Shown here: piece after piece, positions 1-64,000 of the stretch
Position numbering within the stretch: position 1 is the first letter of the stretch
Layout of the letters: each line of letters begins with the position of its first letter
From: Patescibacteria group bacterium
Lineage (GTDB): Bacteria > Patescibacteriota > Patescibacteriia > Patescibacteriales > UBA12465
Length of the DNA: 64,000 nucleotides
Assembly (NCBI GenBank): GCA_041651355.1
Contig: JBAZJK010000001.1
Span: forward strand, 683,888-747,887
Reading direction: 5' to 3'
Notes under the pieces: generated by a model
The model's database searches: none
What the model was told of the DNA's origin: nothing
The model's input: the letters and a program-made list of their open reading frames with translations, nothing else
Made by a program: the position numbers and the translations under genes

Positions 1-745
1 GCAAGCCAATAGCAATGTCGGAAGTAATATGTTCGGAACCGATTGGCAAAATAGCCGTATGGATCAAGGTCCTTTCTTCATAAACAGCTAGCGAGGTGGT
101 CGAAGACCCGATATTAACCAAAGCCACCCCCAGCTCCTTCTGCTTTGAGCTTAAAACTGCCTCAGCCGCGGCTAAGGGAGCCAAAACCAAATCCTCAATC
201 TCTAAACCGGTCCGATATATAGCCTTAGTTAGATTTTTAATCTGCGTACTTAAGCCTTGGACTATTAAAGTTTCCACTTCCAGCCGGATGCCACTCATGC
301 CAATCGGATCTTTGATGTCAGCCTGATTATCAACCGCGAATTTAACCGGCAAAACATGGAGTATTTCGTAATTGACCGGCACGGCTAAGGCTCTGGCGGC
401 TTCGACAGCACGCTCCACGTCATTATGGCTTATTTCGCCGTCGCTTTTAGAAACGGCTACCACGCCTTTGTTGCGCTCGCACTTGATATAAGGATCATTT
501 ATGCTAACCCAAACGCTAGAAATAGGCACGCCAATTAAACGCTCCGCCTTTTCCAAACAAGCAGAAATAGAAGAAGTTGCCTCCTCGATGCTATTGACTA
601 TTCCTTTACTAACGCCAGCGGTCGGCACAGACACAGCGCCAATAATCTGTAATTCATCACCAGCCAAACCGGAAACCTGTTGGCCGATAACTAAACGGAT
701 AGAGGTTGAACCAATGTCTAAACCGGCGATAATGTCATTTTTCAT
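1..745 (-). CDS. ftsA: Cell division protein FtsA, N-terminal ~248 aa; the gene continues past the window start
   Basis: Reverse-complement translation from ATG at 745..743 reads MKNDIIAGLDIGSTSIRLVIGQ...GIVNSIEEATSSI...VALVNIGSSTTSLAVYEE, an actin-fold ATPase typical of FtsA. It is absent from the ORF track because it runs off the window edge. Confidence 0.75.
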   Translation of the reverse strand, partial: MKNDIIAGLDIGSTSIRLVIGQQVSGLAGDELQIIGAVSVPTAGVSKGIVNSIEEATSSISACLEKAERLIGVPISSVWVSINDPYIKCERNKGVVAVSKSDGEISHNDVERAVEAARALAVPVNYEILHVLPVKFAVDNQADIKDPIGMSGIRLEVETLIVQGLSTQIKNLTKAIYRTGLEIEDLVLAPLAAAEAVLSSKQKELGVALVNIGSSTTSLAVYEERTLIHTAILPIGSEHITSDIAIGL

Positions 746-851
746 AGACACTTTAATACCGAGCCGGCTTGGCCGGGTCGGTGTTTTATTTATATAAGCT
801 AATTATACTAAATTTTATAAATTTTAACAATAAAATTCTCCGCCCTGGAGG

Positions 852-1673
852 CTAGGCTCTAAGGGTCAGATAGTAGCCAATGATTGCCTGCCCGAAAAGC
901 AGGATAATTATGGCTCCAATAGCCAAAAACACACCTAAAGGCAGCTTAGAACCCCATTTTTTCCGACCGCTTATCATTAAGGCTAAGCCCACCAGGGAGC
1001 CCAGAAAATAAGAGCTAATTATCATCAGCCACCAGCTGGGCAAATCAGGAAAGATAAAACCTAATAATAAGCCTAGCCAAATATCACCTTCCCCCAGGCC
1101 GCGACGCCGCGTCACTACAAATTGGAGCCAAAAAAAGCCAGCGCTGATAAGGGCAAAAACCAAGGAACTCAGCCATCCCAAACCCAAAATAATATTTAAA
1201 ATAAAAATTATAACAGCCGCCGGCCAAATAACTAGATTGGAAATAAGATACCAGCGTAAATCATAAACCAAGACTATCATCATGGCAGCGATAATGAAAT
1301 AATCTCGACCCAAAGACAGATAAAAACGAGCTGAGCTAAGATGGAATAAGATGTCGCTTGAGGTGTAGGCGCTTAACTGCGCCCAACCACCAAAATTCTT
1401 AATACCCGCTAAGACAAATAAAACCCCTGTCAATAATTCAAGCGCTGGATACTGCCAAGAGATCCTTTTATGGCAATGACGGCAATGTCCGCCTAAAATA
1501 ATGTAACTTAGCAGCGGGATATTATCATACCAAGCGATCTGGTGCCGGCATTCCGGACAATATGAACGTCCCCAAAGGCTCTCTTCCTTATATAAGCGCC
1601 AAATCAGACAATTCAAAAAGCTGCCAATAACCAGACCGAAAACAAACATCGATAATAATAAGAAGAAAACCAT
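852..1673 (-). CDS. pilD: Type IV prepilin leader peptidase (A24 family, PilD-like)
   Basis: N-terminal CPECRHQI...GHCRHCHKRI zinc-binding Cys pairs followed by about 7 TM helices. This is the architecture of bifunctional prepilin peptidases. Confidence 0.8.
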   Translation of the reverse strand: MVFFLLLSMFVFGLVIGSFLNCLIWRLYKEESLWGRSYCPECRHQIAWYDNIPLLSYIILGGHCRHCHKRISWQYPALELLTGVLFVLAGIKNFGGWAQLSAYTSSDILFHLSSARFYLSLGRDYFIIAAMMIVLVYDLRWYLISNLVIWPAAVIIFILNIILGLGWLSSLVFALISAGFFWLQFVVTRRRGLGEGDIWLGLLLGFIFPDLPSWWLMIISSYFLGSLVGLALMISGRKKWGSKLPLGVFLAIGAIIILLFGQAIIGYYLTLRA

Positions 1674-1695
1674 AAAAATTTAAATTAATAAACTG

Positions 1696-4092
1696 TTATT
1701 TTAAATATAGTTGGCGTAAAGATTCTAAGTCCGGATTATCCGGCGACAGCTGGAGCGCTTTATTCAGATAATCAAGAGCCTTAACTTTATCTCCCGCCTC
1801 ACGATAAGAGAGACTGATAGCCAGCGGCCAAGCATAATCTCCCGGGCTGCGCCTAAAGCCTAATTCATTATAATAGACCGCCTTAACAAAATCGTGACGG
1901 AGGTAGTAAGTATCAGCGATATTTTTATAGAGAGTGAAGTCGCTGGGATTAGCTAAATAAGCCTGATGATAATGCCTGGCTGCTTCAGAATAATCGGCCC
2001 GCTGGAAATTCATATCCCCCCATTCTTTCTCTAAACGATAACGGTAAGTTAGGGCGACCTGGCGATGCTGAAAATTCATTTGCGGATCAGCTACATCGGG
2101 CATATGTTGGAGCGCTAAGCTAAAATTGTTTTCTGCCTGCGGCCAATCTTTTTTCAAACCAGCAATCCGCGCTCCGTCCAGATAGGTCTGGGGTAAATTG
2201 GGCCCTAATTTGCTAGCTGATTCCCAGTCTTTGTCGGCTTCGCTAAAATTGCCCAAGACAGCGCTCGCCTTAGACCTAGCTAATAAATTTTCATAACCCC
2301 AATCGGGTAAAACCGGAATCGCTTGGGATAATTTAATAAGGCCGAATTTCTTTACGCTTAACTCAGAGATTGATGGCCAATCGCTACTTAGTTGGTTAGC
2401 AAAGATTTGGCGGTAATAGACCTGGTTATTAGGGCTAGTACTAGTGTGAACCAAGTAGTTATCCAAAATATAAGCGGTAAAGTATTTTTTATCAAACAGA
2501 TTAAAATATAAGGCATTAAAATAATGATCGGCGATCAGGATCTTGACCTGGAAAGCCATCTGCCAAGTCGCCATGACTACCACGGCGATAGCCAGTAAAA
2601 TCTTAAGTTCTTTTTTCATTTCTCCACCTAGAATTACCTGGCGATGCTTTAATCTTTTCGATAAATTCTCTAAGCGCTGGCGGATTAGCTGCGGCCACAA
2701 ACCCGGCTCTTGGCCTGCTTGCTGATAAGAAACGTGCAAAGCCACTAAAACCGCTAACAAGGAGAAGAAATAAATGTTACCGCTGACGAAAGAAAAACCA
2801 AAAACCAAAGAAAGCAGGTAGGACAGGATGGCAAAGGCCAAGCTTTGATTAAGAAAATAATCATCCCCAATCTTCAAATTATCTTTTAACAGGCGCCAGA
2901 TGAAATAGAACAAAACCAACCAGGCACATAATCCAACGAGTCCGCCAGCCAAAAGTATGTCTAATAATAAATTATGAGCGCGATCAGTGTAGGCATTTAT
3001 ATTCCCATCCGCGCCCCATTGAGGCTGATAAGCGGCTAAAAACACTTGGGAATAATTTTCCAAGCCGTGTCCTAAAATTGGGTGCTTGGCTATCGCCGGC
3101 AGACTTATGTCCCAGAAACGCAAACGAATAGCGACACTACCTGATTGGAAGCTAAACATGGCCGATAATCTCCCGTCTGAGATCTTATTAACTCCGAAAG
3201 CCGACAAAAATATTAGAATTAGGGCAAAAATAGAGACAAGCAATTTTCGGCTTTTCGACCATTTAAGCCTGCGCCACAGATACAACAAAAAGAATAAGCC
3301 GATACTGACAAACAAGGCGACCCAGGCGGCGCGGCTAGCGGTAAAAAGCAAGCAGATGGATTGGAGAATCAGGGCTAAAGCTGGAAGAAGCTTTCGCCAC
3401 AAACCCCTGTTTTTCACTAGATAATAAAAACTAAAAGGAATGTTAATCAGGAGCCAAGAGGCTAAAAAATTAGGTTGGCCGAAAGAAGAAAAAGTCCGCC
3501 TAGTAATAAGAGGCGGTTCCGGCCAGCTTAAGAAATCCAAACCCCAGAATTGCATGATGCCATATAGGCTGACCAAGCTCGAACTAACCAGGATAGTAAT
3601 GAATAATCTCTTTAAATTCCTGTTTACCCTAGCTTTCAAGCTAAGCTCTTCCGTCTTATTCAGAAAAGAGTTATTCAGGCTTAAAATATTAAATACTAGC
3701 AAAATAAACCATAAAAAATAGAAAAGGTAATTCACTAAGCCCTCCTGGCGCGCATAAGAACCCCAAAAGCTAAGACCAATATTAGAAGAACATAAGCAAA
3801 TTAGAGCCAGCAAAGAAACAAACAAGATTGGAGCAATAAAATAACGTCCAGCCAGGCGACTAAGACTTGGCTCGGCCTTAAAAGGAGAAAAAGGATAATA
3901 AAATATTATCCTTAGTAGGCTCAGAGCAAGCAAAAAAAGAACTCCTATCCGGAAAAGCACCAATTTATCAAGTTCAAAAATATTATAGGTCGGAAACAGG
4001 ATTCCGAAATATAGAGGAACGCCAAAAACCAGGGCTAAAGCACTGACTTCGCTGAGCATATCCAAAATATCGCGTCCGAAAAATTTTTTCAT
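1696..4092 (-). CDS. Polytopic membrane protein with O-antigen ligase/Wzy_C-like core and C-terminal TPR repeats
   Basis: Multiple TM helices and a FTASRAAWVALF motif (Wzy_C-like SR motif). The C-terminal about 250 aa show TPR-like repeats (YREAGDKVKALDYLNKALQLSPDNPD...). Confidence 0.6.
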   Translation of the reverse strand: MKKFFGRDILDMLSEVSALALVFGVPLYFGILFPTYNIFELDKLVLFRIGVLFLLALSLLRIIFYYPFSPFKAEPSLSRLAGRYFIAPILFVSLLALICLCSSNIGLSFWGSYARQEGLVNYLFYFLWFILLVFNILSLNNSFLNKTEELSLKARVNRNLKRLFITILVSSSLVSLYGIMQFWGLDFLSWPEPPLITRRTFSSFGQPNFLASWLLINIPFSFYYLVKNRGLWRKLLPALALILQSICLLFTASRAAWVALFVSIGLFFLLYLWRRLKWSKSRKLLVSIFALILIFLSAFGVNKISDGRLSAMFSFQSGSVAIRLRFWDISLPAIAKHPILGHGLENYSQVFLAAYQPQWGADGNINAYTDRAHNLLLDILLAGGLVGLCAWLVLFYFIWRLLKDNLKIGDDYFLNQSLAFAILSYLLSLVFGFSFVSGNIYFFSLLAVLVALHVSYQQAGQEPGLWPQLIRQRLENLSKRLKHRQVILGGEMKKELKILLAIAVVVMATWQMAFQVKILIADHYFNALYFNLFDKKYFTAYILDNYLVHTSTSPNNQVYYRQIFANQLSSDWPSISELSVKKFGLIKLSQAIPVLPDWGYENLLARSKASAVLGNFSEADKDWESASKLGPNLPQTYLDGARIAGLKKDWPQAENNFSLALQHMPDVADPQMNFQHRQVALTYRYRLEKEWGDMNFQRADYSEAARHYHQAYLANPSDFTLYKNIADTYYLRHDFVKAVYYNELGFRRSPGDYAWPLAISLSYREAGDKVKALDYLNKALQLSPDNPDLESLRQLYLK

Positions 4093-4183
4093 AAATGGCT
4101 AGCTTAAACTATTCTGATTATAACACAAGTAAAAAAGAGCTGGTATGGCCAGCTCTTTCTATATTTAACACTATCAGACTGAA

Positions 4184-5098
4184 TTACTTACCGCGCTTAG
4201 CTTGTAATTTCTCCCAAACTACTAAAACTGGACTGGCGATGAAAATCGAGCTATAAGTACCGATAAAGATACCGATCGCTAGAGCCAAGGCGAAATCCTT
4301 GATGGTAGCACCGCCAAAAAACAAGATGGCTAATAAAGCTAAGATAGCTGATAAAGAGGTGTTAACGGAACGAGTAATAGTTTGGTTGACGCTGGCGTTA
4401 ACCGTGCCTTCAAAATCTAGGCTACTCTTGGGCAGATTCTCCCTAATACGATCAAAAACGATGATAGTATCGCTGACGCTGTAGCCCAAAACCGTTAAAA
4501 CCGCCGCGATAAAAGGAGTATTTATCTCTATGCCGTAGAAATGTCCTAAGACAGAAAAGACTCCGAGGATAAATAAAACATCATGGATCAAAGCGATAAT
4601 AGCTGCCGCGCCATATTTCCAAGAAGAAACCGGCTTGGACACCTTACGGAAGGCGTAGGATATATAAAGGATAATGACGATTAAGACTATAAAAGCAGAA
4701 TTAAAGGATTTGCTTTTAAGCTCTTGGCCGATCGAAGGACCGACAGAATCAAAGCTTAGCTCCTTGATGCTAGCATCCTTATTATTTTTAACTGCTAAAT
4801 CCTTAAGCATGCTCAATACCTGCTGATGCGCTTCCTCGTTATTTTCTTTAAAACGTAGGATAACTGAAGATTCGGTGGGTTGGATAACAAGATTGTGCAA
4901 ATTAGCATCCTTGAGACCATCCTGGATTTCGGTAATCTTGGGTTGGTAGTTCTTAAACTCTACCTCCATCAAACTACCTCCGGTGAAATCGATCCCGAAG
5001 TTAAGGCCCCAGAAAAACAGGGCACAAATCGAAGCGATGGCCGCCAGGGTAGACAGGGACAAAAAGATTTTTCTCTTTTGAATAATTTTATACACCAT
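4184..5098 (-). CDS. secF: Protein-export membrane protein SecF
   Basis: LNFGIDFTGGSLMEVEF motif and an RND-like 6-TM C-terminus, sitting directly downstream of secD. Confidence 0.85.
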   Translation of the reverse strand: MVYKIIQKRKIFLSLSTLAAIASICALFFWGLNFGIDFTGGSLMEVEFKNYQPKITEIQDGLKDANLHNLVIQPTESSVILRFKENNEEAHQQVLSMLKDLAVKNNKDASIKELSFDSVGPSIGQELKSKSFNSAFIVLIVIILYISYAFRKVSKPVSSWKYGAAAIIALIHDVLFILGVFSVLGHFYGIEINTPFIAAVLTVLGYSVSDTIIVFDRIRENLPKSSLDFEGTVNASVNQTITRSVNTSLSAILALLAILFFGGATIKDFALALAIGIFIGTYSSIFIASPVLVVWEKLQAKRGK

Positions 5099-5120
5099 AT
5101 ATTTCTTATGAATATGCGAT

Positions 5121-6734
5121 TTATTTATTTTCTCCTGATTCCAACTTCCGTCTCACCCCTAATAGCCATAGGTTTTTCTCCAAGCGCTTTCCTGCCGCTA
5201 ACAACAGGAATATCCTGGTAATAACGATAGCGCTAAACATAGAGACGGCGACACCGATAAATAAAGTGGTGCCGAAACCTTGGACTGAAGAAGTTCCGAA
5301 GAACATCAAGATGAAACAAGTTAAGATGGTCGAGACGTTGCCGTCGCGGATTGAGGGCCAAGCTCTTTTAAACGCGTTATCTAGGCCCAGACTTAAAGAC
5401 TTGCCTTCCCGTAGCTCTTCCCGAAGACGGGCAAAAATCAAGATGTTCGCGTCGACGGCAATCCCGATAGACAAGATGAAGCCGGCGACACCGGATAAGG
5501 ACAGGGTGACTGGCTTTAAAGCGTAAAAGAACAATAAGATGCCCACCACCACGAACAAAAGGGACATGACGCCATTAAATAATTTCAATTCATTAAAAGT
5601 ATAGAACATGAGACTGACCATCAGGGCCACAATAATCAAGGCAAACCAGACTGGCAGGGCTTTAAATATCGCCAATACGGTCAAACCGTAAACCAATAAA
5701 GAAATAACGGACAAGAAGCCTGGTAAACGATAATATAAGATCATGAACAAAGACACAAGAAGTAAACCGATCAAACCGGCTTTCAAACTATTATCGATTG
5801 ACTTAGAACCCAAACTTGCTTCGACCGTCTTCTGGGATACCAAAGAAATAGGTACTGGCAGAGCTCCGGAATTCAAACGCTTAACCAACATCTTAGCCTC
5901 ATCGGTAGAAAACTTGCCGGAAATGACCGCCTGCCCCCCGGTAATCTTATCATTAACGGTGGGAGAACTAATCAAATATCCATCCAAAAAGATCGCTACC
6001 GGTTTGCCAATATTACGACCAGTAATATCTTCGAATAATTTAGAACCATCATTATCAAATTCCAAAGATACTTCCGGGCTGCCATCCTGACCATTAAAAG
6101 TCAGGTTGGCCCGCTTCAAATTCTTTCCAGTTAACTCTGTATTTTTCCAAGAGGCATTTAGATTAAGATTGACCGGAGTGGCCGTCGCTTGGCCATCTTT
6201 TCCAGGAGTAACTTCTACTGGCTGAGCCGCTATCTCGCCCTGTTCCTTGAATTCAAGCAAAGGAGTCTCGCCGATGCTCTTGATCGCTTCTTTGACATCC
6301 TTCACTCCAGCTAATTCAACGATGATTCGGTATTCGTTGTTAATTCCGCGATTAACCTGTACCAAGGGCTCGCTAACACCAAAAGCGTTCACCCTTCTCT
6401 CAATAACATCGCGAGAAGCGTCAAGGGCTCCTTGGCGATCACTTTCTGGAATATTACTCACATCGGCCTTGTAGACCAGATGGGTACCACCTTGCAAGTC
6501 TAAACCCAGACTGAAAGGCAGGTCCTTGACCTTCGGCAAAACCACGATATGGTTAGTTTTCTTAGCTAACCAGTCTTGCATCCGGTTATAATAAGGGGCA
6601 CCGCTAGCCAAACCGACCATGATGGCAAAAATGAAAATAACCGCCAAAATCCACCAAGATTTGGCGCGAACAGACATTTTAGAGATTCTTTCTCCGATCG
6701 ACATAAGTTTGAAATTTAGTATATGAAACTCCAT
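5121..6734 (-). CDS. secD: Protein-export membrane protein SecD
   Basis: LGLDLQGGTHLVYKAD periplasmic domain motif and a C-terminal RND-type TM bundle. Confidence 0.85.
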   Translation of the reverse strand: MEFHILNFKLMSIGERISKMSVRAKSWWILAVIFIFAIMVGLASGAPYYNRMQDWLAKKTNHIVVLPKVKDLPFSLGLDLQGGTHLVYKADVSNIPESDRQGALDASRDVIERRVNAFGVSEPLVQVNRGINNEYRIIVELAGVKDVKEAIKSIGETPLLEFKEQGEIAAQPVEVTPGKDGQATATPVNLNLNASWKNTELTGKNLKRANLTFNGQDGSPEVSLEFDNDGSKLFEDITGRNIGKPVAIFLDGYLISSPTVNDKITGGQAVISGKFSTDEAKMLVKRLNSGALPVPISLVSQKTVEASLGSKSIDNSLKAGLIGLLLVSLFMILYYRLPGFLSVISLLVYGLTVLAIFKALPVWFALIIVALMVSLMFYTFNELKLFNGVMSLLFVVVGILLFFYALKPVTLSLSGVAGFILSIGIAVDANILIFARLREELREGKSLSLGLDNAFKRAWPSIRDGNVSTILTCFILMFFGTSSVQGFGTTLFIGVAVSMFSAIVITRIFLLLAAGKRLEKNLWLLGVRRKLESGENK

Positions 6735-6820
6735 TAATCTTAAAAGAAAAGAAAATAAAAATCAAGCACAAAAACATCAAAAATAAGGGGAAAATAATAA
6801 AAAATGGAGATTGTCAATAT

Positions 6821-6851
6821 TTAAAAAAGCTGCCAGTTTAATACTGACAGC
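6821..6851 (-). terminator. Rho-independent terminator between the hutH-like gene and secD
   Basis: Minus-strand hairpin ggctgtcag-tattaaa-ctggcagc followed by a T tract. Confidence 0.4.
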
Positions 6852-6873
6852 CTTAAAAAATTTCAAAGAACAA

Positions 6874-8532
6874 TTATAAAATACTCAGCAATTCATCACC
6901 CTTCATCAATTTGAGCATTTCTTCGGTGTCCAGGGACAACATCCGGTCATCATCCATGGCTTTAATGTGTTTACGGATAAGCGAATAGGCAGCCCCGGTC
7001 ACCTCGCCCAAAGTATCGCAACCATGAACAGCCAACTCTTTCTCAGTTAAGGAAATGCCCTGGCAAGCAGCCAATATTTCACAGGCGATAACAAAACGGG
7101 AGTTGGCTAAAACCTTGTGGGCGTGACGCGCAGAAATCGTGCTCATGCTAACGTAATCCTCCTGATTGGCCGAGGTTGGGACAGAATCAACCACTGAAGG
7201 ATGACACAGCACCTTGTTCTCGCTAACCATTGCGGCTGTCGAGTACTGCAGGATCATGAAACCCGTATTCAAATCCTGGTGGGTCAAACCGGCCAAATCA
7301 CTGGGCAGACCATAACTGGTGCCGGTCATGGTTAAGGCATAAATACGGCGATCGGAAATGTTTGCCAGCTGCTGCAGGGCGATTTTCAAAAAATCCATGG
7401 CTTGCCCCAAAGGTTCACCATGAAAATTACCACCGGACAAAGCTTCGAAACCGCCATCAGGTTTAGGGAATATCAAGGGGTTATCAGTGGCAGCGTTGAT
7501 TTCATCGGTAAAAACACGTTGAGCATATTTAAAAGCTTCATAAGCGCTACCGGCTACCGGCGGATACGCCCGGAAAGAATAAGCATCCTGAACGCGTGGC
7601 ACCGGCTTTCCGCCTTCATCATACTTTTTAGTATGAGCGTCAACTTCTGCTTTCAGAGGCACATCTTGTGATGCTTTCGTCATTCTCTTTGAACCAGCAG
7701 TAAAACGTAAGATGGTTTTAGCGATTTTAGCCGCTCCCTGATGATTGCGGGCACCGATCAATCTCTCATCAAAGGCTGCTTTTTCACCTCTGATGGCTTC
7801 CAAAGACAAAGCGGCGGCCAGATCCGAAAACTTAAACAATTTTTCCGCGTCATAAATCGCCAGTAACCCTAAAGCCAGGGTAAAAGTTGCGCCATTTGTC
7901 AGCCCCATTGCTTCTTTAGCCCTGAGAACCAAAGGTTTGATTTTGTGAAGTTTCATAGCTTCAGGGGCTGAACAAATAGTCAGAAAGGAGTCATCATCTT
8001 CTGCCCAAACATCCTGTCCGGGCAAACCGGTTAGAGCAGCAGCCACATGGGCTAAGGGGGCAAGATCGCCGCTTGAGCCAACCGAACCCTGCTCCGGTAC
8101 ACAGGGGATTACACCTTTGTTGTAGAATTCCAGAATTTTTTCACAGGTTTCCAGGCGCATACCCGAACAACCGGTAGCGAAAGAATTGACCCTTAATATC
8201 ATCGCAGCCCTGACAACCTCTTCCGGAAAATAATCCCCGGTTTGGACGCAATGAGCTGGGATATAATGCTTTTGATAAGCATCGATTGTTTCGGTGGGCA
8301 GAATCGTACCTTTCTTGATACCACATCCGGTATTGACTCCGTAAATGATGTCACCGGCAGCGATTCTTTCTTCTAAGCCGGCCCGCTGTTTTGTAATTCT
8401 TTCTTTTGCATCATCCGATAAGGTCACTACCGGATAAAGATGATCGCCAGTTTCGTCGACGTAGCCGCGAGCAATCAAAACAACCTCTTCCAAGGTCAGA
8501 GTGCTGCCCGTAATAATAACTTGTTTTTCCAT
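6874..8532 (-). CDS. hutH: Aromatic amino-acid ammonia-lyase family protein, most likely histidine ammonia-lyase (HutH-like); the MIO triad reads Ser-Ser-Gly
   Basis: Family-wide similarity: GSVGSSGDLAPLAHVAAALTG, GGNFHGEPLGQAMDFLKIALQQLANISDRRIYAL and NPLIF. A urocanase gene is adjacent. Confidence 0.8.
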   Translation of the reverse strand: MEKQVIITGSTLTLEEVVLIARGYVDETGDHLYPVVTLSDDAKERITKQRAGLEERIAAGDIIYGVNTGCGIKKGTILPTETIDAYQKHYIPAHCVQTGDYFPEEVVRAAMILRVNSFATGCSGMRLETCEKILEFYNKGVIPCVPEQGSVGSSGDLAPLAHVAAALTGLPGQDVWAEDDDSFLTICSAPEAMKLHKIKPLVLRAKEAMGLTNGATFTLALGLLAIYDAEKLFKFSDLAAALSLEAIRGEKAAFDERLIGARNHQGAAKIAKTILRFTAGSKRMTKASQDVPLKAEVDAHTKKYDEGGKPVPRVQDAYSFRAYPPVAGSAYEAFKYAQRVFTDEINAATDNPLIFPKPDGGFEALSGGNFHGEPLGQAMDFLKIALQQLANISDRRIYALTMTGTSYGLPSDLAGLTHQDLNTGFMILQYSTAAMVSENKVLCHPSVVDSVPTSANQEDYVSMSTISARHAHKVLANSRFVIACEILAACQGISLTEKELAVHGCDTLGEVTGAAYSLIRKHIKAMDDDRMLSLDTEEMLKLMKGDELLSIL

Positions 8533-8534
8533 GG

Positions 8535-9941
8535 TTACATTGTTTTGGAAAGTGAAATAAAATAATCGCTCATTCTTTCTGTGGGGACTTCAGTTTGTTC
8601 CCTGGTAAAAAGATTCTTAACCTTGATTACATCGTGATGAATTTCATCGGCGCCAGCGATAATTACGAATTTAACATTTTGGCTAACAGCAAAGTTAAAT
8701 TGGGATTTGAAGGTTGTGTCCTCTAACAAGCAAAGCTCAGCCTTTAAGCCAAGATCACGCAATTGCTTAGCTAAACGCAAATAATAAGAATCGTGGCTAT
8801 TAGTTAATCGAAGAATCAGCACCTCAGCCGTCGTGATTGATTTGACTTTCACGAGTTCAAGCTGCTGTAAGGCGGCAAACAAACGGTCGACGCCAATCGA
8901 GGCGCCAACCGCGGGTAATTCGCTCCCAGTAAATCGGGCTACTAAATCATTGTAGCGACCGCCAGAAAAAACACTGCCAAATTCCGGAGCGTCTACTAAG
9001 ACGCTTTCGAAAACTGGACCGGTGTAATAATCTAGACCGCGAGCGATGGAGAAATCTATTTCAACTGTTCCTTCGGGTACTCCAAAATCTGACAAATAAG
9101 AAATAATTTGTCTCAACTCAGATATACCCTCTTGAGCAATTGAAATTCTGTGGAAGACGGCCTCAGCCTGGTCAAGCTTAATGGAGTTGCTGCCACTAAT
9201 CTCTAAAAAACGAGAAATCCTTGTAATCGCATCCGGCAATAAACCAGGACTTGGATCATATTCGTTCTCCGGAGTCATTTGCAGCTCAGATAAGACTTGA
9301 TTGAAGCCGATTTTAGGAATTTTATCCAAAATTCGCATTACCTCTTTTGTAATATCGTCAGCGGAAACCTGGCCTCTGCCAGACACCCCTATCAACTCTG
9401 CTAAACCGTTTAAGATCTTGCGGTTATTAATACGAATTAAGAAGCGCTTTAAACCTAAAGCGGATAAGGTTTGATAAATAATAGCGATAATTTCTGCATC
9501 TGCCAGCATAAGAGAAGAACCGGCAATGTCGACATCAAACTGATAAAATTGGCGATATCTCCCTTTTTGAGGGGAATCACTACGGAAGACTGGTCCTAAG
9601 ACCATGCGCCGCCACGGTAATTTTACCCCCTCTCTTTTCTTGTCGTTATAAGGATTGGCTGATAAAAAACGGGCGAATGGTACCGTATGATCGAACCTTA
9701 AAGATAAATTATCTTCATTACTACTTCCACGGCTTTTTACCTGGAAAATGTTTTTCGAAGTTTCATCTTCACCGACTAAAACTTTAGAAAATTCTACCAT
9801 AGGCGTCTCAATCGGATTATAACCAAAGGAACGAAAAACTCCATTAATTATTCGCAGCATCTCTTCCCTGGCCAAAAATTCGCTGGTGTTAAAATCCAGA
9901 AACCCGCCAGGCTTTTCTGGTTTGATTTTGTTTGCTTTCAT
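8535..9941 (-). CDS. Histidyl-tRNA synthetase-like paralog (class II aaRS, HisRS family) with a divergent histidine-binding motif
   Basis: Motif 2 QKGRYRQFYQFDVDIAG, motif 3 GGRYNDL, GASIGVDRL, and a C-terminal anticodon-binding domain (VKFVIIAGADEI). It has RFDHT where canonical HisRS has RPEGT. Its stop lies 2 bp upstream of the hutH-like start, so the two are probably co-transcribed. Confidence 0.7.
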   Translation of the reverse strand: MKANKIKPEKPGGFLDFNTSEFLAREEMLRIINGVFRSFGYNPIETPMVEFSKVLVGEDETSKNIFQVKSRGSSNEDNLSLRFDHTVPFARFLSANPYNDKKREGVKLPWRRMVLGPVFRSDSPQKGRYRQFYQFDVDIAGSSLMLADAEIIAIIYQTLSALGLKRFLIRINNRKILNGLAELIGVSGRGQVSADDITKEVMRILDKIPKIGFNQVLSELQMTPENEYDPSPGLLPDAITRISRFLEISGSNSIKLDQAEAVFHRISIAQEGISELRQIISYLSDFGVPEGTVEIDFSIARGLDYYTGPVFESVLVDAPEFGSVFSGGRYNDLVARFTGSELPAVGASIGVDRLFAALQQLELVKVKSITTAEVLILRLTNSHDSYYLRLAKQLRDLGLKAELCLLEDTTFKSQFNFAVSQNVKFVIIAGADEIHHDVIKVKNLFTREQTEVPTERMSDYFISLSKTM

Positions 9942-10045
9942 AGTCTGTTTTTATGGTTGTTATTCAATTTTCAAAGATAAAATACAAAAAATGTATTCCC
10001 CTTATATTAGGATAAAGCTGGAATAATGTCAACACAATAAAAAAG

Positions 10046-10078
10046 AGCCCTATTAAAAAAATAGGACTCAAAAAATTA
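10046..10078 (-). terminator. Rho-independent terminator downstream of hutU
   Basis: Minus-strand hairpin gagtccta-ttttttta-atagggctc (one G:U pair) followed by T6. Confidence 0.4.
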
Positions 10079-10095
10079 CAAAAAACTCATAAAAA

Positions 10096-12111
10096 TCAAT
10101 ATACCAAATTATCTAGTAATTGTTCATCAACCAGATAAGGAATGGTGATCTGACCATTGGCTTGATGTTTATTATTCCAAAGTGCGGCTGTTTCCATAGC
10201 GCCTTGACTTCTAGCCCAACTGCGCCGAGCGATTCCACACATGACGTCCCAAGACAGGCTGCTTTTTAAAACTTCATCTACTCTTTGACTGCCATCCAGA
10301 AAAATACCATTGCCTCCATTACTAGATCGTCCGATGCCAACGCCACCGCCGTTAGATAAAACTACCAAAGTCATCCCTCGAGCTATATTACCAGCAAAAC
10401 ATTGGGTAGACATATCAGCTGTCGGTCTACTACCATCGTAAATATTAGCAGTTTCCCGAAATGGTGAATCGGTTCCAGAAACGTCATGATGATCACGTCC
10501 AATCATAATAGGGCCTAAGCGACCATCCCTAACCGCTTGGTTGAAAGCCAAGGCGATATTTATCCGTCCTTCTTCATCAGCATAGAGAATCCTGGCTTTA
10601 GTACCGACTACTAAATCGTTGTTTGCAGCATTAGCAATCCAATGATAATTATCGTAATGAAGAGGGCTTAGGGATGGGTCTATTAAAGACATAGCTATTT
10701 GATCTGTCAAACGAAGATCTTCGTCCTTATGACTAAGACAGACCCAGCGGAAAGGACCAAAACCACGATCGAAGCAAACCGGACCCATGATATCTTCAAC
10801 ATAAGAAGGCCAGATAAAACCATCGTCAGTATTGACTTGGTTTTTGGCGATAGTCTTTTCTCCAGCCTGAAAAATGGAATTCATGAAATTATTACCATAA
10901 TCCCAAAAATGCGCCCCCTTAGCGATTAATCTCTCTATAACTCGGAAATGACGAAACAAAGATCTATTGACTAAAGCGATAAAATCGCTCGGATAATGTT
11001 TGAGCAACTGGCGGCCAGATGCAAAATCTAAACCGGCAGGAGTATAACCACCTTCGTAAACGGCATGGCAAGAAGTTTGATCGGAAAAAAGCTCAAAGAA
11101 AAAATCGTTTTCATCTAAACCCTCTAAAAGATCAACTATATTACCATAATAAGCCAGGGCTAAAGGCCGACCAGCATCCTTACTTTCTTTAGCTTTCTTC
11201 ATGATAACTGACAAATCATCAGAATAATCATCAATAGACTTTTGCTTCAGACGTAACTGAATTCGGCTATAATCGACTTCCGCAATAATGGCTACCCCTC
11301 CGGCAATTTTAACCGCCTTAGACTGGGCACAAGACATCCCCCCGAGTCCGGAAGACACAAAACAAATGCCTTGTAAATTTTTATCTTGACCCAAGCCTAA
11401 ATATTTACGAGCGGCATTTAAAATTGTTATGTAAGTTCCGTGAACAATCCCTTGCGGGCCAATATACATCCATCCGCCAGCTGTCATTTGCCCATAATTG
11501 GAGACACCCAAAGCAGCTAAACGCTTGAATTCGGTGATATTATTCCATTCTCCAACTAACAATCCATTAGTATTTATGACCCGAGGCGCTTGAGGCGAAG
11601 ACGGGAATAGCCCAACCGGATGTCCAGAGCTGACAACCAAGGTTTGGTCTTCTTTCATTACTGATAGATATTTTTTAACTAAAAGATATTGCATCCAGTT
11701 CTGGAATATCTGGCCAGTCTCTCCATAGGTGACCAACTCATAAGGATAAAGCGCTACCCCGAAATCAAGATTGTTATCAATCATGACTTGCAGAGCGCGG
11801 GCAGCTGGTATGCCTTCATACTCATCAATAGGCTTGCCGGCAATTCTACCTTCCGGTCGAAAACGGTAACCGTATATACGACCCATAGTTCGCAATTCTT
11901 TCAAAAACTCGGGAGCAAGAATCGAGTGTAATTCTTCTGGTAAATACCGCAGAGCATTAGCTATTGCTAATTTGGTTCTTTCTGGATCCAATGTTAAACC
12001 ACGATCTGGAGCGCGAAGTTGCCCTGGATCGAATGTCTTAACCGGCGGAAGCTCATTAGATAATTTAATATCCATGGCTTCAAAAACTTGAGGATTTGTT
12101 AAATTTTTCAT
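10096..12111 (-). CDS. hutU: Urocanate hydratase (urocanase), long form of 671 aa with an N-terminal extension of about 90 aa
   Basis: YGQMTAGGWMYIGPQGIVHGTYITI, GLGGMSCAQ, FDQTSCHAV, IGRDHHD and GGGVGIGRS; these are near-diagnostic urocanase motifs. Confidence 0.9.
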   Translation of the reverse strand: MKNLTNPQVFEAMDIKLSNELPPVKTFDPGQLRAPDRGLTLDPERTKLAIANALRYLPEELHSILAPEFLKELRTMGRIYGYRFRPEGRIAGKPIDEYEGIPAARALQVMIDNNLDFGVALYPYELVTYGETGQIFQNWMQYLLVKKYLSVMKEDQTLVVSSGHPVGLFPSSPQAPRVINTNGLLVGEWNNITEFKRLAALGVSNYGQMTAGGWMYIGPQGIVHGTYITILNAARKYLGLGQDKNLQGICFVSSGLGGMSCAQSKAVKIAGGVAIIAEVDYSRIQLRLKQKSIDDYSDDLSVIMKKAKESKDAGRPLALAYYGNIVDLLEGLDENDFFFELFSDQTSCHAVYEGGYTPAGLDFASGRQLLKHYPSDFIALVNRSLFRHFRVIERLIAKGAHFWDYGNNFMNSIFQAGEKTIAKNQVNTDDGFIWPSYVEDIMGPVCFDRGFGPFRWVCLSHKDEDLRLTDQIAMSLIDPSLSPLHYDNYHWIANAANNDLVVGTKARILYADEEGRINIALAFNQAVRDGRLGPIMIGRDHHDVSGTDSPFRETANIYDGSRPTADMSTQCFAGNIARGMTLVVLSNGGGVGIGRSSNGGNGIFLDGSQRVDEVLKSSLSWDVMCGIARRSWARSQGAMETAALWNNKHQANGQITIPYLVDEQLLDNLVY

Positions 12112-12203
12112 GATTCAGATTTTAATATTAAACAATTTTAAAGAACTATCTTATTAACGCTTTAAAGCAATCTTAAACCCCGTCCTGACTTAAGTCAAAT
12201 ATT

Positions 12204-12234
12204 TAAAAAGCCTGTTTCTTATTTAAAACAGGCT
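12204..12234 (-). terminator. Terminator hairpin immediately 3' of tRNA-His
   Basis: Perfect 9-bp stem agcctgttt / aaacaggct with an 8-nt loop, followed on the minus strand by a T tract. Confidence 0.45.
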
Positions 12235-12238
12235 GGCG

Positions 12239-12312
12239 GGGGTACGACGGGATTCGAACCCGCGACCAATAGATCCACAATCTACCGTTCTAACCCCTGA
12301 ACTACGTACCCC
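12239..12312 (-). tRNA. tRNA-His (anticodon GUG) with encoded G-1 pairing to C73; CCA not encoded
   Basis: Manual fold gives G(-1)GGGTACG / CGTACCC-C acceptor, D stem GTTC/GAAC, anticodon stem GTAGA/TCTAT, loop TTGTGGA and T loop TTCGAAT. Confidence 0.85.
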
Positions 12313-12370
12313 GTATATTTGAAAAAGAAAATTTTGTTTCTCAATATGTTAGCAAGAAACTTAATACCTG

Positions 12371-13039
12371 TCAATCAATAATAACTGAAGAATAGAGAGA
12401 CTTCTTGCGGCCATAAAAACTAGCCCATTCTTTATCTCCATAAGAAAAATGCCACCATTCTCCGTTAAAGGGAGCAAACCCCTCCTTGAGCAAGAGACTC
12501 CTTAATAAATAACGGTTATAACGCTGTTCTCGATTTAGACCCTTAGCGAAAGCCTTGATCTTCTCCGGCTGGCTAAAATCAGCTATCCTGGTCCCCATAT
12601 CTAATTCTTGGCCATCTTTTTCAATACTTATATCTAAAGCACCGCCAGTTGGATGGCCAGCCACATCTGGTACAGCCACAAAAGCATGGACTAAACTTTT
12701 GAGTTTTTCTTGGCTCAAGTTGGGTTTTTCTAAATTTATTTTTTTAAAAACCCTTTTAAAATACTTTTCCTGGATGGCTGGGTGGCGGTAGCCATAAACA
12801 ACTTTTAGACGAAGACTGGGGTCTTTTTTTTGTAAGATTTTATTTATCCGGCGCAATTTTAGGGCCACGGCTTTTCTGACAAAAATTTCCGGACCGCTTA
12901 TCCTCAACATATCCTTCTTCTGGTAGTGACAATTTATCTCGGGACAGAGAGAATTTAAAGAAACCAAAGGATCTTTATTTTCCCCCGCTTTGATTTTCTG
13001 TAAATCGGAATATTTAAGAATTTTTCTATTATTTAACAT
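12371..13039 (-). CDS. D-Ala-D-Ala dipeptidase, VanX/DdpX (M15D) family
   Basis: VAGHPTGGALDISI matches the zinc site SxHxxGxAxD, and EWWHFSYG is the catalytic EWWH motif. Confidence 0.75.
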   Translation of the reverse strand: MLNNRKILKYSDLQKIKAGENKDPLVSLNSLCPEINCHYQKKDMLRISGPEIFVRKAVALKLRRINKILQKKDPSLRLKVVYGYRHPAIQEKYFKRVFKKINLEKPNLSQEKLKSLVHAFVAVPDVAGHPTGGALDISIEKDGQELDMGTRIADFSQPEKIKAFAKGLNREQRYNRYLLRSLLLKEGFAPFNGEWWHFSYGDKEWASFYGRKKSLYSSVIID

Positions 13040-13104
13040 AAGTTATTTAAATTTTATCATACTGTTCTTAAAAAGCCCACCTTTATAGTGGGCTTTAGTT
13101 TTTT

Positions 13105-13683
13105 CTAATCAATCTCTCCATAGAGAAAGATGCGTTGCCGGCTTTTCGACTCAACTCCGATTCCTGTAACATCTTGCACTAAACCATCAATTTCCTTCGC
13201 CCCTAAATGCTTATACATCCTTACCGAATTACTACCTTCAGCGGCTGTCCTCACAATATAATGGGATAGGCCGAAACTTTTGGCCCAGCTCCAACGCTGA
13301 CGTATCAATTCGGTTCCGATACCTAAGCCGCGAAAATCTGACAAAACTGCCAACTCTGACATATAGCAAGCGCGATTTAGCGGGATGGGCAAAGAATCTA
13401 ACCGGGAAAAAAACAAATTTTTAACATCTTCATTAGCTTCGCCTGGCATGATGTTAAGAATCGGGATACAACAACCAAGACCGATAACCTCATCACCTTT
13501 CATCGCCAATACAATGCAACCTTTTTCCAAATGGGAATCCCAGGCAGAATAAATCACTTCCTCATCAGAATAAGTCTCAAAGTATGGCGGACCAGCAAAC
13601 ACCTCTTGGTAAACCTTAATGAAAGCTGGCTGATACTTCAGCCCATCCTTACGACTCAAAATCAGATAATTAATACTCTCCAT
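13105..13683 (-). CDS. GNAT family N-acetyltransferase
   Basis: YMSELAVLSDFRGLGIGTELI is an acetyl-CoA binding motif (Q/RxxGxG/A). Confidence 0.7.
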   Translation of the reverse strand: MESINYLILSRKDGLKYQPAFIKVYQEVFAGPPYFETYSDEEVIYSAWDSHLEKGCIVLAMKGDEVIGLGCCIPILNIMPGEANEDVKNLFFSRLDSLPIPLNRACYMSELAVLSDFRGLGIGTELIRQRWSWAKSFGLSHYIVRTAAEGSNSVRMYKHLGAKEIDGLVQDVTGIGVESKSRQRIFLYGEID

Positions 13684-14434
13684 CTGTAACCTCCATTTCG
13701 CTAGTTAGAATTACTTCTTTATCTTTAATTAAGACGGTAATAACCTTGCCGGTTGGTTGAAAAATCTGGCTAAAGCCTAAAACTTTAGCGGCCGCGATCG
13801 ACCCAGACCCGCAGGAAGATTCATAAAAGAAAGAGTCTACGCCTTTTACCCAGACGACCGGATCAATCTTGGCGGTAAACTCACCTTTACTGACCCAAAC
13901 TACTCCGACTGCTTCTCGGTTATCCAAGTTTAAAGCTTTAGTAATTTGCCGATGCTTGATTTCGAAATCAACTTCCGGAAAAGCGGCCTCAATGATAACG
14001 TGGACGATACCGCCTAAATCAACCAACGTCGCTGTTTGACCGATATCAACCGTCGAAACCTGCAAAGGCATTTCTGGAAAATGGCACTCCACTAAGAATT
14101 GGCGAGGAGCTAATTCAGATAAGGAGGCACGAACAGTTTTTGGAAAACCAGACATCGTAAATTCAACCTGGTTTTTACCAATCAACTTAGAGAACAAGAT
14201 GGCCGCCGCCCTAGCTGCATTACCGCAGAATTCGCCGCCGCTCATCTCAAAATGTTGGTCAGCAATTACTAGAAAGCCGGCCTGTTCAACGGATTTATCC
14301 TGGTTATCAAAAATTAAATCACGGCCGATTTTTTCATATTCGGCACGAGTTTTAGCTTTTGATAAAACCATGATAGCCGTAGCATTACCACCAGCGGCAG
14401 TAATGACATAAACTTTGTTTTCCATGTTTTTCAT
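13670..14434 (-). CDS. DapF-fold epimerase/racemase, probably diaminopimelate epimerase; likely start at an internal Met, whereas the ORF track starts at 14518
   Basis: Two catalytic Cys motifs, EFCGNAARAAA and SCGSGSIAAA, correspond to DapF CGNGARC and ACGSGA. The ORF overlaps the GNAT gene start by 14 nt. Confidence 0.55.
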   Translation of the reverse strand: MKNMENKVYVITAAGGNATAIMVLSKAKTRAEYEKIGRDLIFDNQDKSVEQAGFLVIADQHFEMSGGEFCGNAARAAAILFSKLIGKNQVEFTMSGFPKTVRASLSELAPRQFLVECHFPEMPLQVSTVDIGQTATLVDLGGIVHVIIEAAFPEVDFEIKHRQITKALNLDNREAVGVVWVSKGEFTAKIDPVVWVKGVDSFFYESSCGSGSIAAAKVLGFSQIFQPTGKVITVLIKDKEVILTSEMEVTDGEY

Positions 14435-14525
14435 ACATGAGATTTTTAAGGGTTTATTTTTGGTTTTAAAAAAGAGCGTTATTATTCTTCTGTTAAGAAG
14501 AGTTTGAATTACGATCAATGAGATC

Positions 14526-14855
14526 TTAAGCCAAACCCTTCCTAACAGTCAAATGGTGTTGATGCGCTCTAGTTCTCTTAATAATTAATTTGTAGCCATC
14601 CATACCAGAATTCAACCATTTAGAAATCCTGGCGACGGTCGCAGAGCTTAAACCCGTTTCTTGCTCTATGGCGGCATAGGACTGCTGGCCAGCTAGCATC
14701 TGAGCAGCCCGCCATCTTCGACTGAATTCTAAAATCTCCTGTTCGGTTAACAGGTCGCGAAAAAACCTTTGAGCTTCATCCAGATTCCTAAGCTTTAAGA
14801 TGGCAGAATACAGATCATTAATATAAATATTGTTTTTTGATTCTCCGGCTGGCAT
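14526..14855 (-). CDS. TrpR-like DNA-binding protein (YerC/YecD family)
   Basis: Small helical protein with RRWRAAQML...LSSATVARISKWL, characteristic of the TrpR/YerC family. Confidence 0.6.
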   Translation of the reverse strand: MPAGESKNNIYINDLYSAILKLRNLDEAQRFFRDLLTEQEILEFSRRWRAAQMLAGQQSYAAIEQETGLSSATVARISKWLNSGMDGYKLIIKRTRAHQHHLTVRKGLA

Positions 14856-14988
14856 AATATTACTTTATCTAAGTAAAGTGCTTTATTATAATAAAGCATA
14901 TCAAAAATAATGTCAAGCGCCAGACATTTACAAAAACATCGCTTTAACCTATAATTAGTGTTAAATAACTAAAATAAACTAAAAATAT

Positions 14989-15570
14989 ATGCCTCTAATA
15001 CCAACCGTTATCGAAAAGGAGGGACAAGTAGAGAGAGCCTATGATATCTACTCCCGTCTCCTTAAAGACCGAATAATCTTTCTTGGAGAAGGGATCGATG
15101 ACCATACCGCTAACATAATTATCGCCCAATTCTTATTTTTGGACGCTGAAAATAAGGATAAAGATATCAAGTTCTATATCAACTCGCCCGGCGGATCAGT
15201 CACGGCCGGCTTAGCCATCTACGACACCATGCAATATATAAAATCGGACATATCTACTATCTGCGTGGGCATGGCTGCTTCTATGGCTTCAGTTCTTTTG
15301 GCCGCCGGCACGCCGGGTAAGAGACTGGCTCTGCCTAACAGCGAAATCATGATCCATCAAGTCATGGGCGGCGCCGAAGGACAAGCGACTGATATTAAAA
15401 TCAGAGCTGAACATATCCTAAAAATCAAAGACAAGATGAATAAAATATTAGCCCAACACAGCGGCCAAAAAATAGCCACGATTGAGAAAGATACTGATCG
15501 CGATTATTTCATGACAGCCGAAGAAGCTAAAAATTATGGATTGATTGATAAGATAATCAAAAAACAATAA
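14989..15570 (+). CDS. clpP: ATP-dependent Clp protease proteolytic subunit
   Basis: [19 protein letters not shown] with active Ser, plus [13 protein letters not shown], across the full ClpP fold. Confidence 0.9.
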
Positions 15571-15583
15571 TCCTAACCAAGAC

Positions 15584-15617
15584 AAAAAAACCACCGCCTG
15601 CAGGCGGTGGTTTTGTG
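15584..15617. terminator. Bidirectional rho-independent terminator between clpP (+) and tyrS (-)
   Basis: Perfect 10-bp stem ccaccgcctg/caggcggtgg flanked by A7 and T4. Confidence 0.6.
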
Positions 15618-15631
15618 TAATCCTAAAAAAT

Positions 15632-16813
15632 TTATACTATCTTCAAAAAATTAATCTTCCCCTTCTGGATGACTGCCCCCGAATGAACCTGAGCGCCCGG
15701 ATCCTTCTCTACCACCTGATTTATCTTGACCCCTCCCTGTTCAATCACCCGTCTCGCATCCGACTTAGAGTTAACCAGCTTAGCTTCTACTAAAATCGAG
15801 ACCAAGTCGTATGCATGAGGTTTGAATTCTTCTATCTCTTCCGGAACTTCCTTATGGGAAAAAGTCTTGATAAAATTATCCTCCTGAGCTAGAGCCTCGG
15901 TTTCAGAGAAATAAAATCTCACAATCTCTTTGGCCAATCTTATCTTATAATCCCTCGGATTAGCTCCGTTTGCTAAAGCTGATTTAAAATCATTGATTTC
16001 GGCTAAATCCAAACGGGTAAGCAAAGTAAAGTAATCGATAATCGACTCATCGCGCAAAGACATGATCTTACCGAACATATCTTTAGCGGAATCCAATAGA
16101 TTAACAGTGTTACCCCAGCTGGAGCTCATCTTGCGACCATCCAAACCTTCAATTATGGGGTTGGTAATGATATTCTGAGGAGTTTGCTGGTAATAGCGTT
16201 GCATCTCCCGCCCCGCTAAAAGGTTGAACTTCTGGTCCGTACCCCCGATTTCAACGTCAGCTTTTACCATGACTGAATCATAGCCTTGCATGAGAGGATA
16301 TAAGACCTCGCGCAAAGAAACGCGAGAACCAGCTTCTAGGCGACGACTGATATTCTCCCGAGAAATAAATTCATTGATAGAAAATATATTAGCCTGGCGG
16401 CAGATCTCTTCATATTTCAGCTTCCGCAACCAGTCACCATTATAGTGGACTTCGCATTTCTTAATATCTATTATCTTTTTAGCCTGATCAACGTAATTCT
16501 TAATATTATGCTTAATGGTCGCTTCGTCTAACATCGGCCTCTCACTGGTCTTGTCAGAAGTATCTCCGATAGTGCCAGTAAAATCACCGATGATAAAGAT
16601 TATCTGGTGGCCTAATTCTTGAAAATCACGCAATTTTAATAAGGGCACTGAGCGTCCAAGATGGATATTAGAACTGGTCGGGTCGATACCTAGCTTCACC
16701 CTGAGCTTCTGGCCACTCAATAATTTCTTACGCAAGTCGTCCCGATCAATCGCTTCTGCCACCCCTCTGCTTAATAGCTCATCAATCTTCTTAACATCGC
16801 TTATTATCTTCAT
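15632..16813 (-). CDS. tyrS: Tyrosyl-tRNA synthetase
   Basis: Class I HIGH-like SNIHLGR, GGTDQ and KMSSS (KMSKS variant), plus a C-terminal S4-like domain. Confidence 0.85.
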   Translation of the reverse strand: MKIISDVKKIDELLSRGVAEAIDRDDLRKKLLSGQKLRVKLGIDPTSSNIHLGRSVPLLKLRDFQELGHQIIFIIGDFTGTIGDTSDKTSERPMLDEATIKHNIKNYVDQAKKIIDIKKCEVHYNGDWLRKLKYEEICRQANIFSINEFISRENISRRLEAGSRVSLREVLYPLMQGYDSVMVKADVEIGGTDQKFNLLAGREMQRYYQQTPQNIITNPIIEGLDGRKMSSSWGNTVNLLDSAKDMFGKIMSLRDESIIDYFTLLTRLDLAEINDFKSALANGANPRDYKIRLAKEIVRFYFSETEALAQEDNFIKTFSHKEVPEEIEEFKPHAYDLVSILVEAKLVNSKSDARRVIEQGGVKINQVVEKDPGAQVHSGAVIQKGKINFLKIV

Positions 16814-16939
16814 ATGATTATATTTATTGCCTTTTAAAAAGATTATATAAAAATACTAACACACCAAACATCTTTTTTCCAGATATAAGCTAAAGGAGCC
16901 GCTTCTGGCTCCTTTTATGACCTAATTGCTGTCTTTTAA

Positions 16940-17983
16940 TCAAGGCTGGGTTTTAACTTTTAGGGAATTAAGCATCAACCGGAATATATTAGGATAAGCC
17001 AGGTTTTTCTCATCTAAAGGGGTATAAGCTAAAACATAAATATTCTCTTCCTTATTATCGGTAAAATAAACGGTCAGGCCATCATCACTCATTACCCCGT
17101 TGCCCCAATCTTTGGCAATCAGCTGGGCCTCCGGTATATCTAGCACGGCAAATTCCTCTTTATACCAAGCGGCGATGCTTTGCGCGTTCAGATTCTTCTG
17201 GACCGACAGTTGGATAAATGATTCGTCGGCCGCGGTAAAGATTACGGCGTCATCTGTCGCTAAAGGTTTTAATGCCCAAATCTTAGGATAAAGGATTTCA
17301 TATTTAGCCAGCGAGTATTTAGCTAAATTAACATTGGCGTCAAGCTTGCCGGTGCTGATCGGGTCATAACCGGCCTGGATCTCGGCTAAATCAGAAAAAC
17401 CATCGGCATCAGTATCTTCTAAGTTAGGGTTAGAACCCAAAATCACCTCTTCTAAATCATTAATGGTATCACTATCGGAGTCTACCACCGGTTGAGTCGA
17501 AGAAGCAATAATATTGCCTTCCCCCTGGAAAACCAAGCTAGAGCTAGCACTAGAAGTCGCGACTTCGGTCGTAATCGTAGCTAAACTAGCCTCATTAATA
17601 TTGGTCGGAATTTCAGCTAAGATCGGATCCGGGGTGACCGCATTATTTATTGGATTACTGTTAATCTTCGGGGCATCTTGATTTTGAGACACAGGTCGAC
17701 TGGTAGCCGCCGGCTTGATCATAAAAGTATAGGCGGCATAAATAATACCACCGACCACCAGCAAGCTACCAACGATAATGAACAGGCCTATTTTTTTGTG
17801 CTTCGACTCTGAATTTATGATTAAGGCGCCGTCAGCCCCAGAGGCATAAGAAGAATTAGCCAAAACACTCTTAGCTGGCATACTATGAATAGAAATATCC
17901 TGATCTAGACGGGCGCTTAGATCCTGCTTCTTATCTTTATCATTTTCTAAATTTTTTTTTGTTTTCTTAGCTTGCAAAAACAT
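16940..17983 (-). CDS. Membrane-anchored protein with C-terminal thrombospondin type-3 (calcium-binding) repeats
   Basis: Cytoplasmic N-terminus, single TM (IGLFIIVGSLLVVGGIIYAAYTF), Ser/Thr/Pro-rich linker, then DSDSDTINDLEEVILGSNPNLEDTDADGFSD. Confidence 0.5.
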   Translation of the reverse strand: MFLQAKKTKKNLENDKDKKQDLSARLDQDISIHSMPAKSVLANSSYASGADGALIINSESKHKKIGLFIIVGSLLVVGGIIYAAYTFMIKPAATSRPVSQNQDAPKINSNPINNAVTPDPILAEIPTNINEASLATITTEVATSSASSSLVFQGEGNIIASSTQPVVDSDSDTINDLEEVILGSNPNLEDTDADGFSDLAEIQAGYDPISTGKLDANVNLAKYSLAKYEILYPKIWALKPLATDDAVIFTAADESFIQLSVQKNLNAQSIAAWYKEEFAVLDIPEAQLIAKDWGNGVMSDDGLTVYFTDNKEENIYVLAYTPLDEKNLAYPNIFRLMLNSLKVKTQP

Positions 17984-17986
17984 ATT

Positions 17987-18178
17987 TTATTTAAAACACA
18001 GGTAAGCTAAACCGGCCATGATCATAAAAGTGATGAGCCCGGCCCATAACCAGCCACGACCTGGAAAGATGGTTTCTCCCGGTTGGGGCATGATGTGCAA
18101 ATTTAGCATTAAATTACGGCTCGGCTTAACGGGCGCCGCACTTTTAAAAGTCTGACCGTTGGCTAAATTGCTTAGCAT
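17987..18178 (-). CDS. Possible small membrane protein (63 aa) between the two TSP3-repeat genes
   Basis: ORF with a C-terminal hydrophobic helix (WLWAGLITFMIMAGLAYL), the same strand and tight spacing as its neighbours. No similarity is recognisable. Confidence 0.25.
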   Translation of the reverse strand: MLSNLANGQTFKSAAPVKPSRNLMLNLHIMPQPGETIFPGRGWLWAGLITFMIMAGLAYLCFK

Positions 18179-18190
18179 AGATAAAAGTCC

Positions 18191-18922
18191 TTATCTCGAT
18201 AGCTTACCTGGACCGTTAGGATTATATCCGCCACGGATTTCCACGCTGTCAGTAAATCCATCGTTATCGCTATCGGACAATAAAGGATTGGTTTGATAAG
18301 TATTCACTTCCTCGCCGTCGCTTAAACCGTCATTATCGGAATCGATCAGGTTCGGGTTGGTACCCAGCTGATTCTCTTGGGTGTCATTTAAACCGTCACT
18401 ATCAGAATCAATCGTGCTCAAATCGGGCACAGTCGGAGTCACCACCACGGTTGAAGTCGGAATATCACTGATTATATCTGAGGTGCTGGCCATGTCTGCC
18501 GGAGTCGAACTAGGTGTTTCGGATACTGACGGTGAATTAGTAACCGGAGGGGTCGGCGCACTTGTTTCAATCGGAGAAGGTTCTGGCTCGGAATTCACCA
18601 AAGATGACTGAGCTGTAAATTTGGTATAGGCAAAATAGGCCCCGGCTCCCAAAATGCCAAGGATGATAAAAATAATAACTAATTTTTTAAGTACCTTGCC
18701 GCCTGAGTGTTTAGGGGCGTCTTCCTCTTGATGGGCTACTGCACCTAAACCGACAGTCTGGGCTTCAATTTGAGGCCGAGCCTGAGAAAAGACGCCGACA
18801 CTGTCCACACGGTCGGTCTCGGAAAAGATATCATCAACCTCTTTCTTAGGAGGAACCGATCCCGAGGCTGGAGTGGGGTTCACGCCGTTAGCTGGCGGGG
18901 TGTTAGTGATCTCATTAAACAT
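18191..18922 (-). CDS. Paralogous membrane-anchored TSP3-repeat protein
   Basis: Same architecture as 16940..17983, with TM KLVIIFIILGILGAGAYFAY and C-terminal DSDSDGLNDTQENQLGTNPNLIDSDNDGLSDGEE...SDSDNDGFTDSVEIRGGYNP. Confidence 0.5.
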   Translation of the reverse strand: MFNEITNTPPANGVNPTPASGSVPPKKEVDDIFSETDRVDSVGVFSQARPQIEAQTVGLGAVAHQEEDAPKHSGGKVLKKLVIIFIILGILGAGAYFAYTKFTAQSSLVNSEPEPSPIETSAPTPPVTNSPSVSETPSSTPADMASTSDIISDIPTSTVVVTPTVPDLSTIDSDSDGLNDTQENQLGTNPNLIDSDNDGLSDGEEVNTYQTNPLLSDSDNDGFTDSVEIRGGYNPNGPGKLSR

Positions 18923-19260
18923 ATTTTTTGTTATATAAAAATACCTAAAATTAATCCTTTCATCAGGCTAATATAAAACTAATTACAGTATAACATTTTT
19001 TTAATTTTATCACTATACACAGAACGATAAAAATACAAAACATTGTTATTTCAGGATTTTGGGGCTATTATGATAATAGAAAAGATTTAAATTTTTAAAC
19101 AAGAAAATCTAAATCGTTCCTCTTGACAAAATCAACAAAAAAAACTAATATAACAAGTCTATCTAAAAATAGGCTGAAAGGAGCCATAAAGGCCCAAATA
19201 ACCCAGAACATTAACAAAAAAATAATAAAAACCATGCTAAACCCTTTAATTCAGAAACCC

Positions 19261-21135
19261 ATGAAAAAGTTGTTCTACTTTTTTCTGCTTTTTGGCTGGC
19301 TGTTGATTAATTTCCGGCCGGCTGTTTCCCAGAGCATCACGATGCAAGAAAACTGGAATGTCGCCCTCACCGCCGGAGAAATCTGCCAGGATCTGCAGGT
19401 TATGAACGGCTATGCTTACACCTTAATTTACCGAGGCTACTGGGTAAATTTTGATCATTACCGCGTTGAAAAACGCGATGCCAGTGGCAATGTTGTCGCC
19501 TCAGTCAATAAGGATGATGTCAAATATGACATGAATATGTTGTGTTATGATAATAAAGTCTTACTAACGAGCATGATAGATAATGGCCACTTAACCGGAG
19601 TAAAACTCTATAGCGATAACCTAAGTTTGCTAAAAGACACTACCTGGACTGGTCTAGGAGTCTACCAAAGCCTTTCTTCTAGATTAGATTATTACGGGAA
19701 TTATATCTGGTGGACGACCGAGGGTTGTAATCTGGCAACTATGGTAAAAATTTACAAGATAAACCCAAATACTTTAGCCAGCGTAAATGATTTAACCATT
19801 GACTCAACTAATTTCTCTGGTCTTCTAAAAGAATATGATCTTTTTAATTCATACGGAGGATCTTATTACTTAAATCCTATAATATATAGTTCGGGACCGA
19901 CAACTTCTCAGAAAATCAAATTTGATGGCAACCTGCAAATATTGAATGCTGACCCACCAGAAAACTTAATCTTTTTGATGGATTTATTCGGTTACAATAG
20001 TTCGATATACTACCTAGGTGGTATAAATTCTGGAAGCGGAGGAATTAAACTAATCAAAAAGGATACGAATAATTTTACTAACGCGTGGGAAGTGTCGTTA
20101 ACCAATATAAGCACTTATAGGCGCCCTGGCATACACCCAAATAACAACGTTTTCCTTTTTGCCGACGGGGATGGCACGGTTAGAAAAATTAACCCAAACA
20201 CCGGCAGCAATTTAGGATGGGTCAACGTTGCCAGCCTCTCGCCGATAGATGACGTAGCTCACTATTTCGGGAAGATTAACTGCGGCCAGGATTATCCTTT
20301 CATGATAATCGGGCCAACCGGGACCAACCCCAGCGAACCATTCAAAATCTACCTCCTCGATCCAGCCAGCCTCGGAACGCTGTCGATTAAGACTATGAAC
20401 AATATTAGTCCTAATTACAAAATCATAGAAGCTGGAGATAAGATCTACATTATCAACGACCGAATCATTGAATTATCGGTTTTAGTCTGGCCAAGCATCA
20501 ACCTGGTTGACCTTGGTAGCGGGCAGGTTATTAACCCTGGCAACTACATTATCAACCTTAGCACGCCCAATGTCCCGGACACGGTCATCTTCAACAGCAA
20601 TGGAGACTTTGGTATCAAGAACGTTAGCGGTAGCTCAAAAACCATCAAATGCAAAAAGGTGATACTGAACCAAGTCAATGGCGCCAGTAACTGCTTTGTC
20701 TGGGATACGCTCTATAACTCTTCCGTTTCTATCTCGGGACCGCTGATAATAGCTTCAGACAGCATCTTTAGCGGCTTTCGATCTCTTTACAGCTGGAATA
20801 ATCATTTAGGTTGGACTTCTATCCGTTATGTCTTCTTCAATCAGGACGACCCGACAGATTCTACCTGGTACCAAGTAACCTATGACATCGTCACCGGACT
20901 GGAAGAAAATCAAGCCACAAGCTTAAAAGTCTATCCTAATCCGGTTAAAGATTATCTCTATTTGGATAACGCCCTTAATCCTGTAGTAGAAATCTTTGAT
21001 GCCCTGGGCAACCTGGTGTTGACTGCCAATGCTACTCGCCTGGATCTTTCCACTCTCCCTAGCGGCCTTTACCTTTGCCGGATTAAACAAAACGACAATG
21101 GCAAAGTAGAAGTAAGGAAATTTCTTAAGCAATAA
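19261..21135 (+). CDS. Secreted protein with a C-terminal T9SS-type (Por_Secre_tail-like) sorting domain; the ORF track starts it at 19123
   Basis: Signal peptide MKKLFYFFLLFGWLLINFRPAVSQ. The last about 75 aa read KVYPNPVKDYLYLD...VEIFDALGNLV...LDLSTLPSGLYLCRIKQNDNGKVEVRKFLKQ. Confidence 0.55.
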   Translation: MKKLFYFFLLFGWLLINFRPAVSQSITMQENWNVALTAGEICQDLQVMNGYAYTLIYRGYWVNFDHYRVEKRDASGNVVASVNKDDVKYDMNMLCYDNKVLLTSMIDNGHLTGVKLYSDNLSLLKDTTWTGLGVYQSLSSRLDYYGNYIWWTTEGCNLATMVKIYKINPNTLASVNDLTIDSTNFSGLLKEYDLFNSYGGSYYLNPIIYSSGPTTSQKIKFDGNLQILNADPPENLIFLMDLFGYNSSIYYLGGINSGSGGIKLIKKDTNNFTNAWEVSLTNISTYRRPGIHPNNNVFLFADGDGTVRKINPNTGSNLGWVNVASLSPIDDVAHYFGKINCGQDYPFMIIGPTGTNPSEPFKIYLLDPASLGTLSIKTMNNISPNYKIIEAGDKIYIINDRIIELSVLVWPSINLVDLGSGQVINPGNYIINLSTPNVPDTVIFNSNGDFGIKNVSGSSKTIKCKKVILNQVNGASNCFVWDTLYNSSVSISGPLIIASDSIFSGFRSLYSWNNHLGWTSIRYVFFNQDDPTDSTWYQVTYDIVTGLEENQATSLKVYPNPVKDYLYLDNALNPVVEIFDALGNLVLTANATRLDLSTLPSGLYLCRIKQNDNGKVEVRKFLKQ

Positions 21136-21154
21136 GCTCTTTACGGCTCTATAC

Positions 21155-21190
21155 AAAAATCCTCTGTACGAGAAACAGAGGATTTTTTAA
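21155..21190. terminator. Bidirectional terminator between the T9SS-CTD gene (+) and the small ORF 21201..21515 (-)
   Basis: Stem aaaatcctctgt / acagaggatttt with T6 downstream. Confidence 0.55.
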
Positions 21191-21200
21191 TTTCCTAAAA

Positions 21201-21515
21201 CTACTGCTTTATTTCTGGCCGAGGCGGCCTTTGAACTTCAAGCTGCCGCAAGTCTGTCACGACATCGCTGTCTTTACGGATAAGCTTATAAACAATTACA
21301 TTGTTGCCGGAGTCACGCTGAATAACCTGTGCCCTAGTATTAGGGTCAAGATTCTTGGCTGCTTTCTCGGCGGCGGTCATATATTCAACCTTGAAACTCT
21401 GCGCTGGCGCTTGATTATTATTAGCCCCTTTATTTATCCTGACAAAAACCCAGGATAAAACTGCGATAAGGATTAAAAGGGCTAGGACTAATAAAATTAT
21501 TTTCTTTTTATTCAT
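21201..21515 (-). CDS. Small N-terminally anchored membrane protein (104 aa), last gene of the giant-protein run
   Basis: N-terminal TM IILLVLALLILIAVLSWVFV, located 9 nt downstream of the stop of giant gene D. Confidence 0.4.
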   Translation of the reverse strand: MNKKKIILLVLALLILIAVLSWVFVRINKGANNNQAPAQSFKVEYMTAAEKAAKNLDPNTRAQVIQRDSGNNVIVYKLIRKDSDVVTDLRQLEVQRPPRPEIKQ

Positions 21516-21524
21516 AAATTTATT

Positions 21525-24500
21525 TTATACTGGGCCTTGGTTGCACATCGAGGGGTTATCATGCGGGAAACAAAACTCATAGCTGGTTTTATGACAGCAA
21601 AGATAGCCGGTTTCGCAATATTCATAATTCCCGCAATTCGGCAATTTGCATTGCTTATTGCTAGTGCAAACCTTGCCTTCGGGACAACCATCGTCTCCGG
21701 TGCCAGTGCCGCACAAACCGCCACAACCGTCGGCTCCGCACTGTTTATTAGTACAATTCCTTTGACAGCATTGACCATTCTTGCAAATCTGCCCAGGCGG
21801 AGTTTCGCAAACGCCACAAGATCCGCCGCAGCCATCTGGGCCGCATTGCTTATTAGTACAATTCGGGCAACAACCTTCTCTTTCACAACCATCAACCACG
21901 TTATTATTGCAATTTTTCCAACCGACTGCACAGGTAAACACTGAATTATTAAATACCTGATGGGGATACAAGCATGTCCCATCCGCCCCGGTTGGATTAT
22001 CAAACTGGCAATTGCTTGCACATTTTAGGGTTAAGCCTCCATAGGGCGCAACCGACCAAAAATTAAAATCTTTGCAGGTCTTGCCGCCAAAATCACACTG
22101 CCCGTTAGTAACATCGCAATCGCAAACTTCGCTAATTTGATTAATAATACCGTCACCACAAGTGGCCCCGGGGGGTGTACTACCGCCAGCGGCTTGTCCG
22201 CAATCTTCCGGGGCATTGATAGGAGTTTCTAAAGGAAGGCCGCTGCTATAATCTATAGTTTCACATAAGCCATCACCTTTAAACCCGCCGCCCTTAAGAG
22301 GCGAAGAGAACACGCAATAAGAACCGTTTTTTATCGGATACACAAAATCAGAATTTGAATCACAAGAATACTGTCTGGAAATACTGCTGTTAGCCGGCCA
22401 ATCGCTAATAAGAGGCACGGAACGGGTCGTTGAGGCAATGCCGTCGCAATCCTCAAAACCATCATTATAATAACCACCCTTCCCCTCAGTGTTCGGATAA
22501 CCCTTCACCCCGTCGCCGCAAAAACTATTAATCTTCAAACTAAAAGATTTACTACTAGCGGTCTTAAAATCATTGGTAGCTGTAATCGTCACGTCATATG
22601 AACCAATATCACCGATAGTAATATTCGGAACCGCAGTATTATTATGTATATAATAACGATTTGAATCAATCTCTCCGGGGTTATTTATGGCCGCATAAGC
22701 TTCCTTATCAACGAATAAACTAGAAGAGCCAAACAAACCGCTTAACAATCTCATAAACCACGATTTTTTAGCTACTGTATTAGTATTTTTATCTTTAGAA
22801 ACCTGACTATAGTTGTTATCAAGTATTAAAGCATTACTAGAGGGCAAGCCAATGGCGGTATAGGAAATTGTATAATCACCTTGTAACCTATTACCAATAA
22901 AACAAGCATAAGGGCGGCCAACCCTGGCTTCTGCTGGACAATTAAAATCAAGAATTGGAGGGGTGACTACTATATTAAACTTGATTTTTTTAGAAACTCC
23001 ACCAGGGCCACCAACAGATAATAAATAAACTGTAGTTGTGTTGGATAAGAAGGGACCGTTAGGATAACTTCCAGTGCTTAAAGACTTTAAGTCATTTCTA
23101 TTAGACTTCATTTTTATCTCATATTTATTCTCGCCCAACCTAGTAGACGACAAAAGAGCCGGGTCAAAATCACCTAAATTTCTCCCGCCGCCAGTTTCGC
23201 GTGTTAAAGTTTTTGATAAGCTACCATCTCCAGTATAAATAAAGGAGTATTCTAGATTGCTATTCGGCTTGAGCACGTGCGTGATATCTTCGGCCTCGAG
23301 AAGGACTTGAGATTCAGAGATCTTAATCGGTATAGTGGTGGTGGTCATGGTGCCATTACCATCATTAACGGAAAAACTGAAGTGATAGTTGCCCGGATCA
23401 CCGGCCTTAGCTGCGTGCAATTTGATCTGGTTAGGATTATTAGTCATTTGCATCACTGGCATATTATCCCAGGACCAATCATCGGTAGGTACAAAATTAA
23501 AAGTCAAAGGGTTGTTTTCAGCATCAAAAACTTTGATGAAACCGTTAAATTCCTGGCCGCTAATACCGTTTAACTGATAATCAACTATCTTAGGCGGGGT
23601 ATTGGCAGCGCTGGTATTATTAATAATGGCATCAGCGCATCTAAACTTGGATAAAGCGTTGCCAGAGGTGTTATATTCATCCGGACTTTCCATACCGGCG
23701 CATAAAGTATAGGCTGAGCCATTACTGTCAGTAGAGTAATAGATAACTCGACTCATAGCTGGAAACTTGAGGTGCTTCCCGTCGGATGTCTTTTCAAAAA
23801 AAGTGTTATTATTCTTATTCCAACAAGTAGCCGCCTCAAAGCCTGGGCAATAGCCCATGGAGTCGATGGGGTCACTAAGCGTACTTAAACTTAAAGCCGG
23901 CAAGAGCACTTCGCGCCAACTAGGCCAAGTTGAAACTGTCTTGTGTTTTACGAAAGTGCCAGCATCTAAGACCGGGAAACGCTTATTGGCCGTTCGGTAA
24001 TTCGCTAAAGCTGCATCTAATTCTGACAAACGAGCCACCCGTTCAATATCTCTCGTTATTTTAGCTTTCAGGCTGGAACAAAAAACGCCGACTGAACAGT
24101 CAGTATCCGAATTACACTTTGAATCATTCTGAGGAATGCATTTATTGCGATAATCGCTGGCATCAGCGCTGCATTTATAACCAGTGGCACAATCTTTATC
24201 AGAATTACAGGGTACGGAACCAATATTGCAATTGCCTTCCAAAGAAGCCGAAGGGAAATTCTCATTAAACTTCCAATGGGAAACGATACTCCCTAAAACA
24301 TCGGAAGTTTGGGTATTAGCGGTTTGATTATATGAGATCAGATAAATATTAGTATATATGGTGGTGCCGATAACATTGGTCGCGTTTACATAAACTGTCC
24401 GGCCATCGCGGATTGCTTCATAGCCATCAACCGTCAAGGCTTGGGGGGAGCCTTTGAAGCCCTGCTCTTTATACCAGCGGGAAATCGAATAATGATGAGG

Positions 24501-24632
24501 ATTAGGTAGCACTCGGACCGCAATGGCGTCGGAGCTGTCTTGCTGGGCTCTAGTTAGCGGAGAAAAAAATAATAGGCTACCGAAAATAAAACCCAAAGCA
24601 AGAAAAAAAATTATAAATTTATGTTTTGACAT
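21525..24632 (-). CDS. Giant secreted cysteine-rich protein D (about 1,035 aa from the signal-peptide Met; the ORF track extends to 24689)
   Basis: Signal peptide MSKHKFIIFFLALGFIFGSLLFFSPLTRAQ. Contains CGDGVKGYP...EDCDG and CGDGIINQISEVCDCD (DUF4215-like). The C-terminus has tandem NCTNKQCG[PA]DGCGG[SL]CG modules and many Cys. Confidence 0.7.
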   Translation of the reverse strand: MSKHKFIIFFLALGFIFGSLLFFSPLTRAQQDSSDAIAVRVLPNPHHYSISRWYKEQGFKGSPQALTVDGYEAIRDGRTVYVNATNVIGTTIYTNIYLISYNQTANTQTSDVLGSIVSHWKFNENFPSASLEGNCNIGSVPCNSDKDCATGYKCSADASDYRNKCIPQNDSKCNSDTDCSVGVFCSSLKAKITRDIERVARLSELDAALANYRTANKRFPVLDAGTFVKHKTVSTWPSWREVLLPALSLSTLSDPIDSMGYCPGFEAATCWNKNNNTFFEKTSDGKHLKFPAMSRVIYYSTDSNGSAYTLCAGMESPDEYNTSGNALSKFRCADAIINNTSAANTPPKIVDYQLNGISGQEFNGFIKVFDAENNPLTFNFVPTDDWSWDNMPVMQMTNNPNQIKLHAAKAGDPGNYHFSFSVNDGNGTMTTTTIPIKISESQVLLEAEDITHVLKPNSNLEYSFIYTGDGSLSKTLTRETGGGRNLGDFDPALLSSTRLGENKYEIKMKSNRNDLKSLSTGSYPNGPFLSNTTTVYLLSVGGPGGVSKKIKFNIVVTPPILDFNCPAEARVGRPYACFIGNRLQGDYTISYTAIGLPSSNALILDNNYSQVSKDKNTNTVAKKSWFMRLLSGLFGSSSLFVDKEAYAAINNPGEIDSNRYYIHNNTAVPNITIGDIGSYDVTITATNDFKTASSKSFSLKINSFCGDGVKGYPNTEGKGGYYNDGFEDCDGIASTTRSVPLISDWPANSSISRQYSCDSNSDFVYPIKNGSYCVFSSPLKGGGFKGDGLCETIDYSSGLPLETPINAPEDCGQAAGGSTPPGATCGDGIINQISEVCDCDVTNGQCDFGGKTCKDFNFWSVAPYGGLTLKCASNCQFDNPTGADGTCLYPHQVFNNSVFTCAVGWKNCNNNVVDGCEREGCCPNCTNKQCGPDGCGGSCGVCETPPGQICKNGQCCQRNCTNKQCGADGCGGLCGTGTGDDGCPEGKVCTSNKQCKLPNCGNYEYCETGYLCCHKTSYEFCFPHDNPSMCNQGPV

Positions 24633-24651
24633 ATTTGAAATGATGCTAATT

Positions 24652-27600
24652 TTATCGTAAACCTCCGCCTCCGGCCTGCTCATATTCACAGGTATCCCAA
24701 TCTAGAGTATTTTTATTAAACCAATTACTCTTACAACTATATGAACAGTTAGAAAGACTGCAACTACTATCATTATATATCGGGGGCTTGGTAGCGGATA
24801 GATCCCATGACGTACAGGTGGTACCGTTGAAACTTATACAAGGGACAGAAAATACAGGGCTAGTACAAAAATTTACGTGATTAAAATTAGTATAACCCTT
24901 TGTCTGGTAAAAAGATTGGTATTCCGTGCTGCCGCAAGCGACATCTTTATATAGCCTACAATCTGAGCCACAGGTGAAACTGCCCTTCCCGGGGCCATCG
25001 CACTGTTCGTTGCCATTAATCACGCCATCGCCACAGCGTTCACAAACACCGCTATTGCAATTATAACTTCCAGGGCAAGTTTGCCCGCAGTCACCACAAT
25101 TTGTCTTATCGTTGCCCTGGACATTCGTTTCACATCCATCTTTAGCGCCAGTACAATCTTTATAGGGAGCATTACAACTATAATAACAAGCATTCAAAGG
25201 ACAAGTGCTGTTATTATAGACTGGGGGCAGCGTGCTTGAATACTGCCAACTGCCTGCCGGGCAATTATTGCTAATGTTATATTTACCATTTTCACAATAA
25301 ACTTTAAAAACCACGGCTGAAGACCCGCAAAAATTCATGCTAGACCAATTACTATAACCATTAGAAGACCAATAAGTCTGATATCCAGGACTAGTACAAG
25401 CAACTTGTTGATAAACTTTACAAGTCTCGTTGTCGCAGTATAAACCTCCGCCAGGATCAGTACCATCGCATTCTTCATTACCGTTCTTCACGCCATCGCC
25501 GCATCTCTGGCAGCTGCCGGCTATACATTGATATGACCCCGAACAAGTAGAATTAGGGCCGGTACAAGCACCACAATGATTTTCATCACTACTTAGGTCA
25601 ACCTCGCAAGTATCGATATCCTGCCCGTTACAATTACCTTTGCCAGCCTTACAATTATATTCGCATTGCTTATAGGCATTGCAAACGCCATAAGGATCGG
25701 GAGAAAAAACAGGATTTTGAGTTGGCCCCCAAACACTACAATAAGTCTGGCCTCCTTGGACAGCTGACCCGCTACAAATCTGAGTGTAAGTGCCACAGAA
25801 AAAATTTATATTATTTAAATTAGAGTAACCGGAATCTGCGCAAGACATAGTCCTAACTATTTTACAATCTAAATTACAGGACAAGGACGGAGTTTCGCTC
25901 TTAAAATTGGGGCTGGAATTATAATCGCATTGTTCTGACCCAGTCACAAAACCATCGCCGCAACTACCCTCCTTACATACTTTATTGATTGGATCCCATT
26001 CATAGCCTGGACTACAAGCACAGGAACCGCTCTGGCAAAAACCATGGCTACCAAAACTACCATTGTTACATTTATTACCGCACGTGCCGCAATTTAGCAG
26101 GTCATGCTGAAGATCTACGCAAACACCGCTACATTCGCCAGAGGAACAAGCGCAGGATCCATTAACACACTGGCTCAAAGTCGGACAAGCGTTATTACAT
26201 GCGCCGCAGTGGCTGTTGTTAGAGGCGGTATTTATTTCACAACCATTAGCAGTATTTTCGTCACAATCACGGTAACTCCCGGAACAATCGCAAGATTTGC
26301 TGGGCCAAGTGCCAAGACAATCATAGTTCTTACCTGTATCGCAAGCTTGGCCACAGGCGCCGCAGTTGCTAAAATTGCTCAGACTAGTCTGACAACCGAC
26401 ATCGGTGCCACATTTGCCAAAAGGTTCATTCGGATTGCATTTAAACCGGCAAGTAGTTTCTGATCCTTGGATGTTATATTCGGTCACCAAATCTTTAGGC
26501 GGGTTAGCCTCCCAGGCGCCACAAGCATTATTAGCGCCATTAGCGCCGGTGCATTTAATGTTATATCCATTCACAGAATTAAAAACATTATAACCGGCCG
26601 GAAGGGCGGGACAAGAATAGAAATAATTTCCATATTTACAATTTTCCGTACAGCCAGAACTCGCATTATTATTACCAGAACCAAAATCACATTGTTCCGG
26701 ACTAGTTACCAGGCCGTTGCCACAGATAGGAGCTGAGCATGAAGCGTTGCTACTGCCCGCCCCAGACCCAAAACAAGTCCAAATATACTTGCCTCCAGAA
26801 GGAGTGACCGCTGAAGCGCTCCCGCTGGCACAGAGTCCTGAGGTAGGCGTAGAAGTAAGCGGCAGGTTATGGGCCTCACCGCACACTCCGCTAGACCGAC
26901 GAGTCGCCGAACAATTGACTGGGCTACCGTTATTGCCATCACAACTCCAATTCCAGCCGGCAGAGTTGGAAACAAAATCTTTGACGGTCCCTACACCACA
27001 GTTGCCCGCATCATAATAAGTCAGGCTAGTTAAATCCTTGCCATTGTTAGCCCCGCAAACCGGAGTTACTTTACAATCGCTCCACAGACAAGCATCACAA
27101 GTTTTTTTGCCAGAAAACCCACTCCAAACACAATCCTGAGGCTGAGGCCAAGCTCCGCTAGAATCTTGTTCACACTGCTCACGGCCTTCCAGTTGCTTAT
27201 TACCACAAGCCTGAGAACCTATATTGCAATTCCCTAGATGACAACCCGCTTCACAATTAGTTGTTCCTGAGTATAAACCGAGATTGCAATTGAAAGATCC
27301 CGAGCCGTCACAAGCTTCAGGACCGTTAGTAATTCCATCGCCGCAAGATTCGGCTGCTTGGCAAGCATTCCAAGCCCGGCAACCATCAGTTTCGCTGCTG
27401 CTAACGCAAGTCTGCTGCCCCCTATAACTACTGCCTGATAAAATACAGGCTTTCGAATTATTATCGCAAATCTCATTATTACCCGGCTCTATCAAGCCAT
27501 TACCGCATTTATTAAGATTGCCGAGATCAAGAGCGATCGGCTCAGATTTATTACTCTCGACTCCATTCGCTCCAATAGCGCTCAGGGCAAAATAATGGAT

Positions 27601-28008
27601 TTTAGGACTCATCTGGCTATAATCAAATTCGATATTAGAAGCCTTGAGTTGCGAATCATATGACTCGCTATAGACGCCCGACTCTACCCCGTGATACAAG
27701 CGATAGAATTGGGTGCTGTCGTTATTTGGCGTCCAGAAAAAGTTGATCGTCTTAGAACCAGCCGCTAAAGCCGCGCTCAAGCCCAAAGGAGGCAGGGCAT
27801 TCTTCTTAACTAGATTCATCCTACCGCTATTTAGCAAGGCTTGGATTTCGGCATCGCTCTCCTTATAGAAATCAGAAAAAGTCCTTTGGATGACTAAAAA
27901 TTCCAAACCGAGGATAAAGGTAAATACTAATAACAAGATTAGCTTTAAATTATGCGGCAACATCGGCTTGGTTTTCTTTTTCCCAGCCGTACTTTTTTTG
28001 GAAGCCAT
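24652..28008 (-). CDS. Giant secreted cysteine-rich protein C (1,118 aa): N-terminal TM, an FN3-like domain, then at least six CG[ND]G....E.CD repeats in about 150-aa tandem modules
   Basis: TM LKLILLLVFTFILGLEFLVI. Repeats CGNGLIEPGNNEICD, CGDGITNGPEACDG, CGNGLVTSPEQCDFG, CGDGFVTGSEQCDY, CGDGVKNGNEECDG and CGDGVINGNEQCDG. Three long modules each end in a Cys-rich knot. Confidence 0.7.
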   Translation of the reverse strand: MASKKSTAGKKKTKPMLPHNLKLILLLVFTFILGLEFLVIQRTFSDFYKESDAEIQALLNSGRMNLVKKNALPPLGLSAALAAGSKTINFFWTPNNDSTQFYRLYHGVESGVYSESYDSQLKASNIEFDYSQMSPKIHYFALSAIGANGVESNKSEPIALDLGNLNKCGNGLIEPGNNEICDNNSKACILSGSSYRGQQTCVSSSETDGCRAWNACQAAESCGDGITNGPEACDGSGSFNCNLGLYSGTTNCEAGCHLGNCNIGSQACGNKQLEGREQCEQDSSGAWPQPQDCVWSGFSGKKTCDACLWSDCKVTPVCGANNGKDLTSLTYYDAGNCGVGTVKDFVSNSAGWNWSCDGNNGSPVNCSATRRSSGVCGEAHNLPLTSTPTSGLCASGSASAVTPSGGKYIWTCFGSGAGSSNASCSAPICGNGLVTSPEQCDFGSGNNNASSGCTENCKYGNYFYSCPALPAGYNVFNSVNGYNIKCTGANGANNACGAWEANPPKDLVTEYNIQGSETTCRFKCNPNEPFGKCGTDVGCQTSLSNFSNCGACGQACDTGKNYDCLGTWPSKSCDCSGSYRDCDENTANGCEINTASNNSHCGACNNACPTLSQCVNGSCACSSGECSGVCVDLQHDLLNCGTCGNKCNNGSFGSHGFCQSGSCACSPGYEWDPINKVCKEGSCGDGFVTGSEQCDYNSSPNFKSETPSLSCNLDCKIVRTMSCADSGYSNLNNINFFCGTYTQICSGSAVQGGQTYCSVWGPTQNPVFSPDPYGVCNAYKQCEYNCKAGKGNCNGQDIDTCEVDLSSDENHCGACTGPNSTCSGSYQCIAGSCQRCGDGVKNGNEECDGTDPGGGLYCDNETCKVYQQVACTSPGYQTYWSSNGYSNWSSMNFCGSSAVVFKVYCENGKYNISNNCPAGSWQYSSTLPPVYNNSTCPLNACYYSCNAPYKDCTGAKDGCETNVQGNDKTNCGDCGQTCPGSYNCNSGVCERCGDGVINGNEQCDGPGKGSFTCGSDCRLYKDVACGSTEYQSFYQTKGYTNFNHVNFCTSPVFSVPCISFNGTTCTSWDLSATKPPIYNDSSCSLSNCSYSCKSNWFNKNTLDWDTCEYEQAGGGGLR

Positions 28009-28033
28009 ATATAATATAAAAATTAAACGCTAA

Positions 28034-31000
28034 TTAGCCGCCAGCTCCGAAACCCAAGGGCACTAGAGGTGGGCGCATATCAGTCGGAGTCACTTCGGCC
28101 GGGTCGGATAATTCACTCTCTTGGTTTTTATTGGTTAAAGCCGTTATCCTAAAAGAATATAACTGCTTGTCGCTAAGACCGGTAATAGTATATATACAGA
28201 CATAATCTAATCCGCTTTCCACACAATTATCAGACGCTAACACCCGCTTATTACTTTGAGAGGCTCCGGAAATACCATAATAAATCTTATAGGTACTAAC
28301 GCTAGTCGACTGGTCAACCGCTCTGATAGAACGCCATTGCAATTCGACCGTACCACCAATCTTTTTATCAGTAGCGCTAACTATCGTCACAATCTTCGGC
28401 TTAGCGGCCCTAAAGAAATATGATTCCTTCAAAACATTAAAGATGCACTGGCCATAAGAACCGCAAGCATCACCGCTATTAGCTCCCGTGGGGCAAGGCT
28501 CGCCGCCAACGCTGCAGATGAGGGCGCTATTTTGTCCCCTGGTCACCGGATCTTCGTTAATAGCCGGTAAATCATCGGCCGTACCTGGTTGTCCGGAATC
28601 ACGGCAATAATAGAATTTATAATTAAAGTTATTACAAGCGCCGCCAGCATCACAATTAGAATCATCTAACCAAGGACTCCAAATTCCCGAAGCTGGCACT
28701 GATGGCCAAGGATTCTCGCACACAAACACATAAACTGGGGCGGAACCAATAGCGCCGTCCCCGGCGGTGATTACTGACTTCATATCTACTTCGGCAGTAA
28801 CAGAAGTGCTGTCATCAGTCACTCCGGTCTTAGCTCGCAGCAAAGTCTTATTCTCAGCAGTCCCCCAATTAATCCCCGCTACTTGGTCGACCACATCAGC
28901 ATCATCTACGCCCCAAATCCAATCCCAATCATATTCAGATAACGGATTCAAATATTGGCCATCTTTACTTAACGCATAGGCGCTAAACGCCTTATCGCTA
29001 TCTCGTTTAGAATCAAAACTAGAATTAGTCGAATCAGAATCATTTTCGTTCAGATCATTATTGGTCGTCTGGAACAGATATGAAGAGGGAGAGACTTGGA
29101 CGTGATCAACCGTGCAGATGCCAGCGTCTGCTCCCTGCGAAGACATAGTCCGGAAAACGGAAATATATGAATTAACGTAATTTATCTTGTTGAAGGAAAT
29201 ATCCTGTCCCTCGATCGTCGTACCCCCACCCAGATTCAAACCAGCACCGTTCAAACCGGTCGCCCAATAGCTAAGGACGCCGCTATCGCTATGCAAGAAT
29301 TGATCACCTTTGACAACTATATAATATACGGTGTTAGGGTTTAAAAGCTTCTGGGGGCTAAAAATAAGGGTATCACTAGCAGATTTTTCATTGCTGACTA
29401 AACCAGGAATAGAACAATACACCTTGTCATTATTATTTCCTGGATTAGTGAAAGCGGCTAAACTGGTCTGTCTAGAAAAGACTCGGGAAATATTTCGCCC
29501 AACATAAAATACCTTATCCAGGATCCGGGCTAAGAAATTTTTAGATTTAGGTTGTTCTAACAAACTGTTATCAGCTAAGAAAGTTCCGGAGGGACAAGAT
29601 GACCCCGGGGCACGCTCCTCTAAAAGAAGCACGTTACCGGTAAAACTATTAACATCCATCGCCTGGTTGAAAGTAACTTTAATCAAGGCGTTACGGCAGA
29701 CATTTTCAGCGAGCTCAGCTGGAGTGGTCGAGGCAGTTTTAACCTCTGGCCTGGTTCGACAGCAGGAATTAATATCACAAGCGACATTGTCAGAACCGCC
29801 GCAATGTTCATCTTCAGAGCAACCGCAACATAGGCCGCGGCCAGCTCCGGAACAAGGGGCTTGATCAGCCTCGCATTGTAGTTTTAAATTTGGTTCTCCG
29901 GTGTTGATTCCGGCGCAAACGTCAGTAGCAGCGCCAACCTGACAGCAACAAGCACCGCAATCGCTAGCCCCCGCTCCGCCGACGCCGCCATTTTCAAGGA
30001 AACAACCGAAAGGCTGAGGGCAAGCGAAAGCATTACAACCGCTGGCCGTCAGATTAGAGCAAGTCATGCCTACGCCACCCGGACTACAGCTAGTCTGACA
30101 TTTATCCTGGCTCAAATAGCTACCCGTCTTATTAGCCGACGAACAATCAGGACAAGTATAATAAGCGCAATAACCGATATCAGCACCTGTTTCTATCCTC
30201 TCCTCGCCTTTACAGACATTATTACTAAAATCCCAACAACAGCTGGCGTCCATCAAACAATCATTTTCCACGCTTATTGCGGCACAATGGCTTGACCCAG
30301 GATTATCCTGGCAAGCCTGACCGCAAACCTCTGTATTTTCATATAAACCATAGGCTAAAGGAGTATTAAGGCCACATTGGCTGGGATTAGCTTGGTCACA
30401 ATCATAATAAGAACAATAGCCATAATAAGTATCTGTACTGTTCTCACTCACCCGGCCGCCACTCACATTAACGCCACGGCAAGCGCCGCCACTAGCGCCG
30501 TCGATACAGCAAGAGGCATGGCTGGCGCACAATCCATTATTCGAAGATAGGATATCGCAATCAGCGCAATAGCCTTCAGGAAATTCTGGATCGCCGACTT
30601 CGCAATATTGCCCGCTATGTCCAGAACAGTTACAAGCAGCATCCCAATCTGCCTGATTGCCACCAGGCGTCTTACAGCCAGTACATTTACCCAGACCGCT
30701 GTTTTTATCTTTAGCTGGATTAGTGTCAGAGCCGCAAGCGCCGCCGCAAGTCAAGCCGGCACAGCAATCCTGGGCCGCTTGTTCAACCCGACAACAGCAT
30801 TGACAACTAGGACTTTCATAGCATTTATTATCCGTAGCATCACAGCTGGAACCGCCAGGACAATCAACTGGCTTGGCACAGACACCAACACTGCCGCTAG
30901 TATTAAAAGCAGCGCATTCAAAACCATCGGCACAACTGATACAAGAAGTACCATTTTTATTGTCTCTATATTTATTATTACCAAGATTAATCCAGCCTGT

Positions 31001-33484
31001 GCCGGCATCTTGAGGCGGATTAATGGCTGGATAGCCAGCGCTATTTACCACCCAATGATATTCATTATTAGCCGACTTAGTGCAAACACGGAAAGAGTTG
31101 ATATCCTTTTCCCAAATAGATAAATTGCAAGGAGATTGAGTATCGTCGACACATTTATCTAAAACATTATTATATACGCCCGACGTGCAACAGACTCCTT
31201 TGTCAACTTTAGTGGTTAAATTAAAAGGAGAGCATTGGCCAGGAGAGTTGGGGCAAGATTTGCCTGTTTGGCAGGTCCCGACCGCCTTAGCCCAGCCATT
31301 ACAACTATATTGGTCTGTTAGATTATAGTAATTAGTATCAAATCTCCATTCAAAAACGGATTTTTTAGTGCTCCCAGCACAGTCACTCTCACTAGCCACA
31401 CAGGAACCTTTCTTGTAGCTCCCTTCCTGGCAACAAATATTATCAACCCCGCATTCTCCGTCGGTTTTACAGGCGCCAACGGAAAAGTTAAAAGGATTGC
31501 TGGAATTCCCGTTATTAACCACCACGACTGGACCGGAAGCGGCTCCGCCAGGAACGTTTGGCGCCATCTTTTGGGATTTATTCTTTCCCTGTCCTTCGGT
31601 GGTAATCGCAGCGCTGACTGCTTGTTCGCTATAAAATTTAGTAGTACCATTGGCACCCGATCCAAAATATTCGCCCCACAAGGCTACCGACGTGCCCACC
31701 TGTCCTTTGATCGGAAACATTTTACATAAACCAGGGTTTAAGGGGTCGTTAGCTTTAAAAATAAATTCACTGTTATTAGGCGGAGTAAGATCCTTAGTGC
31801 TCAGCCTTTCTTCTCCGCCAGCAAAAACTATATCCAGATAATAGCTGCTATTGTCGGCTAAACCGCTAGGAACCTTAACGATAATCTGATCCTCGCTCCA
31901 AATCGCATCCGCGCAGACTTCGGGAAAATCAAAATTGGCATCCGTCTCGCTCATAGGGTTACTGCCTTTTAAGACGAATTTAACTGTGCTCTTCCCTTGA
32001 ATCCGGCCAAAACCCTTTCCCCTGATGGTCACATATTGCCCAACCGGCCCTTTATCGGGCGTGAAGCCGGAAATAAAACGAGTCAAAGTTTCTTCGCCCA
32101 CCTTTCTGAATTTAAGATAATTACTTTTTAAAGGAACGGCAGCAGCCATCTTAGTTACGAAAAAAGTTGTCTTGCCAGAGACAATATCAGGAATAATCGA
32201 TTTGCCCACCTTGTTGTCTGTCACTAAGTCAGTCCCCTTACTGGAAACAGCCGCTTCATAAGAACCAAAATATGATTTAACTCCGGTCAGGTTAACGCCG
32301 TAGTAATAAAAATCTCCCTTTTGTCCTTCAGCTGGATCAAGGGAACACAAGCCAGGCCGGACTATGTTATTAGCGATAAAATCTGGCACCTGCGGACCAT
32401 TAGCATCATTAGTCATATCCGATTGGCCGTCGCTCCGCACTATTTTTAATTGATAAGATCCATTTAAACCGCTTGGGACACTGATTATTACCTGTTCGCT
32501 AGTCCAATTACTGACGCAAGGAGCGCCGGGCGTCCCAGCTAAGGTTTCACCTGCAGGATTAACAAACAGGATCTTGCTACTCGCAGCATCATAATCGCCA
32601 AAATTATAACCATAGACAGATAATAGGTTGCCGCTAGCGCCATTAGGATTACTTAAATTACAAATTCCACTCGCGCAATCAGTATCGCTAACACAGGGGC
32701 TATCGGGAGCAGATTCGCAATAGCCTCCAACCGGACTAATTTCATTTATCATCGGAGCGCCCTGGCAGGTACAATCACTTTCACTGCAAGTCAAAGCCGG
32801 ACCGCACTTACTTTCGTCCTTATCGCAAACAGCCGTGCCCGGATCAGCATCGCAGGACTCTCCTAAACCAGCCGGGGGAACACAAAAACAATTAGAATCG
32901 CAAGTGTAGCCGTCTTGGCAACTGCCGTCTTGGCAACCGTTTCCGCCGGAGGTGGTGCATTTTTCTAAATTAGCGAAACCGCAATTACTACCAACGCAAG
33001 TCCCAAAACCGCTGCTGCAATCCCAAACCCCGGAACAGCCGCAAGGAGCGCCGGAAACACAACCACTTTGGCTGCCATTACCAGTAGCATCAACTAATTT
33101 ATTCAGAACAAACCTCGCTATTCCCCAAGAAGCTAAGATGATAACTAAACCTATCGCTCCATTCCGCAGGAGCTTTTTAGCATCTTCAACTTTCTTTTCA
33201 TCGCCATCGCTAGTCATCCATTTGAAACCTCCGGCCAACATGATGACCACAGCTATCGCCGACAAGAAAAGCATGGCGATATTTATTATTCTGGCACCGA
33301 TCGCCCGAGGATCATCGGTCCCTAAAGCGATCTCATTATCAATTTCAGCCACACCGACATCGATTTGAGCATTGGTAATCTGGAAAAAAGCTAAAATGCT
33401 GAAAAATATCAGGATAAAACTAAATAATTTTAAGATGTTTTTTCTCGACACAGGCGTAAATTTAAATATTTTTATTGGGCACAA
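28034..33484 (-). CDS. Giant cysteine-rich surface protein B (1,816 aa): VirB2/TrbC-like pilin N-domain, Cys-knot regions, several IPT/TIG-like Ig domains and a C-terminal FN3
   Basis: N-terminus after signal peptide: ARIINIAMLFLSAIAVVIMLAGGFKWMTSDGDEKKVEDAKKLLRNGAIGLVIILASWGIARFVLNKL (two hydrophobic helices with a charged loop). IPT-like blocks ISPVGGY...LSVYGYNFG. FN3-like TYKIYYGISG...YSFRITALTN. Overlaps gene A by 13 nt. Confidence 0.75.
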   Translation of the reverse strand: MCPIKIFKFTPVSRKNILKLFSFILIFFSILAFFQITNAQIDVGVAEIDNEIALGTDDPRAIGARIINIAMLFLSAIAVVIMLAGGFKWMTSDGDEKKVEDAKKLLRNGAIGLVIILASWGIARFVLNKLVDATGNGSQSGCVSGAPCGCSGVWDCSSGFGTCVGSNCGFANLEKCTTSGGNGCQDGSCQDGYTCDSNCFCVPPAGLGESCDADPGTAVCDKDESKCGPALTCSESDCTCQGAPMINEISPVGGYCESAPDSPCVSDTDCASGICNLSNPNGASGNLLSVYGYNFGDYDAASSKILFVNPAGETLAGTPGAPCVSNWTSEQVIISVPSGLNGSYQLKIVRSDGQSDMTNDANGPQVPDFIANNIVRPGLCSLDPAEGQKGDFYYYGVNLTGVKSYFGSYEAAVSSKGTDLVTDNKVGKSIIPDIVSGKTTFFVTKMAAAVPLKSNYLKFRKVGEETLTRFISGFTPDKGPVGQYVTIRGKGFGRIQGKSTVKFVLKGSNPMSETDANFDFPEVCADAIWSEDQIIVKVPSGLADNSSYYLDIVFAGGEERLSTKDLTPPNNSEFIFKANDPLNPGLCKMFPIKGQVGTSVALWGEYFGSGANGTTKFYSEQAVSAAITTEGQGKNKSQKMAPNVPGGAASGPVVVVNNGNSSNPFNFSVGACKTDGECGVDNICCQEGSYKKGSCVASESDCAGSTKKSVFEWRFDTNYYNLTDQYSCNGWAKAVGTCQTGKSCPNSPGQCSPFNLTTKVDKGVCCTSGVYNNVLDKCVDDTQSPCNLSIWEKDINSFRVCTKSANNEYHWVVNSAGYPAINPPQDAGTGWINLGNNKYRDNKNGTSCISCADGFECAAFNTSGSVGVCAKPVDCPGGSSCDATDNKCYESPSCQCCCRVEQAAQDCCAGLTCGGACGSDTNPAKDKNSGLGKCTGCKTPGGNQADWDAACNCSGHSGQYCEVGDPEFPEGYCADCDILSSNNGLCASHASCCIDGASGGACRGVNVSGGRVSENSTDTYYGYCSYYDCDQANPSQCGLNTPLAYGLYENTEVCGQACQDNPGSSHCAAISVENDCLMDASCCWDFSNNVCKGEERIETGADIGYCAYYTCPDCSSANKTGSYLSQDKCQTSCSPGGVGMTCSNLTASGCNAFACPQPFGCFLENGGVGGAGASDCGACCCQVGAATDVCAGINTGEPNLKLQCEADQAPCSGAGRGLCCGCSEDEHCGGSDNVACDINSCCRTRPEVKTASTTPAELAENVCRNALIKVTFNQAMDVNSFTGNVLLLEERAPGSSCPSGTFLADNSLLEQPKSKNFLARILDKVFYVGRNISRVFSRQTSLAAFTNPGNNNDKVYCSIPGLVSNEKSASDTLIFSPQKLLNPNTVYYIVVKGDQFLHSDSGVLSYWATGLNGAGLNLGGGTTIEGQDISFNKINYVNSYISVFRTMSSQGADAGICTVDHVQVSPSSYLFQTTNNDLNENDSDSTNSSFDSKRDSDKAFSAYALSKDGQYLNPLSEYDWDWIWGVDDADVVDQVAGINWGTAENKTLLRAKTGVTDDSTSVTAEVDMKSVITAGDGAIGSAPVYVFVCENPWPSVPASGIWSPWLDDSNCDAGGACNNFNYKFYYCRDSGQPGTADDLPAINEDPVTRGQNSALICSVGGEPCPTGANSGDACGSYGQCIFNVLKESYFFRAAKPKIVTIVSATDKKIGGTVELQWRSIRAVDQSTSVSTYKIYYGISGASQSNKRVLASDNCVESGLDYVCIYTITGLSDKQLYSFRITALTNKNQESELSDPAEVTPTDMRPPLVPLGFGAGG

Positions 33485-36156
33485 TTACCTTTATTATCCA
33501 AGCCATTCTCGGCCGTGGGGCTACCAAAACAACAAGAAGATTGAGTATCGTCCGCTAAACAAGTCCCGCCAGCACTAGGCTTGAAACAATTTTGATAGAT
33601 GTCACGCAAACCAGAGCCGGCTTGAGCATTATAGGTCACAGATTCATTAAAGTTAGAGTGGAGAATATAAACATCACTCCTGTCCGGCCAACCGTCTGGG
33701 TTATTTTCATCTTTATTTTCTATCCCCGCCCAGTACCCTAGAGGCTGGGGAGTCTGGCTCCAAAGGTTAAGATAATTATGGGTGACGCCGTCCTTCTCTT
33801 CGCTGCCGGTCTTAATCGTGCTAGCCATCATCAAAGTATCAAAAGGAATCTTAATAGCCGCAGTTAAATCAGTGGGCGAACCACTCACTGGGCTAGGACT
33901 GCCAGAAATTTTAGGCGGATTAACTTTGATCTGGTTATTTATGAAAAAATACCATGAATAATTGTCTCCATGTTGAGGGTGCTGATTAATCGAATTAGCA
34001 ACATAAGGTATGCCCGCTGGGCCGTCACAAAAACCATCCTGATCGCCATCTAAAGAATTATTAGCCAGGTCAACCAAGCCATGAAGATTTTGGGGGTTTA
34101 AATCGGCTAAAGGATAATTTCTTAAATTACTATCCCGACAAGTCTTGTGATCCAATTCCACATTAGGCAAACATTTATAACTACCGAACTTAGTGCAGTC
34201 ACCATCACTAGAACATGTAAAAAGTTCAGCGGCATTCACAAAAGCCATTAACTGGCTATCTGATGGAAGGCAATATATCTTATCACCGCAACCGTTCATC
34301 CCGCATTCATTATTAGAAATAAACTCTACCGTCTTATAATTGCTACCCGCCGCAAATTTACCAGACAGGTAATCACCGACACATTTACCATTCTCACATT
34401 TAGCTGATAAGCATTCTAGATCGCCAGAACAATTATCTCCATTTCTTTTATTAGAAACGAAATTGCCAGTAATATTTAAAATCTGGAGATAGTCCTTTAA
34501 TTCATCAGCACTACCAGAGATAGTCATCGGATTAATCGGCTCATCAAAGACTATCTGGATTACTGAATTTCTTGGCTGGTCCGGCTTGCCTTGGACATTC
34601 ATGCCTTGGACATTATCTAGCCCCCCGGTCATTTGGGATAAAGCTATATTAGAATCATTGGTTTTTAGAATAATATTATCCCCGGCTAAACCTGCCTCCC
34701 TCGCCCTAAGCGATAGGGTGCCACCATTAAGACTACTAACCTCGACATCTGGATTCGGCTGGCTCGGAGAATTAATTTTCTCCTTTAAATTCGAGGCGGA
34801 ATCATTGATGCTGCTACCAACCTCGACATTATTGCCGTTAGAATTACCAGCAAAAGAATAAACAGTCTGCCCGACCGTGACGGTGCTAGCTATTTTCTCT
34901 GGATTAACGGAAATAGCCCAAGCGTCACCTGCTTCCGGATCAGCATCAATGGTAAAGCCGAAATAATTAGGAAAATCGATAGAACGCCCATTAAAATCGG
35001 CGGCCATTAAATTAATATTGGTTCCGCCTGAAACCTTAAATAGGACTCCTTTGCCCTTATCAGCGTCATAACTAACCTTAAATGACGCATCCTGGCCGTG
35101 ATAGTTATTAGAATGTTTTTCTGTATCATCAGGCATAGTCGAATTGTCGGGCGTAATATTAGCTACGCTGGCCGCCTGATAGGCTTGGGGTTGTGAATTT
35201 AAAGTTACGCTCCCCTGAGAACGCCTTTCTACCGCCGGATAAGGCGTATCTTTTTGATTATCCGGTACCGGGAAAACACCGATGATCTTAGGCGGGGTTA
35301 AATCTAATTTATTGCTGACTTCAAAACTCCAAATATAAGTATCTGACGCACAGGTCTTAAAAATTGATTCATCCAGACCGTCTTTCTTTATCTTTCCGCT
35401 TAAAGTTATGGAATAATCAGTATAGCCCGTATCAGAGCCCAGATATTCGTTGGTCCTAATAACCAAAGTTTTCTTATCGCTAGTGATAGAAACAGTGGCC
35501 GCCGCAGCCGTAGTACTGGTTTCAGCTAAAATCGAGACACTATCTGTTTTCAAAGCTTCATTGTCGCAATTGCCGTTACTATTTGCGTCTTCACAAACAG
35601 TCGTCGGGTTAATCGGCTCTTTAAACGTCACTAAAATAGCCGTATTTCTTGGTACCTCTTTTTGGTCTGGCGCCGGATACACACTTTCTAGAGTACAATT
35701 ACCCAAAGCCCCAGCTCCTGATTCCAAAGCTGATCTTTTAGCGCCAGCTGGCTCACTGCTCGTCCCCTGGCTTTGATCGATAAGCTTGTTCAATATGAAG
35801 GTAGTAATGCTCCAAGAAGCAAAAATAATAACCAGACCGATGACTGATTGTTTTAAAATCCGTTTAGCCTGGCTGATCTTATCTTCATTGCCATCACTCA
35901 TCATCCAAAGAGCGCCAGCATAAATTATCAGGATAACGGTGACCGCGCCCAAGAGACTAAGGAAGATCTGGATGATCCGAGCGGCCATCACCCGGGGGTC
36001 ATCTGAAGAAAGCCCGATGCTATTATTTACCACCTCGATACCAGCGTCGATTCCCTGGGCCTTAACCACAGAAAACCACAGGACTCCTAAGCTTAAAATA
36101 ACTAAAAAAAACCAGCTATTTCTTAACTTTTTAGAAATTTTTGATTTAATTATCAT
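33472..36156 (-). CDS. Giant surface protein A (894 aa): VirB2/TrbC-like pilin N-domain fused to a large Ig-like/Cys-containing ectodomain
   Basis: N-terminal domain ARIIQIFLSLLGAVTVILIIYAGALWMMSDGNEDKISQAKRILKQSVIGLVIIFASWSITTFILNKL is about 50% identical to the N-domain of B. First gene of the run. Confidence 0.75.
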   Translation of the reverse strand: MIIKSKISKKLRNSWFFLVILSLGVLWFSVVKAQGIDAGIEVVNNSIGLSSDDPRVMAARIIQIFLSLLGAVTVILIIYAGALWMMSDGNEDKISQAKRILKQSVIGLVIIFASWSITTFILNKLIDQSQGTSSEPAGAKRSALESGAGALGNCTLESVYPAPDQKEVPRNTAILVTFKEPINPTTVCEDANSNGNCDNEALKTDSVSILAETSTTAAAATVSITSDKKTLVIRTNEYLGSDTGYTDYSITLSGKIKKDGLDESIFKTCASDTYIWSFEVSNKLDLTPPKIIGVFPVPDNQKDTPYPAVERRSQGSVTLNSQPQAYQAASVANITPDNSTMPDDTEKHSNNYHGQDASFKVSYDADKGKGVLFKVSGGTNINLMAADFNGRSIDFPNYFGFTIDADPEAGDAWAISVNPEKIASTVTVGQTVYSFAGNSNGNNVEVGSSINDSASNLKEKINSPSQPNPDVEVSSLNGGTLSLRAREAGLAGDNIILKTNDSNIALSQMTGGLDNVQGMNVQGKPDQPRNSVIQIVFDEPINPMTISGSADELKDYLQILNITGNFVSNKRNGDNCSGDLECLSAKCENGKCVGDYLSGKFAAGSNYKTVEFISNNECGMNGCGDKIYCLPSDSQLMAFVNAAELFTCSSDGDCTKFGSYKCLPNVELDHKTCRDSNLRNYPLADLNPQNLHGLVDLANNSLDGDQDGFCDGPAGIPYVANSINQHPQHGDNYSWYFFINNQIKVNPPKISGSPSPVSGSPTDLTAAIKIPFDTLMMASTIKTGSEEKDGVTHNYLNLWSQTPQPLGYWAGIENKDENNPDGWPDRSDVYILHSNFNESVTYNAQAGSGLRDIYQNCFKPSAGGTCLADDTQSSCCFGSPTAENGLDNKGNCAQ

Positions 36157-36210
36157 GGGTATTATGTTATACTGAAATTATAGCATAAAAATAAAAACAA
36201 GAGAACAAAA

Positions 36211-37692
36211 ATGACCATTGATCGCATCATCAAAAAATTCCAAGAGAACAACCCGCAAGCCGATACGGATATTTTGCGTTTAGCTTATGATTTTGCGGCC
36301 GCAGCCCACAAGGGACAGCTCCGTAAAAACAACGAACCCTATATTAACCACCCTCTTCACACCGCCTACCTTCTGGCGGAAATCAAGGCTGATCTCCCGA
36401 CTGTTACCGCCGGGCTACTCCACGACGTGCCGGAAGACACAGAATATACTTTAGATGATATAAAAAAGAACTTCGGCCCCGAAGTTTATTCATTAGTTAA
36501 AGGCATTACGAAATTAGGCAAGATCAAATACCGCGGCATTGAACGCTACCGGGAAAACTTGCGCAAGATGTTCCTGGCGATGGCTAATGACATCAGGGTG
36601 ATATTTATAAAATTCTGCGATCGTTTGCATAATTTACGCACACTAGACTCTCTGCCGCCAGAAAAACAAAAGAGGATTGCCCAAGAAACCCTGGAAATAT
36701 ACGCTCCGATCGCCGGTATGCTCGGCATCTGGCGCTTACGCTGGCAGATGGAGGATATTTGCTTCAAATACCTTTACCCGGAAAAATACAATGAACTAGA
36801 ACAGAAATATGAAGTTGAAAAAAGGACGGAAAGCAACCAATTTTTCCAAAAAGTAAAAAATATCTTGGAGCCGAAGCTAGAAGAGGCCGGCCTTAATTAT
36901 GAACTAGAAATCCGCTTCAAGCATCTCTACAGCATCTTCAAGAAAATGGAAAATAAAGACCGGAAATTCGACGAAATCTATGATGTTTTCGCCTTAAGGG
37001 TAATCGTCCCGGAGGTTGAAGATTGCTATAAGGTCTTGGGAATAATCCATACCATCTGGAAGCCGAACCCCAACCGTTTCAAGGACTATATTGCCGTACC
37101 CAAGCCTAATGGCTACCGCTCTCTCCACACCACCGTCGTGGGACCGGAAAATAAAGCAACCGAATTCCAAATCCGCACCTATGAGATGCACGAAGAAAAC
37201 AGCTACGGTCTCTCTGCCCACTGGTACTACAAAGCGAGAAGCCAAAAAGACACTAAACAACAACCCAGCTGGGTCAAAGAAATCCTGGACATCCAAAAAG
37301 AGATTACTAACACCCAAGAATTCGTGAAAAAAATAAAATTAGATATCTTCCGCGACCGCATCTTCGTTTTCTCGCCCAAGGGTGATGCTTTCGAGCTGCC
37401 AGAAAAATCCACCCCTATCGACTTCGCTTACGCTGTCCATACAAACATCGGCAATAAAGCTTCCAGTGTGCTAGTCAACGATAAGCTGGGACGTCTCGAC
37501 CAAGAATTAAAGAATGGCGACATTGTAGAAATCATTATCGAAAAGAACCGCCAATATCCCAATCGCGATTGGTTGAAGTTTGCTAAAACCAAGAGAGCGC
37601 GTGACCGGATCCGGCAGAATGCCAAGAAAACCACCTTTGAAAATATCCGTCGCTTTATCCCAGGAATGCGCGGCCATAAAAATCCCGAATAA
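36211..37692 (+). CDS. Short bifunctional Rel/SpoT homolog (HD hydrolase + (p)ppGpp synthetase + TGS; lacks the C-terminal ACT/helical regulatory region)
   Basis: HD motif HPLHTAYLL...LLHDVPED; synthetase block YRSLHTTVVGPENKATEFQIRT; TGS IFVFSPKGDAFELPEKSTPIDFAYAVHTNIG. Confidence 0.8.
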   Translation: MTIDRIIKKFQENNPQADTDILRLAYDFAAAAHKGQLRKNNEPYINHPLHTAYLLAEIKADLPTVTAGLLHDVPEDTEYTLDDIKKNFGPEVYSLVKGITKLGKIKYRGIERYRENLRKMFLAMANDIRVIFIKFCDRLHNLRTLDSLPPEKQKRIAQETLEIYAPIAGMLGIWRLRWQMEDICFKYLYPEKYNELEQKYEVEKRTESNQFFQKVKNILEPKLEEAGLNYELEIRFKHLYSIFKKMENKDRKFDEIYDVFALRVIVPEVEDCYKVLGIIHTIWKPNPNRFKDYIAVPKPNGYRSLHTTVVGPENKATEFQIRTYEMHEENSYGLSAHWYYKARSQKDTKQQPSWVKEILDIQKEITNTQEFVKKIKLDIFRDRIFVFSPKGDAFELPEKSTPIDFAYAVHTNIGNKASSVLVNDKLGRLDQELKNGDIVEIIIEKNRQYPNRDWLKFAKTKRARDRIRQNAKKTTFENIRRFIPGMRGHKNPE

Positions 37693-37704
37693 ACAGATTA
37701 AAAA

Positions 37705-37735
37705 AAGCTCCACCTATTAGGCGGAGCTTTTTTAT
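37705..37735. terminator. Bidirectional terminator between the Rel/SpoT gene (+) and rpsU (-)
   Basis: Hairpin agctcc-acctattaggc-ggagct flanked by A6 and T7. Confidence 0.45.
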
Positions 37736-37739
37736 GTTC

Positions 37740-37982
37740 TTAACGATTATTAACGGTTTCTTCTAGTTTCCCGATTTTGCGCAGATATTCTTTCTTTTTG
37801 CGCATATCCAAGCTAATCAAGGCAGACTTCTTGACCTGGCGCTTAGTCTTCTTCGGTTCCAAATATTTTTTGGAACGAGCTTTTTCTAAGCGTTTACTAT
37901 TCTTCAAGGCCTTCTTGAACTTACGCAAGAAACTTTCAAAACTTTCTCCTGGTTTACGTTTTAAATCAGCCATATAAAACAC
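37740..37982 (-). CDS. rpsU: 30S ribosomal protein S21
   Basis: 80-aa basic protein; ESFESFLRKFKKALKNS...KKYLEPKKTKRQVKKSA follows the S21 pattern (RRFKR...EKPS..RKR). Confidence 0.55.
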   Translation of the reverse strand: MFYMADLKRKPGESFESFLRKFKKALKNSKRLEKARSKKYLEPKKTKRQVKKSALISLDMRKKKEYLRKIGKLEETVNNR

Positions 37983-39318
37983 CTCTCTTTCTATTTATTT
38001 TTTTCTCTAATTTATCCTTAATTTTCTTATAAGGCACAACCTCTTGGACGGCCGAATCCATATCACGCATAATAATGGTTTCATCCATCACTTCCTTCTT
38101 CCCTAAAATCAAACTTAATTTAGCCTTCATATTAGTCGCTTCTTCCATTTGATTCTTCAAGCTATCAGAACAGAAAGAATGACGAACGTTAAATCCGGCC
38201 TTCCTTAAATCTTCAAATAACAACAAAGATTTTATTTTTGCTTGCTCGCCTAGCTGTCCGATAAAAATAATATCGTCAGCCGGAACATAGAATAGATCTC
38301 GATTATCTTTAGCCTTAATCACTGTTCTCTCCAAACCGATTGCTAAGCCAGCGGCTGGAGTAGCCGGACCGCCAAAAGATTCGATCAAAGTATCAAAACG
38401 CCCGCCGCCAGCCAAAGCTAATTTGCTCTGAGCGACGCCATCCTCTGATACCGGCCAAAACTCAAATACTGTATCGTTATAATATGACAAACCTCTCACT
38501 AGATAAGGATTGAAATTATAGTTAATACCTAATTCATCCAAGTGCTCTAAGGCTTTTTTGAAATGATCTCGACTCGCTTCATTTAAATAATCAGCGATCT
38601 GCGGCGCCTCTTCTTTCATCTTAGCGCAAGCGTCTTCCTTACAATCCAGAAGGGTTAGGGAATTCTTACCCAGATTCTTCTTGCAAGCATTGCAAAGCTT
38701 GGAACGGCGACCGCGCTCCTTATAAAAATTAAGCAAACGGGTATTATACTCCTTGCGGCATTCCGGCCCACCCAAGCTATTAACTTGGACTTGGACGTTA
38801 ATTTTTAATTCTTTAAAAAAATTATTAGCTAAAGCGATCAAACCAACCTCGGCCATCGGTTTATTATCACCGATAATCTCCAAATCCAATTGGTTGGATT
38901 CACGATAACGTCCTGATTGCAACTTTTCCTGTCGAAAAATTGGCCCCATGGAAAAGATTTTCAAAGGCAAAGTAAACTGGTTGATATTTTCCAGGTAGGC
39001 CCGGATAATTCCTTGGGTTATTTCCGGCCGCAAGACGATCTTTTCCGCCTTTTCTCCTTCGACCCAATATAATTCCTTATCAATCGGACGCCGGCTGGAT
39101 TTTTTATATAAATCATAGCTTTCTAGCAGAGGAGTCTTTAGATAATTAAAGCCAAAATATTCCGCCAATTCATAAGCGCGATCCGAAACGGCCTTAAAAT
39201 AGCGCCAGTCAGAAGGTAGGGTATCTTTCATGCCCAAAATCCTACCAGAAGATTGAGCCTTCTTTTCGGGCTTTTTAACAGCATTATCCTTGGTGGCATT
39301 TTTTTTAGGTCGAGGCAT
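37966..39318 (-). CDS. hisS: Histidyl-tRNA synthetase (the more canonical copy)
   Basis: LRPEIT (RPEGT-like His-A motif), motif 2 QSGRYRESNQLDLEIIG, motif 3 GGGRFDTL, GLAIGLERTV, and a C-terminal anticodon-binding domain. Confidence 0.75.
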   Translation of the reverse strand: MPRPKKNATKDNAVKKPEKKAQSSGRILGMKDTLPSDWRYFKAVSDRAYELAEYFGFNYLKTPLLESYDLYKKSSRRPIDKELYWVEGEKAEKIVLRPEITQGIIRAYLENINQFTLPLKIFSMGPIFRQEKLQSGRYRESNQLDLEIIGDNKPMAEVGLIALANNFFKELKINVQVQVNSLGGPECRKEYNTRLLNFYKERGRRSKLCNACKKNLGKNSLTLLDCKEDACAKMKEEAPQIADYLNEASRDHFKKALEHLDELGINYNFNPYLVRGLSYYNDTVFEFWPVSEDGVAQSKLALAGGGRFDTLIESFGGPATPAAGLAIGLERTVIKAKDNRDLFYVPADDIIFIGQLGEQAKIKSLLLFEDLRKAGFNVRHSFCSDSLKNQMEEATNMKAKLSLILGKKEVMDETIIMRDMDSAVQEVVPYKKIKDKLEKKINRKRGVLYG

Positions 39319-39326
39319 AGGTTTTA

Positions 39327-39887
39327 TTAATATTGAGGCAAATCTTTAAAAACTTTTATCTTATTAAAGGGGTAACCGCGAAAATAAACGCGTCCCGTGA
39401 TGAAACTTTTATTCAAAGGACCAAAAATCCTAGAGTCTTTAGAGGCATTACGATTGTCGCCTAAGACAAAATATTCATCTGGCCCCAAACTTATCTTGGC
39501 ATCGCTAGCGCTATAAGTACCTAAATCAGCTGGCAAATAATTTTCTTTAAGGACGAAACCGTCAGGGTTAGCCTGGTTATAAATATGGACTTCCCCGTCT
39601 TTCACCTGCACGCTTTCGCCCGGCAAACCGATGAGCCTCTTGATGAAATATTCTTGCGGGTCCATGGGGTAACGGAAAACTATGATTTCACCTCTTTGTG
39701 GCTCTTGAAAACGGTAGCTTATCTCATCAATAATCAGATATTCGCGGTCGTGGAAGTTGGGCTCCATGGAAGCGCCTTTGACGTAGAAGGGTTGGATTAA
39801 AAAATAGCGGACTGGAATGATAATTGCCAAAGAAATCGCCGCTACTTTAACAAACTCCCACAAAAAAATAAAAAATCTTTTAAACAT
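39327..39887 (-). CDS. lepB: Signal peptidase I
   Basis: N-terminal TM, GASMEPNF (catalytic Ser box) and VLGDNRNASKDSR (Lys box region). A strong SD gaggagg lies upstream. Confidence 0.8.
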   Translation of the reverse strand: MFKRFFIFLWEFVKVAAISLAIIIPVRYFLIQPFYVKGASMEPNFHDREYLIIDEISYRFQEPQRGEIIVFRYPMDPQEYFIKRLIGLPGESVQVKDGEVHIYNQANPDGFVLKENYLPADLGTYSASDAKISLGPDEYFVLGDNRNASKDSRIFGPLNKSFITGRVYFRGYPFNKIKVFKDLPQY

Positions 39888-40010
39888 ATTTATCCTCCTC
39901 TAAAATATCACTATCTATTAGTAAAGAATCCAAGTTGAAAAAGCTTGAATTCGTAATTAACACTATAACAGAAAAATTTAAAAAAATCAAATCGGTCTTT
40001 TTCCTTATCT

Positions 40011-41069
40011 TTAGCGAATAAACATCGCATCTCCATAGCTGAAAAAGCGATATCTCTTCTTAATTGCGGCCTGATAAGCCTTGTCAATATTATGCTTGCC
40101 CGCTAAAGCGCTCACCAGCATCAGGAGACTTGACTTAGGCAGGTGGAAATTAGTGATTAAGGCGTCAACAACTTTAAACTTATAAGGAGGATAGATGAAA
40201 ATATTCGTCCAAACCTTAAAATCCTTTAAGCTCTTAATCTTTTTTTGTTCATTCACCTTCCCTCCCCAAGTCTCGAGCGTCCGGCACGAAGTTGTGCCCA
40301 CGGCAACAATCCGCCGTCCCTCGCTTTTAGCTTTTAAAATCTTTTTTTGGACAAGAGTCTTCATCTCAACCAACTCACTATGCATTTCATGCTCAGATAT
40401 ATTCTCGCTCTTGACGGTCGCGAAGGTCCCCAGACCGACATGAAGAGTAACAGCCAAGACCTCAACTCCCATCTTTTTAATCTTCCTTAAAAGAGCTGGC
40501 GTAAAATGAAGGCCGGCTGTCGGCGCCGCCACCGAGCCTCGTTTCTTTTCATCGGCATAAACGGTTTGATAAGATTGCTTATCATTATTTTTCTGCCCGT
40601 CTCTCTTAATATAGGGAGGCAGAGGAACTTGCCCGATCCGATCGACTAAATCCAAAAATTTCTGGCCGCTTTGATTGAATTCTACTTCCCAGGTACCATC
40701 GCCTCTATCTTTTGTTAAAGTCGCTTGCAGCTTTCCGGAAAAATTAACTTTTAAACCAATCTTTGTTCGCCCCTTTACTAAACACTCCCAACGGTTGTGA
40801 TTAAGCTGATGATGCAAAAATATTTCTCTCTGCCCGCCGCCAAGCTCCGTCTTGCCGATAAGACGGGCTGGAAAAACTTTAGAATTATTGACCACCAAAA
40901 CATCGCCGGGGCATAAATATTCAAATATATTATAAAAATAATCATGCTTAATATCACCGCCTCTTTTATCCAAAACCAAAAGCCGCGAATGGTTGCGCGG
41001 CTTAGCCGGATTCTGAGCAATCAAACCCGGCGGAAGATTGTAGTTGAAATCGCTGAGAGTTAGGGGCAT
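40011..41069 (-). CDS. queA: S-adenosylmethionine:tRNA ribosyltransferase-isomerase
   Basis: MPLTLSDFNYNLPPGLIAQNPAKPRNHSRLLVL N-terminus and full-length QueA similarity. Confidence 0.85.
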   Translation of the reverse strand: MPLTLSDFNYNLPPGLIAQNPAKPRNHSRLLVLDKRGGDIKHDYFYNIFEYLCPGDVLVVNNSKVFPARLIGKTELGGGQREIFLHHQLNHNRWECLVKGRTKIGLKVNFSGKLQATLTKDRGDGTWEVEFNQSGQKFLDLVDRIGQVPLPPYIKRDGQKNNDKQSYQTVYADEKKRGSVAAPTAGLHFTPALLRKIKKMGVEVLAVTLHVGLGTFATVKSENISEHEMHSELVEMKTLVQKKILKAKSEGRRIVAVGTTSCRTLETWGGKVNEQKKIKSLKDFKVWTNIFIYPPYKFKVVDALITNFHLPKSSLLMLVSALAGKHNIDKAYQAAIKKRYRFFSYGDAMFIR

Positions 41070-41164
41070 AAAAAATATAAATAAAAATACTAACTAGGCC
41101 ACGCGAAACCTTGGCCGCTCGCAGATTCACCTTAATCATTTCTATAATGACACAATATTTTATT

Positions 41165-41214
41165 TTAAAAAAGGACCTTGGTTATACAAAATGTATATTT
41201 ATAAACCAAGGTCC
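41165..41214 (-). terminator. Strong rho-independent terminator downstream of the GC-rich ORF 41256..41813
   Basis: Perfect 11-bp inverted repeat ggaccttggtt / aaccaaggtcc with a 19-nt loop, followed on the minus strand by T6. Confidence 0.55.
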
Positions 41215-41255
41215 AAGAACAAAAATTCAAAGAGCCGAGGGACTAAGTCCTAAGC

Positions 41256-41813
41256 TCAACTTGCGAGAGCGGCCGGGTGGCCAGAGCTGAAGTCGCCGCC
41301 AAGTAAGAAGTAGAACCGAGACCACTCGGAGCCGCGCCAGCCGAGGCAACGGACATACAAAGCACCATTCGGGTCACGATAAATCGTTCCCCAAAAAAAG
41401 ATAGCTTTACCCTTCCAGGACTCCGGGATCAGCTCAGGATGAGCAAAGAGGTAATCCAAAACATTGGCGTTCATCACCGGCTTGGCGGCCAATTCTTTTC
41501 TTAAATCGTGACCGCAGATATAGCCTGTCTTCTGCCTCTTAGACAAATAAAGAGCAGCTCTAGTAGGAACAAATTTTAACAACCCACTTTTTTTATGTTC
41601 TTCAACAGACAAGCCGTCGGGCACAAAAGGTGCAGCATCACAGTCGATGAGATGCTCAGGATAAGAAATTGTAGCCAAGCCGGCCAACAGATCCCTGATC
41701 TTACCAAGCTCAGCAAATTGTTTCAGTTTGGTCACCTCGTCAGGGGTGAAACCGGCTTTTTCCAGAGCATCGCCCAATTGGTTCATAGCTCCAACGGAAT
41801 AAAGAGTTGACAT
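41256..41813 (-). CDS. Hypothetical protein (185 aa) of atypically high GC, with its own promoter-like region, SD and terminator
   Basis: AGGAGG SD 8 nt before the ATG. GC is visibly higher than the flanking genes. No recognisable family. Confidence 0.5.
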   Translation of the reverse strand: MSTLYSVGAMNQLGDALEKAGFTPDEVTKLKQFAELGKIRDLLAGLATISYPEHLIDCDAAPFVPDGLSVEEHKKSGLLKFVPTRAALYLSKRQKTGYICGHDLRKELAAKPVMNANVLDYLFAHPELIPESWKGKAIFFWGTIYRDPNGALYVRCLGWRGSEWSRFYFLLGGDFSSGHPAALAS

Positions 41814-42043
41814 TGTCAGTCCTCCTGTATTTTGTAACTCGTTTCTTTTGGTTTTACGTTCTTGAAACTTGTTACTGATTTAACTGCTCTCAAATCATTA
41901 TTGATTCTGCAACAGCGGTCAAAAATCTAACATTTTAGATTGCTAATCGCTAAAGCAGAATATTTATTAAAGGCCGATTCTAATAGAACAATTACAGCAC
42001 AAAATTAAATTAATGTCAATATATAACTCATGAACAGCTATTT

Positions 42044-43066
42044 TTACACTAACTTATCCACGCCAAGTGGCTTTAAGCCCAGATGCCTATAGCCTAAATC
42101 AGTGACTATTCTGCCTCGAGGCGAACGGTCTAAAAAGCCAAGTTGCATCAGATATGGTTCATATATATTTTCAATCGTATCCATCTCTTCGCCTGTAGCC
42201 GCCGCTAAAGTATTAAGGCCCACTGGACCGCCCTTGAATTTATCAATAATGGTTTCCATCAATTTGCGATCGACTGAATCTAGGCCCAAAGTATCAACTT
42301 CCAACATGTCCAGCGCCTCTAAGCATAAACCCTGAGAAATGACTCCATCACCTTTAACTTCGCAATAATCGCGCACTCTTTTTAGGAGACGGTTAGCGAT
42401 GCGTGGTGTGCGCCTGGATCTTTGGGCAATATTTATAGCAGCTTGAGGTTCAATTGAAGCTCCTAAAATCTTAGCGCTCCGGCTGATAATCTTTTCTATA
42501 TCGCTTATTTCATAGAAGTTAAGATGATGGGTCAAACCAAAACGGTCGCGGAGCGGCGAAGATAATAGGCTGGCCATGGTGGTGGCGCCGATAATTGTAA
42601 AACGAGGCAGGTCCAATCTCAGGGTCCGGGCGCTCGGACCTTTGCCGATAATAATATCTAAAGCGTAATCTTCCATAGCCGGATAAAGAACCTCTTCAAT
42701 TGTCTTGTTCAAACGATGAATCTCATCAATGAATAAAATATCGCCTGGAGCCAGGTTGGTTAAAATAGCTGCTAAGTCACCAGCCTTCTCGATGGCTGGA
42801 CCGGAAGTAACGCGGATATTAGCGCCGATTTCGTTAGCGATAACGTGAGCCAAGGTGGTTTTGCCTAAACCGGGAGCACCATATAACAGAACGTGTTCGA
42901 TGGGCTCGCTCCTTTTCTGGGCGGCAGCGATGGTAATCTCTAAATTAGCCTTGATTTTTTCTTGACCAATATACTCAGCTAAAGTTTTAGGGCGCAAGCT
43001 CAAATCGAAGGCATCTTCGCCACCCTTGGCTACTGGTGAAATCAAGCGTTCTTCGTCTATCTTCAT
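42044..43066 (-). CDS. ruvB: Holliday junction branch-migration helicase RuvB
   Basis: [20 protein letters not shown] (Walker A), DEIHRL (Walker B) and a C-terminal winged helix. Confidence 0.9.
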
Positions 43067-43077
43067 ATAATTGATAT

Positions 43078-46068
43078 TTAAATCTTCCTAAATTCACAAA
43101 TGTCATTAAAGTCACAATAGCGACAAGTAATCTCATCCGGGGTCGGGGAAAAATCATATCTCTTAATTGCCTCGATAATCTCCCTTATCTCTAGCTTGAA
43201 CTTTTCCAGATCCTTATCTTTAGCGCTAAAAACAAATTTGCTGCCATCCTGTAAATAATAGAAGGCCAGCGAGGAGACTTTTAGGCCTAAAAGCTCTTCG
43301 GCGACTATCTGATACAAGAACAGCTGGCGTTTAGCCGCATAGTCCAAGGTCTTTTTCGGGCTACCCGTCTTATAATCAGCAATCTCACAAGTGCCATCAG
43401 GTAATTTATCAATCCGGTCAATCGTTCCCTTAATGACTTCCTTATTAATCTTGATCGTAAAGCTTTTCTCTAAAAATAATATCTGCGGTAAAGAGTCTTT
43501 CAGAAAACTATCGAAGAATAAGGCGAGATTTTTTTCACCTTCCCGATAATATTTTTCTCTATCCCCGGCGCTTTCCCAATTCTCGGGGCTAAAATTATCC
43601 CGATAAAGCTTGAGCAGGTTTTCTTTTTTTAATACCGGAATAGAATCTTTCCCGAACAAACTAGCCTGAGGCGCGCTGACCAGCGGCAACAAGAATTCAT
43701 AAAGGCTGCGATGGATAAGCTGGCCAAAAATAAACTGATTCTTGGTAGCGGCCGGAATCTTGAGGAGGAAAGCGAATTTATATTGTAAGGGGCAAGAGCT
43801 ATAAGCAGCAAACTGGGAAAAAGAAAACTTATCAGGCAGAGCTAATTTGACGCTTTCTTCTTGAATTTTATCCAAGCCTTCCAAATCTTTTATTAAATCG
43901 CTACCTTTAACATCTAAGTTAACTGGGCTATCTGCGACTATTCCCATCTCAGTGATGAATTTTGAGGGTTTTTTCTCCCGAGCCCCGCCATAATCTTTGG
44001 CGGCTGTCAGATAAAGTTCGTCTTTAGCTCTGGTTAAGGCGACATAGAAGAGACGGCGCTCTTCTTCCAGATGAAAATCACTGCTGCTTGTTGTCTTTTC
44101 TCTCACTAAAGGCTCCGGTAACTCAATCTTCTCTCCGCGATGGATGCTTGGAAACTGCTTATCAACTAAATTAGGCAGAAAGACGTATTTGAATTCCAAA
44201 CCTTTAGCGGCGTGGACGGTCATTATCTTAACGACATCAGCATCTTCAAAATCACGCGCCAAAGAACCGCTTTCGCCGGATTCAAGTTCCAAGTCCATCA
44301 TTTGTCGGAAGTCTTTAAGTTTCAAATCCAGGTCGGCCTCTTCCGCTTTCTTGATTTTCTTATAGAACTGATTGAGATAAGAATAAATTTTTACGTCACG
44401 ATCGCGATCCAGGCGTTTTAATAAGCCGGAATCTTTTACGAACTCCAAGAAAATACGAGATGTCTTGCCGCCCACCGCTAAAGTCGATTGCTTCTCTATC
44501 ATGCCCAGAAGCTTATTGATATTTTGGAGAGATTCAGGGCTAATTTCAGGAATAGCGGCCGCATTCTTTAGAGTTTCATATAAAGACCAGACCTTACGCC
44601 GGGCAAACTTGTTGATTGTAATCAAGTCGGGATAAGAAACTTTAAAGACCTCCATGTTCAGAACCCTGAACAAAGCAGACGACTCATGATAGTTGTCTAA
44701 TAGCTTCAAATAAGCCAAACAATCCAAGATTATGGGTTTGTAATAAAGCCCGCGCAAGGATACGAACTCATTAGGAATATTATGACGATTCAACTCTTTG
44801 ACGAATTTATCGGCAATGGCATTAGAGCGGACCAGAATAGCAAAATCTGACCAGGCGGTCTCTTTATCAGCTTGATAAATGTCTTTGATGCTCCCGGAAA
44901 CGAAAGAAGCTTCTTCGGTTTCCGTCGCAAAATTATGGAAACTAACCTGGGATTTTTTGGAAGATGGTTTTTCCGCCTTCTCGCCCTTTGCCTTAATCTT
45001 CTTATCCAAGCCCAATTTAGTTTCCAAACGGTTGGGATTATTATTTTGGATAAAATGATAGGCATAATCCAGGATTTCCTGGTTAGAGCGGTAATTATCA
45101 GTCAAAAGGACTTCCTGGGCCTGAGGATAATCATCTTTAAATTGCATGATATTAGCGATTGAGGCTCCGCGGAAACGATATACCGCCTGATCATCATCTC
45201 CAGTGACTAGCAAGTTATTATGACCAGCGGCCAATAACTTCATTAATTCATACTGAGCGTAGTTAGTGTCCTGAAATTCATCCACCATTATTTGCTTGAA
45301 CTTCCGTTGATAAAACTGGAGAATATTAGGGCGATCGCGAAAAAGCTTCAGGGTGTAGATGATTAGGTCGCCGAAATCCAAAAAATTATTTTTTAACAGT
45401 AACTGATTATACACGTGGAAAGCATTCGCTAATTCCCGGAGGCGTTCGACTTCTATTTCATCAGTCTCTTCTCTGTCGTCATCCGAACTAATTTTTTTTG
45501 CCCTCGAGGCTTTTTTGGCTTTAACCGCTCCGCTTAAACGCCTATCCCGGTCTGATTCTAAATTCTCAGCATATGCCAAATATTCAGCGGCTGAGATATC
45601 CTCATCTTTAAGGCGAGAAAAATGTTTGATAAGTTCGGCGATAAACTTAGTCGGGTTGCCGAGAGGGCGATAATAATTCAAATCGAAATCATCGAGATTC
45701 TTCTTAATCAATATCCATTGTTCGGTCGTATTTAGTAATTTAAAATCCGGATTCAAGCCGATATCTAAAGCATGTTCACGCAGAAGCCTTTCACACAAGC
45801 CATGGAAAGTATAAATCCAAAGATCAGTATAGCCATAAGGCAAGAGGCGGTCGGCTCTTTCAGTTAGTTCACCCACGGCCTTCTCGGTAAAAGTAGTTAG
45901 GAGAATTTCATCGGCTTTGAGACCGACCTCTTGAATCAAATATAGGAGACGGTTGATCAAGACGGTGGTCTTGCCGGTACCGGCGCCGGCAATAACCAAA
46001 AGAGGGCCGCTGGTATGCTTGACGGCAGCCCGTTGTTTATGGTTTAAATTGGCTAATAAATCGGCCAT
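43078..46068 (-). CDS. UvrD/PcrA-family SF1 helicase fused to a C-terminal PD-(D/E)xK nuclease with Cas4/AddB-like Cys cluster
   Basis: N-terminus [13 protein letters not shown] (Walker A) and UvrD motifs. C-terminus ...CPLQYKF...DRIDKL...CEIADYKTG...[12 protein letters not shown], a RecB-like nuclease with a 4-Cys cluster. Confidence 0.75.
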
Positions 46069-46156
46069 TATAAGAATTTTAGGTTATTGAGTTCACATTA
46101 ATTCTATAGCTTTTAAGCTTAATTGGCAAATAAGAAATAACTTTCGGGTTTAATAA

Positions 46157-46183
46157 AATTCCGCCTTATTTTCGGGCGGAATT
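46157..46183 (-). terminator. Terminator hairpin between the M16 peptidase and the helicase-nuclease
   Basis: Perfect 9-bp stem aattccgcc / ggcggaatt with a 9-nt loop and a T-rich tail on the minus strand. Confidence 0.45.
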
Positions 46184-46208
46184 ATATTAAATGATTTCCT
46201 AGCTCAAC

Positions 46209-47477
46209 CTAAAAATGCAATATCTTCTTGAGCCTGGCCGGATTTTTGATGTCACCGATCAGAGCCAGATTTAAGTGGCGACTGATAAAGATCCTCTTGG
46301 CGACACGCTTTATGTCCTCGGCTTTAACCGCTTTGATTTTTCTGATCATTTCGGAAGGCTTAACTACAGGACTTGGCATAATAACCTGGCGACCATAGAA
46401 ACTAGCGATATCATCGGATGATTCCAGCTGCATGGTCAGGTGGCTGACATAGAAATCTTTCGCCTTCTTTAACTCTTTGGCAGGCACCGCCTCTAAGCTG
46501 ATTTTTTTATACTCTCCCAAGATCGTCTTGATAGACTGCTCTAATTTCAGTAAAGGTACGCCGGCGCGAGTAGTCAGATAACCGGCGTCAGAGCTGAGTT
46601 CGGTCATGGTGCGGACATGATAGGCTAAGCCTTGCCGTTCACGCAAATTAATGAACAAGCGGGAACTCATTGAGCCGCCCAAGATAATACTTAAAATACC
46701 TAGGGCTGATTCGTCTGGGTCGCCATCCGGGAAGGCACGCACCGCTAGAGACAGGGTAACCTGGTCTGTTTTCTTATAATGTACCTTAACCTGCGGGGCA
46801 TTTTGTTTATCTTTGATAAGCGGCTTATCTTGCCATTTATTCCTCTTAACCGATTCAAATAATTGCCTCAATTTACGGTCCAAATCTTTAGGCCAAGCGC
46901 CGGCTAAAAGAATGTACATGGACTTAGATCCATATTGACGCTTAAAGTAATCTATAAAATCCTGGCGCTTGAAACTCTTAATCGTTTTCTTGGTGCCGAT
47001 AGTCGACCAACCAGCGGGCGTATCGCCATAAAGGCATTCTTCCAAGATATCCTCGATCAACATCAAGGGATTATCTTGGTACATATTGAATTCCTCGATT
47101 ATCACACCCTTTTCCCGTTCGATTTCCGTGGCGTCAAATTTAGATTTCTCCAGCAGCTCGTGAATGATATTAACCGCTACCGGCATCTTGGCACTCGCCG
47201 TCTTAATGAAATAACCGGTATATTCCTTACTAGTGAAAGCGTTATACTCTGCACCGATTTCATCCAAAGCGCTAGATAAAGAGAGGGTGTCCGGGTATTT
47301 TTCCGTTCCCTTGAAGAACATGTGCTCTAAAAAATGGGACAAACCGCTAGTCCGGCGGTCTTCATATTTCGAACCTGTCTTAAACATCACCAAAATCGTC
47401 GCCGTCTTCATGCTCGGTACCGGCAAACTGATGATGGGCAAGCCATTAGCCAGCCTTTTTAACTTATAGTTATTCAT
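46209..47477 (-). CDS. M16 family zinc peptidase (insulinase/pitrilysin-like)
   Basis: Inverted zinc motif HFLEHMFFKGT (HxxEH) in the N-terminal domain, plus a second inactive-like half. Confidence 0.8.
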   Translation of the reverse strand: MNNYKLKRLANGLPIISLPVPSMKTATILVMFKTGSKYEDRRTSGLSHFLEHMFFKGTEKYPDTLSLSSALDEIGAEYNAFTSKEYTGYFIKTASAKMPVAVNIIHELLEKSKFDATEIEREKGVIIEEFNMYQDNPLMLIEDILEECLYGDTPAGWSTIGTKKTIKSFKRQDFIDYFKRQYGSKSMYILLAGAWPKDLDRKLRQLFESVKRNKWQDKPLIKDKQNAPQVKVHYKKTDQVTLSLAVRAFPDGDPDESALGILSIILGGSMSSRLFINLRERQGLAYHVRTMTELSSDAGYLTTRAGVPLLKLEQSIKTILGEYKKISLEAVPAKELKKAKDFYVSHLTMQLESSDDIASFYGRQVIMPSPVVKPSEMIRKIKAVKAEDIKRVAKRIFISRHLNLALIGDIKNPARLKKILHF

Positions 47478-47582
47478 ATTTTAATGGGACTTTATTTTAC
47501 TCTCTGAAAAAATAAAGAAATAAATGATTTATGTTAACCCTTTAAATTTATCATGTTTCTGATATAATTAATAGACGAATAA

Positions 47583-48320
47583 ATGAAATATATGGCTTAT
47601 AAAATCAAAGACCGGGATTTCGTCTTGAAATCAGAAGACAAACTACTACGGCAATATAAGATTAGTCGGATTAAGGATTTGCCAGACAGCGAAAAACCTC
47701 GGGAAAAATTACTCGATAGCGGTCCAGGCGCCCTATCAGCCGCCGAACTCTTGGCGGTAGTCTTAGGCGTCGGCACCAAAAAGGAAGAAGTTTTTTCCAT
47801 GTCTTCCCGTTTATTGAGAGAGTATGGAGAAAAAGCTATAGTCCACCAAAAAGATCCCAAGGCGATCGCCAAGGAATTAAAAATCCCAGAAATCAAAGCC
47901 TGTCAGATTGTCGCTTGTTTTGAATTAGGCCGACGCTTTTTCCTGAAAACTCCAGGCGGTTCAATCACGATTCGTAATGCCTCTCAAGCTTTTTCCCACC
48001 TCAAAGATATGGGCCTGCTCCAGAAAGAGCAATTCCGCGGTTTATACCTTAACAGTCGCTATCAGTTAGTACACGATGAAGTAATTTCTCTGGGCACTCT
48101 GACGTCCAGCTTAGTCCACCCTCGGGAAGTCTTTAAGCCGGCGTTAGAATACTCAGCGGTAGCGGTGATTATCGCTCACAACCACCCCTCCGGCAGCCTC
48201 AAGGCTACTAGAGCTGACCAAGAAATCACCAGCCAATTGATTGAAGCGGGCAAAATATTAGAAATAGAAATTTTGGACCACTTAATCATCGCTAAAAATA
48301 AATTTATTAGCATCCTTTAG
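47583..48320 (+). CDS. radC: RadC-like JAB/MPN domain protein
   Basis: N-terminal HhH-like region and C-terminal JAMM motif HNHPSGSLKATRADQEIT. Confidence 0.8.
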   Translation: MKYMAYKIKDRDFVLKSEDKLLRQYKISRIKDLPDSEKPREKLLDSGPGALSAAELLAVVLGVGTKKEEVFSMSSRLLREYGEKAIVHQKDPKAIAKELKIPEIKACQIVACFELGRRFFLKTPGGSITIRNASQAFSHLKDMGLLQKEQFRGLYLNSRYQLVHDEVISLGTLTSSLVHPREVFKPALEYSAVAVIIAHNHPSGSLKATRADQEITSQLIEAGKILEIEILDHLIIAKNKFISIL

Positions 48321-48322
48321 CT

Positions 48323-48616
48323 GTGAAAGAGATAAAGAATAAAAAATATAATATCAAACCGGTCACCCTGATTATCCATGATGAGGCTAGCGTTAGATTT
48401 CACGTTAAAAATGATGACTATTTCGGCACGATTGCGACCGTTCTTAGCTTGATAAAACAAGACTGCAAAAAATCGGCTAGGATGAACCAGTCACAAACTC
48501 TCAAAATTCTTGGAAGATTAGAAAAAGACTTGTTATTCCTGCAAAAAAATTACCAAATCAAAGCTAAAACTAGCCAAAAAAAGATAATACCAAAAGGCAG
48601 GCTCCAAAGCCAATGA
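48323..48616 (+). CDS. Hypothetical protein (97 aa) immediately downstream of radC
   Basis: ORF 3 nt after the radC stop on the same strand. It overlaps the 3' end of the convergent gene 48550..49815, which lowers confidence. Confidence 0.3.
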   Translation: MKEIKNKKYNIKPVTLIIHDEASVRFHVKNDDYFGTIATVLSLIKQDCKKSARMNQSQTLKILGRLEKDLLFLQKNYQIKAKTSQKKIIPKGRLQSQ

Positions 48617-49815
48617 TCAAAAAACATGAGTACCGCTAAAGCCACAATAAAACCAGCGCCAACTTCAGTCGCGCTGGTTTTTTTCAAGCTATAAAACAAC
48701 CAAAGTGCGAAGGCCGCAAAGCCGAACACGCCGATTTCCGCCCAAGCTAAAATAAAAACATTATGGACTGGTTGCGGATAGGATTCTTCATCCCCTAAAT
48801 TAGCCACGTAATTACCGCGCCCGATTCCGAAGTAAGGTCGCTGCCTGATCAGATTAGCGGCTTGATATAAATATGTCTGCCTTTCATTAATTGATTTTTC
48901 TTCCAAGCGCCCTGAGGCCTGCCAGCGGTTAAACCAGATTTCCCTAAAAGGAAAACAGAGAGCCCCGCATAAAACCAAGGACAAGAAAGCTAAGGCGGCC
49001 AACTTAGCCAGATTATTCCAGGCTTTCTTGGTGATATAAAAAACGGCGAATATAAACATGGCGGCTAGATAAGCTAAAAGCGCCGCCCGAGAAAAAGAAA
49101 ATAATAAGGCGCTTAAGCCCAGGAAATAGGCCAGCCAAAAGAAAAGACTGGAGCGCCACCGGCTTTTACTGCCCCGGTCAGGCAAATTGATGATATAGTA
49201 AGCTGACAGCAATAAGACAAATACCATGACTCCGCCCAGAATATTAGGATGATCGAAGCCACCATAAGCCCTCAACCAACGGCCGAAGGAGCTTTCAACA
49301 ACAGAAGCCCCCGGTAATCCAGAGTCATGGAAACTCAAACCGAGGTATTTGCAGGCCCAAGTAGTCTGTAATAAAAACTGACTGATAGCTAAGATCGCTT
49401 GCAAGCTTAAACTAGCTAAGAGACCGACGACTATCTTAAAACGGCTTAGATTTATCCCCTTATCCTGAAAAAATAACCATAACCCGATTCCTAAAATGAA
49501 CAAAAGATAATAATTCCAAGCTAAGAGCTTATCAGACGCGAAAAAAATAGAAATTAAAGTAAATAGATTCCAAGCTAATAGTAAATAAACCGGCAAACCA
49601 ATTCCCTTGATTGATAGTTTCCATCTAATCTGTCCGTATTTCAATTTATAAACAGCAAAACAAAGCAATAAAATAACCAGAACAGATTCCCAAACATACA
49701 AGCTAATCTCGTTATAATTAGAGAAGCTAGGACGCAAAATTAATTTAGTTTGCCAAGGCAAAAGAAAAACTGCTAAATAGCTTAGATAGACAATGATTCT
49801 CTTAAGCGCTCCCAT
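48550..49815 (-). CDS. O-antigen ligase/Wzy_C-like polytopic membrane protein
   Basis: About 11 TM helices and LLFSFSRAALLAYLAAMF (Wzy_C SR motif). Confidence 0.6.
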   Translation of the reverse strand: MGALKRIIVYLSYLAVFLLPWQTKLILRPSFSNYNEISLYVWESVLVILLLCFAVYKLKYGQIRWKLSIKGIGLPVYLLLAWNLFTLISIFFASDKLLAWNYYLLFILGIGLWLFFQDKGINLSRFKIVVGLLASLSLQAILAISQFLLQTTWACKYLGLSFHDSGLPGASVVESSFGRWLRAYGGFDHPNILGGVMVFVLLLSAYYIINLPDRGSKSRWRSSLFFWLAYFLGLSALLFSFSRAALLAYLAAMFIFAVFYITKKAWNNLAKLAALAFLSLVLCGALCFPFREIWFNRWQASGRLEEKSINERQTYLYQAANLIRQRPYFGIGRGNYVANLGDEESYPQPVHNVFILAWAEIGVFGFAAFALWLFYSLKKTSATEVGAGFIVALAVLMFFDHWLWSLPFGIIFFWLVLALIW

Positions 49816-50728
49816 ATTTTTTTATTTTATCCCAAAATTTGTTTCTTAACTCTTCTCGCCGATCCGAGAGATAAAGCTTAATAACCTGATCGCTAATTAT
49901 CACTCGGCTATCTTGGTTCATTATCGACTTTAAAGCTCGAGGCATTATCTTAATCTGCCAACGACGAGCCAAGCTTTCCCAGCTAGAGAAAATCCTGCTA
50001 TCGGGAAAAAGCTTAAGTGGTCTCAACTGGCGCCTCGGACTGGCTTGCGGCCAGATAAAATTAGGAAAAATTAACCTGAGCCAGTGGTTGGCGCGGATAA
50101 ATTGATTATAGACTCCCGATTGATCGTAAATGGGCACTAAACCCGCCAACCAATAGTTAAAATAAAAATCATTTTCGTCTAGACGGAAGCTTTTTAAATC
50201 CAAGTTAGTTTCACTGACATAGAAGCTTAGGCAGATCTTATCCCGTTTAGTCTGGGAATTGGGCCGCAAACGCAAAATCTTGGCCAAACCAGCGCAAAAT
50301 AATCTAGACAGCCAAATCCGGCCAGGTGAGGTGATGACAAACAAATCGATATCGCTACCCTCGCGCAGATTGTGGGCGCCAATCAGATTAGCTACCGCGA
50401 TCATCCTGACAAAAGGCAGGAGGCGGAACCAAGCCGACACCCTGAGGGCAATCTTCAATTTCCGATCCGTATAATTATAGCGGGCCAAGCGTAAACTGAT
50501 GATATCTTCGCGACCAGATAAAAAATAAAAACCATTTTTTTCCTGCCAATCGGAGACGGCTGAGCTGGAATTTAAAAACACCAACAAATCGCCCAAATCG
50601 ATCTTTACTGTTAAATATTGCCAAATCTCATAAGCAGTCAGGGGATAATCAAACAAATCAAACCAGGCCAAAACTTTTACAATGGCCGGCTCTAAATCAT
50701 ATTGATTACTACCAAGATTATCTGCCAT
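49802..50728 (-). CDS. Hypothetical protein with a putative Pol-beta-type nucleotidyltransferase motif
   Basis: GAHNLREGSDIDLFVIT resembles the hG[GS]x9-13DhD NTase signature. Overlaps the Wzy-like gene by 14 nt. Confidence 0.4.
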   Translation of the reverse strand: MADNLGSNQYDLEPAIVKVLAWFDLFDYPLTAYEIWQYLTVKIDLGDLLVFLNSSSAVSDWQEKNGFYFLSGREDIISLRLARYNYTDRKLKIALRVSAWFRLLPFVRMIAVANLIGAHNLREGSDIDLFVITSPGRIWLSRLFCAGLAKILRLRPNSQTKRDKICLSFYVSETNLDLKSFRLDENDFYFNYWLAGLVPIYDQSGVYNQFIRANHWLRLIFPNFIWPQASPRRQLRPLKLFPDSRIFSSWESLARRWQIKIMPRALKSIMNQDSRVIISDQVIKLYLSDRREELRNKFWDKIKKYGSA

Positions 50729-50742
50729 AAAAAACGATGACC

Positions 50743-51843
50743 CTACTGCCCTTTAGGCCTTTCAATCTGCAGGGCTTCGACCCGGCTGTCTCCTCCAGTT
50801 ATTTTCATGATATCCTTATCCATCTTTCGGAATTCCAGGTAAGCGTTATTATAATGATTAACCGTGGTAGACATGCTCAGACCTAATTTTTTCAAGAATT
50901 CCTCGTAGCTCAGCATGTGCTTCCCTAATTTTTCGATATTAGCCTTTATCTCCTTAGCGCTCTCTTCTATCTTCATAGCTTTCAAACCCTGTAAAACAGT
51001 CTGCAGATATGCTAGGAAAGAAGTCGGAGAAACGATAATAACTTTTTTGTCGCGATAGGCGTACTCGATCAGATCTCTCGTGTTAACTTTGACCGCGCCA
51101 ACCTTATTGATCAATAAGTCATAGTAAATCGCCTCGGATGGTATGAACATGAAAGCGAATTCCATGGTTTTTTTGCCTGGTAGTATATACTTCGAAGTTT
51201 CATCGATCCGGTTTTTCAAGTCTTGCTTGAAATTCTGCTCTAATTTTTCTCTAGTCTCCCTATCTTTCGCGTCTAGGATCCTCTCATAATTCTCCAGAGA
51301 AAACTTAGCGTCGATCGGAATAAGCTTGTCTTTAACAAAAACGACTGCATCCACTATCAAGTCCTTGCCGCTGCGTTCATCCTTGCCTAATTTATACTGC
51401 ATCTCATACGAATTAGGCGGCAGGACATTCTTTAGGGTTTCTTCTAAAAAATATTCCCCCAGGACTCCTCGCTGTTTCGGGTTCTTGAGAATATCCTGCA
51501 AATTCTGAAGCTGAGCGGAAAAATTAACCACCTGTTTGTTAGTCTCATCTAATTTGGTCAACTTCTCGGTCACTTCCGATATTAGTTTAGCTGACTGACC
51601 AGTAATACTCTGAATGATCTGGGTTGTCTGCCCGAATTGTGCTTGGCTCGCCTTATGCGTTTCCGATAACTTGCGATCTAACTCTTGGCGTAATTCCCGA
51701 TTCTGTTCATTAAGCTGATTAAGCTTCTCTGCTAGAACAACTAATTTTTCAGTATCCCCGCTGCCCTGCTTACGTAGCAATAAAAAAATAATAACGACAA
51801 TACCCAGGATCAAAAGACTGAATAATATAAAGCTTGCTTCCAT
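50743..51843 (-). CDS. rmuC: DNA recombination protein RmuC
   Basis: N-terminal TM, long coiled coil, then RmuC-type C-terminal domain (DAVVFVKDKLIPIDAKFSLENY...). Confidence 0.7.
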   Translation of the reverse strand: MEASFILFSLLILGIVVIIFLLLRKQGSGDTEKLVVLAEKLNQLNEQNRELRQELDRKLSETHKASQAQFGQTTQIIQSITGQSAKLISEVTEKLTKLDETNKQVVNFSAQLQNLQDILKNPKQRGVLGEYFLEETLKNVLPPNSYEMQYKLGKDERSGKDLIVDAVVFVKDKLIPIDAKFSLENYERILDAKDRETREKLEQNFKQDLKNRIDETSKYILPGKKTMEFAFMFIPSEAIYYDLLINKVGAVKVNTRDLIEYAYRDKKVIIVSPTSFLAYLQTVLQGLKAMKIEESAKEIKANIEKLGKHMLSYEEFLKKLGLSMSTTVNHYNNAYLEFRKMDKDIMKITGGDSRVEALQIERPKGQ

Positions 51844-51942
51844 ATAATTGATATTTTATTAATAATAGCAATACTATTATAGTATAGACCCGCCTTTTGA
51901 TAAATATTGCCGAAGTCTTGTTTCCGTGATGACTGACAGCAA

Positions 51943-51980
51943 TAAAAAAATCCCTAGGATTCCGTCCAGGGATTTTTTTT
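51943..51980 (-). terminator. Terminator downstream of mscL
   Basis: Hairpin atccctagga / tccagggat (one bulge) flanked by A7 and T8. Confidence 0.5.
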
Positions 51981-51993
51981 AAATATATATCTT

Positions 51994-52398
51994 CTATTTC
52001 TTCAGTAAATCTCTAATTTCAGTCAATAACTTTTCTTGTTTGCTTAATTCCGGTTCCTTGGCCGGGGCCTCGGGCTCTGGTTTCAAGCGCCTCAATCTCA
52101 TTAGCAGTTTGATGGCGATGAAAATGGCCGCTGAAATCACTAGGAAGTCGAAAATATTCTGCAGGAAAACACCTAAATTCATAATAATTGCCGGGTGACT
52201 GTTAGTGGCAGCTTTGAGGGAAACTTTAATATCGGTGAAATTAACCCCACCGATCAATAAGCCCAAAAGCGGCATGACGATGTCAGCTACTAAAGAGGAA
52301 ACGATCTTGCCGAAAGCGCCACCGACAACGACTGCCACGGCCAGATCAACCACGTTACCCCGCATTATAAAGGCCTTGAACTCCTTAATGAATTTCAT
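51994..52398 (-). CDS. mscL: Large-conductance mechanosensitive channel
   Basis: [46 protein letters not shown] is a near-canonical MscL TM1. Confidence 0.85.
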
Positions 52399-52440
52399 AT
52401 GATTTAATATACAATATTTTTAAAAAGCCTTCAAGGATAT

Positions 52441-55023
52441 TTATGCCCAGGTGACGCTAGCCACCCTATCCTTCTCTTCCTTAAACCTCATAATCCTCAC
52501 CCCTTGGGTATCGCGGCCCAAAACACTGATAGATTTGAAGGGGAGGCGGATCACTTGGCCTTTTTCGGAAATAATAATCAGATCTCTATCCGCCATGCTT
52601 TCAGCATTAATAAGGAAGGCGTTAGTCAGGTCTCCTGTTTTATCAGTCACTTTAGCGGTCTTGATGCCGCTGCCGCCACGACCTTGTACTTTATATAAAG
52701 CAAAGTCGCTGCGCTTGCCGAAGCCGTGAGCCATGATGGTAAGTATCTGGTATTTCTTTAATTTATCCTTATCCGCTGTCTTGGCTACACCCATCCCGAT
52801 AACCCGGTCATCCTTTTTCAGCCTGATGCCATGGACACCAGCGGCTCCACGGCCCATATCACGGACATCTTTTTCAGCGAAACGAATGGCTTGGCCATGA
52901 GCGCTAACCAGCTGGATATGGTCACTACCGCTGGTCGGCTTAGCCCAAATCAGCTTATCATCATCCTTGATCTTAATAGCAATCAAACCGCTCCGACGGA
53001 CATTAGAGAAAGCCCCTAAATCGACCTTCTTCACCAAACCCTTTTCAGTGGCAAAAAATAAATACTTACTGCTTGATAATTTATCCAGAGGCAAAATCGA
53101 AGTAACTTGTTCACCGCTGGTTAATTGTAAAAAATTAACTATCGGCGTCCCCTTGGCGATACGAGAAGCTTGAGGTATCTCATAAGCTTTCAATTGGAAC
53201 ATCCGACCCTTAGTAGTAAAAAATAGAATGTCATTATGAGTAAAGGTGGTAAACATGAATAAAACCGAATCTTCCTCTTTGGTGGTTAGACCGATTACTC
53301 CTTTGCCTCCCCTGGCCTGGACTTTAAAGATATCAGATTCAACCCGCTTAATGTAACCATCCCTTGTCATCATGAATAAGGTTTCTTCGTTCGGCACTAA
53401 GTCTTCCATATTGAATTCCTTAACGCCATGACTGACCACCTGGGTGCGGCGCTCGTCTCCGAACTTCTCGCCTAAAGCCTTGATTTCGTCCTTGATGATT
53501 CCCCTAATTCTAGCTACTGATTTAAGAATCGCCTCTAATTCCTTGATTAATTTCTGTTTCTCTTTCAATTCTTCTTCGATTTTTAACCTTTCCAGGTTCG
53601 CCAAGTTCTGCAAACGCATTTCTAAAATCGCGACTGCTTGGCGTTCAGATAATTTGAACTTTTTGATTAAATTATTTTTAGCCTCCTCTTTGTCCTTGGA
53701 AGCCTTAATGGTCTTGATAACAGCGTCGATATTCTTTAAAGCGATCATTAATCCCTCTAAGATATGAGCTCTTTCTTTGGCTTTATTCAAATCAAACTGG
53801 GTGCGGCGCCTGACTACTTCTTCGCGATGCTTAATATACTCTTCGAGTATCATTTTCAAAGTCAAAACCTTGGGCTGTAAACCATCGATCAGGGCCAAGG
53901 CATTAACATGGAAAGTTTCTTGGAGCTGGGTATGCTTATATAAACTATTTAAAATCTTTTTCGGATAAGCATCTTTTTTCAAATCCAATACGACCCGGAC
54001 CCCATCCTTATCCGATTCATCCCTTAGATTTTTGATACCCTCGATCTTTTTATCTTTAACTAGGTCAGCGATCTTCTCTACCAGAGTCGCTTTGTTGACC
54101 TGGTAGGGAACCTCAGAAATTACAATCTGATAAGCTTCGCCCTTGCCTTCGACTATTTCGGCGCGACCGCGCATAACGATACCACCTTTGCCGGTAGCAT
54201 AAGCGCTCAAGATGTCCTTCTGATTATATATAATGCCGCCTGTAGGAAAATCGGGGCCTTTGACGAACTGCATCAAATCCTCGATAGTCGCCTCTGGGTT
54301 ATCGATCAGGTGGCTGACAGCCGCTGTCAATTCTCTTAGATTATGAGGAGGAATATTAGTAGCCATACCGACTGCGATACCCATTGTGCCGTTAAGGAGT
54401 AAATTGGGCAATTTAGCCGGCAAGACTCGAGGCTCTTGCTGTGAGCCATCAAAATTAGGAGAAAAATTAACCGTATCCTTATCAATATCAAACAACATCT
54501 CTTCGGCTAAAGCGGCTAGCTTGGCTTCGGTGTAGCGCATGGCGGCCGCACTATCGCCATCCATAGAACCGAAATTACCCTGACCGCGCACCAAGGGATA
54601 GCGCATAGCGAAATCTTGAGCCATTCTGACCATCGAATCATAAACAGCGCTATCGCCATGAGGATGGTATTTACCTAAAACCTCGCCGACCACCGTTGCT
54701 GACTTTCTGAATTTGGAGCTCGATCTAAGGCCAACGCTCCACATCGCATACAGAATGCGCCGATGAACGGGCTTGAGTCCGTCACGCACGTCTGGCAAAG
54801 CCCGGGAAACGATGACACTCATAGCATAATCTAAATAGGAGCGGCTCATTTCCTCAACGATCGGCTGATCCTGGACCAAGCCATAGGCTGTATGTTGGCG
54901 AGAATTGCCATTACCGTTATCAGGAGAATCAGAATCTGCTTCATTTAAAAGTGCCGCCTCGGTCTCGAGATTGCTTTTAGTCTCTTTTTCTTTCTTAGAA
55001 GACTTCTTGTCTGGTTTAGACAT
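52441..55023 (-). CDS. gyrA: DNA gyrase subunit A
   Basis: [28 protein letters not shown], active-site Tyr region, GyrA-box-like QARGGKG, and a beta-pinwheel C-terminal domain. Confidence 0.85.
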
Positions 55024-55037
55024 AGATCAATAGTAAT

Positions 55038-55475
55038 TTACTTATTTTTCTTATTAGCATTTATCTTAGCTTCTATAAGCTCCAGAGAGCTTGAGGCATC
55101 AATATTGTCTAACGTGTTCAGCGCCTGGTTAGTTGGTAAGCCGGTAAGCACTGGGGCTTGGTCAGCCGTTCTTTTTAAATTTACCTCTTCAACTAACTTA
55201 TCAAGCACCGGAGCGGCCGCCTGAGCAATTTGTTTATTCTTTGCCGCCTTAAAATCCTGAGTCACCTGATTGAAGGTGGTGCTAAAATCCTCTTTAATCT
55301 GCCCCCAATCAAAATCTTCTTTTTCCGAGCTGCTCTCATAGTTGAATTGAAAAACATTTTTCAGGTTTAGGGAATAGAAAACGAGCAACAAGCCCAGGAA
55401 AGAAATTAGGCCTAAGCTGAGTAAAAATTTTTTCTTCTCAGGGGCTGAATTTTTAGAGCGGGGCATAATAATCAA
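55038..55475 (-). CDS. Hypothetical N-terminally anchored protein (145 aa)
   Basis: Single TM LLSLGLISFLGLLLVFY. No recognisable domain. Confidence 0.35.
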   Translation of the reverse strand: MIIMPRSKNSAPEKKKFLLSLGLISFLGLLLVFYSLNLKNVFQFNYESSSEKEDFDWGQIKEDFSTTFNQVTQDFKAAKNKQIAQAAAPVLDKLVEEVNLKRTADQAPVLTGLPTNQALNTLDNIDASSSLELIEAKINANKKNK

Positions 55476-55482
55476 AAAGTTA

Positions 55483-56097
55483 TTATTCCTTTAAGCCATC
55501 AAGATTAATATCGTATAGGATTTCTTCTGCAATCAAGCGATAGCTAAGAATCTCTTCCGGCTTAAACCATAAAGCTATCTCTCTTTCCGCCTCGTCAGGA
55601 TGATCAGAGCAGTGGATAAGGTTGCGGACGGCCCGGTTATCAAAATTAGATAATTCATAAGTATCAAGGGTAAAATCACCCCGGATGGTTCCAATGTCGG
55701 AAGTGGCAGGTTCGGTACCACCAACTAACTTTTTAATGATAGATACTGCTTGGTTTCCCTCCCACACCATCGCCACCACCGGACAGGCAGTCATAAATTT
55801 AACCAAGCCGCGCACGATATCCTTGCCATATTCGCCGGCTTCTTTCTCGACCGGGAGATTGGAAGCCTGAAGATTAGCTATGAATTTAGCACCTTTTTCC
55901 TGGAACCATTTATCGTCCTTATTATAATGAGCCCAGCATTGATCTTCGTTCGCTTGGACTAATTTCATCGCCATCAGCTTCATGCCAGACCGTTCTATCC
56001 GCTTAATCAATTCGCCGATCAAGGAGCGTTGGATAGCGTCCGGTTTAAGGATAACGAAAGTTCTCTCTTTTTTAGGATGGGAAATATTCTGTGCCAT
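55483..56097 (-). CDS. ndk: Nucleoside diphosphate kinase (long form, 204 aa)
   Basis: ERTFVILKPDAIQRSLIGELI, and NLIHCSD for the active His region NxIHGSD. Confidence 0.8.
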   Translation of the reverse strand: MAQNISHPKKERTFVILKPDAIQRSLIGELIKRIERSGMKLMAMKLVQANEDQCWAHYNKDDKWFQEKGAKFIANLQASNLPVEKEAGEYGKDIVRGLVKFMTACPVVAMVWEGNQAVSIIKKLVGGTEPATSDIGTIRGDFTLDTYELSNFDNRAVRNLIHCSDHPDEAEREIALWFKPEEILSYRLIAEEILYDINLDGLKE

Positions 56098-56121
56098 AAT
56101 TTTGTAATTTATAGTAATTTT

Positions 56122-56793
56122 TTAAATACTTAGTATAACCAACTCCATATCTTCGCTCGGCAATTCCTTCTTAGAAATCTTTAATTTCTCTTCATAGGTT
56201 GGAGCCACCCCTAATTCCTTAACGAATTTATCCACGCCTTCGACGTCTATTTTTGAATCCTTGGTCTTATAGTGCATCGGGATGACTAAACGCGGTTCTA
56301 TTTGAGAGATAACCTCTACCGCCTTCTTAGCGTCCAGTGTATACTTCCCACCGACCGGAATTAGAAGGATGTCAGTGCCGGCTAATCTCTCCAATTGGGC
56401 ATTATCTAGAACTTGCCCCAGATCACCTAAGTGGACTATAGAAATATCATCCATCTCAATCCGATAGATGATATTATCGCCCCTCTCTTTCCCCTCTTTA
56501 TCGTCATGATAAGAAGCGATGCCTTCTACCATTACTCCTTTGACATCATATTCGCCGGCCGAATCTATAATGAAAGGTTGCCCGCGTAAAGCGCTGGAAT
56601 TATTATGGTCGTGATGATCGTGGGAAATGGTTACTATGTCGGCCTCAAAATTAGGAACCTTCAAACCAACTTCTTTACTGAAGGGATCAGTTACGACCGT
56701 CAAGCCGTCTGGCCCAATTTTATCCTGGATTTTAAAGCAAGAATGCCCCTGCCAAGTAATAATCATAATGTTAAAACAATAAAAATAGGTCAC
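56122..56793 (-). CDS. MBL-fold metal-dependent hydrolase
   Basis: VTISHDHHDH metal-binding motif (HxHxDH) and a beta-lactamase-fold length. Confidence 0.7.
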   Translation of the reverse strand: MTYFYCFNIMIITWQGHSCFKIQDKIGPDGLTVVTDPFSKEVGLKVPNFEADIVTISHDHHDHNNSSALRGQPFIIDSAGEYDVKGVMVEGIASYHDDKEGKERGDNIIYRIEMDDISIVHLGDLGQVLDNAQLERLAGTDILLIPVGGKYTLDAKKAVEVISQIEPRLVIPMHYKTKDSKIDVEGVDKFVKELGVAPTYEEKLKISKKELPSEDMELVILSI

Positions 56794-56949
56794 TAAAACC
56801 TTACGATTATTATAACAAGGCTGGGGCCTAAAGTCAATTTAAAAAATACCGGCCAAAGCCCCCTTTTAACGAAAAAGAGCGCCTATTTCCAAATGGTTAT
56901 CCATTTGTCATAGACGCTCTGAGTAGGGCGAGTTAATAAGCTTTAGGAG

Positions 56950-57858
56950 TTACTCCTGCACAATGTAGGCTTTTGCCTGATCTTTTTCTGTTACCCGTAT
57001 CACCGGATCCTGCGGAGTAACAATCTTCTCCAAATTGGCACGGCGCTTCAAGCCATCTTCGCCATAAAATTCTATGACAAAGTTTTGAAAGCCGTAACTC
57101 AGCTGAAGTTTTTTCTTACATCTGCCTCCAGGGGAGATGGCGTAGCCCGAGAAGATTCCGTTTGTAATAACAAACTTTGTCTTCGTATCATTATACATAT
57201 AGAGCTTCGTTTTATCCCTCATGGCTATCCCAAAATCTGAGTTCTTAACATCAAGGACAACCATGTCCTGAGTTATAATCCTGGTCACAACAATTTGGCG
57301 GAGTTGTTTGTTGTCAGCTGTGTCGGTAAAGATGATAGGGAAATTAAGGACGCCGGTTGAAACCGTTATAGAAAACTTGGACGTATCCAAAGGCTGGATA
57401 GCCACGTTCTTGAATGGTCCCGACAGGGCGGCAAAGGCTTTATCTGACCCGTTAAACAATTTTAGGTTGACCTGGGTGCCAGAATTATCTGCCGGCTGAC
57501 TGCTTGGCAAGTTAGAAACTACAGGGTTTTCGGGGCGGGCAGGAGCCACCGTTTTAACATAGGTGTTAACCAGGCCACTGCCCGTTTTTTCCAACACAAT
57601 CTGGCAATCTCCTGCCTTCTTAGTGATGGTGGTTTTTTTGAGAGCGTCGCCCTCAACATACATAATATTCAGAGTGACCTCCTGCTCGCAGCTGAGGCCG
57701 GGAAGGGTTGTAACTTCGCCGCTACGAGCGACGACTTTGTTTACCTGGACCATTTTGATCCCCTTTACGGTTACCGTCACCTGAGCGACAGCATAATTAG
57801 CCAGAATCCCAAACAGGACTACGGTGGCAATAACGAACGATTTCATAGTGTTCTTCAT
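56950..57858 (-). CDS. Hypothetical secreted protein (302 aa)
   Basis: Signal peptide MKNTMKSFVIATVVLFGILANYAVAQ. No recognisable family. Confidence 0.45.
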   Translation of the reverse strand: MKNTMKSFVIATVVLFGILANYAVAQVTVTVKGIKMVQVNKVVARSGEVTTLPGLSCEQEVTLNIMYVEGDALKKTTITKKAGDCQIVLEKTGSGLVNTYVKTVAPARPENPVVSNLPSSQPADNSGTQVNLKLFNGSDKAFAALSGPFKNVAIQPLDTSKFSITVSTGVLNFPIIFTDTADNKQLRQIVVTRIITQDMVVLDVKNSDFGIAMRDKTKLYMYNDTKTKFVITNGIFSGYAISPGGRCKKKLQLSYGFQNFVIEFYGEDGLKRRANLEKIVTPQDPVIRVTEKDQAKAYIVQE

Positions 57859-58216
57859 GTTACTGGTTTTATTTTTTGTTTCTGATTATTCTGATTATGC
57901 GGTAATTTTGCCAAAGGCAAAAAACTAATGGGGTTTATATATAGGAGGCTTCTAAAAGCTTATTGTCTTCAATTTTAAAGGTACTATTTTGACCTTCAAA
58001 TTTAGCATACTTTATTATTTTTGTCAATGTTATAATGCATAATCTAGAATATACAGAATATATTTGCTAATAATAAATAAAATATCGCTATTTATTAATA
58101 CCGGTTTAACGATTTCAACAAGCGTATAAGGATGAAGAGAAAAACTCCTCTCTTTTCTCTTCTTTCCCAATCTTTTAAGGGTCTAGATCATGATTTATAA
58201 AAATATAAAAATTCCC

Positions 58217-58245
58217 TTGACATGGTTTTTAAAATAATATAATAT
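58217..58245 (+). promoter_or_regulatory. Candidate sigma-70-type promoter for the 16S rRNA gene
   Basis: TTGACA (58217-58222), 17-nt spacer, TAATAT (58240-58245), about 255 nt upstream of the 16S start, followed by leader stem-loops. Confidence 0.35.
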
Positions 58246-58497
58246 ATGGTTATTAAAAATAAAACAGAATAAATCTATAAAAAACAAGATATTTTCATGT
58301 ATCTCTGTTTTTTTCTAACTTTATTTTTAAGATCATTAAAAAATGAATTTTGGTGAGAACCCAGGAAAAATCCTGGGTAATCAAATTGTGATGCTAATCG
58401 GCATCAATTCGGATAACAAAATTTTTATCTGTTTCTGAAACAGATTACTATATAAATGCGTAAGCATTTATCAGGAGCTAACCTGATCAAAAACTTT

Positions 58498-59978
<1,481 letters not shown>

Positions 59979-60099
59979 AGGGAGAAAATTTTTCTTCTCC
60001 ACGTGGGAAGAAAAATAGTCGACATTATTAGTCGAAAGACTAGTGGTGAAAACCGAGTTGGTGCCGATTAGACTCATAAAACAAAATTCATTTTACAAA

Positions 60100-60127
60100 A
60101 AACAAGCTTTTCAGGCTTGTTTTTTGT
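60100..60127 (+). terminator. Rho-independent terminator about 125 nt after the 16S 3' end
   Basis: caagc-ttttcag-gcttg followed by T6. Confidence 0.5.
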
Positions 60128-60223
60128 TTCCCTCCCTAGCTTGACAAAAATTCATTTAAACACTAAATTAAGAGCACAAAAAACTGATCTTTAAAACATA
60201 TATTAATAACCAAACCCCACCCC

Positions 60224-60799
60224 ATGAAAGAAAATTATTGGAAACCGCCGCTAGCTTTTGCCTGCGGACTAGCCATTGCCCTAGCTTTCTGCCTAGTTAA
60301 GCTACCAGAAACGCAAATTACTTCAGCCCCACATTTACAAATAATTATCCTCCCTTACCTATTCCTGTATATTATCATTAATCGTTCGCCCGAACTTAAG
60401 TCTTACGGACCGCCATTCTTAGTCTTGGCAACCCTAATGACATTGGGGAGTGATATCATCGATGGCGAACGTGGCTGGGCAATCTTCCAATTCATATTCG
60501 TGGTGCTGGCCATAACCATGATGGTCAACCTCGATTATAAAGAATTATCGAAGAATAAAAAGCATGCCTTTTGGCTGCCAACGGTAATTTTGGCCGAGCT
60601 AGCTTTAGTCCAATTCAGTATTAACGGACAGGGAAAGATAGTGATCGCTATTTCAGCCATAACCCTACCATTGATCACAAGTGCGATTGAATATGCCAAA
60701 CAAAAATTTAATCGAGCCAGCCTGTTTGCCAAAAGTAATGAAAAAGATGATACAAAAAACCAAAACCTCACTAACCATGAAAAATTTTCTGCTTCTTAG
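60224..60799 (+). CDS. Hypothetical polytopic membrane protein (191 aa)
   Basis: 4-5 hydrophobic helices. No recognisable family. Confidence 0.4.
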   Translation: MKENYWKPPLAFACGLAIALAFCLVKLPETQITSAPHLQIIILPYLFLYIIINRSPELKSYGPPFLVLATLMTLGSDIIDGERGWAIFQFIFVVLAITMMVNLDYKELSKNKKHAFWLPTVILAELALVQFSINGQGKIVIAISAITLPLITSAIEYAKQKFNRASLFAKSNEKDDTKNQNLTNHEKFSAS

Positions 60800-61295
60800 C
60801 CTCTTTCTGGCGGTAGCGAACCTTGAGGCGCAAATCCTGCCAGATATCGAAAGTTTTGACGGCGCAATCTTAAGGAGTGTGCCGGCACTTAAAAAAGCAG
60901 CGCAGAAAGAACTGCGATTTGCTTCCTTGGTGGCCGGTTTTGAACAATTCTCTGTTTCTGAAAATAGAGCTATCGGCGGACCAATGTTTATCATCTCTGG
61001 CTCCGCTTGCCAAATTTCCATTTTCTGCGGCAGAAACAAGGCTCGTGATGAATGGATAGAAACTGATTATTCCACCCTGAAAAGAGTGGGTGATTTCTAT
61101 GTCGTCATTGAAACCGATGAGACGGAAAACATATACTGGCGAGACAGGCACGGCAACGGCTACTTCATCATTTATAATGAATTCGGGCCCATTATTTTTA
61201 ATGGCGATAGCTACTCCCTGATGAATGAAAACGAGGTAAAAGCATTAAAGGAGAACGTAGCTAATATCCTAAAGATCATCCGCAATGGCACCTAA
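60777..61295 (+). CDS. Hypothetical secreted protein (start moved to the signal-peptide Met; the ORF track starts at 60681)
   Basis: MKNFLLLSLFLAVANLEAQ signal peptide. Overlaps the preceding gene by 23 nt. Confidence 0.4.
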   Translation: MKNFLLLSLFLAVANLEAQILPDIESFDGAILRSVPALKKAAQKELRFASLVAGFEQFSVSENRAIGGPMFIISGSACQISIFCGRNKARDEWIETDYSTLKRVGDFYVVIETDETENIYWRDRHGNGYFIIYNEFGPIIFNGDSYSLMNENEVKALKENVANILKIIRNGT

Positions 61296-61317
61296 ACTTC
61301 TTTTTATAAACACAAAC

Positions 61318-61352
61318 AAAAAAGTTCCTGACTTAAGCCGGAACTTTTTTTA
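61318..61352. terminator. Bidirectional terminator between 60777..61295 (+) and trpS (-)
   Basis: agttcc-tgacttaagcc-ggaact flanked by A6 and T7. Confidence 0.55.
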
Positions 61353-61362
61353 TTTTCTAAAC

Positions 61363-62376
61363 CTAGATTAAACCGATTGCCTTTTTCACCTGGATCAACT
61401 TCTGGCTAGCCACTAGCTTGGCTTGTTTAGCCCCGGATGCCAGAATCTTTTCTGCCTGTTTATCAGAAATCATACTATACCTCTTCTGAAATTCGGACAT
61501 GAACTCAAGCGTCACTACAGCTAGATCGTGTTTGAAATCACCATAGCCGTGGCCAAAATATTTTTTTTCTATCTCTTTAACACTGAGTCCGCTGAGCAAA
61601 GAATATATGCTTATGAGATTAGAGATGGCCGGCTTGTTCTGGCGATCATATTTTATTTCGCTACCCGAATCGGTCACGGCTCGCATGATTTTCCTCTTAA
61701 TAACTTCCGGGCTGTCAGTAAGGCCCAAAAAATTAGCTGGGCTATCGGCGCTTTTGCTCATTTTTTTACTAGGGTCATCAAGCCCCATAATCCTAGCCCC
61801 TTCTTTCCTGACTTTATAGTCTGGGACCTTGAAAGTGTCCTGAAAATCATTATTGAAACGTTTGGCTAAATCACGGGCTAATTCAACGTGTTGAATCTGG
61901 TCATCTCCGACCGGCACTAAATCTGCATTATACAGGAGAATATCAGCCGCCATTAACACTGGGTAATCAAAAAGGCCCACCGAAACATTTTCCCCATGTT
62001 TCAAGGATTTATCTTTAAATTGAGTCATTTTCTTCAGGTCGGAAACCCGGGCGCTAGTGCAATTTAAAATCCAAGCTAGCTCTGTATGTTCCGAGACTAA
62101 AGATTGTTGGAAAATAACGGATTTTTTGGGGTCAATCCCGGCAGCTAAGTAGATCTTGGTGAGCTCAAGAATTTTTTTGCGTAACTCTTCAGGATTTTGC
62201 TTAACGGTAATCGCGTGGTAATCTACGATGCAAAAAAAACAATCATACTCTTTCTGCAGGTCTACCCATTGAGTAATAGCTCCTAAATAATTACCGATAT
62301 GCAAGTGCCCGCTAGGCTGGATGCCGGAAAAGATAATTGGTTTCATATATTTATACATTATATCTCCTATTATCAT
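61363..62376 (-). CDS. trpS: Tryptophanyl-tRNA synthetase
   Basis: IFSGIQPSGHLHIGNYLGAI (HIGH), KMSKSADS (KMSKS), about 330 aa. Confidence 0.85.
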   Translation of the reverse strand: MIIGDIMYKYMKPIIFSGIQPSGHLHIGNYLGAITQWVDLQKEYDCFFCIVDYHAITVKQNPEELRKKILELTKIYLAAGIDPKKSVIFQQSLVSEHTELAWILNCTSARVSDLKKMTQFKDKSLKHGENVSVGLFDYPVLMAADILLYNADLVPVGDDQIQHVELARDLAKRFNNDFQDTFKVPDYKVRKEGARIMGLDDPSKKMSKSADSPANFLGLTDSPEVIKRKIMRAVTDSGSEIKYDRQNKPAISNLISIYSLLSGLSVKEIEKKYFGHGYGDFKHDLAVVTLEFMSEFQKRYSMISDKQAEKILASGAKQAKLVASQKLIQVKKAIGLI

Positions 62377-62461
62377 AATTTAATTGCCTGGTTTTGGCAA
62401 ACCTGCTAATCGAAATATAAGTTGAAAAAATAAAAGGATTGTGTTAATTTAAAAGCATTCT

Positions 62462-62532
62462 CGGGGTGTAGTATACCGGTAGTACGCATGCATGGGGTGC
62501 ATGTAGACCGGGTTCAATTCCCGGCACCCCGA
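62462..62532 (+). tRNA. tRNA-Pro (anticodon GGG)
   Basis: Manual fold gives acceptor CGGGGTG/CACCCCG, anticodon stem CATGC/GCATG, loop ATGGGGT and T loop TTCAATT. Confidence 0.7.
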
Positions 62533-62546
62533 CAAATAGTCGCAAG

Positions 62547-62619
62547 GGGCTTGTAGCTCATCTGGTAGAGCGCTGCCTTCGCATGGCAGAGGTAAGGGGT
62601 TCGATTCCCCTCAAGTCCA
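62547..62619 (+). tRNA. tRNA-Ala (anticodon CGC) with G3:U70
   Basis: Acceptor GGGCTTG/CAAGTCC includes the G3:U70 Ala identity pair. D arm GCTC-ATCTGGTA-GAGC, anticodon loop TTCGCAT, T arm AGGGG-TTCGATT-CCCCT. Confidence 0.8.
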
Positions 62620-62633
62620 CAGAATCTAAAATA

Positions 62634-62704
62634 CGGGCTGTGGTATAGTGGTATTACGCACGCTTCGGGTGCGTGTAATCCCGGTTCGATTCCGGGCAGC
62701 CCGA
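62634..62704 (+). tRNA. tRNA-Pro (anticodon CGG)
   Basis: Acceptor CGGGCTG/CAGCCCG, anticodon stem CACGC/GCGTG, loop TTCGGGT, T arm CCCGG-TTCGATT-CCGGG. Confidence 0.7.
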
Positions 62705-62710
62705 CTGATA

Positions 62711-62746
62711 AAAAAACATTTTTCTTCCAAAAAAATGTTTTTTTAT
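62711..62746 (+). terminator. Terminator after the tRNA cluster
   Basis: aaaaacattttt-cttcc-aaaaatgttttt followed by a T tract. Confidence 0.5.
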
Positions 62747-62870
62747 TCCTAAAATTTTTATAAAATCCGGTAGAAAAGTAATTTGCCAAAAGCTAATTTT
62801 ACTCCTATAATATCTAAGTGAAACTTAGATGAATTCAAAACTAACGGGTTTGAATTATTTTTTATTATTT

Positions 62871-64000
62871 ATGATAGATTTCAAACAAAAAATGGAAGAA
62901 GAGCAGAAGCAAGCTAATCCTGGCTATGATCCAGAATGGGAGAAACTTTTAGCCGCCAGTAAAAAAAGACGGAGACTGATTACTTATATCATCGCTTTAG
63001 TCGCCATCGGCATTATCTTTACAGGTAGGGTTATTATGTCTAGCCAAAGCGCTAGCGGCTGGTTTGGCGAAAATTCCTGGTTTGGAAAATTAAAACATCT
63101 AACCGGCATCTCTGACAATAAATTAAAAGGCGAAGAAGACGACCGGGTCAACATTCTTCTGCTTGGCATGGGCGGCTCGAACCATGAAGGCGGATATTTA
63201 ACCGACACGATCATGCTCGCGAGCCTAAAACCATCGACCGGGCAAGTCGCCTTAATTTCCATTCCGCGTGATCTCACTGTACCGATAGGGAATTCCGGCT
63301 GGAGAAAAATCAATAATATCAATGCCTTAGCCGAAGCTAAAAATCCAGGTAGCGGTAGCCAGGCAAGCATCGATGCCCTCAGCGATCTCCTAGGCATACC
63401 GATTAAATATTACGTTAGGGCTGACTTTGCTGGATTCGTCGAGGTAATCAATGAATTGGGAGGTATCGAAGTTAATGTCGAAAACGTTCTTAACGACTAT
63501 GAATACCCCATCATGGGCCAAGAAGATAACCCCAACTATTACGCCCGCTATGAACATCTTTATATACCGACCGGCCCGCAAAAAATGGATGGAGAGCTAG
63601 CCCTAAAATATGCCAGAAGCCGTCATGCTGCCGGAGCAGAGGGTTCGGACTTCGCCCGCTCCAGAAGGCAGCAGCTGATAATGGAGGCGGTTAAGGAAAA
63701 ACTATTATCCCGCGACAATCTACTCAAACCAGTAATGATCGCTAAGATTATCAATCAATTGGAAACCCATATAAGCACTAACTTAGAAATCTGGGAAATG
63801 GTCAGGCTCTGGGATCTCACGAAGAATATCGGCCGCGATAATATCATCAATAAAGTCATCGACAACAGCCCGGATAGCTTCCTGATCGACTCTCGAGGTG
63901 AAGACGGCGCCTATATATTAGTGCCGCGCAGCGGAAATTTCACCCAAATAAAGAATTTCGTACAGAATATATTCGGTGATAATAATTCTAAGGAAGATGG
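62871..64000 (+). CDS. LytR-CpsA-Psr (LCP) family protein, N-terminal about 376 aa; continues beyond the window end
   Basis: N-terminal TM, then RVNILLLGMGG...GYLTDTIMLASLKPSTGQVALISIPRDL and KMDGELALKYARSRH, the core LCP motifs. It is not in the ORF track because there is no stop in the window. Confidence 0.8.
   Translation, partial: MIDFKQKMEEEQKQANPGYDPEWEKLLAASKKRRRLITYIIALVAIGIIFTGRVIMSSQSASGWFGENSWFGKLKHLTGISDNKLKGEEDDRVNILLLGMGGSNHEGGYLTDTIMLASLKPSTGQVALISIPRDLTVPIGNSGWRKINNINALAEAKNPGSGSQASIDALSDLLGIPIKYYVRADFAGFVEVINELGGIEVNVENVLNDYEYPIMGQEDNPNYYARYEHLYIPTGPQKMDGELALKYARSRHAAGAEGSDFARSRRQQLIMEAVKEKLLSRDNLLKPVMIAKIINQLETHISTNLEIWEMVRLWDLTKNIGRDNIINKVIDNSPDSFLIDSRGEDGAYILVPRSGNFTQIKNFVQNIFGDNNSKED

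What the first reader, a model, noticed from the sequence alone, without database searches (positions are those of the whole stretch)
6874..12312. Histidine-themed block: tRNA-His, long-form urocanase, and a HisRS paralog 2 bp from a HAL-family lyase
On the minus strand the order is tRNA-His(GUG), terminator, hutU, terminator, HisRS-like gene (8535..9941), hutH-like gene (6874..8532), terminator. The HisRS-like stop and the lyase start are 2 bp apart, so the two are almost certainly co-transcribed. The urocanase carries an N-terminal extension of about 90 aa (671 aa, against about 557 aa in proteobacterial enzymes).

HutH plus HutU alone convert histidine to imidazolone-propionate. No hutI or hutG is in the window.

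Minimal CPR-type genomes rarely encode amino-acid catabolic modules. Coupling a HisRS-family protein to HAL suggests either a histidine- or tRNA-His-sensing regulator, or a substrate-handling role. A related alternative is an ergothioneine or other histidine-derivative pathway, since ergothionase and thiourocanate hydratase are HAL and urocanase homologs. The adjacency to tRNA-His may be coincidental but fits the theme.
Basis: partly seen in the sequence, partly recalled or inferred. Interest (0 to 1): 0.7.

Follow-up and report, generated by a model that had tools for sequence, protein, structure and literature searches.

The report
Conserved tRNA-His, HisRS, histidine-lyase module
A tiny-genome (Patescibacteria) bacterium carries a second, intact histidyl-tRNA synthetase fused into one operon with a histidine-degrading enzyme, beside the histidine tRNA gene; this trio recurs across several bacterial phyla and I found no report of it, so the cell seems to wire "use histidine for protein" and "destroy surplus histidine" together.

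Summary
On the minus strand lie tRNA-His(GUG, G-1 encoded), terminator, hutU, terminator, promoter, HisRS-A, 2 nt, HAL, terminator.

- **Enzymes.** All three are intact and canonical in their active-site motifs. HisRS-A is a full euk/archaeal-type HisRS with an anticodon-binding domain. It is additional to HisRS-B (37966-39318), the canonical Patescibacteria enzyme.
- **Not supported.** The regulator/sensor reading and the ergothioneine reading are not supported. The long urocanase is a known class (6UEK).
- **Linkage.** Of 72 aligned loci of this HAL subfamily, 36 have a HisRS gene within 1 kb on the same strand. They span CPR, Bacteroidota, Eisenbacteria, Omnitrophota and Ignavibacteria, in both gene orders and often with overlapping codons. 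HAL and partner HisRS co-diverge (Mantel r 0.87).
- **tRNA-His.** It lies in 27 of 43 linked loci and in none of 36 control loci, so its adjacency is not coincidental. In relatives it often lacks the canonical G-1:C73 identity.
- **Upstream block.** A HisR (YerC-type) histidine repressor with two near-consensus operators, a histidine-racemase-like enzyme, a GNAT and a VanX-like peptidase.

Best reading: a histidine-partitioning island (charging versus an overflow drain). This is inferred, not shown.

The parts
6823..6851 (-). Intrinsic-terminator-like hairpin (8-bp stem, 7-nt loop, T6) ending the hisS2-hutH unit
   Evidence: Read directly from the sequence. It was not listed by the consensus scan.
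6874..8532 (-). Histidine ammonia-lyase (HAL/HutH-type, MIO enzyme), 552 aa
   Evidence: PF00221, 502 bits. The best NCBIfam models are hutH models but score below their cutoffs (485 of 524; 450 of 539). The best solved relatives are HALs (6V6H, 303 bits). The Tyr64, His94, Ser153-Ser154-Gly155, Asn213, Gln315, Tyr318, Arg321, Phe370 and Glu458 set is conserved.
8535..9941 (-). HisRS-A: second histidyl-tRNA synthetase, euk/archaeal-like type, 468 aa, 2 nt upstream of HAL
   Evidence: TIGR00442 hisS 342 bits (cutoff 287). PF13393 plus the PF03129 anticodon-binding domain. Motif 2, HisA, HisB and motif 3 are intact. The best solved relatives are human HARS, Nostoc 3NET and 6NHI.
10004..10032 (-). 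Sigma-70-type promoter of the hisS2-hutH operon (TTGACA-17-TAATAT)
   Evidence: The -35 and -10 boxes are invariant in 5 relatives.
10045..10069 (-). Terminator-like hairpin after hutU
10096..12111 (-). Urocanate hydratase (HutU), long form, 671 aa
   Evidence: TIGR01228 389 bits (cutoff 375). Three urocanase domains. Aligns over residues 12-640 with the 681-aa solved urocanase 6UEK.
12209..12234 (-). Terminator-like hairpin after tRNA-His
12238..12312 (-). tRNA-His(GUG) with encoded G-1 (12312) pairing with C73; CCA not encoded
   Evidence: ARAGORN. Rfam tRNA 68.9 bits. Acceptor end parsed.
12371..13039 (-). VanX-like M15 D,D-dipeptidase homologue, 222 aa
   Evidence: PF01427. The best solved relative is VanX 1R44, with the metal and catalytic motifs aligned. 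Recurs with the module in L001, L005, L008, L011 and L036.
13105..13683 (-). GNAT acetyltransferase-family protein, 192 aa; overlaps the end of the racemase-like gene by 14 nt
   Evidence: PF00583. Only generic GNAT matches in the PDB. Recurs with the module (cluster 22).
13670..14518 (-). Cofactor-independent (two-Cys, DapF-fold) racemase resembling histidine racemases. The true start is probably the ATG near 14434 (about 254 aa, as in relatives).
   Evidence: NCBIfam histidine racemase models score 83 and 50 bits, far below their cutoffs. The best solved relatives are the histidine racemase entries 9CR1/9CR6 (E 1e-14), then CntK entries. Both Cys motifs (GGEFCGNA, ESSCGSG) align. Relatives carry PF26317 CntK_N.
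14526..14855 (-). HisR (YerC/YecD, TrpR-family) histidine-responsive repressor homologue, 109 aa
   Evidence: TIGR02531 78.5 bits (cutoff 42.2) and PF01371. Family function from PMC9413887.
14861..14898 (-). Two tandem 20-bp HisR-type operators (CACTTTActtagaTAAAGTA and TGCTTTAttataaTAAAGCA) overlapping the -10 box and transcription start of the hisR-like gene
   Evidence: The same tandem arrangement lies upstream of the hisR-like gene in L001, L005 and L008, with a weaker second site in L014; single sites in L011 and L022. The core motif is absent from 79 of 86 loci. The consensus comes from PMC9413887.
14888..14916 (-). Promoter of the hisR-like gene (TTGACA-17-TATTAT, 11 of 12 matches)
37966..39318 (-). 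HisRS-B: canonical Patescibacteria-type HisRS (450 aa), the housekeeping copy; 22% identical to HisRS-A
   Evidence: TIGR00442 353 bits. Large CPR-wide family at 60-65% identity. Family-invariant motifs. tblastn comparison.

Best explanation
The region is a histidine-handling island.

**Core.** The core is a conserved three-part module: a tRNA-His(GUG) gene, a complete and catalytically competent histidyl-tRNA synthetase (HisRS-A) of the euk/archaeal-like type, and a canonical MIO-dependent histidine ammonia-lyase.

**In this window.**
- HisRS-A and HAL form a bicistronic, translationally coupled operon with its own promoter and terminator.
- The tRNA and a canonical long-form urocanase lie immediately upstream as separate units.
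- HisRS-A is additional to the lineage's ordinary HisRS-B.

**Most likely logic.**
- The cell makes the histidine consumer for translation (HisRS-A plus tRNA-His) in fixed proportion to the histidine drain (HAL, then HutU where present).
- From established knowledge of these enzyme families, HisRS binds histidine with a low Km and HAL with a high Km (about mM).
- So imported histidine is charged first, and only the surplus is converted to urocanate plus ammonia, then to imidazolone propionate.
- The pathway stops there, because hutI and hutG are not encoded nearby.

**Upstream operon.** A histidine-sensing HisR repressor with two operators controls at least its own operon. That operon continues into a histidine-racemase-like enzyme and a GNAT, followed by a VanX-like dipeptidase. 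It is plausibly a histidine salvage or buffering arm.

**Shown and inferred.**
- Shown: gene identities, motif integrity, operon signals, operators, cross-phylum linkage and co-divergence.
- Inferred: enzymatic activities, the direction of flux, the partitioning logic, and the roles of the racemase-like protein, the GNAT and the M15 peptidase.
For: **Identities**
- hisS, hutU and yerC models are passed, and HAL residues are complete.
- All class II and HisRS-specific motifs, plus the anticodon-binding domain, are kept in HisRS-A and in nearly all HAL-adjacent HisRS genes.

**Operon**
- 2-nt spacer, conserved promoter, terminators.

**Conservation**
- The pair is found in L001, L002, L003 and L005, where flanking genes differ.
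- 36 of 72 HAL-subfamily loci have a HisRS gene within 1 kb on the same strand. Two more are convergent and three more lie 2-4 kb away.
- 28 of 41 HAL lineages (defined at 70% identity) contain a linked member.
- Both gene orders occur. Gaps between the genes range from an 11-nt overlap to a 2-nt spacer in many loci.
- HAL and partner HisRS co-diverge: Mantel r = 0.87, with 0 of 2000 permutations reaching it.

**tRNA-His**
- Present in 27 of 43 linked loci and in 0 of 36 control loci.

**HisRS-A is accessory**
- HisRS-B belongs to a CPR-wide family. It is on the same 881,714-bp contig, and matching contig lengths place a HisRS-B homologue in two other HAL-carrying genomes.

**HisRS-A type can serve translation alone**
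- The stand-alone Desulfobacterales HisRS nest inside its clade.

**HutU is optional**
- L001 (87% and 93% identical HisRS and HAL) lacks it, and the Bacteroidota loci lack it. So the HAL step itself is what is coupled.

**HisR**
- Operators match the published consensus and lie over the promoter.

**Age of the block**
- No compositional sign of recent transfer.
Against: - No experiment or expression data exist. The partitioning logic rests on Km values recalled for other organisms' enzymes.
- The HAL scores fall below the curated hutH equivalog cutoffs.
- The window's hisS2-hutH promoter has no HisR site (best position-weight-matrix score 3.6), so there is no demonstrated histidine-responsive control of the pair.
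- A simple overflow valve does not obviously need its own synthetase and tRNA.
- In many relatives the module tRNA-His has non-canonical identity elements (A73 or U73, G1.U72, no encoded G-1). That hints at something more specialised than housekeeping charging.
- Co-divergence could partly reflect shared organismal phylogeny.
- The locus sample is restricted to the HAL subfamily that matches two peptide patterns.
Confidence: 0.5

Rival explanations
1. The module encodes a dedicated, partly orthogonal HisRS/tRNA-His pair whose His-tRNA is used for something other than, or in addition to, bulk translation. One possibility is tRNA-dependent transfer of histidine by the neighbouring GNAT onto a cell-wall or small-molecule acceptor. 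Another is a stress-specific charging system. HAL would be physically or functionally attached to it.
For: - Module tRNA-His genes in relatives often lack canonical G-1:C73. Instead they show U-1:A73, A-1:U73, or A73 with G1.U72. The last is the signature of the orthogonal Caulobacter-type pair (PMC3064791).
- These tRNAs are structurally genuine (62-68 bits).
- In L023 and L059, two different HisRS types each sit beside a different tRNA-His type.
- CPR genomes of about 1 Mb keep 2-3 HisRS genes.
- A GNAT, an M15 cell-wall-type peptidase and a racemase recur with the module, in a different order in the Saccharibacteria locus L036.
Against: - In this window the tRNA-His is fully canonical (G-1:C73, G1:C72), and no other tRNA-His is in the 64 kb. 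It probably serves both synthetases.
- The HisRS-A motif 2 loop (PQKGRYRQF) matches, by my recollection, that of E. coli HisRS, which reads G-1; no E. coli sequence was aligned here. The loop stays constant while N73 varies among relatives.
- The GNAT is a single 192-aa domain with only generic acetyltransferase matches, not a Fem or L/F-transferase architecture.
- HAL keeps the carboxylate-binding Arg, as expected for free histidine.
Confidence: 0.17
2. The linkage is mostly historical. A hisS-tRNA-His pair (functionally related genes that often travel together) became adjacent to hutH in an ancestor. The arrangement persisted, or was co-transferred into Patescibacteria, without any mechanistic coupling. 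The second HisRS in CPR is a hitch-hiker.
For: - HisRS-A is of a different evolutionary type from the native HisRS-B, and its clade also contains Desulfobacterales enzymes, which shows that transfer between phyla has occurred.
- Co-divergence is also what pure co-inheritance would give.
- HisRS-A-like genes exist without HAL (L004, L006).
Against: - Neutral synteny rarely survives to 30-40% protein identity across five or more phyla.
- Here both gene orders occur, which implies re-formation or rearrangement with retention. The genes are frequently overlapping or abutting.
- A genome of about 0.9 Mb under strong reduction keeps an apparently redundant synthetase with all its motifs intact.
- The block is compositionally ameliorated.
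Confidence: 0.15
3. HisRS-A is a non-catalytic histidine or tRNA-His sensor (HisZ-like or GCN2-like) that allosterically controls HAL.
For: - There are precedents for HisRS paralogues as regulators: HisZ with HisG, and the GCN2 HisRS-like domain. Both appear as weak hits.
- The tight translational coupling suggests stoichiometric co-production.
Against: - All catalytic and histidine/ATP-binding motifs, and the anticodon-binding domain, are retained.
- HisRS-A passes the hisS cutoff and fails the HisZ cutoff (342 against 287; 172 against 272).
- It is 60% identical to the stand-alone HisRS of Desulfobacterales.
- Catalysis and regulation are not mutually exclusive, so a moonlighting interaction is not excluded.
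Confidence: 0.07
4. The lyase and hydratase act on a histidine derivative (ergothioneine or thiourocanate, or a toxic histidine analogue), with HisRS-A as an analogue-resistant synthetase.
For: - Ergothionase and thiourocanate hydratase are homologues of HAL and HutU.
- Second aaRS copies are a known self-resistance device (general knowledge).
- The HAL scores below the hutH equivalog cutoffs.
Against: - The MIO triad and the His/Glu imidazole-binding pair are intact in all 72 lyases.
- Ergothionase 6S7J is a much weaker match than the HALs (167 against 303 bits).
- The thiourocanate hydratase models score far below their cutoffs, while hutU is passed.
- No biosynthetic or transporter genes for such compounds are in the block.
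Confidence: 0.04

Closest known systems
Hut (histidine utilisation) pathway: HutH, HutU, HutI, HutG/HutF
   Same: The first two enzymes are present, with canonical catalytic residues and domains. HAL followed by a long-form HutU is also seen in Desulfosporosinus (L037, 60% identical HutU).
   Different: No hutI or hutG/hutF, and no HutC/HutP-type regulator, was found in the window. HutU is dispensable: it is absent in L001 and in the Bacteroidota loci. A synthetase and a tRNA gene are part of the unit, which is not a feature of described hut operons.
Duplicated aminoacyl-tRNA synthetases coupled to another enzyme or condition (for example Deinococcus TrpRS II with nitric oxide synthase, B. subtilis ThrZ/TyrZ, cyanobacterial ThrRS pairs). 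These examples are from my own knowledge.
   Same: A second, evolutionarily distinct but catalytically intact synthetase coexists with the housekeeping one and is tied to a specific metabolic context.
   Different: Here the partner is the catabolic enzyme for the same amino acid. The cognate tRNA gene travels with the pair, and the arrangement is conserved across phyla.
HisZ-HisG (a HisRS paralogue acting as regulatory subunit of ATP phosphoribosyltransferase)
   Same: A HisRS-family protein is genetically coupled to a histidine-metabolic enzyme.
   Different: HisZ lacks the anticodon-binding domain and catalytic competence. HisRS-A has both, and it scores below the HisZ cutoff.
HisR (YerC) regulon of Firmicutes (PMC9413887)
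   Same: The same TrpR-family regulator. The same 20-bp palindrome consensus (cacTTTAn6TAAAgtg). Autoregulatory sites lie over its own promoter.
   Different: The phylum is Patescibacteria. The downstream genes are a racemase-like enzyme, a GNAT and an M15 peptidase rather than his biosynthesis or uptake genes. No strong site lies before hisS2-hutH in this window.
Alphaproteobacterial delta-G-1 tRNA-His with its divergent HisRS, an orthogonal pair (PMC3064791)
   Same: Several module tRNA-His genes in relatives have A73 with G1.U72 and no encoded G-1. Two HisRS/tRNA-His sets coexist in L023 and L059.
   Different: The window's own tRNA-His is canonical. The relatives are CPR and Bacteroidota, not Alphaproteobacteria. 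U-1:A73 and A-1:U73 variants also occur. No biochemical data exist.
EpmA/EpmB (a LysRS paralogue plus a lysine aminomutase that modify EF-P). This example is from my own knowledge.
   Same: An aaRS-family gene is paired with an enzyme that transforms the same amino acid. MIO enzymes include aminomutases.
   Different: EpmA has lost its tRNA-binding function, whereas HisRS-A has not. The lyase has HAL residues, and a urocanase that uses the lyase's product is encoded nearby.

Membership tests
Histidine ammonia-lyase (HutH, MIO-dependent) | Lyase_aromatic (PF00221) fold over the full length | tested here: met
   502 bits, residues 12-520.
Histidine ammonia-lyase (HutH, MIO-dependent) | MIO-forming X-Ser-Gly triad and catalytic Tyr/Asn/Gln/Tyr/Arg/Phe set | tested here: met
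   Ser153-Ser154-Gly155, Tyr64, Asn213, Gln315, Tyr318, Arg321 and Phe370 are conserved in the window and in nearly all of the 72 relatives; the few gaps are in truncated sequences.
Histidine ammonia-lyase (HutH, MIO-dependent) | Histidine-specific selectivity residues (P. putida His83 and Glu414 equivalents) | tested here: met
   His94 and Glu458 are conserved. The residue mapping relies on alignment to solved HALs and on my knowledge of the P. putida numbering.
Histidine ammonia-lyase (HutH, MIO-dependent) | Score above the curated hutH equivalog or subfamily cutoff | tested here: not met
   NF006871 485 against 524; TIGR01225 450 against 539. A 24-36-aa insertion before RVQDAYS probably lowers the score.
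Histidine ammonia-lyase (HutH, MIO-dependent) | Converts L-histidine to urocanate and ammonia | not testable with these tools
   Needs an enzyme assay.
Urocanate hydratase (HutU) | Three urocanase domains and a score above the hutU equivalog cutoff | tested here: met
   PF17391, PF01175 and PF17392. TIGR01228 389 against 375.
Urocanate hydratase (HutU) | Long-form architecture is a known subclass | tested here: met
   573 bits to the 681-aa 6UEK, aligned from residue 12.
Histidyl-tRNA synthetase (class IIa) | Score above the hisS equivalog cutoff, with a catalytic domain and an anticodon-binding domain | tested here: met
   TIGR00442 342 against 287. PF13393 and PF03129.
Histidyl-tRNA synthetase (class IIa) | Motif 2 (FRxE/D...GRxRxFxQ), HisA (RGLDYYTG), HisB (GGRYD/N), motif 3 (GxSxGxDR) | tested here: met
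   GPVFRSDSPQKGRYRQFYQFD, ARGLDYYTGPVFE, SGGRYNDL and AVGASIGVDRL.
Histidyl-tRNA synthetase (class IIa) | Aminoacylates tRNA-His with histidine | not testable with these tools
   Needs an in vitro charging assay.
HisZ (ATP-PRT regulatory subunit) | Score above the HisZ cutoff; loss of the anticodon-binding domain and catalytic motifs; partner hisG | tested here: not met
   TIGR00443 172 against 272. The anticodon-binding domain and motifs are present. No hisG was seen among the annotated window genes.
Ergothionase / thiourocanate hydratase pathway | Scores above the thiourocanate or S-methyl-thiourocanate hydratase cutoffs; a lyase closer to ergothionase than to HAL | tested here: not met
   NF058530 260 of 930; NF058531 300 of 880. 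Ergothionase 6S7J 167 bits against HAL 303 bits.
HisR (YerC/YecD, TrpR family) histidine repressor | YerC/YecD family model passed | tested here: met
   TIGR02531 78.5 against 42.2.
HisR (YerC/YecD, TrpR family) histidine repressor | 20-bp palindromic operator of consensus cacTTTAn6TAAAgtg, typically also before hisR itself | tested here: met
   Two sites at 14861-14898 over the promoter. They are conserved upstream of the gene in six relatives, and the core motif is absent from 79 of 86 loci. The consensus comes from PMC9413887.
HisR (YerC/YecD, TrpR family) histidine repressor | Histidine as co-repressor | not testable with these tools
   Shown only for R. gnavus HisR in PMC9413887.
Complete Hut operon | hutI and hutG or hutF present with hutH and hutU | tested here: not met
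   None among the annotated window ORFs. The whole genome could not be searched.
Cofactor-independent histidine racemase (CntK / F. nucleatum HisR racemase) | DapF fold with two catalytic Cys; score above the curated cutoffs | tested here: inconclusive
   Both Cys motifs align, and the best solved relatives are histidine racemases. NCBIfam scores are far below the cutoffs, 83 of 400 and 50 of 300.

The most novel reading that the evidence does not exclude
The tRNA-His, HisRS and HAL trio is an undescribed, cross-phylum functional unit. A second histidine-charging system works as a complex or circuit with histidine ammonia-lyase. In many lineages that system has re-written tRNA-His identity (U-1:A73, A-1:U73, or A73 with G1.U72) and so is potentially orthogonal to the housekeeping pair. 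The unit would either gate histidine between translation and degradation, or feed a tRNA-dependent histidine chemistry that involves the co-inherited GNAT, racemase-like and M15 genes.
Probability: 0.2. Interest if true: 0.85.

Novelty: new variant of a known kind. Interest (0 to 1): 0.62.

Why it matters
- **Why keep a second synthetase?** Every component is a textbook enzyme, yet the wiring appears to be unreported. Here a synthetase, its tRNA and the first catabolic enzyme for the same amino acid are inherited and expressed as a unit from Patescibacteria to Bacteroidota. For genome-reduced, amino-acid-auxotrophic CPR bacteria, it gives a testable explanation of why an apparently redundant second HisRS is kept.
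- **Histidine handling without a full Hut pathway.** It also suggests how such cells deal with imported histidine.
- **tRNA-His identity.** The relatives provide a natural collection of tRNA-His genes with altered -1/73/72 identity next to matched HisRS genes. That bears on the long-standing question of how the near-universal G-1 identity rule changes. It could also supply new orthogonal pairs.
- **HisR beyond Firmicutes.** The HisR repressor and its operator are extended to Patescibacteria, with a new set of target genes.

Tried and rejected
1. **T-box, riboswitch or attenuator before hisS2.** An Rfam scan of 6500-15200 at E <= 1 found only the tRNA and chance-level hits. The leader is about 60 nt.
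2. **HisR control of hisS2-hutH or hutU in the window.** The best position-weight-matrix (PWM) scores were 3.6 and -3.2, against 25 for the true sites. Only L003/L008 has a core match upstream of HisRS.
3. **The conserved AATACA-N5-TGTATT palindrome in the hisS2 leader as an RNA hairpin.** It is no more stable than shuffles (z = 0.06). It may be a DNA operator or simply shared ancestry.
4. **Recent horizontal acquisition.** GC, GC3 and codon usage of the block are unremarkable.
5. **Genomic island integrated at a tRNA gene.** The flanks are core genes (secDF, clpP, tyrS) and no integrase is present. The tRNA is always His, its position relative to HisRS varies, and it is sometimes duplicated.
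6. **HAL insertion length as a marker of HisRS linkage.** There is no correlation.
7. **Rhizobiales loci as a source of a HutI reference.** The genes flanking HAL there looked, by my reading only, like a cyclic amidohydrolase and an M20 carbamoylase rather than hutI. I did not verify this.
8. **HAL running in reverse to make histidine, with HisRS as a sink.** Rejected on the known unfavourable equilibrium, which needs molar ammonia, and on the presence of a urocanase that consumes urocanate.
9. **Literature.** No paper in the searchable library links hisS with hutH or describes HAL in Patescibacteria.
10. **A terminator-like hit inside the HisRS-A coding region (8912-8883).** It has a poor T-tract and lies in the motif 3 codons, so I treated it as a false positive.

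Full report
**1. The observation**

The minus-strand layout is exactly as reported.
- tRNA-His(GUG) lies at 12238-12311. An encoded G at 12312 pairs with C73, which is the canonical bacterial identity set.
- Next come a 671-aa urocanase (10096-12111), a 468-aa HisRS (8535-9941) and a 552-aa HAL-family lyase (6874-8532).
- The HisRS stop and the lyase start are separated by two bases (...ATG TAA cc ATG...), with no separate ribosome-binding site.
- Terminator-like hairpins follow the tRNA and hutU. One follows the lyase too; I read it from the sequence.
- A near-consensus promoter sits in front of HisRS. Its -35 and -10 boxes are invariant in five relatives whose intergenic sequence has otherwise diverged.
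- The predicted units are therefore [tRNA-His] [hutU] [hisS2-hutH].

**2. What the genes are**

*The lyase*
- It has the full aromatic-lyase fold. Its best solved relatives are genuine histidine ammonia-lyases: 303 bits, against 167 for ergothionase.
- It retains the MIO-forming Ser-Ser-Gly and every HAL catalytic and histidine-selecting residue, as do essentially all 72 relatives examined.
- It falls somewhat below NCBI's hutH cutoffs, probably because of a 24-36-residue insertion. I call it a HAL on active-site grounds and flag the failed cutoff.

*The hydratase*
- It passes the hutU equivalog and is far from the thiourocanate models.
- Its 'extension' aligns with the solved 681-aa urocanase 6UEK. 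The long form is a known class.

*HisRS-A*
- It passes the hisS equivalog and fails HisZ.
- It has the anticodon-binding domain and all class II and HisRS-specific motifs.
- It is of the eukaryote/archaea/cyanobacteria/Bacteroidota-like type.

*The second HisRS, HisRS-B (37966-39318)*
- It is only 22% identical to HisRS-A.
- It belongs to a very large Patescibacteria-wide family at 60-65% identity.
- Its unusual motif 2 Ser is invariant in that family, so it is not decay.
- HisRS-B is therefore the housekeeping enzyme, and HisRS-A is an intact accessory copy.

*The organism*
- The exact HAL and HisRS-B proteins are on an 881,714-bp contig of a 'Patescibacteria group bacterium' MAG.

**3. Is the pairing conserved?**

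- Close relatives (87, 73, 69 and 65% identical HisRS) all have HisRS-HAL, even where the flanking genes differ.
- I fetched 80 species-representative loci around members of this HAL subfamily and scored them. Of the 72 loci in the HAL alignment, 36 have a HisRS gene within 1 kb on the same strand. Two more are convergent, and three more have one 2-4 kb away.
- The linked loci come from several CPR lineages (Falkowbacteria, Paceibacterota, Doudnabacteria, Saccharibacteria, Parcubacteria), Bacteroidota (Chitinophagaceae, Lewinella and others), Eisenbacteria, Omnitrophota and Ignavibacteriaceae.
- Both gene orders occur. The genes often overlap or abut.
- HisRS is by far the commonest neighbour family.
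- None is present in the Rhizobiales, Burkholderiales, Aminicenantes or Desulfosporosinus loci.
- Collapsing HAL at 70% identity, 28 of 41 lineages contain a linked member.
- HAL and partner-HisRS distances are strongly correlated (Mantel r 0.87, 0 of 2000 permutations).
- Six of the seven tested partner proteins from other phyla pass the hisS cutoff, and the seventh narrowly misses it.
- HisRS-A-type genes also occur without HAL, in Desulfonema and in one Patescibacteria MAG. In a neighbour-joining tree the Desulfobacterales enzymes nest inside the CPR HAL-linked clade. This shows that the type can serve as an ordinary synthetase.

**4. The tRNA is part of it**
- tRNA-His(GUG) is present in 27 of 43 HisRS-linked loci, almost always on the same strand and usually beside the HisRS gene. 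Five loci carry two copies, in tandem in L015, L016 and L018.
- It is present in none of 36 control loci.
- The window's tRNA is canonical. Many relatives' module tRNAs are not. They have U-1:A73, A-1:U73, or A73 with G1.U72 and no encoded G-1, yet they score as genuine tRNAs.
- Position -1 is frequently complementary to N73, which looks like covariation of the eighth acceptor pair.
- A73 with G1-U72 is the signature of the only characterised exception to the G-1 rule. That exception forms an orthogonal pair with its own HisRS (PMC3064791).
- In L023 and L059, two HisRS types each sit next to a different tRNA-His type.
- This lies outside the window, but it is the most surprising thing I saw.

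**5. The theme extends upstream**

*The regulator*
- 14526-14855 encodes a YerC/YecD TrpR-family protein. This family is HisR, a histidine-responsive repressor with a 20-bp palindromic operator (PMC9413887).
- Two near-consensus operators lie in tandem over its promoter (14861-14898).
- The same arrangement precedes the gene in the relatives, and the core motif is absent from 79 of 86 loci.

*The genes downstream of it*
- A two-Cys racemase whose closest solved relatives are histidine racemases.
- An overlapping GNAT.
- After a terminator-like hairpin, a VanX-like M15 dipeptidase.

*How they travel*
- These genes travel with the module in several CPR lineages. In a Saccharibacteria locus they appear in a different order: HAL, HisR, HisRS, tRNA-His, GNAT, M15, racemase.
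- I found no strong HisR site before hisS2-hutH or hutU in this window.

**6. How it most likely works**

*Shown.* Identities, intact motifs, operon architecture, operators and deep conservation of the trio.

*Inferred.*
- The island manages imported histidine in an organism that, like other CPR bacteria, presumably cannot make it; I did not check this.
- HisRS-A plus tRNA-His capture histidine for translation.
- HAL is co-translated from the same mRNA. From general knowledge of these enzyme families it has a far higher Km, so it would drain only the excess to urocanate and ammonia.
- HutU, where present, carries the product on to imidazolone propionate.
- No hutI or hutG was found in the window, and HutU is absent from the 87%-identical relative L001. 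The HAL step, not full catabolism, is therefore what is coupled.
- The HisR operon probably supplies or buffers histidine when it is scarce.

I give this reading about 0.5.

*Rivals.*

| Reading | Confidence | Main point |
|---|---|---|
| A specialised or orthogonal charging system with a non-housekeeping role | 0.17 | Supported by the relatives' tRNAs, but not by this window's canonical tRNA |
| Historical linkage without functional coupling | 0.15 | Weakened by both gene orders, overlapping genes and retention in a reduced genome |
| A HisZ-like sensor | 0.07 | Contradicted by the intact catalytic apparatus |
| A histidine-derivative or analogue pathway | 0.04 | Contradicted by active-site residues and model scores |

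**7. Comparison and novelty**
- Each part is a known family: HAL, HutU, HisRS, HisR.
- What is not described, as far as the searchable literature shows, is the conserved tRNA-His, hisS and hutH unit, its presence as a second HisRS system in CPR genomes, and the non-canonical tRNA-His genes attached to it.
- I therefore rate it a new variant of a known kind and of moderately high interest.
- Caveats: all function is inferred; the locus sample is limited to one HAL subfamily chosen by two peptide patterns; and whole genomes could not be searched.

Noticed in passing
L023:12237-15604 and L059:8352-15870: Two different HisRS-like genes each sit beside a different tRNA-His. A PRK12420-like HisRS (motif 'LRTEF', no motif 3 Arg) sits next to a canonical G-1:C73 tRNA with encoded CCA. 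An A-like HisRS sits next to an A73 tRNA without encoded G-1. This suggests two coexisting HisRS/tRNA-His pairs in one CPR genome.
   Followed up: partly
L051, L063, L066 (Chitinophagaceae), L081, L085, L061: In Bacteroidota and Omnitrophota the order is tRNA-His, then a 520-530-aa HisRS, then HAL. The tRNA has U-1:A73 or A-1:U73, and either C1:G72 or G1.U72, which is very unusual for bacterial tRNA-His. I could not determine whether these genomes also have a canonical pair.
   Followed up: partly
L010:17679-17753 and L012:17091-17165: These tRNA-His genes have two U.U mismatches in the acceptor stem (positions 4:69 and 5:68), conserved between the two genomes. They lie at the end of a block of HAL-downstream genes.
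   Followed up: no
L025 and L027 (Doudnabacteria): Three HisRS-like genes lie within about 13 kb. Two are in tandem right after HAL. The third is immediately downstream of a HisR-like gene about 7 kb upstream. One of the tandem pair scores just under the hisS cutoff (283 against 287).
   Followed up: partly
L010, L012, L014-L017, L020, L022, L024, L059 (CPR loci), within about 6 kb of HAL: Recurrent extra neighbours that are absent from this window: a 300-aa phosphoribosyltransferase-like protein, two HAD phosphatases, a SLOG/LOG-like protein, an AstE/aspartoacylase-type deacylase and a class I methyltransferase. This may be an imidazole or nucleotide side pathway. Function unknown.
   Followed up: partly
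window 39134-39153: A third exact match to the HisR operator core (CTTTA-N6-TAAAG) lies inside the 5' part of the HisRS-B coding sequence. About 0.2-0.3 such matches are expected by chance in 64 kb (my estimate), so it may be chance or an internal operator.
   Followed up: no
L001 compared with window 10096-12111 and 14856-14988: The closest relative (87% identical HisRS, 93% identical HAL) lacks hutU entirely, but has a methyltransferase gene between clpP and hisR that this window lacks. The accessory genes of the island turn over quickly.
   Followed up: partly
L004 (Desulfonema magnum) and P0024-P0115: Desulfobacterales, Electrothrix and Magnetomorum HisRS are 56-61% identical to HisRS-A and nest within the CPR HAL-linked clade. 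This implies transfer of this synthetase between CPR and Desulfobacterota.
   Followed up: partly
window 37966-39318 (HisRS-B): The HisRS-B family carries an invariant four-Cys insertion (CxxC...CxxxxC, a possible zinc ribbon). It also has Ser where I recall E. coli HisRS having the adenine-stacking Phe of motif 2 (the E. coli comparison is from memory). queA and relA/spoT are close neighbours.
   Followed up: no
window 9975-9995 (hisS2 leader): A palindrome AATACA-N5/6-TGTATT just downstream of the -10 box is conserved in L001 and L007. It is not a significantly stable RNA hairpin and may be an operator for an unknown regulator.
   Followed up: partly
L046, L065, L068-L074, L077 (Rhizobiales): The Rhizobiales members of this HAL subfamily lie between genes that, from reading their sequences, look like a cyclic amidohydrolase and an M20 amidohydrolase, followed by a double LysR-type protein. 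This is not a classical hut operon. I did not verify these identities.
   Followed up: no
window 19123-21135 and 15632-16813, 61363-62376: A 670-aa protein with a T9SS-type C-terminal sorting domain occurs in this Patescibacteria genome. The window is also rich in synthetase genes (TyrRS, TrpRS-like, two HisRS).
   Followed up: no

Follow-up and report, generated by a model that had tools for sequence, protein, structure and literature searches.

The stretch of DNA analysed here (64,000 nucleotides, referred to as the window) carries two genes of the histidyl-tRNA synthetase (HisRS) family. One of these, copy A, probably encodes a catalytically competent HisRS of the eukaryote/archaeal-like (type 2) subfamily, which, to judge by sequence, is additional to the bacterial-type copy B and lies within a conserved histidine island. 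An earlier note on this DNA had ascribed an altered histidine-binding motif to copy A. The segments in question, GGFLD, RFDHT, and SIGVDR, turned out to be the normal signature of the subfamily, and the failure of the claim of a remodelled histidine site is a useful negative because the signature of eukaryote-like HisRS can easily pass for divergence. Copy A appears to be an ordinary enzyme in a conserved context that seems not to have been reported before. Of wider interest is the putative operon of synthetase, tRNA gene, and lyase that is kept beside a second synthetase despite strong genome reduction. The features are collected in Table 1.

Table 1. HisRS copies, histidine island genes, and putative signals in the window
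Feature	Position	Strand	Remarks
hutH-like histidine ammonia-lyase	6874..8532	(-)	MIO region GSVGSSGDLAPLAH
HisRS copy A	8535..9941	(-)	468 aa; complete class IIa HisRS of type 2
Sigma-70-like promoter match	10004..10032	(-)	TTGACA-17-TAATAT, 10/12; upstream of HisRS-A/hutH; consensus match only
Terminator-like hairpin and T-run	10045..10069	(-)	directly 3' of hutU, between hutU and the HisRS-A/hutH unit
hutU urocanate hydratase	10096..12111	(-)	671 aa; N-terminal extension of about 100 aa
tRNA-His(GTG)	12238..12312	(-)	genome-encoded G-1 (12312) opposite C73 (12239); separate promoter-like site (12374..12346) and a terminator hairpin of its own (12234..12209)
M15 (VanX/VanY-like) D,D-dipeptidase-family protein	12371..13039	(-)	recurrent in island
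GNAT acetyltransferase	13105..13683	(-)	recurrent in island
DapF-fold racemase	13670..14518	(-)	closest to histidine racemases HisR/CntK, far under their cutoffs
Trp-repressor-family small protein	14526..14855	(-)	PF01371 label in orthologous loci
HisRS copy B	37966..39318	(-)	450 aa; complete bacterial-type HisRS

Two HisRS copies from different subfamilies

The earlier description of two complete HisRS-family reading frames, each with class II motifs 2 and 3 and an anticodon-binding domain, was borne out, and the peptides GGFLDF, RFDHT, GASIGVDRL, LRPEIT, and GLAIGLERT are all present. With the hisS model TIGR00442 (curated cutoff 286.75 bits), copy A scored 341.9 bits and copy B, higher still, 352.7 bits. 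Both match the full Pfam tRNA-synt_His profile (PF13393) and the HGTP anticodon-binding domain PF03129, at residues 374-461 of copy A (9e-13) and 367-439 of copy B (2.6e-9). The nearest solved structures of copy A are human HisRS (4phc, 3.5e-63) and the enzymes of Nostoc (3net) and Elizabethkingia (6nhi), and those of copy B are 1qe0 and 1kmm, in keeping with its resemblance to HisRS from E. coli and S. aureus. AF2 models reached a pLDDT of 78.5 for copy A and 69.6 for copy B, and the best 50 Foldseek matches in the PDB were all HisRS for either copy (E-values down to 1.8e-32 and 3.5e-35, respectively). Confidence in the copy A model is low at residues 47-81 and 122-128, loops expected to touch G-1; the loops contacting G-1 are also disordered in apo HisRS crystal structures (PMC4357726).

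Apart from the Phe125 equivalent of copy B, treated below, every catalytic position defined in E. coli HisRS is kept in the alignment of both copies. Copy A has R120, R128, Q134, and D138 in motif 2, D352-R353 in motif 3, R301-G-L-D-Y305-Y306 (ARGLDYY) as HisA, and G327-G328-R329-Y330-N (GGRYN) as HisB, so that E. coli R113, R121, Q127, R259, Y263, Y264, GGR, and R311 are matched identically. E. coli E131 is replaced by D138, as in human HisRS, and D84/T86 stand at E83/T85, which bind the histidine alpha-amino group, and correspond to human D130/T132. The respective residues in copy B are R129, R137, Q143, E147, and R331 in motifs 2 and 3, E99/T101 for histidine binding, R275-GLS-Y279-Y280 (RGLSYY), and G305-G306-R307-F308-D. 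Of 119 A-family members, 118-119 have the same residue at each of the Arg, Gln, and acidic positions of motifs 2 and 3, as do all 119 B-family members save at the R121 equivalent (100 Arg, 19 His).

Human RYDLT aligns with RFDHT of copy A, SIGVER with SIGVDR, and SLRYDLTVPFARY with SLRFDHTVPFARF of copy A. The residues G13-F14-L15-D16, F83-D84-H85-T86, and D352-R353 are invariant or nearly so in the 119 A-family members, including HisRS of Desulfobacterales that are not linked to hut genes. Full-length identity of copy A to type 2 enzymes (human HARS 4phc/4g84, Nostoc 3net, Elizabethkingia 6nhi) is about 30-33%, and they have in common LRFD-x-TVPFAR, SIGV-[ED]-R, Asp at the E83 and E131 equivalents, domain order, and fold. 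Copy A differs in lacking a WHEP domain, and it carries a three-residue insertion after the predicted G-1 pocket (RGSSNED versus QGGE). Its motif 2 loop is of bacterial length (SPQKGRYRQF, compared with E. coli RPQKGRYRQF), whereas the human loop is longer. No accelerated evolution of the hut-linked copies was seen, their distances to the outgroups being equal to those of the non-hut A clade (identity 33.8 versus 33.8% to human and 35.6 versus 36.1% to an alphaproteobacterial sequence). Nor were there clade-specific active-site changes; the only three clade-specific columns all fall in the 41-62 loop.

With only 22% identity and a place in different HisRS subfamilies, copies A and B are better called xenologs than recent paralogs; the earlier note had spoken of a paralog. 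They represent deeply diverged subfamilies and not recent duplicates. A neighbor-joining tree, built without support values, is not taken to show whether transfer ran from Desulfobacterota to Patescibacteria or the other way. In GCA_900089805.1 both copies are found on one 831-kb contig at loci syntenic with those of the window, with proteins that are 65% (A) and 62% (B) identical to those of the window, and the co-existence of A and B predates the split of the two lineages. The suggestion that copy A is retained by selection is strengthened by this syntenic recurrence, but a new, non-catalytic function found no support. The earlier note had also held that conserved binding residues in both copies, combined with a recent duplication, would speak against its reading; the residues are conserved in both, and no recent duplication was found. 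Its picture of a CPR-type genome of about 1 Mb fits, as an identical copy B protein occurs on a Patescibacteria contig of 881,714 bp.

Known duplicate aminoacyl-tRNA synthetases are usually linked to antibiotic resistance or stress. They are not usually known to stand in an operon with the catabolic lyase and a tRNA gene of their amino acid. The second HisRS type described by NCBIfam NF009085 likewise involves two complete synthetases of different subfamilies for one amino acid in one genome, but copy A matches this model only in part (242.7 bits, below the 540-bit cutoff).

A conserved histidine island around copy A

Copy A is hut-linked, as the earlier note had stated, and flanked by hutH and hutU, a setting unlike that of the type 2 relatives compared. 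The hutH start codon (ATG) lies 2 nt past the HisRS-A stop codon. Its product remained below the hutH equivalog cutoffs (449.8 and 484.8 against 539 and 524), yet its best PDB matches are all histidine ammonia-lyases (6v6h, 2.8e-89). The hutU product scored 389.4, above the equivalog cutoff of 375. Neither hutI nor hutG was found within the 64-kb window. In the racemase-like protein both Cys motifs are present (FCGNA and SCGSG); the real start of its gene may be an internal ATG. The Trp-repressor-family protein is a possible regulator of the island.

The arrangement recurs in related genomes. Wherever the sequence 3' of a Patescibacteria A-type HisRS could be read, hutH stands directly behind it, at a distance of -14 to +5 nt, and hutH identity follows HisRS-A identity across loci (93/87 to 59/56%). 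Seven of the first eight loci have an adjacent tRNA-His gene, and so do about 20 in a deeper tier. Related loci often also contain hutU, a histidine-racemase-like gene, GNAT, and the M15 peptidase. P0093, a Patescibacteria-labelled sequence outside the hut clade, has no hut linkage, so the linkage belongs to the clade and not to every sequence with that label. This conserved island comprises an aminoacyl-tRNA synthetase, the gene of its tRNA, and the lyase of its amino acid, and no paper describing it was found; a literature search on a hisS-hutH operon, on duplicated aminoacyl-tRNA synthetases in Patescibacteria, and on tRNA-His or Thg1 in CPR returned nothing relevant. Base composition gave no signal of recent horizontal import, the island genes having 38-48% GC compared with 42.7% for the window. 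Rfam scans by gathering threshold and by E-value gave tRNA alone, with no T-box or other leader RNA 5' of HisRS-A or hutU.

The genome holds, on top of copy B, a type 2 enzyme within an island that may be described as a tRNA-His gene, HisRS-A, hutH directly 3' of it, usually hutU, and often the racemase-like gene, GNAT, and M15 peptidase. It appears that one transcription unit covers HisRS-A and hutH, bounded by a promoter-like site and terminator-like hairpins, although these calls are consensus matches at about chance density (14 found, 12.3 expected). If they do share one unit, two enzymes competing for free histidine would be co-produced. Co-expression with HutH might then keep tRNA-His charging supplied during histidine degradation, a physiological reason for the coupling that we purely infer.

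Co-variation of the tRNA-His 5' end with the predicted HisRS-A pocket

The pair in the window is canonical, with a G-1:C73 tRNA-His and the predicted G-1 pocket R71-G72-S73 in copy A, which was placed by means of the pocket location in T. thermophilus HisRS (PMC4357726). The linked tRNA-His of relatives often has no encoded G-1, G-1:C73 being replaced by U-1:A73, A-1:U73 (as in GCA_900089805.1), or an unpaired -1. Within a set of 12 distinct but related sequences, an R-G-[S/G] pocket occurs in all five hut-clade HisRS-A whose tRNA has G-1:C73 and in none of the seven without G-1 (Fisher p=0.0013). G-1 is absent and the pocket lost at loci L004, L007, L012, L014/L069, L074, L088, and L096, and at least two independent Gly-to-Asn changes have occurred in the pocket. 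Loss of the pocket Gly goes along with loss of G-1, which argues that copy A charges the linked tRNA-His, and we infer from these sequences that the adjacent tRNA-His would be its substrate. Watson-Crick pairing of -1 with 73 was seen in 11 of 17 tRNA-His without C73 against an expectation of 0.33 (p=0.008), a result that is no more than suggestive because the control position -4 pairs in nine of the same 17 sequences and these are related. No co-variation of the HisRS-A motif 2 loop with the discriminator N73 was seen.

A pair of HisRS and tRNA-His that is independent of G-1 (Caulobacter-type) is known from some alphaproteobacteria (PMC3064791; PMC4357726; Ardell and Andersson 2006 cited therein), and in Caulobacter HisRS the pocket has changed from GG to DD (PMC4357726). 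The relatives of the island resemble it in that encoded G-1 is missing, position 73 is A or U, and the small-residue pocket of the synthetase is lost in step. The window itself, having G-1:C73 and R71-G72-S73, does not hold such a pair. The variant tRNAs of the relatives also differ from the Caulobacter type, as they keep G1:C72 instead of G1:U72, and in many of them -1 and 73 form a Watson-Crick pair (U:A or A:U). A further difference is the presence of a bacterial-type HisRS as second synthetase in the genome. Across the island loci tRNA-His has dropped its hallmark G-1 several times, with the synthetase changing to match. With this natural series, the way tRNA identity rules evolve would become directly testable beyond a single alphaproteobacterial case.

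A broader proposal, which we put forward tentatively and consider unlikely as a whole, is that the type 2 HisRS co-evolves with its adjacent tRNA-His as a cognate pair. In several Patescibacteria lineages this pair would repeatedly have left the near-universal G-1:C73 rule while a bacterial-type HisRS persisted beside it, giving reduced genomes with two histidylation systems of differing identity rules. The hut-linked pair would then act as a histidine cassette, semi-autonomous and possibly horizontally mobile, and a physical partnership of HisRS-A with HutH might split histidine between translation and catabolism.

Other possible roles of the two copies

Copy A could be a regulatory pseudo-synthetase like HisZ or Gcn2 that senses histidine or uncharged tRNA-His and controls HutH/HutU, for example in a complex with HutH, instead of charging tRNA for translation. 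The tight, conserved, and probably translationally coupled pairing with hutH is what would be expected of subunits or partners, HisRS paralogs turned regulators such as HisZ and Gcn2 are known (PMC11363354), and an apparently complete second HisRS, copy B, is at hand in the same genome. [quoted passage not shown] However, the HisZ model TIGR00443 (cutoff 271.65) gave only 172.4 for copy A and 140.8 for copy B, all NF0089xx HisZ models of NCBIfam were far under cutoff, and the hallmarks of HisZ, a degenerate catalytic site and/or a missing anticodon-binding domain, are absent from both copies. As the earlier note had observed, there is no hisG near copy A; no hisG or HisZ-type gene was present among the 35 window ORFs scanned, and the neighbours are catabolic, not biosynthetic. 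The Gcn2 pseudo-HisRS no longer has the HisA and HisB motifs, and INEAFF stands where HisA would have its Arg and tandem Tyr (PMC11363354), whereas copy A keeps ARGLDYY and GGRYN, and copy B RGLSYY. Catalytic residues, HisA/HisB, and anticodon-binding domain are thus all retained in copy A, its identity to standalone Desulfobacterales HisRS is 56-61% with no rate acceleration, and its pocket co-varies with the 5' end of tRNA-His. A regulatory role in place of tRNA charging is very unlikely on this evidence, though copy A may be both an enzyme and a partner of HutH, and because the positions related to histidine, ATP, and catalysis are conserved, both the altered-binding and the HisZ-like readings are unsupported.

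A working copy A might, on the other hand, be the principal or only efficient HisRS of this lineage, with copy B diverged and reduced or different in activity. Copy B has S141 at the position of E. coli Phe125, a Ser found in 117 of 119 B-family members and invariant in alignment A2, as well as Y288F, whereas the A-family equivalent (F132 in copy A) is Phe in 119 of 119. In class II synthetases the residue equivalent to E. coli Phe125 reportedly stacks on the adenine of ATP; a literature search for a statement on the role of Phe125 found nothing. Linkage to and co-variation with tRNA-His belong to A and not to B, and the A-1:U73 tRNA-His of GCA_900089805.1 is ill-suited to canonical bacterial-type recognition. 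Still, this division of labour appears unlikely, as copy B has the higher hisS score and retains the remaining catalytic residues along with its anticodon-binding domain, its family is strongly conserved (71% mean column identity in A2) and outnumbers the hut clade of A in database clusters at >=60% identity, and its locus (queA - signal peptidase - hisS - relA/spoT) is conserved and syntenic across genomes. It is most improbable, and speculative, that the His-tRNA-His made by copy A, or histidine or a derivative activated by it, goes to a non-ribosomal use by island genes, for example the tRNA-dependent modification of an envelope component or a small molecule. Dedicated aminoacyl-tRNA synthetase copies are known in the tRNA-dependent biosynthesis of other systems, and the racemase-like gene, GNAT, and VanX/VanY-like peptidase recur in the island even at 40% HisRS identity (L133 and L137). 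Yet no recognised domain of a tRNA-dependent transferase (Fem, L/F-transferase, MprF, or CDPS) was detected in the island, hutH and hutU indicate catabolism, and the closest partner of copy A is hutH, not GNAT.

Two HisRS genes of different types

The two HisRS-family ORFs reported in the earlier note, the hut-linked copy A (HisRS-A) and copy B, were found exactly where it had placed them. Both match the whole Pfam tRNA-synt_His profile, each with an HGTP anticodon-binding domain, and score 341.9 (A) and 352.7 bits (B) with NCBIfam hisS, above the curated cutoff of 286.75. HisZ identity was rejected, as TIGR00443 yielded 172.4 (A) and 140.8 (B) against a cutoff of 271.65 and every HisZ model fell far under its cutoff. 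Among solved structures, copy A comes closest to human cytoplasmic HisRS (4phc, 3.5e-63) and to the enzymes of Nostoc (3net) and Elizabethkingia (6nhi), copy B to those of S. aureus (1qe0) and E. coli (1kmm). Structure matches of the AF2 models (pLDDT 78.5 for A, 69.6 for B) reproduce this split between HisRS types, and the top 50 PDB matches are all HisRS, with no HisZ. A neighbor-joining (NJ) tree places copy A with human HisRS and an alphaproteobacterial sequence, and copy B with the bacterial type. The copies share 22% identity over 362 residues. Judged by identity, nearest structures and tree placement, A and B are different kinds of HisRS and not recent paralogs.

Features of the window and non-canonical tRNA-His genes of related loci
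Feature	Position	Strand	Remark
hutH (histidine ammonia-lyase homolog)	6874..8532		flanks copy A
HisRS copy A	8535..9941	minus	468 aa ORF
HisRS-A + hutH unit	10032..10004	minus	TTGACA-17-TAATAT; consensus scan
hutU (urocanate hydratase)	10096..12111		flanks copy A
hutU unit	promoter-like 12198..12170; hairpin 10069..10045	minus	consensus scan
tRNA-His	12238..12312		canonical; genome-encoded G-1 (12312) opposite C73
tRNA-His unit	promoter-like 12374..12346; hairpin 12234..12209	minus	consensus scan
Four-gene set upstream of tRNA-His	12371..14855	minus	Trp-repressor-family, DapF-fold racemase-like, GNAT, M15 VanX/VanY-like
Very large ORF run	21525..36156	minus	1054, 1118, 1816, 894 aa
HisRS copy B	37966..39318	minus	450 aa ORF
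16S rRNA gene	58498..59976		full-length
tRNA-His without G-1:C73	L004:5580-5655, L007:4997-5070, L012:9907-9982, L014:4291-4364		related loci
tRNA-His without G-1:C73	L074, L088, L096, L107-L144		further loci; L107-L144 tier 2

Copy A coexists stably with copy B. On one 831,406-bp contig of GCA_900089805.1, an A-type gene (65% identity) sits at ~51 kb and a B-type gene (62%) at ~706 kb. The surroundings of the latter are syntenic to those of copy B in the window: queA, signal peptidase, hisS, small ORF, relA/spoT. The similar divergence of A and B indicates comparable purifying selection on both.

Catalytic residues and constraint

In HMMER alignments, SLRFDHTVPFARFL of copy A falls on human SLRYDLTVPFARYL, and GASIGVDRLF on GLSIGVERIF. 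From such alignments, E. coli (native numbering) and human HisRS were compared with A, B and 119 homologs of each. With the functional roles of the E. coli positions taken to be those of the Arnez/Francklyn structures, all positions so defined are conserved in both aligned copies.

Residues aligned with functional positions of E. coli HisRS
E. coli	Copy A	Copy B
E83 / T85	D84 / T86 (human D130 / T132)	E99 / T101
R113	R120	R129
R121	R128	R137
Q127	Q134	Q143
E131	D138 (human D177)	E147
R259	R301	R275
Y263 / Y264	Y305 / Y306	Y279 / Y280
G285-G286-R287	kept	kept
R311	R353	R331

The odd-looking residues of copy A are, by alignment, signatures of its family: F83, D84, T86 and D352 are each found in 119/119 members, F14 in 116, L15 in 108 and H85 in 107, including Desulfobacterales enzymes without hut linkage. 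The N-terminal motif retains its invariant Gly and Asp in both copies. What had been described as an altered histidine-binding motif is therefore a family signature.

Drift of copy A toward a new function, also proposed earlier, did not hold up either. The family comprises 7,945 matches at E<1e-20, the nearest from Falkowbacteria and other Patescibacteria (87-56% identity) and the next from Desulfonema, Electrothrix and Magnetomorum (~60%); the Desulfonema gene is standalone, near gatB, dnaK and grpE. Distances to outgroup HisRS are equal for the hut-linked clade and the other one: identity is 33.8% for both to human, 35.6 and 36.1% to alphaproteobacterial, and 27.2 and 25.6% to E. coli sequences. 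Only three alignment columns tell the two clades apart. At the sequence level these comparisons show copy A to be a complete, normally constrained HisRS of a known subfamily, to which it adds an ordinary new member.

A regulator in the style of HisZ or Gcn2 is disfavoured, since the catalytic apparatus of copy A is intact and its evolutionary rate normal. The roles of the HisA and HisB motifs are confirmed in PMC11363354, and the pseudo-HisRS of Gcn2 has lost the HisA Arg and the tandem Tyr (PMC11363354), whereas copies A and B retain both. A dual role as enzyme plus regulator is possible for copy A. Copy B rather than A may be the unusual enzyme, because 117/119 of its relatives carry Ser (S141 here; motif 2, GRYRESNQ) at the position of E. 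coli Phe125, a motif-2 residue that stacks on the adenine of ATP. In Paceibacteria-type HisRS the Phe is retained (QFYQFDVD), and copy B also carries Y288F. Four cysteines in the insertion domain are invariant in its family (C209, C212, C226, C231; CxxC ... CxxxxC) and look like a zinc knuckle.

The histidine island

The hut linkage of copy A stands, and the island around HisRS-A, not altered motifs, is the real feature of the locus. In all Patescibacteria A-type loci with readable downstream sequence, hutH lies immediately 3' of HisRS-A. The junction is 2 nt in the window; in the five relatives for which gene calls exist it is +2 nt (L001), -14 nt (L002), +2 nt (L003), +5 nt (L004) and +1 nt (L007). 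Further linked loci, L012, L013, L067, L069, L074, L078, L088 and L096, came from tblastn. Identities of hutH and HisRS-A move in step (93/87, 73/72, 71/69, 68/67, 63/65, 62/60 and 59/56%), indicating that the pair is inherited together. None of three Desulfobacterales A-type loci has hut genes. The position of hutU varies: most loci have it upstream, L007 has it in inverted orientation, and L001, the closest relative (L001:7070-11071; 87% HisRS-A identity), has lost it, so that tRNA-His there directly precedes HisRS-A/hutH. Retention of the pair after loss of hutU marks it as the constrained core.

The tRNA-His(GTG) gene adjoins HisRS-A in 7/8 of the first Patescibacteria loci and in no Desulfobacterales locus. 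In ~20 cases of a deeper metagenomic tier (38-44% identity to A), 13-100 nt separate it from HisRS; in this tier, L133 and L137 carry hutH, racemase-like, GNAT, M15, HisRS and tRNA-His at ~40% HisRS identity. Copy A is thus firmly linked to hutH and, in most cases, to tRNA-His. The searchable literature yielded no account of a hisS-hutH-tRNA-His island. The Patescibacteria island, with racemase-like, GNAT, M15, tRNA-His and A-type HisRS (67%) genes, also occurs in L014 (CAYSJT010000031.1), labelled 'uncultured Gammaproteobacteria'; this contig is probably mis-binned.

Solved structures place HutH nearest to authentic histidine ammonia-lyases (6v6h, 2.8e-89; P. putida HAL), and its MIO region is present. 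The gene scores under both HAL equivalog cutoffs; the MIO triad reads Ser-Ser-Gly, not Ala-Ser-Gly, with TGCG for TGFG. HutU has an N-terminal extension of ~100 residues without domain match. Neither hutI nor hutG was found in the window, so histidine breakdown may stop at imidazolone propionate or rely on genes elsewhere for its completion. Upstream, M15 peptidase, GNAT, DapF-fold and Trp-repressor-family proteins recur. The DapF-fold protein is closest to histidine racemases (PDB 9cr6, 1e-14) and in the window has both catalytic Cys motifs, scoring 82.8 bits with NF052224 (cutoff 400 bits); the set hints at processing of D/L-histidine or His-dipeptides. Three minus-strand transcription units are no more than suggested by consensus matches, which occur at about chance density. 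Scans of the window for T-box and other known leader RNAs were negative.

Copy A would charge the adjacent tRNA-His, and a shared message for HisRS-A and HutH would tie charging capacity to the enzyme consuming the same free histidine. Such coupling could protect translation during histidine catabolism in an organism presumably unable to make histidine. That island enzymes use His-tRNA for a non-ribosomal purpose is speculation, and the island has no recognised transferase domain.

The tRNA-His 5' end and the predicted G-1 pocket

Positions -1 and 73 were called by T-loop anchoring in 35 distinct tRNA-His genes adjoining type-2 HisRS genes. Canonical G-1:C73 is encoded in 13 and missing in 22, which carry U-1:A73 (8), A-1:U73 (3), C-1/A73 (3) or other states (8). 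The U-1:A73 and A-1:U73 genes suggest an eighth acceptor base pair with altered identity. Among bacteria, tRNA-His without encoded G-1:C73 is not known outside some alphaproteobacteria, and no description from Patescibacteria was found in searchable literature. The closest precedent is the identity shift of alphaproteobacterial HisRS/tRNA-His (PMC3064791).

In T. thermophilus HisRS, Gly72'-Gly73' of the RGGR segment form the pocket for G-1, and Asp-Asp replaces Gly-Gly in the G-1-less Caulobacter system (Tian et al., PMC4357726). The aligned segment reads R-G-[S/G] in 5/5 distinct hut-clade HisRS-A with a G-1:C73 tRNA (R71-G72-S73 in the window) and in 0/7 of those without (RNS, RNS, RRQ, KNKNM, NSQ, QSRR, QGN; Fisher's exact p=0.0013 for 12 distinct enzymes, a small and related sample). 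The states are phylogenetically interleaved: L067 (G:C, RGS) and L069 (A:U, RNS) are 71% identical, and L009 (G:C, RGS) and L005 (C/A, RNS) 73%, so the Gly-to-Asn change occurred at least twice. The motif-2 loop of HisRS-A did not co-vary with N73. As evidence that copy A reads its neighbouring tRNA-His, this predicted pocket co-variation lends support but falls short of proof. A more novel scenario, in which two histidylation systems follow different identity rules, seems unlikely.

Elsewhere in the window, the sequence directly after the 16S rRNA gene holds ORFs and tRNA-Pro/Ala/Pro genes but no 23S; this is an unlinked rRNA operon. The very large ORFs show only faint domain matches (DUF4215, T4SS_pilin, Big_5) and probably encode proteins of the cell surface or of pili, as is typical of episymbiotic Patescibacteria.

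Follow-up and report, generated by a model that had tools for sequence, protein, structure and literature searches.

A T9SS type A C-terminal domain on a secreted Patescibacteria protein is part of a module shared with Bacteroidota

[quoted passage not shown] Experiments in P. gingivalis have demonstrated that a glycine in the Lb3b4 loop and a lysine in the C-terminal strand (beta7) of the CTD are needed for T9SS recognition, and even among Bacteroidota species, CTDs are frequently not compatible (PMC11285876). The T9SS is confined to the FCB superphylum (PMC11205867), while the Patescibacteria (CPR bacteria) have been proposed to be without an outer membrane (PMC12102498). A search of the literature returned nothing relevant on T9SS CTDs in CPR/Patescibacteria.

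The window described here, i.e., the whole 64-kb stretch of DNA that was analysed, carries at 19261..21135 (+ strand) a gene encoding a secreted protein of 624 aa, which is 100% identical to NCBI record MFA5163588.1 (Patescibacteria group bacterium). The CTD annotation was already known, as this record is titled 'T9SS type A sorting domain-containing protein'. An alternative start of the gene is located at 19234 (MLNPLIQKP...), and the call for the same gene on a Logan contig yields a 597-aa product starting with MQENW. The gene is the sole + strand gene within a long - strand run, and the 340-bp divergent intergenic region upstream of it contains a promoter-like TTGACA-17-TAATAT (19123..19151, + strand), a 10/12 consensus resemblance that does not imply function. 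The domain order of MFA5163588.1 is a signal peptide, an eight-bladed beta-propeller, an Ig-like domain and a T9SS type A CTD.

The original prediction, made from the sequence of the window, had placed a T9SS C-terminal sorting domain at the end of this ORF, and profile and structural comparisons confirm the assignment. The C-terminus it quoted is reproduced exactly by translation of the ORF, and the CTD, comprising residues 547-624 with the short linker TGLEENQATS included (20899..21132, + strand), ends at the last residue of a protein that starts with a predicted Sec signal peptide. TIGR04183 matches MFA5163588.1 with 48.3 bits (cut-off 23; E 7e-13) over model positions 1-72 of 72, while PF18962 (Por_Secre_tail) matches residues 557-624 with 42.2 bits in the whole protein and 48.3 bits in the tail alone (gathering score 27); the scanned orthologues P0023 and P0024 also exceed the CTD model cut-offs. 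Furthermore, a profile of five orthologous tails matches solved T9SS CTDs, i.e., 7pzj (lipase, 3.8e-9), 8glk_D (4.9e-8) and 8glj_D (4.5e-6). In an AlphaFold model of residues 409-624 (mean pLDDT 81.8), the CTD forms a compact, seven-stranded, Ig-like beta-sandwich with pLDDT values of 85-97 over most of its length, and superimposes on 8glk_D, the NucA CTD bound in the T9SS translocon, with a TM score of 0.74 and an rmsd of 2.1 A at 27% identity. The resemblance of this tail to T9SS CTDs is far above chance.

The two residues implicated in T9SS recognition are both present. The Lb3b4 motif reads IFDALGNLV (IFDMNGRRV in RgpB) and its glycine, Gly583, is invariant across the CPR clade, as is Lys620 of the C-terminal strand (RKFLKQ). 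Neither is required by pure structural reuse of the domain, and their invariance fits a tail that is still recognised by something. Full-length relatives of MFA5163588.1 were found at 77-47% identity, in addition to P0022 and P0023, and orthologues down to 47% identity retain an intact ORF, the signal peptide and the CTD. The dN/dS ratio of the CTD is about 0.25-0.31, with dS saturated, and the CPR clade retains, at 86-100% conservation, the CTD positions at which the Bacteroidota-type set varies least. The gene is old and has been maintained under purifying selection.

A Sec-type signal peptide, MKKLFYFFLLFGWLLINFRPAVS|Q (19261..19332, + strand), was assigned by eye and by a crude hydrophobicity screen, which together predict a signal peptidase I cut before Gln24. 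Its features, i.e., an MKK n-region, a hydrophobic core and A-x-S/A followed by Q, are kept in all orthologues. Gln at position +1 (the Bacteroidetes Q-rule) was weighed as a possible sign that the gene is foreign, but it is also present in the other three clear signal peptides of the window (4/4 in all), and the idea was rejected. The window encodes SecD/SecF (4184..6734) and signal peptidase I (39327..39887), while none of its about 40 annotated ORFs belongs to the T9SS, outer-membrane, Bam, Lpt or Lpx families. As 64 kb of the ~882-kb genome was read, we infer the absence of T9SS and outer membrane, which is what would be expected of this organism. When the window and loci L001-L007 (about 7% of the genome) were scanned with an HMM built from CPR tails alone, no further CTD was detected. 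MFA5163588.1 has no LPXTG motif, lipobox or C-terminal TM segment and, with no anchor evident, retention of the protein at the surface is a guess.

The gene is a native resident of its genome. It is located on a single Patescibacteria contig of 881,714 bp, 37 kb from the 16S gene at 58498..59976, on which MFA5163588.1 and the neighbouring TyrRS and GyrA are all labelled 'Patescibacteria group bacterium' by NCBI; its tetranucleotide profile falls at the 43rd percentile of same-sized windows, and GC is even across the window. A 47%-identical orthologue is present in a Candidatus Falkowbacteria MAG from Lac Pavin, GCA_026396945.1, which was the only one recovered in a scan of genome contigs with alignment A1. 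The NCBI labels and this orthologue bear out the view of the genome as Patescibacteria-like. The gene was also said to sit directly beside a run of giant surface proteins, which is correct, and this linkage is conserved across related loci: six assemblies, derived from different samples, have the gene in the same cluster of surface-protein genes (the neighbourhood is shared by SRR8542065, SRR29243427, ERZ27247363/JGI 3300029288, ERR7015357 and ERZ795055). The conserved order is ClpP, TyrRS, two TSP3 proteins and then this gene, which is convergent with a 104-aa gene, a ~1050-aa gene and the T4SS_pilin giants. In the Lac Pavin MAG the neighbourhood is rearranged, with the gene still inside the cluster, and no 'empty' locus lacking the gene was found. 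FtsA is encoded in the about 1.4 kb beyond one end of the window.

A new result of the present analysis is that the CTD represents one half of a ~200-aa module, in which it is preceded by a ~110-aa Ig-like domain, here called domain X. In MFA5163588.1 this unnamed Ig/PapD-like beta-sandwich occupies residues ~409-546 (20485..20898, + strand) and has a pLDDT of 87-98 in the AlphaFold model; it carries the motif KCKK...N.F.W...Y...F..F...Y...G.T.IRYVFF...DS.WY and is covered by no Pfam or NCBIfam model. An exhaustive profile search of 1.84 billion representatives returned 1,088 matches at E<1e-10, aligned to profile positions ~455-627, of which 150 were listed, all with at least 88 bits. The matches are small secreted proteins with 1-3 matching stretches, and all named relatives of the module are T9SS proteins of the Bacteroidota (Bacteroidales, Salinivirgaceae, Flavobacteriales and similar), a taxonomy that is taken from the named matches only, most matches carrying no name. 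The module exposes an abundant, unnamed Bacteroidota domain that always precedes the CTD. A search of a 5.8-billion-protein database with a profile of the CTD only returned 44 short candidates, which are without taxonomy.

In a 198-sequence NJ tree, which is crude and midpoint-rooted, the CPR-type copies group together in one clade, which is nested four nodes deep, in agreement with a single origin. This type also has a short form, P0024, of 237 aa and consisting of a signal peptide, domain X and CTD, which is encoded on a 1.1-kb contig of 31% GC with no named taxon and uninformative flanks. Lateral transfer from Bacteroidota, as suggested by the original prediction, is supported in that all named relatives of the module belong to this phylum, but it involved a larger unit, and took place earlier, than had been implied: the CTD travels with domain X, and the single CPR clade has since diverged to 47% identity. 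The direction of transfer would be from Bacteroidota to CPR, judging from the abundance of the module, from the named matches only and from the tree mentioned above.

The N-terminal body of the protein, residues ~25-408 (19333..20484, + strand), is predicted by AlphaFold and Foldseek to be an eight-bladed beta-propeller. The model is all-beta, with block pLDDT values mostly of 75-92, but of 37-66 over about residues 181-290. No Pfam model matches the propeller, and no relatives of it outside the family were found among the 150 matches listed (at least 88 bits) from the 1.84 billion representatives, or among 5.8 billion clustered proteins. Comparison with the closest orthologue, P0009 (L007), revealed a mosaic, highly divergent segment at residues ~91-330 (19531..20250, + strand), where amino-acid identity is ~49% and pS is 0.5-1.0. 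On either side of it, most 30-codon windows show 93-100% identity (80% at residues 361-390), and pS is 0-0.35. To judge from this comparison, the segment has been exchanged relative to P0009. Saturation extends to the synonymous sites, for which reason a diversity-generating retroelement was rejected as the source of the variable segment.

These observations are probably best accounted for by an old acquisition of the module from Bacteroidota and by export of the protein through Sec, the tail having been kept for a structural or adhesive purpose and not as a T9SS signal. In this view, a Falkowbacteria-like Patescibacteria bacterium would produce a surface or extracellular protein that is a chimera, in which a lineage-specific eight-bladed beta-propeller is fused to a C-terminal module of ~200 residues (domain X and type A CTD) that was gained once, long ago, from a Bacteroidota family of T9SS cargo. 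Export would most likely proceed via SecYEG/SecDF, with cleavage by signal peptidase I, and the tail would remain part of the mature protein, folded into a beta-sandwich that serves in structure, spacing or adhesion. Partners of the protein are probably to be sought in the conserved neighbouring cluster of surface proteins (giant cysteine-rich, T4SS-pilin-domain and TSP3-repeat proteins), and the variable face of the propeller probably binds a ligand or a host.

Several other explanations were weighed against this scenario. A misbinned or chimeric contig, in which a Bacteroidota fragment has been joined to or binned with a CPR genome, had been raised at the outset; it has in its favour only that T9SS CTDs would beforehand be expected in Bacteroidota/FCB, and it is refuted by the 882-kb contig with its 16S gene and native composition, as well as by the gene order in six independent assemblies, in which the junctions on both sides of the gene are identical or syntenic at 43-100% protein identity. 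It is very improbable, too, that the gene is a decaying relic of a recent transfer with a non-functional, drifting tail: the CTD does show 31-47% identity in distant pairs compared to 47-55% for the rest of the protein, and a cysteine pair of domain X (FCW..CY), 0.90 and 0.89 conserved in 190 Bacteroidota-type sequences, is gone from the CPR clade (0.00), but every member recovered (at least 8 distinct sequences) has an intact ORF over saturated synonymous divergence, all key CTD columns are kept, dN/dS is below 1 and all copies score above the CTD model thresholds. Transfer of the whole gene, propeller included, from an unsampled donor within the Bacteroidota or FCB has more in its favour, namely a signal peptide ending in A-x-A|Q as in the Bacteroidetes Q-rule, the similarity of the P0024 signal peptide to that of the full-length family (about 9/16 positions by eye) and the strand of the gene, which is as expected of an insertion. 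This explanation is nevertheless considered unlikely, as no relative of the propeller outside the family is found among the 150 matches listed (at least 88 bits) or among the 5.8 billion clustered proteins and as Gln at +1 is common to the other clear signal peptides of the window.

The remaining alternatives concern the present role of the tail. An unrecognised export or anchoring route was the third option offered by the original prediction, and the 64 kb, in which no T9SS or outer-membrane gene was seen, speaks neither for nor against it. The tail may be a working recognition signal, read by an unrecognised export or attachment machinery of the CPR cell or, in a docking version, displayed by a presumed epibiont to the PorV shuttle and PorU/PorZ attachment complex of a Bacteroidota host cell. 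In line with this, both T9SS-recognition motifs (PMC11285876) are invariant in the CPR clade at a CTD identity of only 31-47%, the module has its nearest named relatives exclusively in Bacteroidota, which fits physical association with such hosts, and the gene has been kept in a cluster of surface-protein genes of a kind believed to act in contact with the host. However, the invariant residues also lie in the beta-sandwich core or in turns and may be conserved for folding alone; a single protein family carries the tail in 64 kb and all related loci, unlike the situation in many-cargo sorting genomes; the T9SS reads CTDs from the periplasmic side; CTDs often fail to function even across Bacteroidota species (PMC11285876); and no host is known. 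Such a signal is therefore quite unlikely. It is a longer shot still that a CPR epibiont captured the module from its Bacteroidota host and kept the CTD surface for docking onto, or mimicry of, PorV/PorU/PorZ-type components, or for an undiscovered CTD-dependent attachment in a single-membrane cell. The old acquisition of a module whose tail now serves a structural or adhesive purpose is thus the preferred explanation.

To our knowledge, hosts and attachment mechanisms have not been established for most CPR lineages, and a Bacteroidota-matching module on a surface protein of a cell-contact cluster provides a concrete, testable hint at a possible past association of this Falkowbacteria-like lineage with Bacteroidales-type bacteria. 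The case also indicates that a match to a T9SS CTD model does not in itself mean T9SS secretion, which is of relevance to automatic annotation and secretome predictions. If the tail were still recognised by some machinery, CTD-dependent sorting would extend beyond diderm FCB bacteria; if the module was indeed captured from a host, the CTD would mark the identity of the host and would be a secretion signal put to a new use beyond the diderms.

When compared to known systems, the CPR tail resembles the type A CTDs of F. johnsoniae NucA (8glk_D) and P. gingivalis RgpB in its location at the extreme C-terminus, its length of ~70 aa and its beta-sandwich fold, and it shares with Bacteroidota type A CTDs the PNP, G, L..G.Y and K..K signature as well as the Lb3b4 Gly and beta7 Lys motifs. 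It differs from them in that the loop before the L..G.Y strand is 4-6 residues shorter, and from Bacteroidota cargo in that its bearer belongs to a Patescibacteria genome of at least 0.88 Mb, where T9SS and an outer membrane are not expected, and in that the tail occurs in one protein family only within the sequence available. The propeller resembles BamB and PQQ-type eight-bladed beta-propellers in fold alone, with low confidence in several blades and no functional inference; the top Foldseek matches in the PDB are BamB and tetrathionate hydrolase (E ~1e-9, TM on target 0.6-0.67, 10-14% identity). PorA of P. gingivalis is itself a CTD-bearing T9SS cargo, and among single domains its N-terminal domain (6kjk) comes closest to domain X in fold (TM 0.68, rmsd 4.1 A over 143 columns), which is also similar to PapD/Ig-like adhesin domains; at 12% identity to 6kjk, this likeness is that of a generic Ig-like sandwich, for which homology is not established. 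Another known counterpart is an unnamed Bacteroidales/Salinivirgaceae family of secreted proteins of ~240, ~370 and ~515 aa (e.g., MDD2562998.1 and MDO9510496.1), in which a signal peptide is followed by 1-3 stretches matching domain X and then by the CTD. In the CPR protein, the C-terminal ~200 residues can be aligned with this family over their full extent (88-150 bits with the CPR profile, 25-32% identity) and the conserved columns N454, F479, W481, F506, Y510, G517, Y523, F525 and D533 are common to both, while only the CPR proteins have an extra beta-propeller of ~385 aa between the signal peptide and the module.

The open reading frame at 19261..21135 (+) encodes a 624-aa product (the CTD protein), whose translated C-terminus (...KVYPNPVKDYLYLD...EIFDALGNLV...LPSGLYLCRIKQNDNGKVEVRKFLKQ) is identical to that described in the original prediction, where it was assigned to the C-terminal domains (CTDs) of the Bacteroidota type IX secretion system (T9SS). 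This assignment is confirmed: the protein ends in a T9SS type-A CTD, with residues 557-624 matching PF18962 (whole protein 42.2 bits, tail alone 48.3 bits; gathering score 27) and covering the full NCBIfam model TIGR04183 (48.3 bits; cut-off 23). A profile of five orthologous tails matched the solved T9SS CTDs 7pzj (3.8e-9), 8glk_D (4.9e-8) and 8glj_D (4.5e-6), while the last domain of an AlphaFold model of residues 409-624 (24 sequences as input; mean pLDDT 81.8) aligned to 8glk_D with a TM of 0.74, an rmsd of 2.1 A and 27% identity. As a domain, the CTD is a plain member of TIGR04183/PF18962, as the NCBI pipeline annotation already says; what is unusual is its host and, likely, the lack of a cognate machinery. 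Literature searches found no paper discussing T9SS CTDs in Patescibacteria (CPR).

The CTD gene is native to the CPR genome. Its product is identical to MFA5163588.1 (‘MAG: T9SS type A sorting domain-containing protein [Patescibacteria group bacterium]’), encoded on one 881,714-bp contig, and the ‘Patescibacteria group bacterium’ label is also carried by the neighboring TyrRS (MFA5163584.1) and by GyrA (52441..55023; MFA5163609.1), while a complete bacterial 16S rRNA gene lies in the same window (58498..59976). GC content is even across the window (0.40-0.47), and the tetranucleotide profile of the CTD gene is typical, at the 43rd percentile among same-sized windows. Furthermore, the gene order, i.e., ClpP, TyrRS, a 347-aa TSP3 protein, a 63-aa protein, a 243-aa TSP3 protein and the CTD gene, with 104-aa, ~1050-aa and ~1120-aa genes and an 1816-aa T4SS_pilin giant convergent to the latter, recurs in independent assemblies (SRR8542065, SRR29243427, ERZ27247363/JGI 3300029288, ERR7015357 and ERZ795055). 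In the Lac Pavin Candidatus Falkowbacteria MAG_39_6, a member of the Parcubacteria/Patescibacteria group, the CTD gene has been relocated, still within the same cluster. A misbinned or chimeric contig, raised in the original prediction as one source of the domain, is thus excluded.

The other proposed source, lateral transfer from Bacteroidota, provides the simplest account, with the unit of transfer being larger than the CTD. When 1.84 billion representatives were searched exhaustively with the profile, 56,909 hits passed E<1e-3 and 1,088 passed E<1e-10; the top ones align to profile positions ~455-627, i.e., to the CTD together with the domain preceding it (domain X), and not to the CTD alone. 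This ~110-aa Ig-like domain (20485..20898 in the window; P0025-P0169 among the hits), with the motif KNxS..K.VK.KK...N.FCW..CY...F.G.Y...G.S.IRYVFFD..NP.DS, precedes a T9SS CTD in >1,000 representative proteins, either in one, two or three matching stretches (proteins of ~240, ~370 and ~515 aa) or after PKD, GEVED or Omp28 domains. Most hits are unnamed; those that are named all derive from Bacteroidota (Bacteroidales, Salinivirgaceae, ‘Bacteroidetes bacterium’, Flavobacteriales, Winogradskyella, Xanthomarina, Brumimicrobium and Flavobacterium), and most are already titled ‘T9SS type A sorting domain-containing protein’. The CPR and Bacteroidota-type modules are alignable end to end, and the columns that vary least among 190 Bacteroidota-type sequences show 86-100% conservation in the CPR clade. 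The exception is the pair of cysteines in FCW..CY, conserved at 0.90 and 0.89 among the Bacteroidota-type sequences and at 0.00 in CPR. A midpoint-rooted neighbor-joining tree of 198 modules groups all seven full-length CPR proteins with the short P0024 in one clade, four nodes inside the root. The simplest account is that CPR gained the module from Bacteroidota in a single lateral event, followed by propeller fusion or insertion and vertical descent. P0024, whose 237 aa comprise a signal peptide resembling that of the family, domain X and a CTD with the CPR-type loop deletion, could represent an unfused form, although its contig is just 1.1 kb (31% GC).

Upstream of the module, residues ~25-408 are all-beta in the AlphaFold model (block pLDDT mostly 75-92, with weak loops of 37-66 across about residues 181-290), and their best PDB matches are the eight-bladed propellers BamB and tetrathionate hydrolase (E ~1e-9), with a TM on target of 0.6-0.67 and only 10-14% identity. 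This region has no Pfam match, and among the 150 hits listed in the exhaustive search, all of at least 88 bits, it is covered by family members only. Residues ~409-546 (domain X) are predicted to form an Ig/PapD-like sandwich, for which no Pfam or NCBIfam model was found. Between the CTD protein and its closest orthologue P0009, propeller residues ~91-330 (19531..20250) share about 49% identity with saturated synonymous sites, while their flanks show 80-100% identity per 30-codon window (pS 0-0.35). This mosaic divergence looks like recombinational exchange of a cassette-like segment, and would be typical of a surface that faces a ligand or host and experiences diversifying pressure. A diversity-generating retroelement (DGR) was considered for this segment and rejected, since its synonymous sites are saturated as well.

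Only four other full-length relatives, all with a signal peptide and PF18962, were found in 5.8 billion clustered proteins (77, 53, 48 and 47% identity), to which the exhaustive search added P0022 as well as P0023 (280 bits), which is more divergent and lies elsewhere, among housekeeping genes (S2, EF-Ts, SOD). The family is rare and restricted to a single lineage, being present in just one GTDB species representative. Distant members are saturated at synonymous sites, so that the CTD dN/dS of about 0.25-0.31 is a rough figure. Gene callers disagree on the product (597, 624 or 633 aa), and the nine codons preceding the MKK start (MLNPLIQKP, 19234..19260) are identical in the window, P0009 and the 53%-identical P0010, indicating either a true start at 19234 or a retained untranslated or regulatory element.

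As originally noted, the CTD gene lies beside a giant surface-protein run, which comprises four consecutive secreted proteins of very large size (1054, 1118, 1816 and 894 aa; 21525..36156, -), and this cluster is conserved together with it in all related assemblies. The 1054- and 1118-aa proteins are conspicuously cysteine-rich, with GDG..NG.E.CD-type repeats (the latter matching DUF4215), while the 1816- and 894-aa proteins combine an N-terminal T4SS_pilin (PF18895) with Big_5. The 347- and 243-aa proteins (16940..18922, -), which always adjoin the CTD gene, carry thrombospondin type-3 (TSP3) calcium-binding repeats, a single TM/signal-anchor segment and Ser/Thr/Pro-rich linkers, and flank a conserved 63-aa membrane protein.

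Elsewhere, the window holds ordinary small-genome genes (GyrA, RuvB, AddA-type helicase, TyrRS, TrpRS, ClpP, RelA/SpoT, MscL, SecD/SecF, signal peptidase I and prepilin peptidase), including two HisRS-like genes (PF13393; 8535..9941 and 37966..39318, both -). One of these adjoins a histidine-degradation pair, i.e., a histidine ammonia-lyase-type Lyase_aromatic (6874..8532) and urocanase (10096..12111), an unusual catabolic module for so small a genome. The rRNA genes are either unlinked or in a split operon, with no 23S or 5S in the 4 kb that follow the 16S gene; small ORFs, a TrpRS-like gene (PF00579, 61363..62376) and a three-tRNA cluster (62462..62704) lie downstream.

T9SS has been reported in the FCB superphylum only (PMC11205867), and an outer membrane has been proposed to be absent in Patescibacteria (PMC12102498); on these grounds, the tail would be unable to act here as it does in Bacteroidota. 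No T9SS or outer-membrane families were detected among the ORFs of the window (64 kb, about 7% of the genome), and a search with a family-specific HMM gave no further CTD there or in the seven related loci. Export probably proceeds through Sec, for which the window encodes SecDF and LepB, and the two C-terminal sandwiches are probably retained on the protein in a structural or adhesive capacity. The gene stays linked to the giant surface-protein cluster even where the locus has been rearranged, suggesting that they share a role at the cell surface. The tail is likely an orphan CTD acquired laterally, offering a clue to host association and a caution for annotation. That it is still recognized by something appears quite improbable, even though the recognition motifs, the Lb3b4 Gly and last-strand Lys, are strictly retained, being invariant in all relatives.

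The Sec signal peptide (MKKLFYFFLLFGWLLINFRPAVS|Q) has Gln at the predicted position +1, as do the orthologues; with it, all four clear signal-peptidase-I-type signal peptides of the window show this residue there (PAVS|Q, LTRA|Q, YAVA|Q and NLEA|Q; 19261, 24632..21525 (-), 57858..56950 (-) and 60777..61295 (+)), a pattern that, with n=4 and cut sites judged by eye, resembles the ‘Q-rule’ described as Bacteroidetes-specific and dependent there on glutaminyl cyclase (PMC5837995, PMC10653852). At the other end, the CTD superposes on that of NucA captured in the T9SS translocon (8glk_D), and the two surface motifs that mutagenesis identified as necessary for secretion in P. gingivalis (PMC11285876) have their counterparts here, the Lb3b4 loop with its Gly (IFDMNGRRV in RgpB) in IFDALGNLV and the last-strand Lys within RKFLKQ.
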